From contig JALMLS010000376.1 of the NCBI GenBank assembly GCA_038496445.1, positions 558,001 through 622,000 on the forward strand: a stretch of DNA of 64,000 nucleotides, in the 5' to 3' direction. The DNA comes from Trichosphaerium sp. ATCC 40318. Taxonomy: Eukaryota > Protista > Tubulinea. The notes below the pieces were generated by a model, which saw only the letters and a list, made by a program, of their open reading frames with translations, did not search any database and was not told the origin of the DNA. Positions 1 to 64,000 of this stretch are shown here, piece by piece (within the stretch, counting starts at the first letter, position 1; each line of letters opens with the position of its first letter). The position numbers and the translations under genes are program-made.

Positions 1-120
1 AATATTTGTAAAAGAACTTAGATAAACCAATTGTAGCAAATAAACAATGTACCAATAGAAATCATAAAAAAAATTCATAAAAACGAATTTGCTTACTTGC
101 TCAGGATCATCGCTAGTCAT
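1..120 (-). CDS. Possible 5' end of a minus-strand gene running out of the window (MTSDDPEQ, then intron)
   Basis: ATG at 120 followed by a GTAAGC donor; no recognisable domain. Confidence 0.25.
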   Translation of the reverse strand, partial: MTSDDPEQVSKFVFMNFFYDFYWYIVYLLQLVYLSSFTNI

Positions 121-479
121 GTGTGGGCATGTAATAGTTTACAAAATTCCCTCAGTACCTGTACAGCCATTGCGTAGGTTTCTGCAAAAAAAGATAGATA
201 AATGATCGTCAGGAATAAGAAAAAAGACTAAGATTCTAGAGGAACCTTTCAGTGACAATCGTATTTCTGGAAACCTGAATAAGTTTGCTCGATGCGTTAC
301 TTTTTATGATGATCTGAAGAGCCGTGTACTTTAAGATGAAGATGGAGCAAAATTAAGTCATGTATTTTTTAGCTGAATAAGTCAACAGTTTCGCGTGTTG
401 CCACGTATGAAGTGCTAGAAATAGAAAAATCATAGCGTTTTGAGTATCACACATGTACCAGGCGTCTATAAGAAGCAAA

Positions 480-3400
480 ATGCAGCTTGTCACGTTATGT
501 TATGCCATTGTGTTGATTAGTGTGGCACTAGGTACCATGCAAAGGTTAAACTGACATTCTAACAACTTCTTTAAGCCTCCGAAGGTCCTAAGCCGCCGTC
601 TCAACTTAAAGTCGTTACGACTGTTTTCCCTAAAGCAAAATATAACTCCAGAGCGCCCATAACAGTAATCTTCAACAGGCACTGAAACCACTTCGTGAAG
701 ATGTACTACTAACTCTGACAATGTAGACCTGTAATCGTACTGGGATCAGACTTTCCTCAAGTCTCCGATGATCTTATCCCCTTTACTCTCAACACAACCG
801 TACCTGGTAATTTCAGATGGGTCACTACTAGTATAGCGAGGTGGGATCCCTTAGTAGACTGGCCACCTGGTTTAGTAGTCGGTGTAACGTTCAAACGTGA
901 TTTTACTGATATGTATGGCCAAAGTATAGGTTCGAATAGCTCTATTGTTGGCGAAGTGTTAACTGTTTTTCGTATTGCAGATTTAGATGATAGTTTTGAG
1001 TTTACGACACCAGCATCATGTATGTTAAGTCTATTTGCTGGTAGCCTGAGTGTATTTCTAACACTTACTAGTGCGCGCTAAGGCTATACTAACATCAGAA
1101 TTAACAAATAACTTAACTGATAATCATTGGTACAAGCGACTCATCCTTGCCGTGCTAACCCTGCTGACAGGCATTCAAGACCCCTTTTAACGTATCCACA
1201 CACCGACACACATGTCCACGAATGTCCTGAAGATGGATTAATACACATAAGCTTCAACTATGGCACGTGTTAAACCTAACAGCTATTCGCGTCTATGAAA
1301 CTAAATGTTTAAAAGACGTCACTTTACAGCTGATGTTGGATGCGCTCACTTTCGCAGACGAAAACGGTATTCCATTAAATAATTTTGTTTACCTTTAATC
1401 ACAGTGATTCAGATAATGAAATATCTATCAGCTCTATATCATATTGTGGAAACAACAAGAGATGCATTGAAGTAAAATTACCGAAATTAGAGCAAGGGGT
1501 CCAGTACACTTTAGAATTACCAAGTGGCTCAGAATATCATCACTATGGCGGAAGAACATCAACAGATATTACTATGTACTTGACAGGGTTACATCCATTC
1601 ACTATTCCTTTTATTCACATGACTTCTCCATCATCTAATCTGTTCGGGATTTGGATTAGACATGGTTTGCCTGATAGTAGTATGGCTGGTGCGCATTGGG
1701 TCATGTTGATTTTATCCTGACTTCAATCAATAGCATTTGATGAATCGCTGGAGATTTTAGATGAAAGTGATACGGTGCTCAATAGGACGCTTACCTTACG
1801 GAACAAAGGTTAGTTCTTTGAATTGTGCATTAATAACCTACAATGTAGCAATTGTTGAGATTTACGTCCCAGATATGAAGCCTTTACAACAGGTAAGCCT
1901 TCATTTACAAAAACTGTACGTTTACTAATGTTTATAGTACACAATTCGGACCAAGGCAAACAGCCAAGTGATTGATGGATATGGACTTGCACTCCAAGAG
2001 TCAGAAGTCTTGATTTATACAGATGAACAACGTTACCCAACATACAACAGAGACTATGTATCATGCCGTTCTTCGATTTTTGATTCTGACTTTGACAATG
2101 GGTGGCACACATTTTCTAATAAAAATACGACAGTAGTCAAGTACGTTTGTCTCCAAATTAAAAAAAGACATTTGAATTTAACTGAAAAAAACAGAGGATA
2201 CAAGGTTACTGCAAATACTATCCAAGAGCTCATTACAATCTATGACGAATGCAATAAGAAATATTCTGAGATAGAGTCATCAATAGAGTCATTGTTGTCA
2301 AGTAAATATATGCATGAAGGATATGTATTGCCTACATCAAGTCTTTTTGGAACTTCAGATTCTTTTTTATTGTTAGAAATGGATCAGTAAGCAAGTTTCC
2401 TAGTCCAATTTAGAAGTCAATTGCTAAGTTTCCTTAGGAAGTTTAGAACTTGCAAGGCGAGATTTATTGGTAAACCTGATGTATCTGTTACTATATTCGG
2501 TGTACAGCAGTAAGTCGTTTACCAGTACTTTGTTTTGAAACACTTTATTAGAGATACGTTTGGCATATGGGTAACTAAGTTAAGCGCTGCTGAAGCTATT
2601 CAAGGCGCTGATATACAACTATGGTATAGAGATGAGAGGGTCGCCGTAGCGCAGGTACAGTTAACAATAGAGGTTTCGAGCTTAAGTTTCTACAGCTTTC
2701 TGATCATAGAGGTATTTCCACAATCAAATATTTGGGGCTCGGATACAGAGACTTAAAGCTAGTAATTAAGACACCAGATGGCAAAATACTTGTATTAGTA
2801 TGAACCTTTACTTTAAGAATCAATTGACACCACTTAGCCATCGCCTTTACCATATTTTTCTGAGCATTTTACTGAAGAAAAAACTATTGGTGCGATTACA
2901 GCTGACAGACCCTTCTACAACATTGGAGATACGGTGCACTTGGTACCTTAAAACCTTTAAGTTTGACTCTATTTACTCGGTTTTAAAGAAGGGTTATTTG
3001 AGGACTATATCGTACAACAACATAACCAGCAGTACATACAAAACAAATAATGGATTGTCACTCTCGTAGGTTGGCTAAATATTTACTGATTCTTATTTCT
3101 TTCTTACAGTATTGATTGGAACTATGACTTTACAACAAATACAAGTATTACAGATTACGACAACGAGATGGGAACTTTCAGTTCGTCTTTTGTTGTACCA
3201 GAAGAAGCTACTTACGGCTTTCATAGACTATCAGTCTCTGGAGTGTACGTTGCATTTGCAACATACCTTCTAAAATACCTTTAGTACAGTTTCAGCGTCA
3301 ATACTTGTTGCAGATCCAAGAGTACCCACAAGCAAAATGTCAGTGAAGCCTTCATCATACATTACTTCGTCCAGAGGCTCAGTTGATATTACTACCAAAT

Positions 3401-6400
3401 TAGAAACATACACTGGCCAGGTATTAATACGCTCTAAATACATGTATACTTATGGAGGACATAGCCAATTCCTTTTCAGAACTTTACGCTATCATACACT
3501 CCGTTGGGCACCTTTGGTGAACTACCGTCCGGTCAAATATATGTCAAGACTGATAATAATGGTATCAAGTGTTGCATTTTAGTATTCCAGCTAATCAAAG
3601 TTTAGGATTTGCTTCGCACACTTTAGATATGAAAGAATTAGATGGCATTGATGAAGCAAATACCATTAGAATTTCCACTGAATACTTCAGTCCATCAAAA
3701 GAGACACTAAGAGACGAATTTGACATCCATATATCGGATTCAGATCACTCGCTGAGTGTTCACTTGGATACAAATGGTAGTTACAAATAATCACAGTCGT
3801 CTATTCTAATTCTTTCTTAGACATAGTACCAGGTTTCACATTCAATGTTGGGGTTGATTTAAAGCATATTAACACTCTTGATAATATAAACAAACCTATT
3901 ACAATTCATCTGTACCAAATCAATTCTTCGTTGATACAACGTGATGCAGTGACAGGTAAAAATAGCTATCCCTACCTTACTTCTATTTATAACACTTTTA
4001 GGTAAGCTTCAGGGTCTACCTTCGCCGGAAGCGAGTTGTGCTGGAGTTATTCCCAATACAAACCTTGTGCTATGTACTTTGAAGATGAAGAAGTTGTCAC
4101 AGTACACCCTGGTTGCAAGTGTTACAGATGACAAAGTGCGTGCACATAAAATCAAGCTTTGCCTTACTAGAAAAAAGGGTTTCGTCGTAACTGAGTTGGT
4201 GTCACTAAGTAAATCCAAAGAATCATGGGAAAAAGACCCCTTGGAAAAACTACCTTCTACAAAGATATCTATTGATAAGGAGGTATATCAAAGAGGGGAT
4301 AATGTAACAATTATATTCAACAACTATTGGAAAGTTGCTCACGTGCTTATTACAATCGGCACATACATGGAAAATATACACATAAAAACAATAACAACAT
4401 TGGGACAAACCACGTGCGTTACTACATGCTTAAAAGTGCTAATACTTCGGTAGAATTCAAGTACCTATTCCTCCTGAGTGTTACCCTTCAGCGTACTATT
4501 ACAAACTAACCTTAGCCAATCACTGACTACAAGTTAAGGTGTTCTTTAGTAGTTACAATGAATAAGCCAAAGAATGTTGCTATAGATTTTGACGTTGACT
4601 TACCGTTATCTCCTTTACTGGATCCATTAGCTCCTTTGTACGTTATATTTACTGTATTTGCTAGTGTAACGTCACTATAGAGCGGAATCAAAGAGTTTTA
4701 CAATCGTTGTTAATACCGGTGTACCGCCCTTAAAAGTTGAAATTACGCCTGAATCTAAGGTGGTTGCGCCCGGACAAGCTACAAAGCTGTCTATTACTGT
4801 AACAGATCAAGATAGTGTAAGTCACGTGATTTGGTTTTATCGAAGTATATAGTACCTAAAGAAATACTAGGCCATAAGCAAAGGCGAAATTGCTTGTTTT
4901 GTTGTTAACAAGGCTGTGTTAGATTTAAAAGAACATCCAACCATAAATATGACAGAAATAGAAAGAAGTGAAAGAATGCATATTAACCATCTCACATAGT
5001 ACTCGGAATATATATCCCTACATATTTATCTAACGCTCGGCGTAGTCTATTCAACTCAAGAAAAGAAGTTAGAAGTGGTAGGTCTTATAATGAGTTAGTA
5101 GCTATGATGAGAAGACTTATGAAAGAGAATCCTTGGCATGTGCCTTCTTTTGACTTTGATACTATATCAGTACGTATTAACAAGCATTCGCTCTACAGGA
5201 AAAGTTAACAAAACCCAAGGATACCAAAACAAACAGATGGGACTTAACACCAATACCTCATTCTATTCATAAATCTAAATATGGAAGCAGACATGTGACA
5301 AACAACTTTGATGCGTTGGAATCAATTCTACTACTGGATCATAGCTATGCTATCCCTGAAACTCCAGCTATATCACACATCAGAGATAATTTTAATTATA
5401 CAGCTCTATTTGTGAGTAGTCAGAGGCTTGATGATAAAGGACAAACTGTAATTGAGATTCCTGAACTACCGGACAACATTGCACAATACGAAATAAGGTA
5501 TTGCTCTTTAAAGTCTTCCTTCCATAATTGTTTGAATAGAGTGTACGCAATAACTCCAGAAGGAAAATTTGGAAGCAGTACTGAAACCATCACAGCCAAA
5601 AAACCAGTTAGTATCAACTCAGCAATACCTCGTATTGTTCGTATGAATGACAAATTTCATGCCGGTGAGTTTACACTAAGATAAATGATACTAACAAGGT
5701 CGCACAGGAGTGACAGTTACAGTAGATGACCCTCTCTTTTACGGTGATATTTCAGTGACAGTTAGCACAACGTGTGAGGTACTATAAACTGTTTTTTATC
5801 CGTAGAATCTTATAGTATGCAGATACTAGCTTTACATGATGTCAACATGAAAACCAAGACAGTTAAAGGAAGTGGTCCTCATCTAATAACATTTCCTCTA
5901 TCCGCAATTGGTATTGGAGAGAGTGAACTAGAGTTTTCCGTACACACTATAGTAGGTGGGAAAATAGAATCAGACGCTGCTAAGGTACACACTATAATAG
6001 GTTCTTTTACTTAAGTAACCAAACTTTAGTTCAAGCTTGAGGTGTTAGGAAAGCAACCACCTGTATTTGTTGCGACATCAACCTCAGTATCCGCAAACAG
6101 TAAAACTTCAGAAAAATACAGCCTTCCGGAATCTGCGCCCCTCTCAGGGTATTACTCAATAAGTGCCGGTGTAGGTAGATATCTTGCTATAAGAAATATA
6201 GGTAAGTTCTCGCTTAACTTTCTAAACAGACTTATCTTTTATTATAGCTGTCAATGTGTTTAAGCAGGCAGAACAGCTTAAATTTCCTAGCTTCTATGAT
6301 ATATTAGCCTGTATTATACCGCCGTCAATTATGCGTTCTTACAAGATCAGCAATCCAGCGGCTGCGGAGGTAATCATTGTTGGCGGTATAATGGAACTGA

Positions 6401-8246
6401 CATTCTCTAGTTGAGTTCAAAGTGCTTGAATAAAATACCTCAGTACTATAAGCACTCTGGACACATGGACTTGTTTGCTTCAATAGATACTGGTGTAGAT
6501 ATAACCTTGAACTCATTTAGCGTGTGGTTGGCTAGAAGGTTAAAGGAATTGGATAATAAGTCGTTCTTATCAAACGAGCAGTTTGGGGCAATGAAGCAAA
6601 GCATAAATTCAAAAATGTAGTGAACATTTAAGAATAACATTATTTATTATCTACGTAGAGAAAAGCTATACACACTAGCAAAGGAGAATGGGCAAGAGTT
6701 TACTCAGTGGAACCAAATAGCGTACAATTTTGGTTTTTTTTACAAGAAACTAAATGTATTCAAGCATTGGCTACTTGGCTTTTGGAGCAAAGTGGAAACC
6801 AATTCCTCAAATTTCTATATTGGATTTAGTTTCGCGTATAGATACTCTAGATGCGGCAGCAAAAGTTGCCATCGCACTTACATACAAATACAATAACCAA
6901 AAGCTGGTTAATAAAATAAAAGGATTACTCGTTTCTCAAATCCGCATACAGGCACGTGATCTATCACGTGATTTAAATTTAACAATTCACAGGGAAGAAC
7001 TGCGTATATTTCAAAAAGCGGTAGCAATCAACCTGACCTCTTAGGCTCTGCATTAGCTTTACTTTTATTCTCAGAGACAGAAAAAGGAGACAATGAAGGA
7101 CTTGTTGAGAAACTTGCCAATTGGATTAGTCGAGACAAAGATGTTAAATTACCATTCTACTGGTTTGAAGCTAATTCACGATATAATGTTGTGGCTATGT
7201 TAGCTTTGCATGTACGTATACAAGAGACATATTGCCCACTTATTCTTTCAAGGCTTATGATAGGAGTACTTCAAGTATAAAACCAAATTTGAGTATAAGA
7301 GCAAAAGCGAACAACAAGGATATCTTTAGGTACCTATAATTATCCCTTAGAGATCTAACAAACTGTCTGACAGCACAAAATTCACTCATCCAGCGGATGT
7401 ATCTGTTACGAAAGTGTACAAATTTGATGACACATTTGGAGACATAGAAATAAATGCTGAGGTAAATTAGTCACTGTACAACTTAACATGTTAATTCATT
7501 CTATTTCAGGGTATTGGAAAGGGTTCAGTTGTTCTTGGCATGTCATTTGTTCCTGAATCGATATCCAATACATCCATAAATAGAGGCTTTGAAGTAGAAA
7601 AGACAATTCGTCTTTACAATACTTCAACAAGAATGCCTTCAGGACCTCATATAACAACTGCAAAATTAGGAGATACTGTTCAAGTATCAATACAAGTTTA
7701 TTCACATGATAGTATCGGTGGATGTGTTATCCGAGATCACTTACCCGGATGCCTTGAAGCTATTAACACCAACATTGCTAAAGCGCTGGTCTGCTTTTTT
7801 TCATCAGAACTCAACTTTGCTCAAAGTTTAATGTAGGATGATTACTTTACTGACAATGGAAAAGAGACAAGTAAGGAATCTGTTACATTTCAGAGATGGT
7901 GTAGTGGTCCCATCACAATAAAATACGAAGCAATTGTATCGTCAAAAGGTATCTTTACGCTTCCTCCAACAAAAGTGTTTGATGTTACACAACCTGAACT
8001 TATGGGTCTGAGTGCTGGTGGAATATTTACAGTTGGTACGTTATCTATCATGTCAATAGCTGACACAAAGAATTAGGTGAAAACAATTTCGGCAGCAAGG
8101 TGAAATCCAATGTGTGCTTGAAGCACAATCCTAAAATACCACGTGATATAGTCTTGACTCAAAATACTGACACTACAAACAAAGAAGCCAAGGGTACCAC
8201 TTGGTTGAGTATTATACTATCCTTCATAGCTGTAATTTTCTTGTAA
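480..8246 (+). CDS. Bacterial-type alpha-2-macroglobulin-like (MG-domain) surface protein, multi-exon, signal peptide and hydrophobic C-terminus (TM or GPI signal)
   Basis: MQLVTLCYAIVLISVAL signal; A2M motifs PVSINSAIPRIVRMNDKFHAGV, IRIQ/GRTAYIS, RDHLPGCLEAIN, GIFTLPPTKVFDVTQPELMGLS; ends WLSILLSFIAVIFL*; dozens of short introns. Confidence 0.85.
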
Positions 8247-8348
8247 CGAATAAATAACTTGTCAACAATAAGTAGTTCAACTTGATGAAAAAAAAGGCGC
8301 AAAAAGTCTACAAAGGTAAAACTAGATGCTTAACGGCTCACTAAACGG

Positions 8349-10541
8349 ATGGAAGTAACTGAGAGTGATAAAACACAATGCTTTAGCGTTATAGCTGATA
8401 GAGGAGGTGAAAAAATAAGCCACGAGATTAATGTATGTTAATAGCGAATAAAACATTAAAAATACGCCGAATTAACATGTAAAGGTAAAATCTAGAGAGA
8501 ATCTAGCCGAAATTATATCAAATCTACTCGTAGACCTTAACTTTGATAGCATTGCTATCTTTAAGAACAATGAAAGCTCCTCAGATGAAATACACCAAAA
8601 AGGTGAAACATACAAAGCCATTAAATCAATTTTACGACTAACTTCCTTTTTTTTTCAATTAGTCCACATAGAATACAAGCCAAATGAACCTTCAGATACA
8701 ATTACATCAGTCTGGCTCATGGGAGATTTTTTAGACAACTGGAAGGGTGTTAAACAGCTTATGAAAGTTGGTGACACGTGGGTACGAACAGACAAAAAAT
8801 CTTCTGTTCAGAAGTCATATTCTTTTTTTTTTTTTGCTGCGTTAACATATGCATTTAGGGCACTTTTGTTATGTTGCCTCCAGGTACTTTTCAGTACAAC
8901 TTTGTTGTAAATCGAAGATCATTGGAAACAACAAAGAATGTCTCTGTTGGCGAAGATGGGTATCACACAATTACTGTTGAGCAAAACAAAAGTATGTCAA
9001 CTACAGAAATAGCCCTTTGAATTCTAACTTTACTCTTTAGAGTTGAGTGGTAGCACTGACGATATTAACATGCCATTAAAGCCTGTAATCTTTCCTAAAG
9101 AATCTTGTGGGCCTCATAGAGAGTCAGTTACATGCATAGCTATACCTGATGGTAGTTCAATGGCAAGACGTTACTTATCGCTATAACAAAACTGTTTTAC
9201 TAACACAAAGTAGTCACATATCCTTACAGGCTCTAAAGACAACACAAGTACAAATCTAAATATCGCATGTGTATGATGTTTATTAATAACACTATAGTGA
9301 AGCTCTGGAATTTAAATACACTGGAAGGAGAGTATACATATCAAGGTCATACAAGATGGGTTACTTCAATAGATGTCTCAGACAAACGACAAGTAAGGCC
9401 AAATGTTTCAATGAATGACTATACTAGCACTGGATGTAACTCTTTTCATTGTGTATAATTCACTCTTGTAGGTCGTAACATCTTCAGGAGACAAGACGCT
9501 GAAACTATGGGATGTATCAACAGGTTAAACTTTTTCATTTTTTTCAAAATTCAAGTTAATATTTTAACATCAGGTGAAGTTAAAAAGACCTACACAGGTA
9601 ATAAACGATACATATCCGCTACAAAGTTTTTTGCAAATTCAGATTATATTATTGGTGGTGGCACAGGTGGTCGTTTAAAGGTGTGTTAAGTCAGAAATAC
9701 ACATTTTGTTTCTAAAAACAAGTGTAGATTTGGGATGTTGAAGATGGAGCTATGGTTGTTAATATGAGTGTACACGAAGGATGGGTACGCATAAGTAGCA
9801 TGTACAAAGAGTTTTTGTAGCTTACTTTGCATAGATTATGGATATAGACGTTCATGAACTTCATATTTTGACTTCTTCTTACGATGGTCATGTAAAGTTG
9901 TGGGATTTTATTTCAAAGAAGTGTGTTTTAGATATTGACCTTAAAAGCTCTGTAAATGTTGGTAGACTATCTAAAGATGGTAAAACAGCAGTTACAGGTG
10001 CTAATGATATGCAAGTGCGGCTATGGGATATGGAAACAGGTACGCCGCTTTGCAGCTTGCTGTTTCAAAAGGACAACTAAAATGTCTTATTTCGCCTGTG
10101 TAGGTGCATGTAAAATAGACTTGCTTGGTCATGAATCTTGTATATCTTCAGTTTACCCTTACGATGATTGTAATAAAATTGCATCGTGCTCTTATGATAA
10201 AACAGCGCGGATATGGGACTTAAGATTGAAGGATTGTACAGCTACTTTGGAGGTGTGTTTTTACAAAACATCATTCCGACGTTCTTATGCTTGGCTTAGG
10301 GTCATGTTAATTGGGTTAACTCTGTAATTACTGTACCCAGTAAAAACATGGTTATAACGGTGAGTAAGGACACGAGTATTAAAGTATGGGACGATAGAAA
10401 AAATGAGTGCATTAAAACTTTTGGAAATCCAGTGGTACAACTTTAGTTTTTTTCACAAAGCGTTGCCTTCTAAAATCACCATAGTTCGTGCCAGACTTTA
10501 CACCAAAGAATAAAGAAACACGGAAACTTCAGCATAGCTGA
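8349..10541 (+). CDS. CBM48/AMPK-beta-like glycogen-binding domain plus WD40-repeat protein, multi-exon
   Basis: VWLMGDFLDNW...LPPGTFQYNFVVN; WD40 repeats GHTRWVTSIDV, LTSSYDGHVKLWD, VTGANDMQVRLWD, ASCSYDKTARIWD. Confidence 0.85.
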
Positions 10542-10617
10542 AGCTTGAAAAACACAAGCGGGTAAAGTGTAAAATAAACAAGGACGTGAAAGTCTCATTA
10601 GGTCAACAATTTATTGG

Positions 10618-11812
10618 TTAGTTGACTTGTATGTTACTGAAGGTTACAGATGTGTTGATGTTACAATCAGTATTGTAATCGCAAGGAGGAATATCTAACC
10701 AAGACATTGTACTTGCTTTATCTCCCCAGTAAGATACAGTGAGTACCATACCAGCTCTGAAAGCTTCAGTCATAGAAGCAAGTCCGCCGCAATTTCCACT
10801 GTTGTGATTGAATGATATTGACTTTCCTGATTGTCTTAGAGTTGTTATTATAGTACTTAGCTGTCCGCTACCATCAGTCTGGAACTGAGTGGAGACATCG
10901 AAGCTTTGGGTGGTATCTATTTGGTAGTTTCCGCCTAGTTTTCAAAGTGTCAATCTACGGTAAGAGATTCGCTCAAGATAGAGCATACCTGGACCGTAAG
11001 CGTTGCCTTGGTTCCTAGAGCTTTGAGAGCAACCGCCACCATCACAGTTGTAGTAATGTCCGTTCGAAGGAGCACCACATGAATGAGGAGTAACTTGGAA
11101 AGCATGAGTGTTGGCTTCCATTACGTCCATCTAATCGAACATTAACTCGCTTTTTTTGTTTTATGTGTGAACGCGTACCTCAGGGCACAATTCACCGCAA
11201 ACGTTGTTGGCATCGCAATAGTAATCCTTACATTTGGTAGCGTCCGGTTGACCATTAGTGCCAATCGCAGGCATCTTTACGAGGTATCTAATAAAAGGAT
11301 AGTTAGCAGCGAAAGAAAACAACACAAGACGAAAGAAAAACAACCCACGGGAACATCACGTGGAACATTCATTTCGGAAAGTTGGTCCGAAAAAGAAAGC
11401 GTACAGAGCCGCATTACAAGCGCATCCAGCTTGGCTGAGATCAACAGTATAAGAGAGTGTTTTTCCGAGCAGTTGTAGGCCTAGAAACATGTCTGGCTCA
11501 AAAGAGTTTACACACTTTTCGGCAATGTAGAACCTCTGTAAGTGCTGAGTTACTACAAGTGATCCTAGTAATGTTTTGTTAGTAACAAACTTTTCACATT
11601 TAGGAGTAAGTTTTTTTTACTCAACGTTCCCTAGACGTAATAAACGTACCTGATACTTTTACTTTACCGTTGTTTCCACCCGATTGAACAATGTAGGTGG
11701 AGTTGTTTACACCACCAACACTGACAGATCCAACAACGACAGAGGTCTGGCAATCAGCATTAATGAGTGCGACACAGGCAAAAATCAATAGAGCAGCTTT
11801 GAGTATAAGCAT
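10618..11812 (-). CDS. Secreted glycoside hydrolase family 7 (cellulase/endoglucanase-like), multi-exon
   Basis: Signal peptide; LLGKTLSYTVDLSQAGCACNAALYLVKM, YYCDAN, catalytic CPEMDVMEAN, CDGGGC, GMVLTVSYW, SWLD. Confidence 0.9.
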
Positions 11813-11885
11813 TTTACGTGAACTTTAAAAAAAAAGAACACTTTTGACTTTGTTCACGTGACGAAATTTTTTATTTTGTGGATTT

Positions 11886-14427
11886 TTATTTTTGGAAGTC
11901 ACCATCAAATCCAATAAACCCTGACATGAGGAATACAGGGTAATAGCTCTTCTTTTCAATTTTAGCGCACCAATTCTATGTAAAACAAAGTAAGTATAAG
12001 GCAACACGTGCGTCAATTGATACTAACAAAAGAAACACAAAAAATCTACTACTAGACAACCAACGCACCCAAGCAGATGTCAAACGACCGTCAATACACG
12101 AACCAGCGTCGAAAAAGTTATCAGCACCAGAACCTACGCACGAATATCAGTAAAAAGGTTGCAAAATTGTATTATTTAGACATAATGTTATCAATAGTTT
12201 TGGACTCTTCGGAATAACTTACCATCGAAACCATGACGGAAAAAGTCACTCAAAATAAGTTTTTTGAGGTCAAGTGATGACTTGAAAGTAGTGTTGAAAT
12301 AACCAAGTATGCCTTGATCTTGTTCAAGTCTATCAATCTCTTTTATGCAAGTCAAGATAGGATTTACAATACGTGGAACCTAATTACAATATATCAGCAT
12401 AAAATCAAATCAAGTTAGTGCTAAGCACACATACCTGAGTGTACTTATCAATAAATGACAAAGCATTAGGTACAGCTCTATCTCCCATATGAATTACAGA
12501 ACTGCCAACCCAATTTCCAACATCTTTTTGGGTTTGAGCCAAAAGGTTATGCATAGCCTTCCAAACACGAGGTGCTGCCTGTACACGGTTTAGACCTTGA
12601 CCAGTATCACGCAACCTAAAAGTAAGAGTAAATAAATAGAATCTAGATTTCTTGAAACAAATGTGTGAGTACTTGTAACGGTTGGATGGTGAGAGCATAT
12701 CTTGTTCTGCAATATACCAAAGCTTATAAATATCGTTCATAATATTACGCCATAGCGTTAGAGATTGTAAAACAAACGCGTATTGACGTTCATGAGAGTG
12801 AGAAAGTCGAGCGCCTTCAGAACCTAAAAAAATAACTAATCAATACAACTACCATTTTCAATAATGCTAACTAAGACTCACCTGCGAAAATAGATAGATC
12901 ATAGCCTTCCTCAGGAACTTGAGGATCGAAATAATGTTTTAACAATACAATTAACTTATTAATACTCTCGCAATTAGCTCTATAACATAGTAATGTTAAA
13001 TGACATTATCATCATTTAACTACTGTTTTCACAACAGCGTACCTCAAAAAGCAATTATTATCGCCAATAGAATACAAGCACTGACGAACTACTTCCGCCT
13101 TAATATTCATATTTGAGTATTTTCTAGCCAATTGTTCAATCTACAAATAAAATAAATTCCATAATTAAAGACGCAGGCAAACAGAAAAACTGAAAGTTTA
13201 AATCAATCAACGACTACGTACAGCGCTTTCTTTACTCTTAATCTCTTTTTGGATAGTTCTACGACGTTTTCCGTCAGGAATAATCTCCATTGTAGCTGTA
13301 CCAATCTAAGGAAAAGCATTAACAACAAAATCAAAAAAATAAAAAAAAAATCAATGATTTAAATGCAATGCACGCATACCAATGGATCACTGAGTACTCC
13401 CAAAGCACCCGCACTATCAAGAACAGTATGTACACTGAGTACCTATAGAACAACAATAAGATTTGTGCAAAAAAAGGCACAGAGTTGGTGTCGTATGCAA
13501 TAGAGTTTTTTTTGCTTTTGTAATTAATTCTGCTGCTTAGGTAGTGCGTACATCTTTAATAAGCTCAAACTCTAGGATCTCTACGATTCTAGGATCACTT
13601 GCATCCATGAGCAAGTGCAAAAGTTTACCGTAAGATGATCGCATCTTTTCTGGGTTGAGAATTTTGTAGCGACGTGCAATCTTATTGTAGAGTGTTAGAA
13701 ATGGCGTAATGAGTACTTTTTACAGTCAATAAAACGGAAAAAAAGATTCTTCAAAGAAATACATTACTCTTCGTTTTAATTGGTTGAAAAGTACGTAAAA
13801 ATGATCTTGGTTGCGTGTTTACCTCGAATACAGCTCTAAAAAAGTCTTCATTCTCTTTAAAGTCTTTGTCTTTGATTAGTTTTTGCCCTTCGCGATAATC
13901 TGACGCAACAAGCAAGCCACTAAGGATGGCACAAATATCTTTGATCTGGTGATGAATAATCTTCATTTTGCTGTATTTTAGAACGTCGACCTTCAGATAA
14001 TAATTAGCTACAACCCTATCGTTTGTTTGCGTGCATCAAAGCGCACACAAGCAATTTTGACAACTCTGACTCTAATTTACATTTACACGCTGCCAGAAGC
14101 GTTAATAAAAGTATTTGCGCACCTTGTCAGTGTATTCAGACACCATGAGCGATGCTTCAACAAGACGCAACACTTTACGCTCCTTGTAACGCAAACGCAA
14201 AGGTATGTACCGAGACCTGAGGTTTAAGGGTTAGGTTGGTAGTTAACGCAAATAAACACAAAAACAACAAATTGTTGCTGTTTTTACCTTTCAAGTACAT
14301 TGCTGTGGTCGTTTAGATTACTGGCGGTGCTCAAATACGAGTACTGGGAAGGTAATTCAGCATCCTCCATCTGTTCGTCATCGGAGGACGAATCCTGCTC
14401 ATAACCCCAAGTTCTAGAGAAAAACAT
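11886..14427 (-). CDS. UPF0652/DUF2009 family conserved protein, multi-exon
   Basis: RYIPLRL, IARRYKILNPEKMR, RLRDTGQGLNRVQ, WVGSSVIHMGDRAVPNALSFIDKYTQV, DAGSCIDGRLTSAWNWC, GFIGFDGDF. Confidence 0.85.
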
Positions 14428-14662
14428 CAAGACAAGCTTTTCTCCTGTTCGATTTTGTCAAAATGGTCAGTTTTCCATTCACCGAACCGGTACTGACGTG
14501 AAGAAAAAGTACATAATTCTGTCATTGTCTGTTAGGTTGTAAACTTTTTTATAGATCATATACTGCACGAAATATAGTAAGAGACACGCAGTAAATTATT
14601 TATAAAAATAGAGCTGTGATTACACGCCATAAAAGGAACCATCACGTGCTTTAGTGATACTG

Positions 14663-16348
14663 TTATTCTTTTCGCTGAGTTGCTGCGTTTGTTGTTCCCT
14701 CAGATTGAGATAACCGCCTCTTTTGAGAACGTTTTGCACTACTACGTCTTTTTTTTACTCCAGCACGTGTAGGTGAGTTCTATGTATCCATGTTAATGTT
14801 CAATCATTATTATATCGATTGTTACCTTCGAGACATTTGGTGAGCCTGCCTTTTCTGCAGGTACATGCTCCGATTTTAATGGTTTGCGAAAGATCTCTTT
14901 GACAGAGTTTCTTCATAGTGTTAGCATTAAAATTTCGTGAGTATCGTGCCTTCGCTTCTTGACAGTTTCAGGATCACAGCAATCGCGATGATGGTGTCCG
15001 GAATGGTCATGACCATGAGACACACTTTGTTTAGGACCTTTGTTGGGTGATCTACGTACAGCGCGCTTGACAATACGCCGTGGTGAAGAAGAGGTATGAG
15101 CGTTCGATACCGATGAACCCTTTACAATTGCACTCTTGGGTCTGCGTCTTATTACTTTCCTTACAAGACGTTTTCCATTTGGGCTTTTTATACTTCCCTT
15201 AGGAACAGAACGCTTAACTACTCTCTTTACTATTCGTCGCTTGACTACTCTCTTTTTAACTGGTCCTGGCGCCTTATTTGGTGACCCTTCGCTTGTAGAG
15301 CGTTTGATAGTACGTTGTGGAGCAGACTTGTTGGGTTTCCTAGTTGGGCTGCAGTACATGTTAGTATGCAAAGATAAATTGAGAGCATACCTCGCTGAGG
15401 TACTTGACCTTCGCCTAGAGCGTTTAGGAGGTTCTCTGCTTGAAGATGACCTTCTCTGTTTTCTACAGAAATAAGAAATAGCCAAGAAAAAAAAAACGTT
15501 TTTGAGTACTTTGAAATTTCCTTCGAACTGCGCCTGTCGCGTGTAATTTTTTTACTGCCTGGTGTATTATTAGTTGTTAATACTGTACAATTTGTTTACC
15601 TCTTCGCTTTCTTCCGGTACTTTTATTTGAGTCCTCTTGTGAACCAGACACGCTTATCAATTCAACATCGGCCTTATCGGCAGTGTGTTGCTTGGTGACA
15701 CCACTTTTAGGCTTTTTCGGTTTCGCTTCCGACGCTTTTTCGCCAGTACTTGCTTTTTGTTTTTTATCACGTGATCTTGACATTTGCGGTGGTACATATT
15801 CTCTATTTCTTTCTTTCTTTAAATGATCGTTTCTGGTTACATAAAAACCGTGAACACAAAAAAAAATACAAAACAAGCTGAGAGTATATGTATAATGCGA
15901 GTGAAACGCACGTGATAGTGTTTAACAAATGTTTTCAAAATGAAATGTCGAACGCGTTTTTTTTTGTAATTGTGACAACTAAGCGTACAACTCCTTTTCT
16001 GCTTTGGCTCTTCGTTTATCTGTCGCTTTAAAAAGTGTTGGATCAGCCTATTACGAAATAAGTCACGTGGGCGTTTCACGTATAAAAAGGGTTAAAAACG
16101 TGCGTCTGGGAAGTCTATGTGATAACTTGGTACATCTGTCTGAATAATTGGTGACCTGTATAAAAAATAGTTAATACTACCCACATGCTCTTATACATCG
16201 CACACCCAGTGTGGGGTAGCTTCTTGTTTGGTTCGCGCCTCAAATTTTCAGGTTCGGTTACTACACAGCAGCAAAAACAGCATAATGCCTTCTTCTTCAT
16301 GGTTAGTGGTCTGTATGGGCTATCAACATTTTCGGACTTAAAGCTCAT
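14663..16348 (-). CDS. Lys/Arg/Ser-rich low-complexity protein with N-terminal cysteine string (ALCCFCCC) and His-rich patch, multi-exon
   Basis: ORF pieces at 16115-16348, 15577-15876 and 14913-15485 join in frame through a GC-AG intron (16048-16103) and a long intron (about 15835-15988). Confidence 0.6.
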
Positions 16349-17645
16349 GATAAAAAAAAAGAAAAAATGGTGTCAAGTTTCACTATACTCTTATGGTTTA
16401 GCCTCCTTAATTGTTCGCCGGCCACGAAAAAGATCAACGTTATCGAATTTTTCTCCACTCTTTTGGTATCCTATACGGTCGGTTTGACACGCCAATCAAG
16501 CCGTTTGGTTATGTGTAATGTTCTATTGACAAGTCAGGATAAAATCTGTTTTTAGCTGAAAGGTAAAAAACTTTTCATGCGGGAAAACGGTGGCTAAGCG
16601 CTCCTAAATATAAGTGTAACGGTCACATTATACTGTTGCAATGTACTGGCTAAACATTGGTATTTATTTATAACAAGCTTAGGAATTCAAGACCGCTGCA
16701 TGCTCAAACCATACTAGCACTTACACTTGCTATACATGCAATGCTATCAGCTTGTTTGAAGCAGACCATTTAACATTTTGTATTGCTTTTATTTCGAGCA
16801 ATGTTATTCTGGTAGGGACTCAAATAAGTAGTTGGTATCTTGTAGTAAGCTGTTTGCTTGCTCAATATACTTCTACTACATTTTACTACACGTGATTTTA
16901 ATAGTTGATGAACAGCGCCTGCGATACATGCACTGCTGATATCTTTGCGTTTCGTGGTACCTTTTTTCAAATCTCTGGCCGGAGGATTAATTACCAGCAA
17001 GCATTCCTTTTTTGTAATTAACTCGGTTTAATGGCTTGTGTACTCTTTTAAAGTATCTCGCTCTCTTCTTACACTTGCCGGAGTTGGTATCTTCCAAGCA
17101 AGTCAACAGATTTGCTGGGAGCTAGTTAATATCTAGACCACGTAGTATTTCCCACTGCGCAGTATGTCCCGTAACACCCGATACTATCGGCGGTTGTACG
17201 AAATACTGCACCCGATACTTTTTGCCACGTACTTTCACGTGTACACAAAGCGGTACTTGTTAAGGCTTACTTAACCACTCGAAGTTAAGGGCGTAGGACA
17301 GTTCGATCTATCATTCAAGGCAAATAGAAAAAGCTATTAGTCTCTATGATCTATTTAGCACGGCCATACTATTTGGCCGAGCGTACACCGCAACAATCAG
17401 TTTAAAGGCGGAAGTTTTGTTTATCCGTGCGGTTGTCACACAAAAACCCGCTATCCTTTCTAATCAGTAATATAACGAGTTTATTTTTACACCGTCGAGC
17501 GGTTAGTTGATAATCGTTGATCTTTGTACACAACAACTAGCGACAAAAAAAAAGAAAGAAAGGGCTAATTGCTTTTTACTGATTTTGGACGTGCATCTAG
17601 GACGGTTTACGTAATTTCCCAATAAATCTTTTTTCCAAAACTGCT

Positions 17646-19136
17646 TTATGATTTCATTCTTTGTACAAGCGCCAACCATTTACCTAAATGGCAAGTGAGC
17701 GTAAGAAGACATAAAGACCCCTATTTGTTTTTGCAAAAAACCATAAGAAGAGTCGTTGTTGTTTACCTAGTGTGTATGCTTTTGTTCCACCAAACTTTGT
17801 GTGAAGCTGGTCTATATCTACATGTTCAAGAAGCCCATCGAGTGTTGTAAATTGAACCTGTTTTAAAAAAATCTGTATTGAGTTTGTGTCCAGTATAACG
17901 CGATAAAGGTGTACCCTAGACATGAGCTTGTTCTTGAAAAAAAGCTTCCCTACTTGTAACGCTGGTTTCATTAGCGTGGGAGCATTGATTACTAAAATCT
18001 GCTTTATGCGAACCGGAAAAGTGCTCTAGTCGTTGTCAACGCAATAGTCTACGCGTAGAAGTACCTGTGCCAGTAACGCTATTCGGCTAAAACCCATGTT
18101 TACTTGTCGAAGACTAAAACCCTGCAAATCTACTATAACAGCAACTCCGTTGCGCATCGCTTCAATACTAGTAACATGACGTCAGAGTTTGTCCGTAATA
18201 AAACGTGTACTGCCACGTAACAGATTTCCTGTTTTTGAACATACAAATTGAGCAAAAAAACATGAGAAAAAACGCCTAAAGAATACCTTTTGTACCCAAA
18301 ACATTACAAATTGGGAAGACTTTTTAATTCTCCGTAAGATAACGTACGTTTCTGTAAATACACCAGTAGTCATATGCCACACAAGCCAGTCTACCAATTG
18401 AGCATTTGTATACTTCCGCATATTCAGTTTGGCTGGTTTTACATAGTTTAAAGCTAATCCGTTCTTTGTTCTTGTACCAGGTACCATCCAAAAGCACCTG
18501 TCATGCGTTTTGTTAATTTTATTCTTACGAGATATTAAATAGGGTTTTTACAACCTGCAGGCTTTAAAGGTAAAATCGCAAACTGCGTAGAAAAACTTTG
18601 CGACGTTAGTAAAATCAATTGGAGGCAATAAAGCGCAACACAGTTTCTCGTGAACAAAAAAAGACTAGCGGCCCATTTGCGGGTAATGCTAACCGTACCC
18701 AGTACAATAAATACCAAGACAAGATTGTATAGATGGTATAGCGGCCAGTTTTTGCGAGTTGAAGAATTTAGTGTATTTGTTCACCATCTGCACTGTTCTA
18801 GCGACATCAAATTTCCGACTCATTAAGCATGCCATTAGATACGCATCACCGAACCCTGTACATAACAATCAGACGGATAAGGAGAATGACAGAATAAAAA
18901 TAACAAGGAGTGAACGAAAGAAACGGCACTATCGGGCGAGATAAGTTAACCCGAAAGAACACGCTACAGTATTTTTTTGACTATGTTTTTTAGATATTCT
19001 GCGCTTGTTATTTTTTCAGTAAAAAAGCGTGTTTACCTTTTGTCTCTTCGTTTTGCTTTAAAACCTCTAATACTTCTTTCTCTTCGCTAGTGATATCTCC
19101 TATACTTAAAGAAGCTGTTGGTTTTAAAGTAAGCAT
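17646..19136 (-). CDS. CRAL-TRIO (Sec14-like) lipid-binding protein, multi-exon
   Basis: DAYLMACLMSRKFDV; NGVAVIVDLQGF; FPVRIKQILVINAP; KLMSRVQF; FGGT. Confidence 0.85.
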
Positions 19137-19445
19137 TTTAGGTATATTTTGTTTGGAGGTGTTGTTTATGTTGTTTTTGTGTTTTCACAAATAACTGCGA
19201 GGAGAAGCTGAGCTTTTTGTGGTTTCCCTTTTATTGCGGGTACAGTAAGCTTTTAGAACTTCGCCAATCAGTTCAAGAAAAGACAGCGTTCACGCGCTTG
19301 TTGCGGCCAAGTGGAAGGAAGTACTATGTGTACTTTTACGTCGCGATATGTTCACGAAAAATTAGGAGATTTCACGTGAATTGACAAAAAAGACTCCATT
19401 AGCTACAGTTCAAACAGCGATTGCCACTCCTCTTCAACACCAATA

Positions 19446-22400
19446 ATGGCCATAATTAAGCCAGTTTTGAAGTTCGTAAAGCGTACTTACTCTGACCCTG
19501 TTGTATGGCTCTTTTCCTTTTGGGTACGGTGAACCTTTTCAAATCTGGACCGAAACCCAAACGTTTTTACTAACATGTCACACGTTGTAGTTTGTTTTCT
19601 TCTTCTTCAACGGAGTTGATATGGTATCACCTAATGCAAGACACTTTGGTGGTAACAGACTAAATGACACACTTTTTAACGGAGAAGATTGGGTTGATGT
19701 ACGTCATCACTTACGAACTCAATTTTATGCATTCAGAAAGTGTTAACAATCTCATAATCTTTAGATACCTTTTTATAGAGGATTCAGAGATAATGCTTAT
19801 AAATACGTGGAACAATGGAACTCAACAAGATTTACGGAAGAAAAAGCTTACGATGCTGCACGCGGTATTATGTACTTCATTGGCGTACATAATATGATAC
19901 TTGGTATCATCGCATTCTTTGGCATTCTTCCCATTTTCCCTAAGTATGTAAACCAACTGCGAAAGTATATGACCTATGTATTTTTTCTTTGGTTCACTTG
20001 GCTCTGTTGTATGGACGTTGTATTTAATGAGCGTATGGCGCTATGGAAACATACAAGTACGTGGAACACAAAAAAAGCTGAATCACGTTATGCGAACGTT
20101 GTGTTTCTTGTCTTTTTTCGGCTAATTTGCCGTTTAGTGTTGTTCGCTATGCCGTTGCTGTTTGTTGCTCTACATATGCCTTATCGTAGAATGATGTTAA
20201 AGAAAACAAGGACATTCTTTATACCATTCTTCTGGTTCGTATACTGGGGTATGAACTCAATAGATGTAATACCAAACGTACGTTCACGTTTTTTTTGAAA
20301 TCTGTTTTGAGATGGGTTTTTTTTATTGGACAATTTATGATGACAAATCACGTGATTAAAAAAAAATCTTTGGTTCAACATACTATTTTTATCGTTTTTT
20401 CAAGAAGTCTAACACGGTTTTATTTTTTAGTTGACAGTAAAAGAAAGAGAAGACTCATTTGGAGTGTACTTCGCTAGTATTGGCTTGCGTGCTTGGGGTA
20501 ACCCAATTTTGATAATCGCCAAGATTGTTGAAGCACTATTTGCTTTATTGTTTCTATTGGCTATCTTTACACCTCACAAGAAGGTAAACTTGTTTTTTTT
20601 TTTGTTTTATTTTTTTCTTCTTTTGTTGACGAATACGTTTGTATCTATTCGAGCGTATAATGTAAAAAATTGTTTATGCTGATACGAAATAACTTCATCA
20701 GAAAAGCTCACGTGCATCATATAATGCTATGTTCAGCGCTTTGTGAATTTTTTTGTATTGAAGAAACCATGGTTTTTAAATTTTTACAGTTGTGCTTACG
20801 TTTCGGATAGGATCGTTATGCTGAAGGTTTTCTACAAAAAATATGGTTCATGGATAAGGTTAGAGCAGGTATTGTTGGTACAGCGATATTGTTTGTTACG
20901 TTCATTATGGGTGCGTTTTGTTTCTCCGTTTTTTTATTTTTTGATTTTTTTTTAACTCGTTCGTCTAGGTGATATCTTCTTTGGTGACCAATATGAAGTT
21001 TGGGAACATGCTTCGTACCTCATCTTCACTTTTGTGCACTTGCTCACTTTCGAGGACCGACTGGAAGATTGTTGTCCATGCTCTTACGGCCTTGAGTCTT
21101 CAGACGAAGAAGACGACCAAAAAGTAGCTATGAAAAAAAAGAAAACAAAGAAGAATTCCAAAAAGTCTGGAGGTGTACCTCTTGCTTCTTCTGTACGTTA
21201 CATCCATTGTGTACTACTACAATATCCGTTTATTTACACAATTCTTCACAATAGCCAATCACAATTACAAACGGCGATGTACCTGATGTTTTGATTATCA
21301 ACGGTTATAGTTCCCTTCATCCAGATGGACTTCGCAGTAAAACAAAAAAGACCCTGTCTCAACAAGTCGTTACACAGCTTGAGGATGAGCTCGAAAACTT
21401 CAACACACTATGTGTAGCTACTATTCACATTGAGGTAAGAAAGCAGGAAAAACTACAAAGAAGTTTTCCCAAAAAAGAAAGAAAAAACACAAACACAACT
21501 ATCAAACTAGTTTCTTAGTTATCACAAATATTTTCGCCTAATCGATTTATTTTTAGGAACTTGATATGAGTCCAGCTACAATTCAACACTGTCAAGAGCT
21601 GATAACTCAAACCCAAGCTTTTGTATTTGTGTACCCTGTGCACTGGTACAATATGCCTGGTAAGATGAAGTATTTCATAGACTCAGCATTTGTTAGCGGC
21701 GTAGCCTACAAATTTTACACAGAAAGGTAAATGATTTGGGATTGTTTTTGTTTTGTGTTTTTACAACGTTACATTTTTTTCTTCTTTTTTTAGTATTCTC
21801 TTAACGTTTTTGCTTACGTTGCTCTTTAGAAACTGGAGATACAACCCACTTATTTATTTCACAACATGGTTCGGTTCATACTTCTTCTGGATGACACCTT
21901 GCTTCCGTTCCATCGCACAACGTACAGGTGTTAAACGCTTGTTGGATGGCAAAGTAGCGTACATCTTCAGAAGCTATGGAGGACCTTCAATGGGTAGTAG
22001 AATTTTCCCAGGTGTAGAAAACACACTTGATAGAGCTGTATTGAAGTTCAGTGGTGTCAGCGTTAAAGGAGTTTACGAAGGTACGCTTCAAAATCAACAC
22101 AACAAAAAACACGTGCTTTTTTTTCGTAACGAAACCTTTTCTCCATTTCTCCGTGTGATCACAAAAAAAAACTGATTGTTCGAAATAGTACACAACGTTG
22201 ACCGTAAGAACTACGCATACAAGAATGCTCAAGATAACTTTATCAAATTCGCCAAGACAAAGATAAATAAGATAGCTACGACTATGACAATATTCAAGAC
22301 AGAAAACAGAAAAAGAAGTAGCCCACCACTACAGTCAGTTGCAGTTTCATCAGACACAAAAGCAGTTGGCCAAATGAATACTGTTAAGCCTAGTGGCGAC

Positions 22401-22658
22401 AGTGCTGAAGAAATGAGTCCAATGAATACAAGCACATCTGGTTCCGATACACCTGATTCGGACGCACTTCCAGTAACTCCATCTGTATTAGCTACAACAC
22501 CTACACCTCTTCAGCAACAACCTGACGATGAGAGTGATAGCGATGACAGCGACTTCGAGCAACCTACATTGAAGAGATCTAAAAAGAAGAAAAGAAAAAA
22601 GGGTCAAAGGAGAAGCTTAATCATTGGAAGTGAAGAAGAGGAAGACAATGAGGAGTGA
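19446..22658 (+). CDS. Multi-pass membrane protein fused to a flavodoxin-2 (NAD(P)H:quinone oxidoreductase-like) domain with an acidic/basic disordered tail
   Basis: Hydrophobic exons at 19446-21050; AFVFVYPVHWYNMPGKMKYFIDSAFVSGVAY and LLDGKVAYIFRSYGGP match the flavodoxin-2 family pattern. Confidence 0.75.
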
Positions 22659-23106
22659 ACTCTTTGACTTTCGAAAAAAAAAAAGTATGTGTAAATAAAA
22701 AACCAAAGTGCAGTTTAGTTAAGGTAGCACTGTTAGAAGAAACTTTGTCTTTGTTTATTTTCGGATTGCATTCGGCACTTTGTTTACTGCTCATTGTTGT
22801 CACATAAAAGTATCTACCTTGGGAGTGTATTACAATCTACAATTAAATTCTGTGTATTTCCACTAACGTCATGGACAGACCTTCCGTTCCTGTGCAGACC
22901 TGTATCTTAGGTGATTAAACATTTGAGGATCGCCCATGTCCAATCTTTGTAGTATACTTGGCACTTGCGACGGTCGGACTGTCATCTTTTGGTGGCACTT
23001 TTACAAAAATTCCGATATTCGAGGTTCTGTTGGCACAAAGGATAACAGCACGTGCAAGCTTATTTAAAAATGTTTATTTTCTAGAGTGACTTACATTCTA
23101 CAAGTT

Positions 23107-23767
23107 TTATAGTTCAATTTTAATGCCAGATGTAGCGATCAACGATTGTGCGTATGTTGCTGTTTCAGCTGGGAGCCATGGTAATACAGCACGAACGCCC
23201 AAACCAGCGAAACATGTATAAAACAATACCTACAAACAAAAACTGTTATGCTTCGTTTAACAAGACCTGTACGTACGCGCATGGCAAAAATTGACACTTT
23301 GAAGCCTGGAATACGCTTCTCAGGGTCTTGGATGTACCCTTGAGCGTACCAGTGGCGACCTTTTGTAAATCAACGTTAGCGGGAGCGCAGTAGCGTAATC
23401 TGTAACGAACCTAGCACGTAGAGTGCGCCTGCAGCGGTGGCGAGGTAAGGGTGTACGAATACAGCGTTGAGCCATAGCGCTGGTAGGAATAGTGCTAGCC
23501 ACTCCAATGTATTCTACAAGAATAATTGACACGCGCCTGTTATGACAAAAGTAGTACCTGCTGTACTCTAAACGCGCGATCGAACTCCTCGTGACCAGTT
23601 ACCTTTGGTGGTTTAATGTTATGCTTTTCTAAAGCGTAAAATGAGCTTTAATACGCCTATAATACTGTTTTACGTCTCATTTTTCCAACAAGGCCCATTG
23701 TGCCAACATATTGAAAGAGTGACGTTGCTGTTACGAGAGCTGGGTATACAAAGCTTTGTACGTTCAT
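23107..23767 (-). CDS. MAPEG family protein (microsomal GST2/LTC4 synthase-like), 5 coding exons; missed by the ORF track
   Basis: Spliced: MNVQSFVYPALVT...GKMRQKHNIKPPKVTGHEEFDRAFRVQQNTLEWLALFLPALW...GRHWYAQGYIQDPEKRIPGF...GIKIEL*. Confidence 0.9.
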
Positions 23768-24306
23768 GTTTTTATCGTTTGAGTATTATAGAATGCCCAC
23801 AAAGGGTTAAGTTAAACGGGCAATCGTTTACCCTACGCGGGCATACTAATTGTACAAGTTTACTTTAGCAGCGCGTGATATTCGTATTCATTATCGCCAT
23901 AGCAATACGTGTATTAGCTTGCATCGTGTGACGAGCAGTATAGCCGTGTGCATGACTAGCAAAATAGACAAGTATGGAATAACTGGGAAAAATCTCTGGT
24001 CCGTGTAAAGCACTCTTGCGCGTACCTATAGCGCATCATGTAGCGTCACAGCATAACGTTGCATCCAGCCGTGAGCTCACAGAGTTATGCCAAAATATCT
24101 AACCGGATTTCTTACTTTTTCTTTTAATGGCACTACAATCTTTTCTGGAGAACGGTCTTTGAGTCCTCAAGCTCCATTGAAACCTAAGAGTTTCTACTAG
24201 AGAGGTGTAGGCCGGTCTGGTTGTTTCGGTCCATGCACCGGATAGTTTTGTGCCTTAACGCCAGGTAATTTTCACAGATTTTAGTGAATTCGTTTTAACT
24301 GTAGTG

Positions 24307-27300
24307 ATGGCTGCTCGTTCCGCAAAGCCCACGCCTATACCATGGAAAGCGACGATTATGGTCGGAGTCGTCATGTTATGTGATAACATGGTACTAAGTC
24401 TAAAACTGTTGAAATAATGCTAACGTGTTGCAGGCGCTTTACCAGATCATCCCTTACGCACCTTTTCTTGTTAAAAAGTTTCTTGGGGTTTGTTCACAAA
24501 GAGCCTTGTTTAATGCGTAATCCTAACTCTCAATAGATACCCGATACAGAAAAAGGGCGTATTGGCTATTATGCAGGTAAATACATCCGCTTTGAAACTT
24601 CAAGTATTTCTCCTTACTTTTGCTTTAGGTCTTATTACATCCGCTTACGCGTTTGCACAACTTTTGAGCAGGTTAGATCATCATTTGAGATCTTTTCAGA
24701 AACATTATGATTTTGAGCCTTGGAAGTAATTTAAAACTAGTTTTCCCATTGGAAGCCTTTCAGATAGATTTGGTAGACGTGCTGTAATTGTTGGCGGTAT
24801 GATCGGCACGGTACACATGACACAACTAGATCAAACAACATTTCTTTTTTTCTAACCCACGTGACAGACGATAGCGACATTTGCTTTTGGTTTTGCAAAG
24901 TCTTTTTGGTTTGCGCTTCTAACGCGGGCATTTAATGGACTTGTTAATGGCAATGCAGGAGTGGTAAAGACGTATCGTACGAAGAGATTTTAACGCGAAA
25001 AAAACCTTGCCAAAAAAAAAAATTTTCAACGTAATTTAACGCCTCTTAGTTGCTCAATGCACAGATAACACTAATAAAGCGAGAGCATTTGCTGTATTTG
25101 GTATAGCTGGTGGTCTAGGACGAATTAGTACGCTCACTGTGGTGATATTGTTGCTTCACATTTTTTCTGAAATCACAAGTTGGATCAGTTTTGTTTACTC
25201 ACTGACCTCTCCTAGTTGGACCTTTGATCGGTGGTACACTTCAAGAGCCATCAGCGAGTTATCCAAAGGTAAACAAACTAACCTCCAGTTAGAAACAGCA
25301 ATTTTTCTTCAATCTTGCCTTAACCTATCGCCAAGAAAGTTATGGTATACGAAGCACCAGCCTCCGGACATGTGTATACCCTCACCATATGTCATTACGT
25401 GATATGTTAAGGCAGCATTGAAAAAAATTTGCTGTTTCTGAATTGATGTTTTTGCTTGTGATGTTGATTCTTATTTTTCTCTGTCTTAGCTGTTTCCTAA
25501 AGGATCATTCTTTGATACATTTCCATACATGCTCCCTTGTCTTGCATCAATGGTTTTCACAATAACAGGCCTTATTCTTGCTTTCCTATTCGTCAAAGAA
25601 CCTAAACCACGTGTACTTTATTTAATCCACTACGTTTACTATATTAACTCTACTCTTTCTAGACAACGTCTGTGGAGATTGAGATGGAGGAAACTCTTAT
25701 TATTAACGAAGATGATATTGATAATAGCTCCTCAGAAAGTGGTGACGAAGATTCGAATTCAGATGTAGGCGTACCACGTGATGATGTGAAGCCTCCTGGT
25801 TTCTTTAGATCGTTATCAAAGAATTGCACAGCGTTTGATATGAATGTTATCAGTAATAGAACTGTATGGCTTGCTACATCAATGTATGGTTTAATTGCTT
25901 TCCAATCTATCGTTTTTGATGAAGTATTCAGTCTACTCATGTACGTACTTTTTTTGCTTTTTTTTCTCGTGAGAAGTAAGTTGAGTGGTGTTTGTCTTCA
26001 TCTCTCAACTCTTTTGGTTTCCAATGTTTATAACATAAAGGATCAAGGAATCTGAATTGATTTATTATGACTTTGTCCGAAGTGAAAGTATTCTAAAGGC
26101 GATGTGTTTGCACAACTTCATAACAATTTTGTTTGTTTCTTTCAAACTAATGTTCTTTTTTTGTTTAGATTGGGACCTCCGGAACAAGGTGGATTAAACT
26201 TTGATGCTAAGCGTATTGGTATCTGTATTAGCGCTGCTGGCGGTTGTGTTATGGTTTACCAGCTTTGTATATACCCACATATTGTCAAGTACCTTGGACC
26301 ATTAAAATCTATGAGGGTACGACTTCACTTTTTTAATCCTTGCTCTCCCACACGTGATCTTTATTTTTTTTTGATACAAATTAAATTAAATTCGGTCGTA
26401 AAGAAAGTACATTTTGACACAAGACCTTTAATGAGGAGAGTGCAAACACTACTTTTGTTTTTTAACTTTGGTTTTTTGCTTTAGATTGCACAGTTTAGTG
26501 TTGGTATTGTAATGCTCATATTTCCTTTTGTTGGATTGTTGCATAAAAACGTGGTTCTTTCTTGGATTGCAGTTATAGCATTAATGATACGTACGTGTAA
26601 TTGAATTTTTTTGACAGCGATTTGTTGTGAGCATCAGCCTTTTTTTTGAAAAATTTGGCGCGTGGCCTGCTTTTTGATGGGTTGATGCGATGATTATTTT
26701 TAAAACCAATCAAGTTCTCTTACTTCAATCGGTCAGAGCATCTGTCTAATACACAGAAGGTTGTGAGTTCAAGTCTCATAGGGAACATTAAAATTGTTGT
26801 TTTTCTAATTGATTTATTTTATCATACTTTTTTAGGAATAGAACTAACTTGTCTTTTTCAGTACGATATTTATTTGTTATTACTGTATACACATGCACAT
26901 TCGTTCTTATTGCGAACTGTATTGAGGAGACTAAGCTTGGTGCTGTTAATGGTACGCGAGATTTAAAGAAAAATTGTACAAGATTTTTCGCTTACTGAAC
27001 TGTTTTGAAGGTATCGGGCAATCTTTAGCTTCTTTTGCTAGGGGAGTAGGTATGTGACCTTGTCTTGTATTTAAACGTTTAATTTTTATTTCTGATATTA
27101 TGCATACATAAAAATTAGAAAACAATCACGTGATATTATTCCAACAAGATAGTTTAAAGTTTCTTCAAATACCATTTGTCATTATTTACAGGTTTTTTTA
27201 GGACCTACACTGGGTGCTACGTTATTTGCTTGGTCTCAAACGTGGAATATACATATATGGCCACTCGATTTCCATTTTGTTCATGTTATGATTGCAGTAG

Positions 27301-27506
27301 TTGCCTTCATAAACTTTACGAACACTTTTTTTCTTCCAAAAGGGATAGAAAGTACTTTTGTATCTCACAGCTCTGCATCAGACTATTCAGCTGCTCAAAC
27401 GGCATCTCCTCTACAATCTGATGATAACGAGTATCACTCTGATAATATCACACTAGATGGAGAAGATGAAGACGATAGGCTTGTTCCGTTAGAACATATG
27501 TCATGA
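24307..27506 (+). CDS. Major facilitator superfamily transporter (ZIF-like/DHA1 type), multi-exon with several long structured introns
   Basis: IGYYAG, motif A GSLSDRFGRRAVI, FPYMLPCL, GGLNFDAKRIG, LGAVNGIGQS, GPTLGATLFAWS. Confidence 0.9.
25286..25445 (+). repeat. Intronic long imperfect hairpin (about 46-nt arms) in MFS intron 25269-25489
   Basis: cagttagaaacagcaatttttcttcaatcttgccttaacctatcgc pairs with gtgatatgttaaggcagcattgaaaaaaatttgctgtttctgaattg; several non-Watson-Crick positions are G-U on the sense strand; inner ggtatacg/tgtatacc stem. Confidence 0.85.
26714..26787 (+). tRNA. tRNA-Ile (anticodon AAT) inside an intron of the MFS gene; D-stem imperfect
   Basis: Acceptor GTTCTCT/AGGGAAC+A; anticodon stem TCTGT/ACAGA with loop CT-AAT-AC; T arm GTGAG-TTCAAGT-CTCAT; 74 nt; downstream T tract. 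Confidence 0.85.
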
Positions 27507-27744
27507 ACTTCCACCTAAAAAAATTACCAACCGTTTTGTTGTTTTTGTGAACAACGCCCATGTAAATAAAACTTTAGATACACTAAATGTTTAAGTTAAT
27601 ACTAGACCCCTTACCAAACTAGACCGCAATCGCGATAAGTCTAAAATTTTTTGTATTGACTTAAAATAGCCGACTAGTGTAGGTGCTTTATTGATGATAT
27701 TACAACTGATGTTAGCAGTAAGTCAAACATGATTAGTTTGTTTT

Positions 27745-28878
27745 TTACAGATTATAATACTTTAGTTCTCCATCTTGACGCCATGATTTAATTTCGCCCT
27801 GTTTACCCTCAACCCACAGAGAATAGATCTTTAGTTGTCCATTTTCATACCATACTTTACTTTCACCATGTTGTTTACCATCAACCCATGTGGATTGGCT
27901 ACGAAGTTTTCCATTTTCATACCATGATTTACGTTCACCATGTTGTTTACCATCAACCCATGTGCCTTGCTCCTCAAGTTGCCCATTTTCAAACCATATT
28001 TTACTTTCACCATGTTGTTTATCATCAACCCACATGCATTGGTCCTTAAGATTTCCATTTTCATACCATCCTTTACTTTCACCATTTTGTTTACCATCAG
28101 CCCACATGGATTGACCCTCAAGTTGTCCATTTTCATGCCAATCTTTACGTTCACCATGCTGTTTACCACCAACCAATGTGCATTGGATCTTTAGTTGTCC
28201 ATTTCTAAACCATGCTTTACGTTCAACATGCTGTTTACCATCAACCAATGTGCATTGGATCTTTAGTTGGCCATTTCTAAACCACAATTTACTTTCACCA
28301 TGCTGTTTACCCTCAACCCATGTGGATTGGCTACGAAGTTTTCCATTTTCATACCATGATTTACGTTCACCATGTTGTTTACCATTAACCAATGTGCATT
28401 GGATCTTTAGTTGTCCATTTCTAAACCATGCTTTACGTTCACCATGCTGTTTACCACCAACCAATGTGCATTGGATCTTTAGTTGGCCATTTCTAAACCA
28501 TGATTTACTTTCACCATGCTGTTTACCATCAACCCACACAGTTTGCCGTTTTAGTTGTCCATTATCGTACCATGACTTACTCTCACCTTGTTTTTTACCA
28601 TTAACCGATATGTGCTGCTCCTTGAGCGATCCATTCAAATACCATTCTTTATACAATCCATTCACTGCATATTGGTGGGAATGTACCTTTCCACTTTTGT
28701 ACCATCTTATCCATATCCCTTTTCTTTCTAACATTTCATCAAAATGTGTATTTGTCGCAGCTCTCTTTGATAGAGTGTGGAACTTTGTGAATGTTTCCAT
28801 ATTGAATGTACAAATATGGGTTTGAAGTTCGCATGGAATATCCAACAAACTCAAACAACAACCCAATTCACTAGACAA
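27745..28878 (-). CDS. F-box-like N-terminus plus about 12-13 MORN-variant (YwqK-like) 24-aa repeats, copy A; start codon uncertain
   Basis: SLLDIPCELQTHICTF, then 72-bp repeats GE(S/R)KxWyeNGqLxxQxxWVDGKQH; uninterrupted ORF; the TTG start is not confirmed and the first in-frame ATG lies after the F-box core. Confidence 0.85.
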   Translation of the reverse strand: MSSELGCCLSLLDIPCELQTHICTFNMETFTKFHTLSKRAATNTHFDEMLERKGIWIRWYKSGKVHSHQYAVNGLYKEWYLNGSLKEQHISVNGKKQGESKSWYDNGQLKRQTVWVDGKQHGESKSWFRNGQLKIQCTLVGGKQHGERKAWFRNGQLKIQCTLVNGKQHGERKSWYENGKLRSQSTWVEGKQHGESKLWFRNGQLKIQCTLVDGKQHVERKAWFRNGQLKIQCTLVGGKQHGERKDWHENGQLEGQSMWADGKQNGESKGWYENGNLKDQCMWVDDKQHGESKIWFENGQLEEQGTWVDGKQHGERKSWYENGKLRSQSTWVDGKQHGESKVWYENGQLKIYSLWVEGKQGEIKSWRQDGELKYYNL

Positions 28879-29427
28879 TTTTTTTTTACATGGACGTGAC
28901 TTAAAAAATCGTAAGTGGTAGAAAATTAATAGGTAACTCGTTCAGTAATCGCATACAGCAAAAATCAATCATAAAAAAAAAACTACAACGTCTGTGTGCT
29001 TGTTATCAAAAGCATAGCCTCAAAAACAAAACAAATCATTGTATTATGCTGTTAAATTTGTTATTCACGTTACATATCTCAGCCGCAGTAGCTGTAGCTT
29101 ATTTACATCGTGTTTTACGTACCATATTGAATAAAGGCTTCTAATCGTATGTAAAATGTCTTCGTTATGGTTTAGCGCTACCTGTGTGACTTGTTGTCTT
29201 CAAAGAACAGTATTCGCGGTTTTACTAGGAACTGACTTTTTTGTACCGGCTTAGCCGGGACCGAACCACGATGGCTCCACTTGAAAGTTGAAATAATACG
29301 ATTTCAACGGGTAGTTGATATTTACAGATTAGTCAAAATGAACCCATTAGTAAATCTTGAAAAATAGTTTTCGCAAACGATGAGTATCTAGCATTCGACA
29401 ATATTCTGTAAATTGCTTCTATTTTAA

Positions 29428-29460
29428 ATCACGTGATTGTTGTGGCGGCCAATGAGTCAA
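29428..29460 (+). promoter_or_regulatory. Candidate promoter module upstream of the LRR gene: ATCACGTGAT E-box, CCAAT and TGAGTCA
   Basis: atcacgtgattgttgtggcggccaatgagtcaa, retained in the inverted copy at about 40547-40580 (conservation may reflect recent duplication only). Confidence 0.4.
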
Positions 29461-29543
29461 CCAGGGTAAACTTAGGAAGCGTCAAGATTATTCAGCACAT
29501 CGCGAGATTGTGCGTGCAGTACGGAATACAGAATAAGGTTAAA

Positions 29544-30972
29544 ATGGAGTCTAGCAGTAACTCAAGTCGAAGGTATCGTCTAATACTCTATTTCACAGTT
29601 TTTAACCATCACGCCGTTCTAAAAGTCTTCTACTAGTGCCGAAACGAGTCTTTTGGACATACCAACAGAGATTTTAGTTCTTATTTTCCTTTTTACGACA
29701 AAAGCTCGATTTGCAGTTTGTCAAACTTGTCGTTGCTTTGCATCTATTATTCACGATATTATTGGCTACACACAAGTAATAATTAGACACATTAAAGGAG
29801 CGAAAAAATTCATATCATACAAAGGGTGTTTGAAACACACAAGGATTGACTTGGCTAGTTGCTTTCCTGCAAAGTTTGTAGCGAAGTTTGCTGGAGTTCA
29901 TACCATTAATCTTTATTGTAAGAGTGTAAAAAATCACGCAATTAAAGCACTTGCTGGAGTTCATACAATTAATCTTAGTGACTGTTGGAGCATTAAAGAT
30001 AAAGGTATTAAAGCGCTTGCTGGGGTTCATACCATTGATCTTCAAGAATGTGACAACATTACAGCTGAAGGTGTTAAAGCACTTGCTGGAGTTCATACCA
30101 TTGATCTTAGTCACTGTGAGAAGATAACAGATGAAGGTATTAAAGCACTCAAAGGAGTTCATACCATTTATCTTAGTCACTGTGAGAAGATAACAGATGA
30201 AGGTATTAAAGCACTCGCTGGAGTTCATGAAATTGATCTTACTGGATGCAACAAGATAACAGATGAAGGGATTAAAGCGCTAGCTGGAGTTCATACCATC
30301 GATCTTAGTTACTGTGAGAATATAACAGATGCAGGTATTAAAGCACTCAAAGGAGTTCATACCATTGTTCTTAGTTACTGTGGCAATATAACAGATGAAG
30401 GGGTTATAGCGCTAGCTGGAGTTCATACAATTGATCTCAGTTACTGTGAGAAGATAGCAGATGAAGGCATTAAAGCACTCAAAGGAGTTCACACAATTAA
30501 TCTTAAATATAGTTTTAAGATTTCTTATTTGGGTGTTAAAGCACTTGCTGGAGTTCATACCATTAATCTTAATTCCTGTGACAATATAACAGATGAAGGG
30601 GTTATAGCGCTAGCTGGAGTTCATACAATTGATCTCAGTTACTGTGAGAAGATAACAGATGAAGGGATTAAAGCACTCAAAGGAGTTCATACCATTGATC
30701 TCAGTTACTGTGAGAATATAACAGATGAAGGCATTAAAGCACTCAAAGGAGTTTATGATATTGATCTTACTGAATGCGACAATATAACAGATGAAGGGGT
30801 TATAGCGCTAGCTGGAGTTCATACAATTGATCTCAGTTACTGTGAGAAGATAACAGATGAAGGGATTAAAGCACTCAAAGGAGTTTATGATATTGATCTT
30901 ACTGAATGCAACAATATAACAGATGAAGGTATTACAGCACTCAAAGGAGCACATGAAATTACATTTGGTTAA
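29544..30972 (+). CDS. F-box plus 16 cysteine-containing 22-aa LRRs, copy A; exon 1 29544-29572, intron 29573-29636
   Basis: Spliced start MESSSNSSRSAETSLLDIPTEILVLIFLF; 66-bp repeats LAGVHTIDLxxCxxITDEGIKA. Confidence 0.9.
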
Positions 30973-31729
30973 GATAACAGACAAAAAGGGATCACTTGCT
31001 GAAGTTTGTAGTTATTAGTATCAGTAAAAATTGTTGTTATCCTTTATTGTAAAGATAGATTATTAATAACAAGATTTTATTCTTTAACTCCACCGGACAA
31101 CAATTACCTCCAAGAGAGAACATTATTAGTGCCAGGTCCAAAACAGGGTTGAGCTACATTGTTCTTGGGTACAACAGATTCGCTTCTATAGCTGGTGTTT
31201 TGAACGCTGTTACTACTGAGAACAGTAAACACTGTTGCTATTTGCCTTGTTTGAAATCATCTTCGCTAGCGACAATGGTTCTTATTGTTGTTCCCTTGAA
31301 ATAACAAGCGTTAGATGCTTACATGTAGCAAGTTTTTAGGCAAAATTAAGTCGCTAAAAGTTGGAAAAAAAGAGGATTGATTTTAATACATCAATGTACC
31401 TGCTATGTTGTTGGAGTCTAAATTGAAAATGAAACTTTCTTGCAGTTTTTGTAAGTGACCATCAATGAAAACTTGTTGTCTGTACATGTTTTCTCTAAGT
31501 CACTACACATTTTTTTTATGACATTTTCGTTGCAACTTAACTGTACTTGCTTACAGCAACACAAAACGAACAAATCTTCTCTAACCACGCGTCTCCGATA
31601 CTTCAATTGTACGTATTCAGGCTCAAGAGCTTTTTAAAGTGCAATGTCGTTTCTATTCTCTAAACCATCTCCAAAACGACTTTTTAACCGTCCGTTGTAC
31701 CACTAAACGCCAACTAAACTTATTTTTAG

Positions 31730-32263
31730 ATGAGTGCAACAACACCACGTCTAGATGCGTTGATTGTAGAATTACGAGAGCTTCACACAAGCATTGGGTT
31801 CAGCGACGAGGAAATAATCAGTATGATGAAGCTACATGATGATGTAGGTAAAATTGACAATGAACGTACTTCTTTCCAAAACTTGGGAGCAGTTGTGATG
31901 AGTGCTTTTACAATATTTTCTCTTTTTGATGAGAATAATGTCCCAGAAAGCGTCTACAGCAAGTGGATCTCTAAAAAGCTTAAAGAGTACTCTGAGTTCG
32001 AGGTAAGCCAAGATGTGAAGGATATATGCGCTGCAGAGGGAGCTAAGATGGTAGCTATTGTATCAATGGGTGGTGTTTCTGAAGATGAACTATTTAAAGA
32101 AGTTGGTTTTATGAGCAAGATGTATTGTATTTGTAAGCCACATGGTATTGGTTTAGAAGTGTTATTGAAGATTGCTTCTTATTATAAAGAGTTTGATGCC
32201 GAGGTTGATAGTTTTGGTGGTGATCATGCAGTGTACATGATGAGACTTGTAGGAAATCAATAA
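31730..32263 (+). CDS. Intronless hypothetical protein, 177 aa
   Basis: ATG-initiated ORF with protein-like composition; AATAAA at the stop; no recognised domain. Confidence 0.7.
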   Translation: MSATTPRLDALIVELRELHTSIGFSDEEIISMMKLHDDVGKIDNERTSFQNLGAVVMSAFTIFSLFDENNVPESVYSKWISKKLKEYSEFEVSQDVKDICAAEGAKMVAIVSMGGVSEDELFKEVGFMSKMYCICKPHGIGLEVLLKIASYYKEFDAEVDSFGGDHAVYMMRLVGNQ

Positions 32264-32473
32264 AATAAAACCCTAGAAATACCTTCCGAAATTCGTTGTC
32301 GTTTCACTAGTCACTCGGCTGTGTGATTTCGTGTTTTACTTGTACTGGAGGTCTATTTACGGAATATGAGGATTATATAAGTGTCTTACGCTCATAGCTG
32401 GTGAACTCTTTGTCGATTTTGAAACTGGGGCATTTTAGTTTTCAAAAAAAATTTTACACTTTTCGTTTTTTAT

Positions 32474-34986
32474 TTACATGGAGGTTTTTATATTTTTTAT
32501 GACTGGTGCGCCTCTTGACTCTTTAACAGCAGTTCTAAAATATTCAATATCAGTAAGATACCCACACTGACAAACAACGAAAAAACCATCAAATTACTCG
32601 GTTCTTTTTTGAATTGAAACAAATCTTGTACTGTACCTAAAACTTGGCAGATGTATTTTAGCACTTGGGCTTCGCCTTGTACGTGTTGATACACGTTCGC
32701 GCACTTTAGGGCTATGATGCTCTAGTACCACATCACAGCTCTTGGCGTTATGTGGCTCAATACTGTCTTCATCTTCTGAGTCACTCCTAAAATATGTTAA
32801 AAACTGTCCGACGGAAGCAGTGATAACAATAATGATGCGAAAAAGAAGTGTGGTTTAATAAAATTGTAAGTATTGACGCAAAAATAAAGGACGAACAGAA
32901 AGATGATGAATTAAGCAGACTCTGATTTTTTTAGTCACGTGCTTCAAAACGTGACGCAAAATGTTTACATTACTGTTCGTAGAAATAGAAAAATAATATT
33001 AATAAATAGGAGTGCGTACAATTCAAATAATACATCTGATGGAGGAACCTCAAAAGTACCAAGATCCGGATCACCTACACAATTTGTTAGCAATAAGAAT
33101 AAAAAATGAATACCAAATGTCAATGTTTAACATTGAATTATAATTCATGTTCTTGGTCATACGTACTTTCACTTCTTGTTCCTCTCCACGGCAACGCTCT
33201 AGTATCCACCTCTGTTTTAAGTTCACCAGTCTCGATTCTATCATATTGATCTGAGTTCAAAAGCGCAGACATGTCAAAAGCAGAATCAGCTGATTTTGAT
33301 CTACACAACGCTGTTGTTCGCTTCCTTAATCCCATTTTTACCAATTGAAGTGCTTTTTCGACCTTAGGATCAGTACTAGATAAGCTAGATTCACTCAAAT
33401 TGGACAATCTTCTAACTCTATGAGTTGATGTTTCTACTCGCTTTTCTGGTGGTGCTGAATCTCTGTACTCATTCCTTTTCTCACATCTTAAAGCTTCTCC
33501 TAAGGCAAGTCCAAGAAGTCCTATGGGCTTTGATACATCGAGGGGTTGGTGTGTCATGGCGGAAGAAAATATACAGTCTTTAACATTAAGTTTATCTTTA
33601 TCAGATTGCCAAGCATTATATCGTTTAAGTAAAGGTTCGATAACATCGTTTAGTGTTTGATGGATATCACATTTCATAGATGTATGCGTATTAGGGAGTA
33701 CAAATCTCAAATAAAACCGTTTATCCTCTAACAAACAAGTTAGAAAAAGTCATACAAAAAAAAAAAGACTTGTTCAATTCAATAGGATTTTTCTAAAACA
33801 GAAATAACGGTACCTGCTCGTGATTTTGGTGTGTGACATGTTATGGTATCTCCAGGAGATAGATTAAGGTTCGATATAGGTAAATCAACATCAAGGACTA
33901 CACCCTTTGCATTTGTGACATTGTAGTCGTTGATTTTGAATGTAGTATTTTTAACTTTTTCAAGAACACGTGATATCCCTGTGCGCAGATCTTCTGTCAA
34001 TGAAAACTTTTCAGCACGTGTTTGTAAAGGTAATGCGATCCTAAGAATGATACCGTCTACATAGGAATTAGAAAAAAAACCGCACGTCTACAACTGTAAG
34101 GCGTTTGCATCTGCTCACCTGTAGGTAATGTTTTTATTTCTGTTGGAGCCTTCCATTGATCATACCGAGATACATCTTTCCATGGAGTATTACCTCCTTT
34201 AAATACCCAATCTTTGTACACAGCGCAAGTGATTAATTCTATTGAGGTGGCATAAATAATATAATAAAGTCAAGAACAAAGTAACTACGCCGAGAGATAA
34301 ATTATCTGAAAGTATGCGCAAAAAGTCGAGATTAGGATTGAACAAAAAAAAAAAAAGTGCATTATTGGCGTGTGGGTAATGGGCTGAAAAACTCCTTGAC
34401 GCCGAACCATCAACTGCAGAATGGTAGATAAGCGTGAACGCACTTTGTTTTCTTAATTCATCGAGAAGAATTATAGCGTCATCGGAGGGTAACCCATACT
34501 CCTTAGAAACTTCGTATATAGCCTCGGACGCTATCGAATAAATTAATAAGTATATAAAACTTTTTTACAGCAACCACTGCACCTCCACGTGCGCAATAAA
34601 AAAAAATAGATTTACGCCTACCTATAAACACACCATGATATTGCTTGTCGAGGAAGGTTATATTTGATTGTAAAGTTACTTTGTTCTGTATTATACCGAG
34701 TAATGCTACTGCGTCGTATAGAGAGTTTAAAATCTGTTGTTTTTTTAATGTTATTAGATTAAAATAAATTCAATTATTAGAGACAGCTTTAATTGGGCCT
34801 ACATACCTCCTTTGCGTTTGAGGTATTTTCGGGTTTAACTGGTTGAGGGTTTAATCGTGCTTTACCTATAACTGTTGCCATGTGAAGTGGTAAGCACATA
34901 ATTTTGAACAGAAATTACATAATTTTTTCAAGTGTATCGTACCTTTTTTTTTTTCCTGAATAGTCATAGAAACTTGGTCGCTTCAT
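32474..34986 (-). CDS. Hypothetical protein with tandem ubiquitin-like/Ras-binding-type domains and a Ser-rich tail, multi-exon
   Basis: ILRIALPLQTRAEKFSL...VLDVDLPISNLNLSPGDTITC and FYLRFVLPNTHTSMKCDIHQTLNDVIEPLLKRY...PLDVSKPIGLLGL resemble beta-grasp folds. Confidence 0.55.
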
Positions 34987-35375
34987 ACCTAGAGAAATAC
35001 AAGCGCGGTACTTCGTTAAAGAATAAAGCCTTTTAATGGAACGAACTGTCAGGATGTAAGAGCGTATGTGTTGTATCAAACGATTGAAGATGTGCTTTAC
35101 ACATGTACTTTCACATTAAATCTACTTAATGGTACAATGCTGGTACAGTTTCTCCAACGATATTGACAGCTGGCACGAAAGGACGTGTCGCCAAAGCTAG
35201 AAAAAGTGTAATGCCATTAAAACGGTTATTTGAAGTTTGGTCATTTGCACAAACGCGCAATGACTAACCCACTCGTTTTTTGCGTTCGCCAATGCATCAA
35301 TGAAATGTCTTCAGACTGTGGAGCAATTTCGGTTTTAATTTCACGTAAAGTCTGAAGCATAAACAATAAATAACA

Positions 35376-38300
35376 ATGCAGTTCGCATCAAGTTACGCTT
35401 GGGTTGGTAAAGCCAAAAAGGATGAGAAAGAAGTATTTTCTAAAGGTTGGCGTTAGTTTTAATTATACAACCGTCTAATACGCCTATGTAGACGCTCTAC
35501 AATCAGCACCGCAGAAGAAACGTAAAAAGAGAGCTGTACGAAGATCATCTTTAGCCAAGGTACACTTACATATTGTACATACCTATGTTAATAAAGCACG
35601 TAGAGGTCTGCTCCTCCGGCGCCGCCACAAAAAGCTTCACAGTCCAAGCCAAGCCTTCTTGGTGGCTTTTTATCAGCGTTGTACGTCTTTTAGGCACTTG
35701 TAGGAGTCTTGGGCAAAAAAAGAAAAAAAACACAATCCTCTTCGTTATACGCCCTCATAAACGCGTTGAGTTTGCATAACTAACTGTAAAAATAGCGGCA
35801 GTTCAAATTCGAAAAAAAGCTCTGGACAGGCCTATGCAGCAGCTGCGCCACCAAGAGATATGGATGAGTTTTTGGACGATTGCAGCAGCGACGATGAAGA
35901 TGATTGGGGAAGTGACAGCGAAGATGAGCTTCAAGAAATGCAACTAGACCAAAAAGAGATCAAAGATAAAACACGCGCTGTACGTTCTTTTATTTCAAAA
36001 CAAACAAAGGAAGCCAACTTTTTGGTGTTTTTTTTCAACAAATTGCATTTTGTTTTACTTGAAAATTGACTCTTTACTTCTTCAGGTGCGTAAAGCGGAT
36101 ACAAATATTGTATCTCTTAATCTCGGTACTCTTGCTGAAGGTGTAGCTATGTTCACAGGAGACCCTGTGTTCTGTACAAATTGTAAAGCTGTGTTCAGCA
36201 CGTGCAGGTTCGATTTCTTTTTTTTTGTAGTCCGGAGAACACGTGTTCAAAGTATCACGTTCAACCCGTTTAGAAACGTTTTGTCTTAACATAGCTTTTA
36301 GTAAGATCACCAGTGGCGGTGATGGTGCTGGTAAAGGAAAAGAGGAAGAGGACGAGGATGAAACTTCGTGGAAGTGTGAATTTTGCGGTGAAGTTCAAGA
36401 AATCATGTTGGAAGAAGAAGAGGTAAATATGAGTTATGCTTTGTAACGTTCGCTCACGCTATTTTTTCTAGATACCTAAACATGATACTATTGATTATAT
36501 CCTTCAACCTCCAAAGTTTAAGGACAACGAAGCAGAGAAAATTGTTGTCTTTTGCATTGGTATGTTGTAAAAATTAGTTTGTAAAATTTATTTCGTACTT
36601 ACTTTACTGCTTTAAAGATGTATCTGGATCTATGTGTATCACAACAGAGGTCAACAGCGATGATTTTAAATTAAAGAAAACTAAAAAATCAGAGTTGGAG
36701 CAATACATTGACCGTAAGCAGCCCTTGCTTCTACTTGATTAAATTTCTTAAATACTAACCAGATATTGCAGGTAACGGAGGTGGCGGTTTAGCAGATCAA
36801 TGGATGCCTAATGAGAAACGAGGTGTTACATATGTCTCTCGCTTGCAATGTGTACAAGCTGCTGTAGACGCTCAATTACAATCTCTCAGTAAAGAAGCGA
36901 ACAGCAAGGCAGTCATTGGTATGTTGGGTTTTTTTTTACGCTTTTTTTTTTTTTTGAGTTTTGTTGTGCTAACATTATTGAAGTTACGTTTGGTAATGAT
37001 GTCATCGTTTATGATTACCAAGATAAACCTCATGTTGTTACTGGAGATAAATTGAATGACTGGGACATATTGAGCACTATTTACGAAGATTTGAATATTG
37101 ATAAAGTACAACCTGTCAAAGCTTGCTTAGACCAGCTTCAGAATCGTATTTGGAGTCTTGAAGAGGGTGGCAAAACTGCATTGGGACCTGCACTTTTGGT
37201 ATCTACTGGTATTGCAAGTACTTGCGCAGGTTCATCTGTTGTGCTTTGTACTGATGGTACGACAAGACTTTTCGTAAGATTTTGTCAACTCACTTTTGCG
37301 TTCAGGTTTGGCTAATGTTGGTCTTGGTGCTCTTGAAATCTCTGAAGATGAAGCTCAAGCTTTCTACGATAAAGTAGCTCAAAAGGCTTTGAGTGCTGGT
37401 ATCGCTGTGAATGTTGTCAGTATCAAGGGCACAAACTGTAATCTAGGTATGAAAAGTTTTGTTTTTGCAGTGTTTTTTCTTACCTTTTTTTTAGAGTTTG
37501 TCGGTAAAGTGTCTGCAGATACTAAGGGTGTTAGCCATGTCGCTGATCCACTCAAACTGTCTAAGAACTTCAACTACATTTTGAAGAATGCTGTAATTGC
37601 TACAGACTGTACAATCAAGATGATAATGCACAAAGGTTTATCATTCCGTGATGTTGATGGTAAACAAACAATTGCTTCTGTAAACGTAGGAAATGTAACA
37701 GTACGTACAAACAGACTACTTTTGTATCCAAAATGATCACGTGATAAAAGAGAAAAGATCATGTGATCGAGTTAAACTCAAAAACTTATGTGTTCTTTTT
37801 AGAAAGAGTCTGTTGTTTCTTTCGAGTACTTTATGAAGTCAGGTGAAGGTATAGACAAATTATTCGAGAATCTCACAGAGCTACCTTTCCAAGTCCAAGT
37901 ACGTTAATGTTACTTTCAAAAAAAGTAGAGTAGTAGAGCTAGAGTCCTCTAACAAACCGTATTTTGTTATTTCGACATTTCTTTGTTTTTTTTTTTTTTT
38001 GGCTGTACTTATTTTCTTTTAGATTAACTATACTAAACTCGATTCTACTAAATGTATTCGTGTCATTTCAAAGGCTGAAAAGATTACAAAAGACAGAGAT
38101 GTTGCTGAACAGAATATTAATGTCAATGTTGTTGGTTTACACTCTCAACAGCAAGCAGCAAAGCTTGCACAACAAGGTCTTTACACAAAGGCTAGAATGA
38201 AGCAGGTAGAGTTTTTATTCAAGTTCACAAGCGGGTTAACTCCCGAGGAAGCTTTTTTTGTAGCACTTCAAGTTTTGTCTTTTTCGTCTTCAAATGTTCC

Positions 38301-38739
38301 TTTCTATTTTAATCTAACGTTTTTACTAGAAAGCCAACTTACGTATGGTCAAGAGACAACTCAAATCAAAGAATACTTCAGAGCAAAAGAAACAATTCGG
38401 GTACACTTGAAGAAAATAAGGTTTTGGTTTTTTTCTTACTTGCTTTGTAGTTTGTGGGAAATTGAGGCTTCTCGTCTTGATAATGCTATTCTTGAAGAGC
38501 AACAGTGTTTAGATGATGGTGACATGTATGATTCTGCTTCAGAGGATGATTCTTTCGGAGAGGAAGAGATTAAAGACGAAGAAGAGATTCAACAAAAAGC
38601 AATCAAAAATGTTAAACGTCAAAAAACACGTGCTGCAAGAAGACGTAAAAATGATAAGGTATCTAATGCGTTATACCAAGCACAGAATGCAATGTTTAGT
38701 GACTTTACATTTGCAAAAAGTCCACTACACGAAAAGTAA
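35376..38739 (+). CDS. Sec23/24-like zinc finger plus vWA protein resembling the non-Ras part of circularly permuted Ras protein 1, multi-exon
   Basis: MQFASSYAWV start; TGDPVFCTNCKAV...WKCEFCG; VFCIDVSGSMC; YVSRLQCVQAAV; TALGPALL; VVLCTDGLANVGLG. Confidence 0.85.
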
Positions 38740-38903
38740 GGGCTAGCTAGATTCCTATTGTATTTTAATAAAAAATTGAAAAACAACTTAGTGTTCTCCG
38801 CCAATAAGCTTACACGTAGTACCTTTCGCTCCTTTGTTCAATTGGTAGGCCTGAAGCGATTCCCAAGTTTCCGCCACGTTTGACTATATGGACATGTGTT
38901 AAA

Positions 38904-38992
38904 CCATGTGGGTTGATGGTAAACAACATGGCGAAAGTGCTAGATACTCCCAGTGCTTTTTGGCTGATAATAAAAAGAATGGTGAAAGCAAA
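38904..38992 (+). pseudogene. Orphan MORN-variant repeat fragment abutting the 3' end of duplicated LRR segment B
   Basis: Matches 41199-41308 with a 21-nt internal deletion and a few substitutions. Confidence 0.85.
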
Positions 38993-38993
38993 C

Positions 38994-40614
38994 AAAAGGA
39001 TAACAACAATTTATACACCAATTTTTACTGATACTGTTTAATAACTACAAACTTCAGCAAGTGATCCCTTTTTGTATATTGTCTTCATATAAAACCAAAT
39101 GTAATTTCATGCGCTCCTTTGAGTGCTTTAATACCTTCATCTGTTATCTTCTCACAGTGACTAAGAACAATGGTATGAACTCCTTTGAGTGCTTTAATAC
39201 CTGAATCTGTTATCTTCCCACAGTAACTAAGATCAATTGTATGAACTCCAGCTAACGCTATAACCCCTTCATCTGTTATCTTTTTGCATTCAGTAAGATT
39301 AATTTTATGAACTCCAGCAAGTGCTTTAATGCCTTCATCTGTTATCTTGTTGCATTCAGTAAGATCAATATCATAAACTCCTTTGAGTGCTTTAATCCCT
39401 TCATCTGTTATCTTTTTGCATTCAGTAAGATCAATTTTATGAACTCCAGCAAGTGCTTTAATGCCTTCATCTGTTATATTGTCACAGTAACTAAGATAAA
39501 TGGTATGAACTCCAGCTAGCACTTTAATCCCTTCATCTGTTATCTCGCATTCACCAAGGTCAATGGTATGAACTCCAGCAAGTGCTTTAATCCCTTCATC
39601 TGTTATTTTCTTACATTGAACAAGATAAATAGTGTGGACTCCAGCAAGTGCTTTAATACCTTTATCTGTAATGTTCCCACAGCCACTAAGGTCAATTTCA
39701 TGAACTCCAGCAAGTGCTTTAATACCTAAACCTGTTATTTTCTCACAATCACTAAGATTAATAGTGTGGACTCCAGCAAGTGCTTTAACACCCTTATCTG
39801 TAATGTACCAACAGCCGCTAATATTAATTGTGTGAACTCCTTTGAGCGCTGTAATACCTTCATCTGTTATCTTATTGCAGTTTCCGAGGTAAATTTCATG
39901 AACTCCAGCAAGTGCTTTAATACCTTTATCTGTAATTGACCAACAGTTGTTAAGATTAATAGTATGAACTCCAGCAAGTGCTTTAACACCTTCATTTGTA
40001 ATATCGCAATGTTCAGTAAGATCAATAGTATGAACCCCAGCAAGTGCTTTAATATCTTTATCTGTAATGTGCCAACAGCCACTAACATTAATTGTATGAA
40101 CTCCAGCAAACTTCGCTACAAACTTTGCAGGAAAGCAACTAGCCAAGTCAATCCTTGTGTGTTTCAAACACCCTTTGTATGATATGAATTTTTTCGCTCC
40201 TTTAATGTGTCTAATTATTACTCGTGTGTACCCAATAATATCGTGAATAATAGATGCAAAGCAACGACAAGTTTGACAAACTGCAAATCGAGCTTTTGTC
40301 GTAAAAAGGAAAATAAGAACTAAAATCTCTGTTGGTATGTCTAAAAGACTTGTTTCAGCACTAGTAGAAGACATTTAGAACGGCATGATGGTTAAAAACT
40401 GCCAAATAGAGTATTAGACGATACCTTCGACTTGAGTTACTGCTAGACTCCATTTTAACCTTATTCTGTGTATTCCGTACTGCACGCATAATCTCGCAAT
40501 GATTATTCTTGATGATTAATCTTGACGCTTCCTAAGTTTACCCTGGTTGACTCATTGGCCCGCCACAACAATCACGTGATTTAAAATAGACACAATATTG
40601 TCGAAAGCTAGATT
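38994..40614. repeat. Arm B of the inverted segmental duplication (partner about 29388-31045)
   Basis: Reverse-complement similarity to arm A in flanks, intron and F-box region. Confidence 0.9.
39085..40453 (-). CDS. F-box plus 15 cysteine-containing 22-aa LRRs, copy B; intron 40361-40424
   Basis: Same exon 1 and 64-nt intron as copy A; N-terminal region almost identical; the ATG at 40374 used by the ORF track lies within the predicted intron. Confidence 0.9.
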
Positions 40615-40786
40615 GCCAGGTTAGACTTGAAAATACCTATTTTGAGCACTAACCCTGATTTTTCGGGATGGTTTGTGACATAGGTAGGCCTCATGCAACT
40701 CTGCAACGTATACCATTAGTGTATCCTTATGGATTACTTCATGTGAGCATAAAAGCTTGAAAGTCACGTGCGTGTACAATTCGGAC

Positions 40787-41870
40787 ATGGATTTTTTTAG
40801 AAATACGCTTATGTTGTTGTTTGAGTTTATTGGATGCCAACTGCGTCAAACCTCAAAAACCAATATGGAGACATTCACACAGGGAAACCTTAACAAAGTT
40901 TGCGACTCTATCAAATGATGAAATGATTAAATAAGCATTTATGATGAGATATAGATTACAAAAAAAGTAAATGTACAAGATGGTACAACAAGTGGAAAGG
41001 TGTCTCACCAAAATGAGTGAATGGTTGTTTGAGTGGATCGCGATCAAGGGAGCAGTACATATGTTAATGGTAAAAAACAAGGTGAGAGTAAGTCATGGTA
41101 CGATAATGGACAACTAAAACGGCAAACCGTGTGGGTTGATGGTAAACAGCATGGTGAAAGTAAAGCATGGTTTAGAAATGGACAACTAAAATGGCAAGCC
41201 ATGTGGGTTGGTGGTAAACAACATGGTGAAAGTGCTAGATGGTATGAAGATGGAAAAAGAGGCTCTCAGTGCTTTTGGGCTGATAATAAAAAGAATGGTG
41301 AAAGTAAAGGATGGTTTAAGAATGGCCAACTACAGTGCCAATTTGTATGGGTCAATGATAAACAGCATGGTGAACGTAAAGATTGGTATGAAAATGGGCA
41401 ACTAGAGGGCCAGTCCATGTGGATTGATGGTAAACAAAATGGAGAAAGTAAAGGATGGTATGAAAATGGACAACTTAAGGACCAATCCATGTGGGTTGAT
41501 GATAAACAACATGTGGGTTGATGGTAAACAACATGGTGAAAGTAAAGTATGGCATCAGAATGCACAACTAAAGAGCCATTATCTGTGGGTTGAGGGTAAA
41601 CGACAGGGTGAAAGTAAATCATGGTTTGAGAATGGACAACTTGCATCTCAGTATGTATGGGTTGATAACAAACAACATGGTGAATGTAAAGATTGGTACA
41701 AAAATGGGCAGCTTGAAGGGCAATGCGCATGGGTTGATGATAAGCAACATGGCGAATGCAAAATATGGTATGACAATGGACAACTAAAGGATCAGGCCAT
41801 GTTTGTTGATGATAAACAACATGTGGTGAAAGTAAAGGATGGTATGAAGATGGAAAATTAAAGTATAATG
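40787..41870 (+). pseudogene. F-box-like/MORN-variant gene, copy B, disrupted
   Basis: Degenerate CCLSLLD...NMETFT N-terminus split across frames with stops; 22-nt tandem duplication at about 41488-41531 shifts the frame; further small insertion at about 41822. Confidence 0.8.
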
Positions 41871-42514
41871 GTATCAACCAAACTACAGTATTTTCGTTTA
41901 AAGATCAAAGTACATAGTTGTATGTATACAATTAATATCCAATAATAAAATTGTAGTCTTCAACCTAAGTAAATCTAAATGTCAACTAGTACCCATATTG
42001 CATTGCAACAATCAAACATAGACGCATATTGCAACATCAATCGTTCAAGATACAAAAATCAGAACACGTGACACCTGTATCACATTCAATAATCGCATAA
42101 CGAACAAACGTACAAGGTGGGTTTTTGAAATGCTATTTAGCAAAAGAACTTCTATTCCCAGTTTTGTACTACCGCTTGTTTGTAGCTCTATGTACCCTGT
42201 GGCACTATTTGTGAGCGTGCCAGCACAACAACTAGCGTTTTATGGTAAATTCATTCTGTTTTTCTTGCAATTACGCCTAGAACGTATAACCAATGCGTCT
42301 AAGCTCTCAGCAGCGAATAGAGTTCTTTTTTTCAAGAAATGTCGAGTAGTTCGCAATTCCTGAAATGGAGCGACTCTTATCTTCTCTAACAACGCTCACA
42401 GCTACGTAATAGTACTCGAAACACTGTTTTGGAACTGTACAACTGTTTTATTCTATATACAACCCGAAGGCTTGTTTTTTCGCTGCGACTACACTTGTAG
42501 GCGCTTTAGGGAAG

Positions 42515-42745
42515 CTATCCGAAGAGAATAGCCAAGGATTGCATCTCTGGGCTATTTACTGGTCCAATCATCTTGTCTGTGTTGCTTTCTAATGGTTTAG
42601 GGTGTTCTTTTGTTGTTTCTTCTGATTTTATCGGTAGAGAAATTTTAGTTTCTGACTTCAGCCTCTTCACTTGTCGTTTATCTGTTGTTGCTGCTGATGA
42701 GTCTCGTCGCTTACGTTTGATTATTGTTGTTATAACTGAAGGCAT
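42515..42745 (-). CDS. Small basic hypothetical protein (76 aa) with NLS-like KRKRR
   Basis: ATG-initiated part of ORF 42515-42808; no domain. Confidence 0.35.
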   Translation of the reverse strand: MPSVITTIIKRKRRDSSAATTDKRQVKRLKSETKISLPIKSEETTKEHPKPLESNTDKMIGPVNSPEMQSLAILFG

Positions 42746-43071
42746 TTGTTGTTTACTTGTTGAAGGAATTGTAGCTTTGGTAAAAAGCAACGTGTCAATT
42801 TTGTTCAAAAAAGGAAAGCGAAATTCACGACATCTATTGTGTGATGGTTTTCAGCGAACTGATAAAAAGTAGGCTGACTTTTTCTTGTTGTCTATTTCAC
42901 TACTATACGATCGTCAATAGAGGATAACAACATTGATCATTTTAAAGGGCGTAAAAGCAAAAAAATAGAGAAGAATGTCAGAAAAGTTTTGGAATTCTAA
43001 TTCTTTTTTATTGCGTTGACAACCTTAAAAAACCTTTTTTTATTATAGCTTGCAGTTCTAGTAACAAAAAT

Positions 43072-45244
43072 TTACAGTAGGAGTAGTGCTAGAATTGCAA
43101 AAACGAAGCACAATTGTGAAATTGTACGAAATGCGCTACTAGGCGCTGTAATTGTTGGTGGCGCTGTTGTCGGCGGTACAGTTGGTACTACAGGAGGTGC
43201 TGTTGTAGGAGGTACTGGAACTGTAGGTTGTTCGATTGGAGCGGCTGTAGGCGCTTCAGTTGGTGTGCCGACAATATTTAAAGCGAAACCGTCGCTCATT
43301 ACGCTCTGTGAGCTGACTCTGATATTTGTAATCTGTCCAGTGACAAGTGAAGGAACAGTACACGTCTAGGAAGGGCGTTAGGTAAGCAAACACGCGTTTA
43401 ACTTTTTTAATGTACCAATCGTCCATTTTGAGATGAAGACGTTGCTGGGGCCGTCTGGCCGTTATCAAAGACGCACATAAGGTCAGTATCGTAGAAAAAG
43501 AAACCGTCTAGGGTAAGGAGAGATCCTGGTGCAGGTGATGAAGTGAGTAAAGCCACAATCTTTGGTTTAGGCGTAACTAATCCGCATGTCAGTTTAAAAC
43601 ATATTCAATCACCTCTTGATGGGTTTGACGTACAGTTAATGGTGTATCCTAACTGGCCAAAACCTTTTAGGTCATTAATTGTAATACCTACAATTTCACC
43701 AGGACCAAGTGTTGGGTCCATGATACCTAAAACAAGTCAATTATTTTACATCTCTTCATGAGCCAAAGGGGTTCTCGTACCAAATTGTTGGTTATCTTGC
43801 CAGTGACTAGCTTGTTGTCCGTCACCGAGAGCAGAGCCAGTGGCATAAAGAGGCCCTTTGGTATCCGCTGAATCAAGAAATTCAGATGTCATGCCTAAAC
43901 AACAAAAGTTAGTGTTGTTCCTTTAGTGCAAAACTCTTTACCTGGTCTCAATTCTCTTTGACCTTCACCAAAGTCTGGTGAACCATTTGGTACAAAACGA
44001 GATATATCAAGAATACTTGGAGATACAACTGTTACAGAGACAGGATTAGTCAACAGAAAATCAGCTAAACACATGTTAGTACACTTGATTATTTTTTTTT
44101 GCATTTATTTCTTACCTGTGTCAACTTCTGAAAAGAATCCTAATAAGTGACCAATCTCATGGATAGATACAGCCAAGAAAGAAAAACTTCCAGGCGTAAT
44201 ACCATCAGAAGGATCGAAATCAAAGTTGAATTGATCGCTAAATAAAATACTTCCATCTGATGTACCAAACATACTATCAAGGGTTGCAGACGCATCAGGT
44301 ACAATAGCCTACAATTTTCTTTAGATTAAATACATAATATCGAGTTGCATAAACAAGGAAGAGAGTAAATAATAAAAATAAAAACTGCAGAGAAAAGATA
44401 ATTTCTGAACTTTGTTTTTGCTTACCTTAAAATTAGCTTTACCGCCTGATGCTGAGCCGCTAAGTGAAAGACCTGGTGGTAATGCAACAGGAAGAGGTTG
44501 GGTTATCGTTCCAGCAGGTAATCCAAGTGCAGTTTCGTACAAAGATCTTTAAAAAAAAAGTAAGAAAAAAACCGAATACAACAAGTACTTTAATAGTGAC
44601 GTACATTGCTGTGCCACTAGCTACCGATACTTGGACTGAGTTTGTAGAACCCAAAACACCAGCAGCGAGTGTGGCGATATCAAAGTTGACTACTATTTCT
44701 ATTGGGCTCATCAATACGGAAGCCTAGAGTTCGATTTGTTAAATTGTGAACTTTTCGGATATTGTCGGCGTTAGTACCCAAAGCTCAGCAGCGAGCAAGA
44801 AAGTGTCTTGTATGGTTTGATCTGTTACGCCAGCGCCAAAGACAACAGTAATAGTTGTGTTTCCGGCCATCACGCCTCTAAAAAATTTTTAGAGCTTGTA
44901 AGCGCTGCGGCATGATTATTGGTACCTTTTACGCGAGGAAAGAAGAGCATCTGTTGCATTTGGTCTAACATCATTCTTTTGATACCAATTCTCCCAGTTC
45001 GCTGTTGAATTGTCTGAGCGATCTTGTGGCGTGCCGCAAACCCATTTTTCTTCAAAGTGTAAACACAAGGTGCGAAAAGTGCGGAGGAACTTGTAAAACA
45101 CTCTACGTACCTGTATAGTTGGTCGGTACTGCGCCTACTTGAACTAAAGAGTGTCAAAAGGTTGTTTCTTTTTTGGGTTCTGAAGAACTTAGTACCTGCA
45201 GCTACAAGTACTACTAATAGCACTGACAACGCGATGAATTGCAT
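43072..45244 (-). CDS. Secreted zinc metalloprotease (HExxHxLGF type, resembling the bacterial NF038122 family) with Pro/Thr stalk and GPI-like C-terminus, multi-exon
   Basis: Signal peptide; WVCGTP; FDFDPSDGITPGSFSFLAVSIHEIGHLLGFFSEVD; GDGQQASHWQD; IMDPT Met-turn; hydrophobic tail. Confidence 0.8.
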
Positions 45245-45986
45245 TGTACGTTTAATTTGGGTAAAATGATAAATAATATTTTCCCCGATTCAAGGATAGA
45301 CGTCATACAACGTCAAGGTTCATGCGTGTTGCTATAAAACGCATGAATAGTGACATGAAGTATAGTATAGTTGTAGTATATTGCCAAGAACACCTCCAGT
45401 GTGCAACATTTAGCTGAAGCCAAACATTCGCTATCGATAGTTTTATCGCCCACAAGCGTCACGATAGTGTTGATTGCTCCAGGTTTAGTTCACCTCGTAC
45501 CAAAGTCCTTTAAAGAGGAAGAAACAAGCGCTGGAGACAATAAAATGACAGAAACCGACGCCAAACGCTCTATCTGGATTTATGGGCTTCAGTGTATCTT
45601 AGTTTGTTATAGAGCTCTGGTATGCACGCGTTTTGGCGGTAAATCATAAAAGCCATCAAAACTGGTGTACAAAATTCAACTACGCGTAGTAGGTGCGATG
45701 TGAGCGGAATGAGCGAGATTTTAATGTTTTTTTGGGGTTTAAGCCTAATTTTTCACGTTGTCCTCACCAAACTTGGTAGAAGCAACAGTAGGTCATTATG
45801 AGAGCTCGGGTCAGTAGTCGGTCACTTGTGTACCCGAGCTAGAGAATTGACAGCCAAAATCAAAGAATGTTTTATCAACGTTTTCAAATAAAAATGGTAC
45901 AAATCATAACTTTTTTTGCTATCCCTTTTCAGCCTAGCCATCTCGTAGCGAAAACTTTAGCGCGATAAACAATAACTCTGAGCAAT

Positions 45987-47937
45987 ATGGAGCCAGTGAA
46001 TGCTATTAAACGACGTTGTCATCGTAGACGGCGCTCGAAATCAGCACCAAGTCCGCGTAGTAGTAGAAGAGCGCTAAGAGTTAACGGAATAAGCAATAAA
46101 AGACATAAACCAAAAGCTTTAAACTTTTTTGATATACCTTTGGAAATGATGCTACACGTACGCCAGTGCACGCATCAGACGCGATTCTTAAAGGTTTTTT
46201 ATGCAGATCTTTGAGTTTTTACAGCCCAAGTCATTGGGAAAGTTGGCTCAGACATCAAACTACTGCCGTCTTCTGTGTGAGTCTGATTGGCTATGGAAGC
46301 AAATTACAGCTAACCAATGGCGTGATGCACTTGGACAACAGGATTTGACGTACAAGAGCGTCTATGTGGAGCGTGGTAGGCCTTCTTTTGTTAAATTACA
46401 ATTTTTTTATTTAAAGTTAACGGTTTTTATAGAAGTCCTGTACTATCCTCTCGGGCAATTACTACTCGGAAACGACATGGTACTACTCAAGACACTTTTT
46501 CACGTGCTCAACACTTCCTTTTCTGAGCGCAGGTAACTTGAAGACCTTTTTTTTTTTCAATGTAGTAAAAATCTATTTTAGAGAATTGATGGATGCCTTG
46601 GCATTACTCTTTGAAGCTAATCGCAAAATGCCTTTGATATTACAAAACTGCATAAAAGAGGACCTATCTGCTTCCCAGAATAGCGAAGAAGGTACGTCAC
46701 TAAACTCGAGAAGGTAACTTTTTTTTACAAATTAATAGATGAAGTCTCTTTGTTCTCAAGCAACTCTTTGGGTGGTAATCTTTTTTATTCCTATTCCAAA
46801 ATAGTTTGCCGTGCATACCTTCAAACAGCTATTGGACCAATTGTGCGGTACGCAACATGTCTTGAACAGAATAAAAAATATCACGTGTTGAATGAAGCTT
46901 GACACGTGTTGTTATTAGGGACGTTTGTGAGGATGATTCTCATACGGAACTTGATAGTAGGTATCTTGCTGCGGGTGAAAACCGAGAAGACAACGCAAAA
47001 TATGTCAAAGAGATCCTTCAGGCGTTGTTTGATAACTTGAGAACTCACATCCAGTTGTGTCCAATGTGCGTACTCGAAAACAGCTGTTTTTACCTCACGT
47101 GATTGATGTTTACTCTAAAACTATAGGCAAATACGCGCTCTGGTGTCTCAAGTGACTTGTTTGTGTCGTACCAGCCAAGGGATTGAGGAACAACAACAAG
47201 ATGAAGGAGAAGAAGAAGTTGAACGTAAAGACGAATATAAATACTCTGTAGAAGCGAATTTATTTCTTCTTAAATTCATTCTACCTACAATTATAAAGCC
47301 AGAAGATTATGGATTATGCACTAAAGCGCCTTCATTAAGAACAAGAAGAAAACTTATTGTCATAGCAAAGTGTGTTGCTAATATAGCAAACGAACAGCCT
47401 TTTTTGGATGTTGAACCAGATTTTAAAATAATGGATTCTTTCATCACATCAGGACCTGCTGTCACAGCCAAGAGACTATTTTTAAAAGAGCTAGGTGTAC
47501 GCTGAAACAAAATATATAACCCTTAAATTTTTTACTCACACGTGTTCGTGTAGGCAGTAAATACATTGAGTGATACATACGCATCACCATTAGATTTTAC
47601 GGACTTTGTTAAGTCTCTTCATACAATTGTTAAGTACATCAAAACTTCTTTACCTGATATACAATCAACTTTACACTATGCTTGGTACGTCTACTTATTA
47701 TATAAAAATAAGTTGTTTGTGTTTGCTGACTTTTTTTGGAACAGGTGTGGAGATGTTCAAGAGTTACCTAGTGATAGCATTGAAGTATATGAAAAACTTT
47801 CCGCCGAAATGCAAATGCTTGAGACTGTATTGAATCAAAAGTTCCCAGATGGAACTCAAAATACAGTAGTCAACCCTAGATGTGGTCGCAGTTGCGGTTA
47901 TTTCGCTAGTATGCTTGTATGCGGAATCCAAAGCTAA
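45987..47937 (+). CDS. F-box plus RasGAP-like domain protein with degenerate catalytic motifs, multi-exon
   Basis: FFDIPLEMMLHIFEFLQPKSLGKLAQTSNYCRLLCESDWLWK; SLFSSNSLGG; YLQTAIGPIV; LFLLKFILPTIIKPEDYGL; RRKLIVIAKCVANIAN. Confidence 0.85.
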
Positions 47938-48298
47938 AAAAAACAAACAATGTATGATAAATAAAAAAACTCTTTAAACCAACATTGCAAGTACAGTCTC
48001 AATAGCGATTCTTGTATGACGAACTTGCAATTAACATAAATGCATGAGGGTATTCACAATAACTTTCAACATTTAAAATAGTTCCTATGATGTCATCACG
48101 TGATCATTGTTTCGCTGAAATATACTAGCGCGGTTTTCTTTCGTGAGGTCCGCGAAATGATTTTTGTAGGTTCATAAACGCTAAATATAACATTGTCAGT
48201 GTGTGCAAAGGCGATTCCTAACATGAGCGATTTTTCTTAGTCTACATTTTATTTACACGTCTATGAATACACTGTACATTTTTCTCCTTGCGCGGACA

Positions 48299-48671
48299 TT
48301 ACAGAGGAGCTTCTTTTAGGAAATCCCAAAACTCTGTGAAGCTGATTTTGTTGTCTTTGTTTGTGTCCATCAGTTCAACGTAAGCTTCTACGTATTCTTT
48401 CATAGGTATACCGTTCAAAAGCTAAACGCAAAACGTTAACGTCATATACTTCCGATGGAAAAACTCTACAAATACTTACGTCGGCGGTTTTTTTATGCGA
48501 TAGCTCAGCTGCGATCTCAATAAGGTCTATGGCGAACTTTTTAGCTTCCTTTCTGTCAATATAGCCATTTTTGTCTCTATCGTAAGCAGAAAAGGCCTGA
48601 TGTGCCCTATCCTCGCTGTCATGATCTTCTAGTAGTTTTTTAAGTCTTTTCTTTGTCGAGACGCAACCCAT
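48299..48671 (-). CDS. Small two-EF-hand calcium-binding protein with MGC acylation motif, 2 exons
   Basis: DRDKNGYIDRKE and DTNKDNKISFTE loops; MGCVST start. Confidence 0.9.
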
Positions 48672-49172
48672 TTGTTATCTGTGAAAAAGTGAAATTGAAA
48701 ACCAATTTTGTACCTTTGCCCATTAACTTAACTGTCGGAAAATCCTCATGAACACGGCTCGTACTCGGTTTTCACCATTTCATAGTCAGTATAGACAATA
48801 TTCAGCGTTTACGGGTTTTTTGGAGCATTTTTGTGGGAAACCCAATTCTCGAAAGTGCAGGAGATTTTAGGGGAAACTTGAAGTCTGATTCTTCATAGAA
48901 TTATCATAGATATACAAACACGACATAAAGGCGTCGGGAAATTTCTAGTGACTTCGAGAACTTCTTTTACCCAGAAGCTCAATTCACACGTTGGTGAGTG
49001 AATTTTAGCGAAATTTCCGTCACAAATTTTATTTGCGCGACCTAGTAAAGTCTCGCTCGTTGTGGTCCCGATGGTTATACGTAGACATAGTTTACAGTGT
49101 TGTTTTGAATAGAACACAAAACAGTAATGTCATCTTTTTTTTGTAAAATTGTTTCTGAGTGTATTTATTTCA

Positions 49173-52100
49173 TTACAGCAATGAAAGTACAGCAATGATA
49201 ACGCTGGATACGCCAGCTAGTAATACATAACCTCCACTAGTATTAGAATTCTGTACTGGTGCCACTGGCATTGAGGTTGGGCTCTCAGCCTGGGTTAAGC
49301 TTACCTAGCAGAAAGAGTAAGAAAAAAAACCAAAATAACTGCAAAGCCAATAATCGTACCACTTGCAGAGTTGAATCGTTAATTTCATTTGCTAGAACTG
49401 CAGTAGCATCAGAACTTCCAACAAATGTTATTACTTTTTGAGCGTCTTGTGCATCAAAAATAACATCATAAGATGTTTGTTGTTCAATACTTCTCTTTGA
49501 AATACGTATAATGATTACAGGAGGGAGAGCGCTGTTTGTTACTGTCTGCCAAGCTAATATAATAGCTTCTATTTCAGATAGTGTAAGTGGACGTGACACA
49601 ATAAACACTATAGTGATGTTCATAGGTGCAGTAGGTGCAGTTGTCGTTGGTGGTACACTTTGAGTAGGTGCGCTTGTGGTTGGTACAGTAGGTGCAGTTG
49701 TAGTCGGCACAATAGGTGCAGTTGTGGTTGGTGGCACATTCTGGGTAGGTGCAGTTGTGGTTGGCACACTTGGTACAGTAGGTGCAGTTGTAGTCGGCAT
49801 AGTCGGCATAGTAGGTGCAGTTGTCGTTGGTGGCACATTCTGGGTAGGTGCAGTTGTCGTTGGTGGCACATCTTGGGTAGGTGCATTTGTGGTAGGTGGC
49901 AAGCTGGTAGGTGGTAAAGTACCATTTTGGCAAGTACTATTTTCGACTAGCAGAAATACGTAAGCATTGACTAGTAAAACAAGATACAAAATCCATTTCA
50001 AAAAAAAAAAAGAAATAGTACCTGGGTCAAGTTGGCAGCCAAGTGGTAATCCAGGTGTTGTTTCTGTGCGAGAAGAATTACAAGAAGCTACCAAACAGTC
50101 CTCGTTGGGACTGACACACAGATGGGCAACGCTTCTGGCTACACAACCCTGTGCAGGAATACATGTCTTGAGAAGACACGGATCGTTGTTTACACATGCA
50201 TTAGCCTCTGCATTAACAACTTTAGCGATATGTATATAACTTCGGGGACGTACCAGCAGACGGTTGGTGCATGCACTCAGGACCGTTAGAATCGTAGGAG
50301 CCATCGTTTAGTAAAGTCGGAAGAACATTGATACCATTATCTGGATTGACACATACTGAATCTGTACATAGGTTGTCATCTTCACATTGGCTTTTTCCGT
50401 TTATTGCAGGATTTGGGGTACTTGTGCAGCCGACAAACCCAGAAGTACAGGTATCAGCTGTGCATGGGTTTCCGTCATTACAGCTTGTGGGGCATTGGCA
50501 AGAACCTGTTACATCACAAAAGCCGTTACAGTTGTTGCATTCAAAAGGTCCCAATGCCCTATTAAAGATATTTTGCGTGAGAGTATCCAATTGACTAGCA
50601 GAACCAACTGAAAAGACATTTGACATTTGGCCTTGAGCAACGGCTAGCAAATCTCCCTGACTCACTTGTGGTAGACCGTTCGTGCCAATAAGACCGATTG
50701 CAATAGGAGTTGCGCCAGTTGCAACAGTGTACTCTAAACATTGTCACGTTTTCATGAAGTATAAGTGAGGTACCTGACATAAGTTCTAGGTAAGGGCGGG
50801 TAGCAGGCATTCCGACAGCATTGTCTACAAGGCCAAAGTATTTCGCAACTAGGTACTCCGCAGGATTATCCGATGGCCTATTTACAAAGCCATCTGTGAG
50901 AACGATAACCACATTTGAAACACCAACTCTTGTTTTAATGTCATTTTGGGATACCTGTCCTTTGACTTGGGATTGTACACATGCTGTGTTATTCTGGCAT
51001 ATTGTTATGTATTTTTCAACATCATATAACATGTTTGCAGCCTCTCTGAGGCCACAACCAATACAGGTAAATCCTACAAAAAAAAGTAAGTTAACTCATT
51101 TTTCAAAAATCCTCAATACCTTGAATAACTTCGTCCTCCAGTACGCCCAAGGCAACAGTTACTTCTGCTGGGCTACTGAAAAATCCAGCTTGAGGGAAAA
51201 GTGGAGAAGCATAGGAGCTGTATGTAACAAAAGCAATACGTGAGTCTTGAGGCCCAATAGTTATTCCGCCAATAAAGTTATTCAACCAAGCAACAACTGT
51301 TAGCCATTCCGACGCAATAGACGCAGATGTATCCAACACTAGAGTATTAACATTAATATGTATATTAAGAGCAACAACAATAGAGAGAATAATAAAAGCA
51401 TACCAAAAGTAATGTCCGCTTGGACGAAAGGTGTACAAGACTGAACGTCAGGGAATGCGGCTGTTGGAGTAATGCCAGCAGGAAATTGGTCGAAATTACC
51501 GCCTGCAATAAATGTACTATCTAATTTAAAGGTCCATGTGGTTCCATCGCCGAATACAATACGACATGGGTCCTGGAATGGTCCTGTTTGTACCCATACG
51601 TCCTTTACTTGCTTTTCGTTTGCCTCAGTTGCACTGCGAGTGTACTTTTTGCATTCTTGATTGGAGGTGGTCATGTCTGGGAACAAAGTCTGTATTGTTT
51701 CGGTTACGCCTGCATCAGCAAATCCGTCTGAGGCAGATATTGAAATGAGCGGAAACGGCCTCGATAAGAAGTATTTCGAGCAGTTGTTCGAGGTTTCATA
51801 GCGATAAAAAGAAAACTAAACGCGTAGTGTTAACTAATGCTGCGTCTTGACAAGTTGCCGTTTAGGTTTTGGTAACCATGAGGAATTGATGCATCCTATG
51901 GTAAGGGTACGCGTCCTCACAGTAACACCGTGGTTTTGTGTGCCATAAAACTGATTTCGTACCTGGTCTTGGATTTCTCGAAGCGAATTAACGTTGGCTG
52001 CAGGGTTTACGTAGTGAAGCGCATACTGAGGCTCATTTTTGTCGTAAACCAAATACGCTGCGTACTCTCCCTAATTTATTGTTAAAATGCTTTTTTACCA

Positions 52101-52326
52101 CCAACAGCTTAGTTTTGAGATAGCCAGTCACACGTTACGAATATTTGAAGAGAGAAATACAATTGTACCAAAATACGTTTTAGTACTAAAACTGCCTTTA
52201 GGATGTACTTACGTTCATTGTGGGGTCATTCGTAATGCTAAGGTACGACTGAAACGTTTGTGTTATCTGTGCGCTGGTTGCTGCAATAAACGCAACAAAC
52301 ACCAAAAGGGCGAGACCGCTTTTCAT
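49173..52326 (-). CDS. Cell-surface protein: signal peptide, vWA (MIDAS), Cys-rich CTDC-type repeats, Pro/Thr mucin stalk, hydrophobic C-terminus; multi-exon
   Basis: MKSGLALLVFVAFIAATSA; VLDTSASI, SRIAFVTYS, VVIVLTDG; CNDGNPCTADTC, CEDDNLCTDSVC; PTTTAPT repeats. Confidence 0.85.
49625..49915 (-). repeat. Coding tandem repeats (PTTTAPT/QNVPPTTTAPT)
   Basis: Recurring gtaggtgcagttgt units on the + strand. Confidence 0.9.
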
Positions 52327-52937
52327 TTCGTAAAAGATGTGAGAAAATGTTACTACCTAAAATGCTTACTTAGCTTTTTTCAACAAGGAAAGAACTTCCT
52401 TAAAAAGCTCTTTGTATTCCGCTTGATTAAACGTATTAGATGTTAGTCAGTAACCCTTCAGTCGTAGGAATGTGTACTAGCGGTGCCATTTGAAGAAGTT
52501 CCACTAGAGATAATTAATGTAAAGAATAAATTCCGATAAAAAGTGCGTTCGGTAAAAATTGTTCCTGACATCGCCTCTTCATCCAAACATTTGGCTAATA
52601 CACCAAGCCAGGCATTTTTGGAGTGCAACTAGTAACCAATTTATACCATTGTTGACAACGATGCTGGGAGCGCAAGCATGCATACAGTAGAAATGTAAAA
52701 CTAGCTACTAGTTTAGTAAAGCCAAACTCGAAATATCTAACACTAAATGTCTTTGTTTTGTACGTGTACTGAGTCAAGTCTCACTTTACTAAAACTCGAA
52801 TCCCTAGTTCCTTTTGGTAGTCATTTAAGCAAAGGTAGATTTCCCTGGATTGTAAACTGTATTGGGTTTTGTCAACACGTGTCCAAAGCTACAAGATTGT
52901 TTTATTACAAAAAGTTGTTTTTCTGTTCATTTAGTTG

Positions 52938-53849
52938 TTAGGTAAAAACTGAAAAACCTTTGGTTTGCTTTCCTACTGAGCATTTCCAACATCTAGTGGT
53001 AGGTAAATCTTTTGTTCTACCCCATCTTGTTGTATATTTTTCAGTCGTTGATCTTGAACAGTCTACATACTTTGAACCGCATAGAGGGCAAGTAAAAGTG
53101 TGCTCTACAAAAATCACATGTAAGTGTTCAGGTACATCTGTTAATGACCCTTTGGTGTCAATAACCCTAGAAGCACATATGTCCTGAAGACTAGGCATAT
53201 TCTTCTCGTCACTGAAAATAACTTCACCTTGGAGAAGATTATCCCAAGCTTTTCTCCATGTCTTCTCTGTGACCTTAAGTACAGCAACATTTTCAAATCC
53301 AACAATTTTTACAACAAAGACAAACCCGCTGTGTGAAAAAATCGCTTGCTCTATACAACCCTGCCCATCGCTCTCTAAGAATGGTTCATCTTTAGTTCCA
53401 AAAGGTATCTGGAAACAGTTACCACATGCAGCAACGTAGCTACAAATCGTGTCCATTATAAACAAGGCAGTAAACGTGCCGTGTTTAATTGTTGAGATGT
53501 GAAGCAGTAATTGTGGTTTATCTGTCCATCCACCCGTTCTCCTGTATGTAAATGATAGTGTAACGTCAGTTGAGACTGCAAACTCATCTGAGGCTAATTT
53601 TTGGGCTTTCTGCTTAAGTATTTCGTCCAAGTCTACTCCGTCCTTTGCAAACATACTGCCGGGGTAGGTAAGTTTCTCTGGCGGTGGTTGAAAGGAAAAG
53701 AACTCTCTTTCGAAGAACCTCTTCGGATTTTTAACTTGTTTTGTCTTCCAACGCTCTTCTATGTTCTTTGCGATTGGATAGAAGATCGGATGCGTTTGTT
53801 TAGATAATTGTGAGAACCACACCAATTGATCGTCTTCTGATTTCTCCAT
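52938..53849 (-). CDS. Intronless 303-aa protein with a BC-box-like motif and C-terminal zinc ribbon
   Basis: Long ATG ORF; MPSLQDICASRV; CPLCG...RCWKC. Confidence 0.75.
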   Translation of the reverse strand: MEKSEDDQLVWFSQLSKQTHPIFYPIAKNIEERWKTKQVKNPKRFFEREFFSFQPPPEKLTYPGSMFAKDGVDLDEILKQKAQKLASDEFAVSTDVTLSFTYRRTGGWTDKPQLLLHISTIKHGTFTALFIMDTICSYVAACGNCFQIPFGTKDEPFLESDGQGCIEQAIFSHSGFVFVVKIVGFENVAVLKVTEKTWRKAWDNLLQGEVIFSDEKNMPSLQDICASRVIDTKGSLTDVPEHLHVIFVEHTFTCPLCGSKYVDCSRSTTEKYTTRWGRTKDLPTTRCWKCSVGKQTKGFSVFT

Positions 53850-54041
53850 ACGTGTAGATGTAGTATTTCGCGCTCGTATGCTTGCCTTGCAAACTTATTT
53901 AAGAACGCTGGAGGTCAAACTCCTACTTTCTTTGACTTTCGCTCTAAAAGTAGAGACCAACCAAAAGTTTTGTAATGTAACTGCAATTGTTGGCTCTAAT
54001 AGAAATGAAAAGCAAGGTGGTTGCTGAACATTGCGTTTATT

Positions 54042-57000
54042 CTATGGACTTATTCTTCTAATACAAGGCGGCAATACTGGTCTTGCTGTAATAACAAGTT
54101 GATTATTCGTCACTCTTTGAACAACAGAACGGAACATTGTTTCATCAAATTGAAGTGAAGAAAAGCCAGTCGAGATTGTCCCTCCTGATGAACAATCAAC
54201 AATTGTGTATGTTGTTGTTTTACGAGGTCTGTTCATTGATACAATGTTTAAAGGGCCATCTAAAGTCGCTGAATCACCTATAAACACATGTTATGAATAT
54301 CTCTCACTGCTAGTTGTTGATAAAAAGAAGAATAAAAGTGGAATATGTAAAATAAGTTTGATTGCATTTATGATCGTACTACATGTGACTCTCCCTGCAT
54401 TGCCACTGTCGATAGTCACAGTGAACAGCCCAGTTTGAATATAAGATGGTACTATGACATTAGCAGTGGATACCAGAATGAGGTTTCCATTGTTTTCAAT
54501 AACACCATTGCCACTCACTTGTGTAGTGCCTTGTACCATCATTGTCCCTTGAATAATAATTCTGGATTCATTTGGACCTGCGTCAATTGTAAAATCTGGA
54601 AGAATCTCCGCTAATGCCTTGTAGAGGGTTAATTCACAAAAGGTTTAAAGACAGTTTTTGAATCTTACTGATGAAAGGATTGTGATAATCACACTGTCAA
54701 ATATCGCCTGTGTTTCGAACAATGCAAACGATGTTACAGTCATCTAGACTTACGGTAAGTGAGATTTGAATATGGAAGGTGTGTACTTGAGAGGTGCTTG
54801 TGGTGCCACCAATAAATATGATTGATCCAACTGTAAAGTCAGTTGACACTTGTCCACTTGTCATTGATATTCTTGAAAATGTTGGTGTATTTGGAAATGA
54901 TACAGTAGCTCCATCGATATCAAGTACAGCATCAGCACCGTTCCAAGGATCATTACCCCTTCATAATTATGTTAGAACTAAATATTCACTGTACATTTAT
55001 CAAAAACAATACATACTCTATGCTTACAACACCGGAGACACAACGGATGATAGAATTACTTCTGGCATTATGTTTATATTCTGAGGAATGTTTACCGTGT
55101 TACCATCTCCAAAAGTTGTAAAAAATCAAAGTTCTTAGACAGTTAAACTACTTACTATCAAAGTCTATGACAAGACTAGCTCTTGATTCAAGTACTACAA
55201 CTGGCAAAGTTGGCGTAGGTTGTACATCCTATAAATGTTACAAACAAAGCCTCAAACAAGAACATACCTCTATTGTAAGACTACCACTATCTTTAACATC
55301 ATAGGTGCCACTTGTCAGCATACCGGCTCTGAACTCTCCATCAGGTAAGATTATAGTTACAAAAAGAAGAGATGCCATTGATGTAAATGTACAAGAACCT
55401 CTACAGATACGATGTTATTCAATAGTACAACATCGACAACAATAGTAAAAAGTGTGTACTAGGTACCTCAAAGAATAATCAGTTGCCGCAATCAATGAAA
55501 CTTGGCTGCACTGATTTGCATTGTTGAAAGTGACTATGATACCATTTGACATCATTTGTATTGGAACATTTGTTAGTGGACCATTAAATTCTACATCATC
55601 AAACAGCTCTACTCCACCTTCGATAACAGTTAGCCACGTAGTTTTTTACAATGAATAAAAGATACCTGGACCAGTGATACCACCGCTTATAATCCATGTA
55701 GATCCACGGACTACATCTTCAGACAACGATAAAATGGAATTTAGTGAGATTGATACTTGACCTGTGATAAAGCTTGGTGATGAATAAGGTGATAAAATGA
55801 GGTCTCCTTTGTTATGTGTTAGTCATTTAATGGTTCAAAGGAATGAAATCACGTTACCAACATTGCATTGAATGTTTTCTACCTCAATTCTAAAGTATTC
55901 GTTATTGATGAACGCAAAAAATACAAAAGATCTAATCTGAAAAGGGAAGAGACCTGTTTTTATAATATTTCGAACAACAATCTTGGTAGGTATGTCAGGC
56001 GCTGAAAATGGAACAAGCTGAGCCCGCGTTCCCGAGCCGCTATGATAAAAGTTAGCACCAGCTGTATTGCAACAAATCAAACAAACATTATTCTGCAATA
56101 CCTTGATGCAGCTACCTCAATGGTTGTAAATCTGAATACTGCTTCTGAACCAAATATACCTGGTCCTCCTGGACTATGTACTAAATCCACGTTTATTATC
56201 CTAAACAATACATTAGGTGTAGGAGAAATACAATATTTCACTTCAAAAATAAAAACGTACTGAGGACCAATTTTAAAGAGAGAAACATCACACCTTGGTG
56301 CCTCCAAAATAAATTGCTAATAATACATTGGACGAATTGATTGTGCATATTATAGCAAGTGAGTGGACGTACTTGGTCAGTCATACCTGAAATATCAATA
56401 CAAGCAGCATTAAATGACTGGTCATTTACCCATGTTATCTTATTGTCGAAGAAACCTTTGCAAATGAATTTAACACGTTCAATGGATCCAGGTGTTGCTC
56501 CATTTATAGTAATATCGCTTGAATCAAGAGTTATAATTGGACAAGAGTCAACACCTAAAAAAGTAAATGCCTATCACTTTTACGTAACATTGAACATACT
56601 TGCATCGAGTTGTCCCCATTGATCTAAAATAACTCCAACCACAATTGGATCTTCCGGTTGGTTTACTTGGGTAGCACAATCTTCAAATGCAACAATTTCT
56701 TGAGGTGCTCCTGTTGGTACACCAGAATTTTGACATTCACTTTTAAGAACAAAAGTAAACAAAGAAACAAACCATAGACATCATACGGGCCTGAGCATAA
56801 CCAATTGTTTGGCTCTCTAAAATCCACGCTTACAGAGCCTATGTAAAAATAGCAAAAGTACTTTTGTTCGAGAATTGCCATGTTTTGAAAGAAAAAAAAA
56901 CTGTTGAGCAAAACGATCTGCCTACCTTTCCACGTATATGTAGTTTGCGTTGACACTGCATTAAAGAGGCCTATATCTCATTGGTGAGATCTATTCAATT

Positions 57001-57130
57001 ACAATTTAGACAAACCTATGAGGAAGAACAGTACTCTGATCTGTACGCATAATAAGCAACAAAAACAAAGGATTAGTTCCAATCAAAACAAAATAAATCA
57101 GCTTTATATATGTACATTAGAAACAATCAT
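54042..57130 (-). CDS. Large secreted beta-strand-rich surface protein, multi-exon; 3' end uncertain
   Basis: Spliced start MIVSNIRVLFFLIGLFNAVSTQTTYTWKGSVSVDFREPNNW; T/S/G/V-rich exons; C-terminal LDGPLNI...YTIVDCSSGGTISTGFSS resembles passenger-like beta-helix ends. Confidence 0.6.
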
Positions 57131-58025
57131 TGTATGGGCTATAGATGTGTTGAATTATTGCTGCGTTAGAAATGTCACCTTGCGTGAGCCTCTCAATATT
57201 CAGATAACAATTATGGACTCCACACATAGCGCTACATGTCGATGTGTATCGCACGTGTATGTAATGTTTTGGCTAAAGCCTTGACCTATGTCATGGCTAT
57301 TTACATACCTCAATTTAATTGTCTCTTCATCCTTTAAATGAATTCTGTTCTAAGAGATTTGCATATTTACTACAAAGACTAAACAGCAACCTCAAAGATC
57401 AAATCAAGCTTGTCTTAATTTTATCAAAAAATAGTTTTGATACCATAGTTTACTCGGGTTTGCACAACCGTTCACGACAACTAGATGGCTACTTCTCATG
57501 TCAAGACTTGTTCACGTAGTTTACAGATAACGACGAATTAACTTTCCTGAGAGACACGCACCGTTGTTTTTCTGTTACAATACCTGAGCAGCCAATACGT
57601 AAGTGTTTGTAGTTTATTACATACTTTAGAGCCGTAAGGATGCACTTGGAAGTGTATCCTACATAGGTCACTGGTAGACAACTTTAACGTTCAACTCAGA
57701 GCTCGTTGCGCAGACTGCGTAAGTGCCACATTCTGGTTTTCCGTTGCCAACAAGGTTCAATTCTTGCGGGGTTCAGGTGAAGTAGAGATGTGGAATCCCA
57801 AAAACACAAGGAATACATGAGAGATTCTCAAAAAAGAAGGATAAGTCAACTCCTACTATGAATTAGCCAGCTACGCGTAGCGTACTTGAATAAACGCAGT
57901 CTACAGACGCCAATAAGATGGGTTTTAACGCCAGGTATCGAAATGTTCGAATTAAGCAATTGTGGCTCCTTATTTTAAACTCGGGGCAAAATTAGTCACA
58001 TACCGGCATAGTTGCACCTCATCTA

Positions 58026-59146
58026 ATGACTACACCGACACCATATTACGAAGAAGGCAATACACCGCTAGACGAAGAAAGCGGCATGGATGCTGGTATG
58101 GGTTCTAGTTATAATACAAGCACATCACTAGGAGAGTTTCCACGCTCAGAGTACGGAAAAAGCCAAATAATACCTATTTCTCCCTAACTTTAATTAGAGG
58201 TATTCTAACAAAGACCAAACGCGCGCTGGGATCCACAAAAGCCAAGCTTGCCCTTTGTTGTTTCGTTTTCATTAGCGTAGTCGTATTATCGATCACAACC
58301 ATCGCCTTGCTCTCTACATCCTACAAATGCGATAAATCAGGACCTTTTGATGATATACAAATAACCAAATGCAGTGACTACGCTGTTCTACCACAAGAAT
58401 GCGAAAACAACGCAAACATGACTATGTTCGTAGCAGAACAGAAGATTTTCTCGTATTGGAAGAAAATGAAAATACGTAATGAAAAAACAGATAGCACAGT
58501 TGGTCACTACCTCACTGGATTCGCGTGGTTTAGAAAGCTTTATAAACTAGAGGTTGATGGAAAGGTTGTGGCACAAGCTAAAGGCGCTGTCATATCTATA
58601 GGCCACGTACGAAGCCGTTTTATTTTTTTTTTTCGATTTTTTTTTTTCAAAGAAAAGTTGTTCGCTCCGACAAGATCCTGACCCTATTTTAGAAATTCAC
58701 TATTGGTAAATGTAACGGTCAAGGAGATACTTACCTGCTTGAACAAAAACCTTTCGCTTCATTCACAAGGTAATGTACAGTTCAAAATAACTTTTTTTTT
58801 TTTGGTTGTTATTTGAAGTGAGTTTATTTTTGTTTCAAAAAAGCAAGTTGTCTTATTTATTACAAAGTGTTTATTGATTTTGTCTTTTAGCCATATCTAC
58901 ACGCTTAAGAAAAACGGTGTAGAAATAGCTAAGACTGTAAAGAGAACATTTGGAGTATGCAAACCTGATGTATATCTCGTTGATAATAATGGTGAGCTTG
59001 CTGCTGCTGTAAGCAGGAATTGTTGGCAGTCAATCTTTGGTGATAAATGGTTGATTAGAAACTACCAACCAGACCTCATTCCTGATTATGTTGTTGGTTT
59101 CCTTGCATACCTTAATACTCAATTTGAGAAGGACTCAAAGCATTAG
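58026..59146 (+). CDS. Single-TM protein with a LURP-one/scramblase (Tubby-C-like) domain, multi-exon
   Basis: TM LALCCFVFISVVVLSITTIALL; FVAEQKIFSYW; YKLEVDGKVVAQAK; LAAAVSRNCWQSIFGDKWLI. Confidence 0.6.
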
Positions 59147-59367
59147 ACTGCGTCCTGTATAAGATGTGAATGTCAGCAAAAACAAGGATTAACTCCTTTG
59201 TTGTTTTAGTAAAATATCGATTTTTGGACTCCTGCTTACTTTATCAGAGTTGTTTATTTATATTTTTAATCAATCCTAGTACTGGATTTGGATAGAATCG
59301 TGTTTTAATTCAATTTAGGTAAGTTTTGTTGAGTGCTTTAATAAATATTTGTGAACTTTTGTTTCGA

Positions 59368-60850
59368 TTATGGACCGGTGTTGATGTGGTTGTTATTGTT
59401 GACTCTATAATTCACTTGAGCGTAGCTAGAATAGCTGTCTACTGATGTGTTTACTGCGAAAGGCGCTGTTTCTTTTGTTGTAGGTTTAGAATGAACATAC
59501 TTGATCATTACCAATAGAGCCAGTGAAGGAATTAGTTCTACTATGATGTAGTATCCCAGAACAAAGTAAGGATTTTTATTTGGCCAAGATAAAGCAGTAA
59601 CACTTGCTAATGCTGCAGAACGTATTATAAATGCTATTGTGCATATGCAAGCTACAACACTTACCTATTTAAGAAAATTATAAGAACGTTGTCAAACCAA
59701 AAAAACAATGTCGTTCAGAAAAAGTGTCACGTGACAAAAACAAAAGAACACTTTCACAGCAATTAAAATAATAGTTTTTTGATCAACAATCTGTTACTTG
59801 TTATGGTATTTGCACAGTAACATTGGTATACGGAAAAGTTTTATGCTTGTGAGCTTGAAGACAAAGTTGAGACTAAAAATTTATCGTACTTCTCTTAATT
59901 TGAAATGTCTTCCTGATGTCTCTTTTGGTAGTTTCTTAAGAATAAAATAAAGTCTCCCTCCATATATAGCAAAACACACTGATACAACAAGAGATATAAA
60001 AGCGAAAAAACCATCCTCACTCTTATGCACAATCTGATTGTTGTTCAATATGAAAAGAGCAACCCAAAATCCAATTTGTACACCATAAACTCCCAAGTTC
60101 AATATAAATATTATAGGCCTTAATCGACTTGTAAAAACCTTTTCTTTGTTTTGTACATGCCTTATTATTTCTGCCCTATGAAACAAAAGGTATAAAGGTG
60201 GAGACATTGAAAAGGTTTAGAAAAAAAAGAGGAAACAGAAAAAGAAATGCTCATGTCTTTGTTCATGAAGGGTTCTTACCAAAACAGCACTACTAGTGTA
60301 TACGTTGAAAAAAATACTAGCCTTGGAAAGTTATGTAACAATGTGAAAGCAGGTGTTCGATGGATATTTGACAGCCAAAATTGTTGTTCAGGAAAGAAGT
60401 ACACTGTAACAAAAAAAGCGGTTCTGACTAAAGAAACAAACAGTCATAAATAAGTACAGCCGGCAGCATCAAAAAAAAATACAAAAAAAAATCACGTGAT
60501 TTTTTTACCAAGATGCTAAAGCTCTATGTAAAGAGGTAATCGCTCACGTAATGTACGCAAGCGTTTTGAACGCTATGAACGGAAAAATCGATTAACACTG
60601 CGTACGTATCGACATACACCCTGTAAAAACAAGAAAAAGAGTCTGAGTACTCCATCCAGTGACTTGTGGTCGTGTCTGCATGTAAACGAATTTAATAATG
60701 GCAACAATGAATATTATAAAGTATAGGCCTACAATTGTTGTTCAGTGGTGCCAATAAGAAAACCTAACAGTTACCTGCTAGAACAAACATAGTAATATTC
60801 CATTCTTCCGGAGGATGAAGTAGGCTAGGCGCCGTAGAGTTCGTAGCCAT
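59368..60850 (-). CDS. Seven-TM protein of THH1/TOM1/GPR137-like type, multi-exon
   Basis: GWSTQTLFL; PRLVFFSTYTLVLFWAEII; FAIYGGRLYFIL; CICTIAFIIRS; YYIIVELIPSLALL. Confidence 0.8.
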
Positions 60851-60997
60851 GCTGATACGCCAAGATTCGCTTGCACAACAAAAAAACTCGAATAAAAAGA
60901 AGGACTTCTTGTTTCAAATTATCATGGTAGGACCTGATAAAATTACGCGTGTGTATGCGATAGCTGATTTTATTTGGGAGATATTATAATAGGTTGT

Positions 60998-62422
60998 CTA
61001 CAATTTTGAAGCTTTGTTTTCCAAGTTACCCATTACAATCATGAAAGAGTCGTTAGCTGTCTTTGGATACGTAGGGTTTGAGTAATCCATAACTGTCTTC
61101 CATTTTGAAGCAATAGCCTGTGTGAAGCGTTAGTTAATAAGAAATCAATGACGGCAATTACCTCAGGCGTTAAAGTTTGATCAATTGGGAATAAAGCACC
61201 GTGGCTTCTTTGCCAACGCAAGTTGGAAATCTAAAAAAACATTAGTAATGTAAACAAATGTTGTTCTAAGCTTGATACGTACCCAACCTGCACCGACTTC
61301 AAAGAGCTTACCAGTAACCTTTGTACTATCGTGGCAAAGGTATGCTACCAAAGGAGATACAAAGTCAGGTTTGAGTGCTTTTACCTAAGAGAATGGTTAG
61401 AAAACATCAAAACACAGAAAGTATAAATTATAATTTACATACCAAATCTGGTGGCATTACTGTTGCGGTCATACGAGAACCAGCTAGAGGAGCTATAGTA
61501 TTAACGAGAATATTACGGCTCTTTCCTTCAATGGAGAGTGTCTGAGCAAACGAGTAGAGGGCCAATCTAAACAAAAAAAAAGATGTTAATAGAAACTAGG
61601 ATGGCTAATGACCGTACTTGGCAGCAGAGTAGTTAGCTTGACCGCGGTTACCGTAGATACCGGCAGCGGAACATGTCATTATGATCCTACCATACTTTTG
61701 TTCTCTCATGTAAGGCCAAGCAGCTTTAGAGCACTTGTAGGAGCCCAATACGTGCACTTTAAAGATAAGGTCCCTAAAGCGATATTAATTAGTCATTAAA
61801 GACACGGAACAGCGCTTAATGCGTTGAACTCGTGTTTTCAACGCTGGAAACGTACCAATCGCGGTCTTGCATTTTGGCGAAGCTTGTGTCTCTCAAAATA
61901 CCTCTACAATTACTTTGAGTGCGTAGAATTGGACATTTAGCGCGTACGCGTTGTTAATGAGAATATCAATGCGACCGTAGTTGTCGATAGCGGTTTTGAT
62001 GATCTTGTCTCCGAATTCAACGGAATCGTAGTTTGCAACAGCCTCACCACCCATTTTGCGAATTTCATCAACAACGGCATCTGCGGCTTTCGAGCTGCTA
62101 CCATCACCTATTTTGAGTTAGGAGTGTAAGGTGGCCAATTCAGCGTGGAGAAAAAACAATTGATCAATTTATCGCGCTGCTCGCTACAACAATACCGTAC
62201 CCTTTGTGCTAGTACCCAAGTCGTTTACGACAACTTTAGCTCCTCTACATCGAGTATTTATAAAAAAAACGTTTAAAACGATCCACGGTACCTTGCTGCG
62301 AATTGAAGAGCGTGAGTGCGTCCCAATCCACCTCCTGCGCCTGTAACAACAACAACGCGTCCTGAAACAAGTTAAAAATCAAATAAATACTCATTCCAAC
62401 CTTTAAAATCAAGTTCTGCCAT
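60998..62422 (-). CDS. Peroxisomal (3R)-hydroxyacyl-CoA dehydrogenase (MFE-2/HSD17B4 SDR domain only) with PTS1
   Basis: [15 protein letters not shown]; VVNDLG; NNAGILRD; GQANYSAAK; C-terminal SKL*. Confidence 0.92.
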
Positions 62423-62587
62423 GGTAATTCTATTTCTACCTCTTTGTGTGAATAAAATATGTGACTTGTCCAGACCAATAAAAAAAAAAAGTATTGTCTC
62501 CTTAATTAATTTATCAGCGTGTGAAGCTAGTAACGACACTCTACTCTACTCCTACTCCATTTTGCATAATAATACCTTGATTGTACT

Positions 62588-63837
62588 ATGGCAGCGCACT
62601 TGGCAAGACAGCTTACAAAGCGCTCAGCAGTTATAATTGCGCCTCCAGAGAGTGCTTGGGAGCCGATTCAAAAAATACGGCAAAAGCATGACGAGTTTTT
62701 TGAATCAAGGTACGTACCATGACCATTGAACGCCGTTACGCTCACCTACGCTTAGAACACCTCATATAAACATGTACGCGCTTGCGCACTTCTAAGCTTA
62801 TCAAAAGGCAGGTTGTATCCATTTATACCTAACAATGAGTTCCCTGCTCAAGTGGAGCTATTGAAAGACGCTGTGAAATCAGTAGAGCCATTTGACGTAA
62901 CTTTGGGGACGTTCAAATGGTTTAAACCTCACAGATACGCTACTTTGTGGCTCCAGCCAGAAGTACACTTATTTTGGAAAGCCACATGCTAAAAAATGTT
63001 CATAGCAAGGTGACAAGATTGAAGATGTATACACGAGCATGTTAAACGCTTTTCCTATGTGTAAACAGAACTTCGAAGCATTTGTACCACATCTACCAGT
63101 GGGACGGTTTTCGAACGTAACGTCGTCGTACTTTAAATCAACAATGAACATTGAGTTCTAGGGCAGAATTAGACAATCAGCAATGAAGTTACAAGAAAAC
63201 TGGAAGCCAATAACTTGGACACTGGCAAGTACATTTGAAAAAGATCTTAAATGACTTTTGGTGATGTCTAAATGGTTCTTTTTAGGACAGGTTATATGTC
63301 ATTTCTCGTACTGGAACAGAACCTTTTAAAACAAGGTATGAGATTCCATTTGGTGGCGGTGATATAGTACACCAAGATGTGATTACAGAAGAAGAAGTGT
63401 ATGAACATCCTTTAGTGCAACATACAATTTACTGAAATTTGTAGGCCTGCATCAAAGACAAAAGTACACTTGAGTAGGCTAAACCCTAGAACAACTGAAG
63501 AAGGATTAAAGAGTGCTATTGAAGAAAAAGGATTTAACCCTGTAAGTGTTCCTAAGAGAAAAAACCAACAAGTGTATTACAACTCATATTGCTAAAATTG
63601 AGCGACGGTGTTGATAGTTTTACCAATAAGTTTTAGGTGGATGTGAAGATTGTGTTCCGAAAAGATGGAAGAAGCTGCGGTTTCGGTTTCATAGACTTTG
63701 GAGAAGTCAAAGACGCAGAAACATTCTTGGAACAAAGTACATGTTACTACGCTTTTGTTGCTTTTGTTGACATTTTTTCCCTTCAAGGTACCATGGAGAT
63801 AGATGGTAAAGCAGTAAACGTAAACAAAGTCCACTGA
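62588..63837 (+). CDS. 2H phosphoesterase (2'-5' RNA ligase-like) plus C-terminal RRM, multi-exon
   Basis: SAVIIAPP; RTPHINMLYPF; TLWLQP; FVPHLPVG; RNP1 SCGFGFIDF. Confidence 0.8.
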
Positions 63838-64000
63838 ATGAACTCTTATTTGAATAAAATTATCTCTCCATGTTTGACTAGTGACACCTCATTTTATTCA
63901 ACAAAAAATGGCAAGACTTTCTCATACCGTTACTATTTCTAAGCACAAGCCACGTGAACACATGGCCGTTCAAATAGCAAAACGGCTTACAGTGCAGTCG

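Follow-up and report, generated by a model that had tools for sequence, protein, structure and literature searches.

The locus described here is closest to several described systems. FBXL proteins (Skp2, FBXL2 and KDM2B/FBXL10), which are SCF (Skp1-Cullin-F-box) receptors, have an N-terminal F-box and a cysteine-containing LRR array. F-box/MORN families of giant viruses (Mimiviridae/Klosneuvirinae, Pithoviridae, Marseilleviridae and Pacmanvirus; PMC5753266) have the two domain combinations of our genes, with the F-box of our MORN genes a probable one. In the genome of the amoeba Trichosphaerium (GC content 37.69%, 8.7 introns per gene), 1,568-1,581 gene models are giant-virus-like, and F-box and MORN are their commonest domains (PMC10521059); the locus shares the GC content and intron density of that genome. 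Amoeba-associated bacteria such as Parachlamydiaceae have F-box/LRR expansions (PMC4209131), bacterial MORN_2 proteins are annotated as the "YwqK family antitoxin", and paired plant NLR genes are two repeat-containing genes in divergent orientation. The text of PMC10521059 makes no mention of two-gene blocks or of their inverted duplication, and the words "tandem", "adjacent" and "island" are absent from it.

Our analysis covered a window of 64 kb, the whole stretch of DNA studied. Open reading frames, Pfam matches and inverted homology confirm four repeat genes in mirror-image order: a leftward MORN gene and a rightward LRR gene (cassette A), then a leftward LRR gene and a rightward MORN gene (cassette B; Table 1). 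Homology pairs 27754-28862 with 41869-40813 on the MORN side, and 29412-31037 with 40596-39015 on the LRR side. The window has no members of either family beyond these four genes, and its inverted duplication represents at most one independent MORN/LRR pairing event. The four genes are by far the longest open reading frames in surroundings of short exons. The 8 kb of unrelated genes that the first-pass annotation placed between the cassettes is intron-rich sequence with at least one spliced host gene, the introns of which are crossed by spliced contigs from runs X1, X2 and X3 with 0 mismatches; transcript contigs of these three runs are our RNA evidence. Single exons in the spacer have no Pfam matches. 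The locus is probably a local inverted duplication, in an intron-rich amoebal genome (very probably that of Trichosphaerium sp.), of a head-to-head block of an F-box-like/MORN_2 gene and an F-box/22-residue-LRR gene; the products are predicted SCF receptors evolving by birth and death, and the adjacency would stem from local duplication.

Table 1. Features of the two cassettes and the sequence between them (window coordinates).
Feature	Position	Strand	Evidence or remark
MORN-A	27745-28878	-	ORF and Pfam MORN_2
A-specific intergenic centre	28879-29411		~530 nt; no counterpart in cassette B, no second copy in the window
LRR-A-proximal upstream region	29412-29625	+	95.7% identical to 40596-40375
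LRR-A	29626-30972	+	Open frame, LRR_6 and F-box-like
LRR-A 3' flank	30973-31037	+	94% identical to 39084-39015; duplicated block ends here
Spacer	31038-39014		~8 kb of unrelated short-exon, intron-rich sequence
Spliced gene in spacer	Introns 32535-32636, 32786-33018, 33073-33164	-	GT..AG, transcript-confirmed
LRR-B	39085-40374	-	ORF, LRR_6 and F-box-like
Cassette B intergenic region	40375-40812		TCACGTG at 40764-40770
MORN-B	40813-41870	+	MORN_2 pieces; pseudogene

Could the mirror image be an artefact of assembly, produced by a fold-back or by the collapse of paralogues? The assembly is indeed a draft built from mixed long and short reads. However, an artefactual fold-back would produce identical arms, whereas copies A and B are 75-98% identical with differences throughout, have 16 and 15 LRR units, respectively, and carry different intergenic centres and different lesions. 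We regard an artefact as barely credible.

LRR-B, with 429 aa from ATG to stop, is the sole clearly intact gene of the four. It consists of an F-box-like head and 15 LRR units of 22 aa (LRR_6, E=1e-57); LRR-A has a corresponding head and 16 such units (LRR_6, E=1e-60). With the Pfam F-box-like model (PF12937, cut-off 24.3 bits), LRR-B scores 31.3 bits and LRR-A 30.2 bits; the PF00646 score is 19.7 bits, slightly below the cut-off of 20.5 bits. As in the FBXL type, an F-box-like domain above the Pfam threshold is followed by LRRs with an LxxLxLxxC core, and the sequence matches the LRR region of KDM2B; among solved sequences, those nearest to LRR-B are designed/internalin LRRs with units of 22 residues and the LRR of KDM2B (FBXL10). 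Unlike in the FBXL type, the units have 22 residues (internalin-type/designed) rather than the usual 26. The higher-order period is 198 nt, in an array that is young and highly regular, and each gene has a single exon and belongs to a family of hundreds of copies. Variation between the units is concentrated at five positions (6, 8, 9, 11 and 12), which surround the predicted beta-strand and loop. The dN/dS ratio at these positions is ~0.95, not above 1, and gives no sign of positive selection.

The 448-codon frame of LRR-A is open throughout and has zero Met codons. At the position of the LRR-B start ATG, LRR-A has AAG (29623-29625); this loss of the start amounts to one base. It could be a polymorphism of the strain or an error of assembly, or non-AUG initiation may bypass it. 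Transcript contigs from run X1 match the 5' end of the LRR genes with variants that are absent from both copies, and other LRR paralogues appear to have the same 5' end. No exact match to LRR-A or LRR-B was found among the transcript contigs; members of the family are expressed.

MORN-A is a 377-codon open frame with a strong match to MORN_2 (PF07661, E=1.6e-58). Its conserved head (LLDIPCELQ...SKRAATNTHFDE) precedes ~12 MORN_2 units of 24 aa, which correspond to 11.8 copies of a 72-nt period, and the array has a higher-order period of 216 nt. The repeat arrays had been described as intron-free. This description is insecure for MORN-A, because the first in-frame ATG is codon 27, with none ahead of the LLDIP head, and because the match of a transcript contig ends immediately after an AG (28871/28870), as a possible 5' intron would explain. 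MORN-B is a pseudogene: the frame is shifted in the 5' part (40813-41033), where the head is degraded and has in-frame stops, a 22-nt tandem duplication at 41488-41535 shifts the frame again, and a 2-nt insertion near 41822 shifts it further. The remaining pieces match MORN_2 with E=1e-17 to 1e-22, and are 79-82% identical to MORN-A where alignable. Hence, with the start of LRR-A lost and MORN-B a pseudogene, one apparently usable gene is left in each cassette.

Do both partners begin with an F-box, as the first-pass annotation supposed? For the LRR genes, the Pfam scores given above bear this out; for MORN-A they do not, since its head has no Pfam F-box match even at E<=10. None of the 18 MORN-family members tested has a Pfam F-box match in its head at E<=0.01, and a profile of the head found no F-box among PDB sequences. 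The head (consensus LLxLPxELQxxIxxLDxEVYxKWPLLSKxxAxTTRFD), which 17 relatives carry, is a conserved module specific to the family and missed by Pfam. AlphaFold models of the head (pLDDT 81 and 68) have three helices. All nine Foldseek matches of the 60-aa head model in the PDB are F-box proteins (Skp2, TIR1, D3 and Fbw7), each non-significant at E 1-9, with an rmsd of 1.8-6.0 A (1.8-3.8 A in eight of the nine) over 35-48 columns. An hhalign comparison with the F-box of LRR-B gave 65% probability over 28 columns. The MORN head is probably a divergent F-box.

Judged from domain architecture alone, the MORN and LRR proteins are most likely interchangeable SCF substrate receptors. We infer that such a receptor would attach to Skp1 through its F-box head and hold, through its repeat solenoid, a target that would then be ubiquitinated; the amoeba's own Skp1 is not encoded in the window. 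The arrays turn over in blocks of three units. The proposal of birth-and-death evolution holds up well: one of the four genes is a pseudogene, another has lost its start codon, and the arrays are made of three-unit higher-order repeats. Decay of one partner per cassette, MORN-B by pseudogenization and LRR-A by start loss, would have followed the duplication, leaving one MORN gene and one LRR gene usable. Adjacency of the two would then be a by-product of the spread of both families, via local duplication, into clusters.

The two halves of the block have diverged unequally. On the LRR side, the copies are 95.7% identical upstream, 98.1% in the first 90 codons and 94% in the 3' flank; on the MORN side, identity is 82% at the 5' end and 79% at the 3' end. 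A single history common to both halves is not supported by this comparison of 94-98% with 79-82%. The likeliest cause of the difference is gene conversion on the LRR side, which probably keeps the LRR head and flanks near-identical among paralogues. The LRR paralogues show ends that evolve in concert and repeat units that shuffle rapidly. In the cassette B intergenic region, homology to cassette A is limited to the LRR-proximal 222 nt (214 nt in A). This part includes a palindrome, TCACGTGA, at 29429-29436 upstream of LRR-A and at 40572-40579 in cassette B; the LRR-A upstream region also has a short upstream ATG at 29545. The intergenic centres of A (~530 nt) and B (217 nt) have no homology to each other, and a transcript contig from run X1 lies on the A centre at 29074-29190, with 4 mismatches.

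These observations bear on whether the pair is a functional module, in which co-regulated, cooperating degradation adaptors or sensors, directed for example against giant viruses or endosymbionts, share a bidirectional promoter. The block was duplicated with both genes and UTR-sized flanks, and the concentration of LRR variation at five positions would suit such a role. By label, part of the published gene table has MORN/LRR neighbours at TRSP10581/2, 11220/1 and 11227-9, and if adjacency in the genome exceeds chance, as it may, the pair could be a genuine two-gene unit. However, neither cassette has both partners intact, the halves have diverged unequally, and between the copies conservation is confined to the LRR-proximal 214-222 nt, with non-homologous centres and no conserved shared promoter; given the damaged partner in each cassette, a co-regulated, co-dependent pair is not supported. 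Nor is obligate pairing: by the labels in the part of the table that we consulted, many MORN-type and virus-like genes are solitary, and in one arbitrarily chosen portion 0 of ~5 MORN-type genes has a virus-like or LRR-type gene directly beside it. LRR relatives on the virus-like and bacterial contigs have no MORN neighbour, and the dN/dS ratio gives no support to diversifying selection. We therefore consider a two-gene module unlikely. A more specific form of this idea, in which the block is a true duplicating unit of F-box receptors acting together, one sensing and one executing, multiplied and diversified for intracellular surveillance of giant viruses or endosymbionts, and in which the decayed partners are losers of turnover, seems to us very unlikely, and a role in defence is pure conjecture. 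The analogy drawn with paired plant NLRs is not supported. It extends to two repeat-containing genes in divergent orientation; unlike NLR pairs, the genes here have no NB-ARC or other signalling domains, and one partner of each pair is damaged.

Where do the two families come from? Each appears to have hundreds of copies in the genome, with its nearest outside relatives in giant viruses and more distant ones in bacteria. The link to giant viruses made in the first-pass annotation is well founded, in that the nearest ESM Atlas clusters are F-box/MORN_2 and F-box/LRR_6 proteins of Nucleocytoviricota, and the best outside LRR relatives are on gene-dense, giant-virus-like metagenome contigs. The strongest whole-protein matches are mostly bacterial or metagenomic MORN_2 proteins (E down to 1e-59), many of them labelled YwqK. 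These bacterial proteins share the repeat itself but lack the LLxLPxEL... head, and the name "antitoxin" on MORN_2 proteins is a transferred label. On one bacterial contig, six LRR_FBXL15-type genes stand in tandem. They resemble the expansions of amoeba-associated bacteria, but are only 25-29% identical to ours and have no MORN partner.

A recent giant-virus insertion is a further candidate, in which case the cassettes would not be resident genes of the amoeba but remnants of an endogenous viral element. Nucleocytoviricota make up 75-100% of the nearest Atlas clusters, the best outside LRR matches (38% identity) are on intron-free contigs that carry topoisomerase IA, RNB, HtrL, RNA polymerase subunit N and thymidylate synthase, and PMC10521059 classes these families as viral transfers. 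However, no viral sequence exceeds 38-45% identity to our genes, and composition is host-like: GC is 37.64% in the window and 0.34-0.37 in the cassettes, with no dip, as compared to 28-29% in the virus-like contigs. The motif TCACGTG, which occurs 48 times against 6.3 expected, is a host-wide upstream motif, and precedes the cassette genes. The sequence between the cassettes holds at least one spliced host gene, and the window contains neither viral hallmark genes or viral domains nor further long open reading frames. For the MORN head, the closest relatives come from transcript-like contigs with host-like GC in a protist data set. Moreover, a few viral best hits are common to hundreds of amoebal genes (182, 179, 128 and 53 models have the same four viral best hits in the part of Table S3 of PMC10521059 that we consulted), which fits expansion within the amoeba or transfer from host to virus at least as well. 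Hence, recent capture from a giant virus is not supported, given the GC content, the motif and the absence of viral hallmark genes nearby, and we consider an insertion highly unlikely.

With local duplication as the preferred reading, the locus is another example of the known F-box/MORN/LRR expansions of Trichosphaerium and giant viruses, and as such matters little. Nonetheless, the host-like GC, the host-wide motif and the sharing of few viral best hits by hundreds of genes mean that the published direction of transfer, from virus to amoeba, merits a proper test. In the part of the annotation of PMC10521059 that we consulted, many amoebal copies are labelled "YwqK". If the MORN head is a divergent F-box, hundreds of amoebal genes labelled as YwqK antitoxins would belong to the ubiquitin system.

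The four cassette genes are the four longest reading frames in the window, the remainder of which is made of short exons. A first-pass annotation had described them as two cassettes in mirror image, [MORN<-][->LRR] and [LRR<-][->MORN], separated by about 8 kb, and BLAST of cassette against reverse complement bore out this layout. From the extents of the homology, the duplicated block is about 3.3 kb long; it is limited by the MORN stop codon at one end and a point ~65 nt past the LRR stop codon at the other. No terminal inverted or direct repeats, as signs of a mobile element, were found at the block ends, no further members of either family occur within the 64-kb window, and Rfam and tRNA scans gave no match inside either cassette. 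The coordinates are collected in the table.

Coordinates of the cassette genes and associated features
Feature	Position	Strand	Details
MORN-A	27745-28878	minus	377 codons; ~12 units of 24 aa; Pfam MORN_2 E=1.6e-58
LRR-A	29626-30972	plus	LRR_6 E=1e-60; F-box-like 30.2 bits
LRR-B	39085-40374	minus	LRR_6 E=1e-57; F-box-like 31.3 bits
MORN-B	40813-41870	plus	MORN_2 matches in two overlapping frames
Inverted homology, MORN side	27754-28862 vs 41869-40813
Inverted homology, LRR side	29412-31037 vs 40596-39015
Conserved ATG upstream of LRR-A	29545-29573
Conserved ATG upstream of LRR-B	40453-40425	minus
Neighbouring spliced gene	32464-33734	minus	introns 32535-32636, 32786-33018, 33073-33164
TCACGTG/palindrome sites (examples)	29429-29436, 40572-40579, 40764-40770, 27126-27133, 33967-33973
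Match of X1 contig to A-specific insert	29074-29190		158-nt contig; 4 mismatches
tRNA-Ile (anticodon AAT)	26714-26787		~1 kb outside cassette A

The GC content of the window is 37.64%, with no drop at the cassettes; the published Trichosphaerium sp. genome has 37.69% GC, 8.7 introns per gene and a mean intron length of 75 nt (PMC10521059). The three GT..AG introns of a neighbouring gene, all with GTAC donors, are spanned with zero mismatches by transcript contigs from three runs (X1, X2 and X3), which are therefore RNA of the organism under study. The largest exon of this gene has no Pfam match. Contigs of the LRR family are numerous in these runs. We counted 48 sites of the motif TCACGTG, which forms the core of the palindrome TCACGTGA, across the window, many of them between genes, as against 6.3 +/- 2.7 expected from shuffled sequence. 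The motif lies ~195 nt upstream of each LRR gene and also upstream of MORN-B, and is likely to be a general promoter element of the host genome that the cassette genes carry.

The four genes and their mirror layout stand, but the two copies are not equivalent, and each contains one damaged gene. MORN-B is a pseudogene: its head, the non-repeat segment that precedes the MORN_2 units, is frame-shifted, with stops between 40813 and 41033. Two more frame changes follow, one from a 22-nt tandem duplication at 41488-41535 and the other from a 2-nt insertion near 41822. LRR-A appears to have lost its start codon; positions 29623-29625 read AAG where the corresponding LRR-B codon is the start ATG, and the LRR-A frame is entirely without a Met codon. 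Of the four cassette genes, LRR-B alone is plainly intact. An exact look-up of LRR-B found no record of it in public assemblies. MORN-A has no ATG before its conserved head, the earliest being codon 27. An X1 contig aligns to MORN-A over 28471-28870, and its match breaks off directly after an AG, suggestive of a short intron at the 5ʹ end. Nine ATG/GT combinations would keep the frame open through the putative acceptor at 28871/28870; none is convincing as a first exon, and none has the GTAC donor present in the three confirmed neighbouring introns. An upstream ATG (ATGGAGTCTAGCAGTAAC...) is conserved before both LRR genes, within a 96%-identical region, and may represent a uORF or belong to an intron-bearing 5ʹ UTR. 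We rejected the idea that this ATG (29545 in copy A) opens a first exon spliced to the LRR coding frame, because no GT/AG pair restores the frame.

The two halves of the block have diverged unequally. Between copies, the LRR genes are 95.7% identical over the upstream 214 nt, 98.1% over the first 90 codons and 94% in the 3ʹ flank, and the MORN genes are 82% identical in the 5ʹ coding part and 79% at the 3ʹ end; the intergenic centres of cassettes A and B are unrelated. Transcript contigs matching the LRR 5ʹ region bear variants absent from both LRR-A and LRR-B, so the near-identical 5ʹ end is common to further paralogues. We read the LRR ends as probably under concerted evolution by gene conversion. 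The LRR and MORN arrays themselves turn over through unequal exchange: TRF detects higher-order three-unit periods of 198 nt and 216 nt, respectively. Among 29 LRR units compared, variation is concentrated at positions 6, 8, 9, 11 and 12, where dN/dS is ~0.95, as against 0.30 at the remaining positions; these values point to relaxed or mixed selection, with positive selection not demonstrable. The A-specific intergenic insert is matched by a short X1 contig and has no second copy within the window. A small unannotated transcript may account for this contig, as may a repeat at another place in the genome.

Both partners had been described as beginning with an F-box-like segment. This stands for the LRR genes, whose N-terminal domains exceed the Pfam F-box-like cut-off of 24.3 bits, but the MORN-A head has no Pfam F-box match even at E<=10. 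With the first 106 residues of MORN-A as query, an exhaustive HMMER search yielded 17 proteins alignable from the head onward, and Pfam detected no F-box in any of the 18 MORN-head relatives tested. The consensus of the 17, LLxLPxELQxxIxxLDxEVYxKWPLLSKxxAxTTRFD, has F-box-like spacing (LP, then hydrophobic I and L, then S/C-K), and profile comparison of the head with the LRR-B F-box gave 65% probability across 28 columns. A search of PDB sequences with the head profile gave no matches. AlphaFold models built from the relatives' alignments place three helices in the head, at residues 16-45 (pLDDT 81 for the 106-aa model and 68 for a 60-aa head model). Foldseek matched the 106-aa model only to beta-hairpins (OspA, SET7/9, Rhs), the MORN part being dominant, and the head was therefore modelled alone. 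All nine PDB matches to the 60-aa model, each non-significant (E 1-9), are F-box proteins of SCF complexes (D3, Skp2, TIR1, Fbw7 and one more), fitted over 35-48 columns at an rmsd of 1.8-6.0 A, eight of them at 1.8-3.8 A. Together, the MORN head is probably a divergent, though not proven, F-box.

The nearest ESM Atlas clusters of both proteins belong to Nucleocytoviricota, with F-box + MORN_2 and F-box + LRR_6 architectures. The best outside LRR matches (38% identity) lie on intron-free metagenome contigs of 29% GC, which are giant-virus-like on account of neighbouring genes for topoisomerase IA, RNB, HtrL, RNA polymerase subunit N and thymidylate synthase; no MORN gene lies beside the LRR relatives there. 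Remoter matches include a bacterial metagenome contig (L015) with six tandem FBXL15-type LRR genes (4882-12866), near ComEC, BacA and FtsK genes; four of the six share 25-29% identity with LRR-B. The contig may derive from an amoeba-associated bacterium that has undergone an F-box/LRR expansion of its own. Named NCBI hits gave no tie of the LRR family to "Harvfovirus8_11", the clusters being nameless and the single NCBI contig examined bacterial. MORN_2 proteins from bacteria and metagenomes, often under the label "YwqK", make up most of the whole-protein MORN matches; relatives with the MORN head are found on ~1-kb transcript-like contigs of 36-38% GC from one protist data set, and in MMETSP. 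Scanning viral contigs gave no matches to LRR-B and, for MORN-A, only short headless MORN_2 genes on AT-rich contigs, adjoining cytidylyltransferase-like and GIY-YIG genes, which are uninformative on the F-box question. Some of these headless genes are in tandem (contigs L001, 5953-7450, and L003, 5953-6435); one of these two contigs is 388 kb long.

The published Trichosphaerium sp. genome has 1,568-1,581 giant-virus-like gene models, spread over many scaffolds, and the domains most often reported in them are F-box and MORN (PMC10521059). In the accessible part of its Table S3, viral best hits include Harvfovirus8_11 (182 gene models), Harvfovirus20_10 (179), an Indivirus F-box protein (128) and Hyperionvirus5_103 (53). 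Since hundreds of gene models share these four best hits, the table portion fits an expansion that occurred mostly inside the amoeba rather than through many separate transfers.

What, then, is the significance of the pairing? The window contains at most one independent pairing event. By labels only, the published gene table has MORN-type genes adjoining virus-like genes at TRSP10581/2, 11220/1 and 11227-9, and many solitary family members (PMC10521059); in an arbitrarily chosen part of that table, none of about five MORN-type genes is labelled as directly beside a virus-like neighbour. Set beside the damage to one partner in each cassette and an intergenic centre that is not conserved, this evidence, which includes the dN/dS of ~0.95, gives no support to a co-dependent pair. 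MORN/LRR adjacency fits clustering through local duplication. The original observation was real but needs correction as to damage, gene starts and the MORN F-box, and the suggested defence system is a low-probability conjecture. The locus is best read as a two-gene block that was duplicated locally in inverted orientation, with a different partner decayed in each copy. Its genes belong to two giant-virus-like families of presumed SCF substrate receptors, both of them very large and already described in print.
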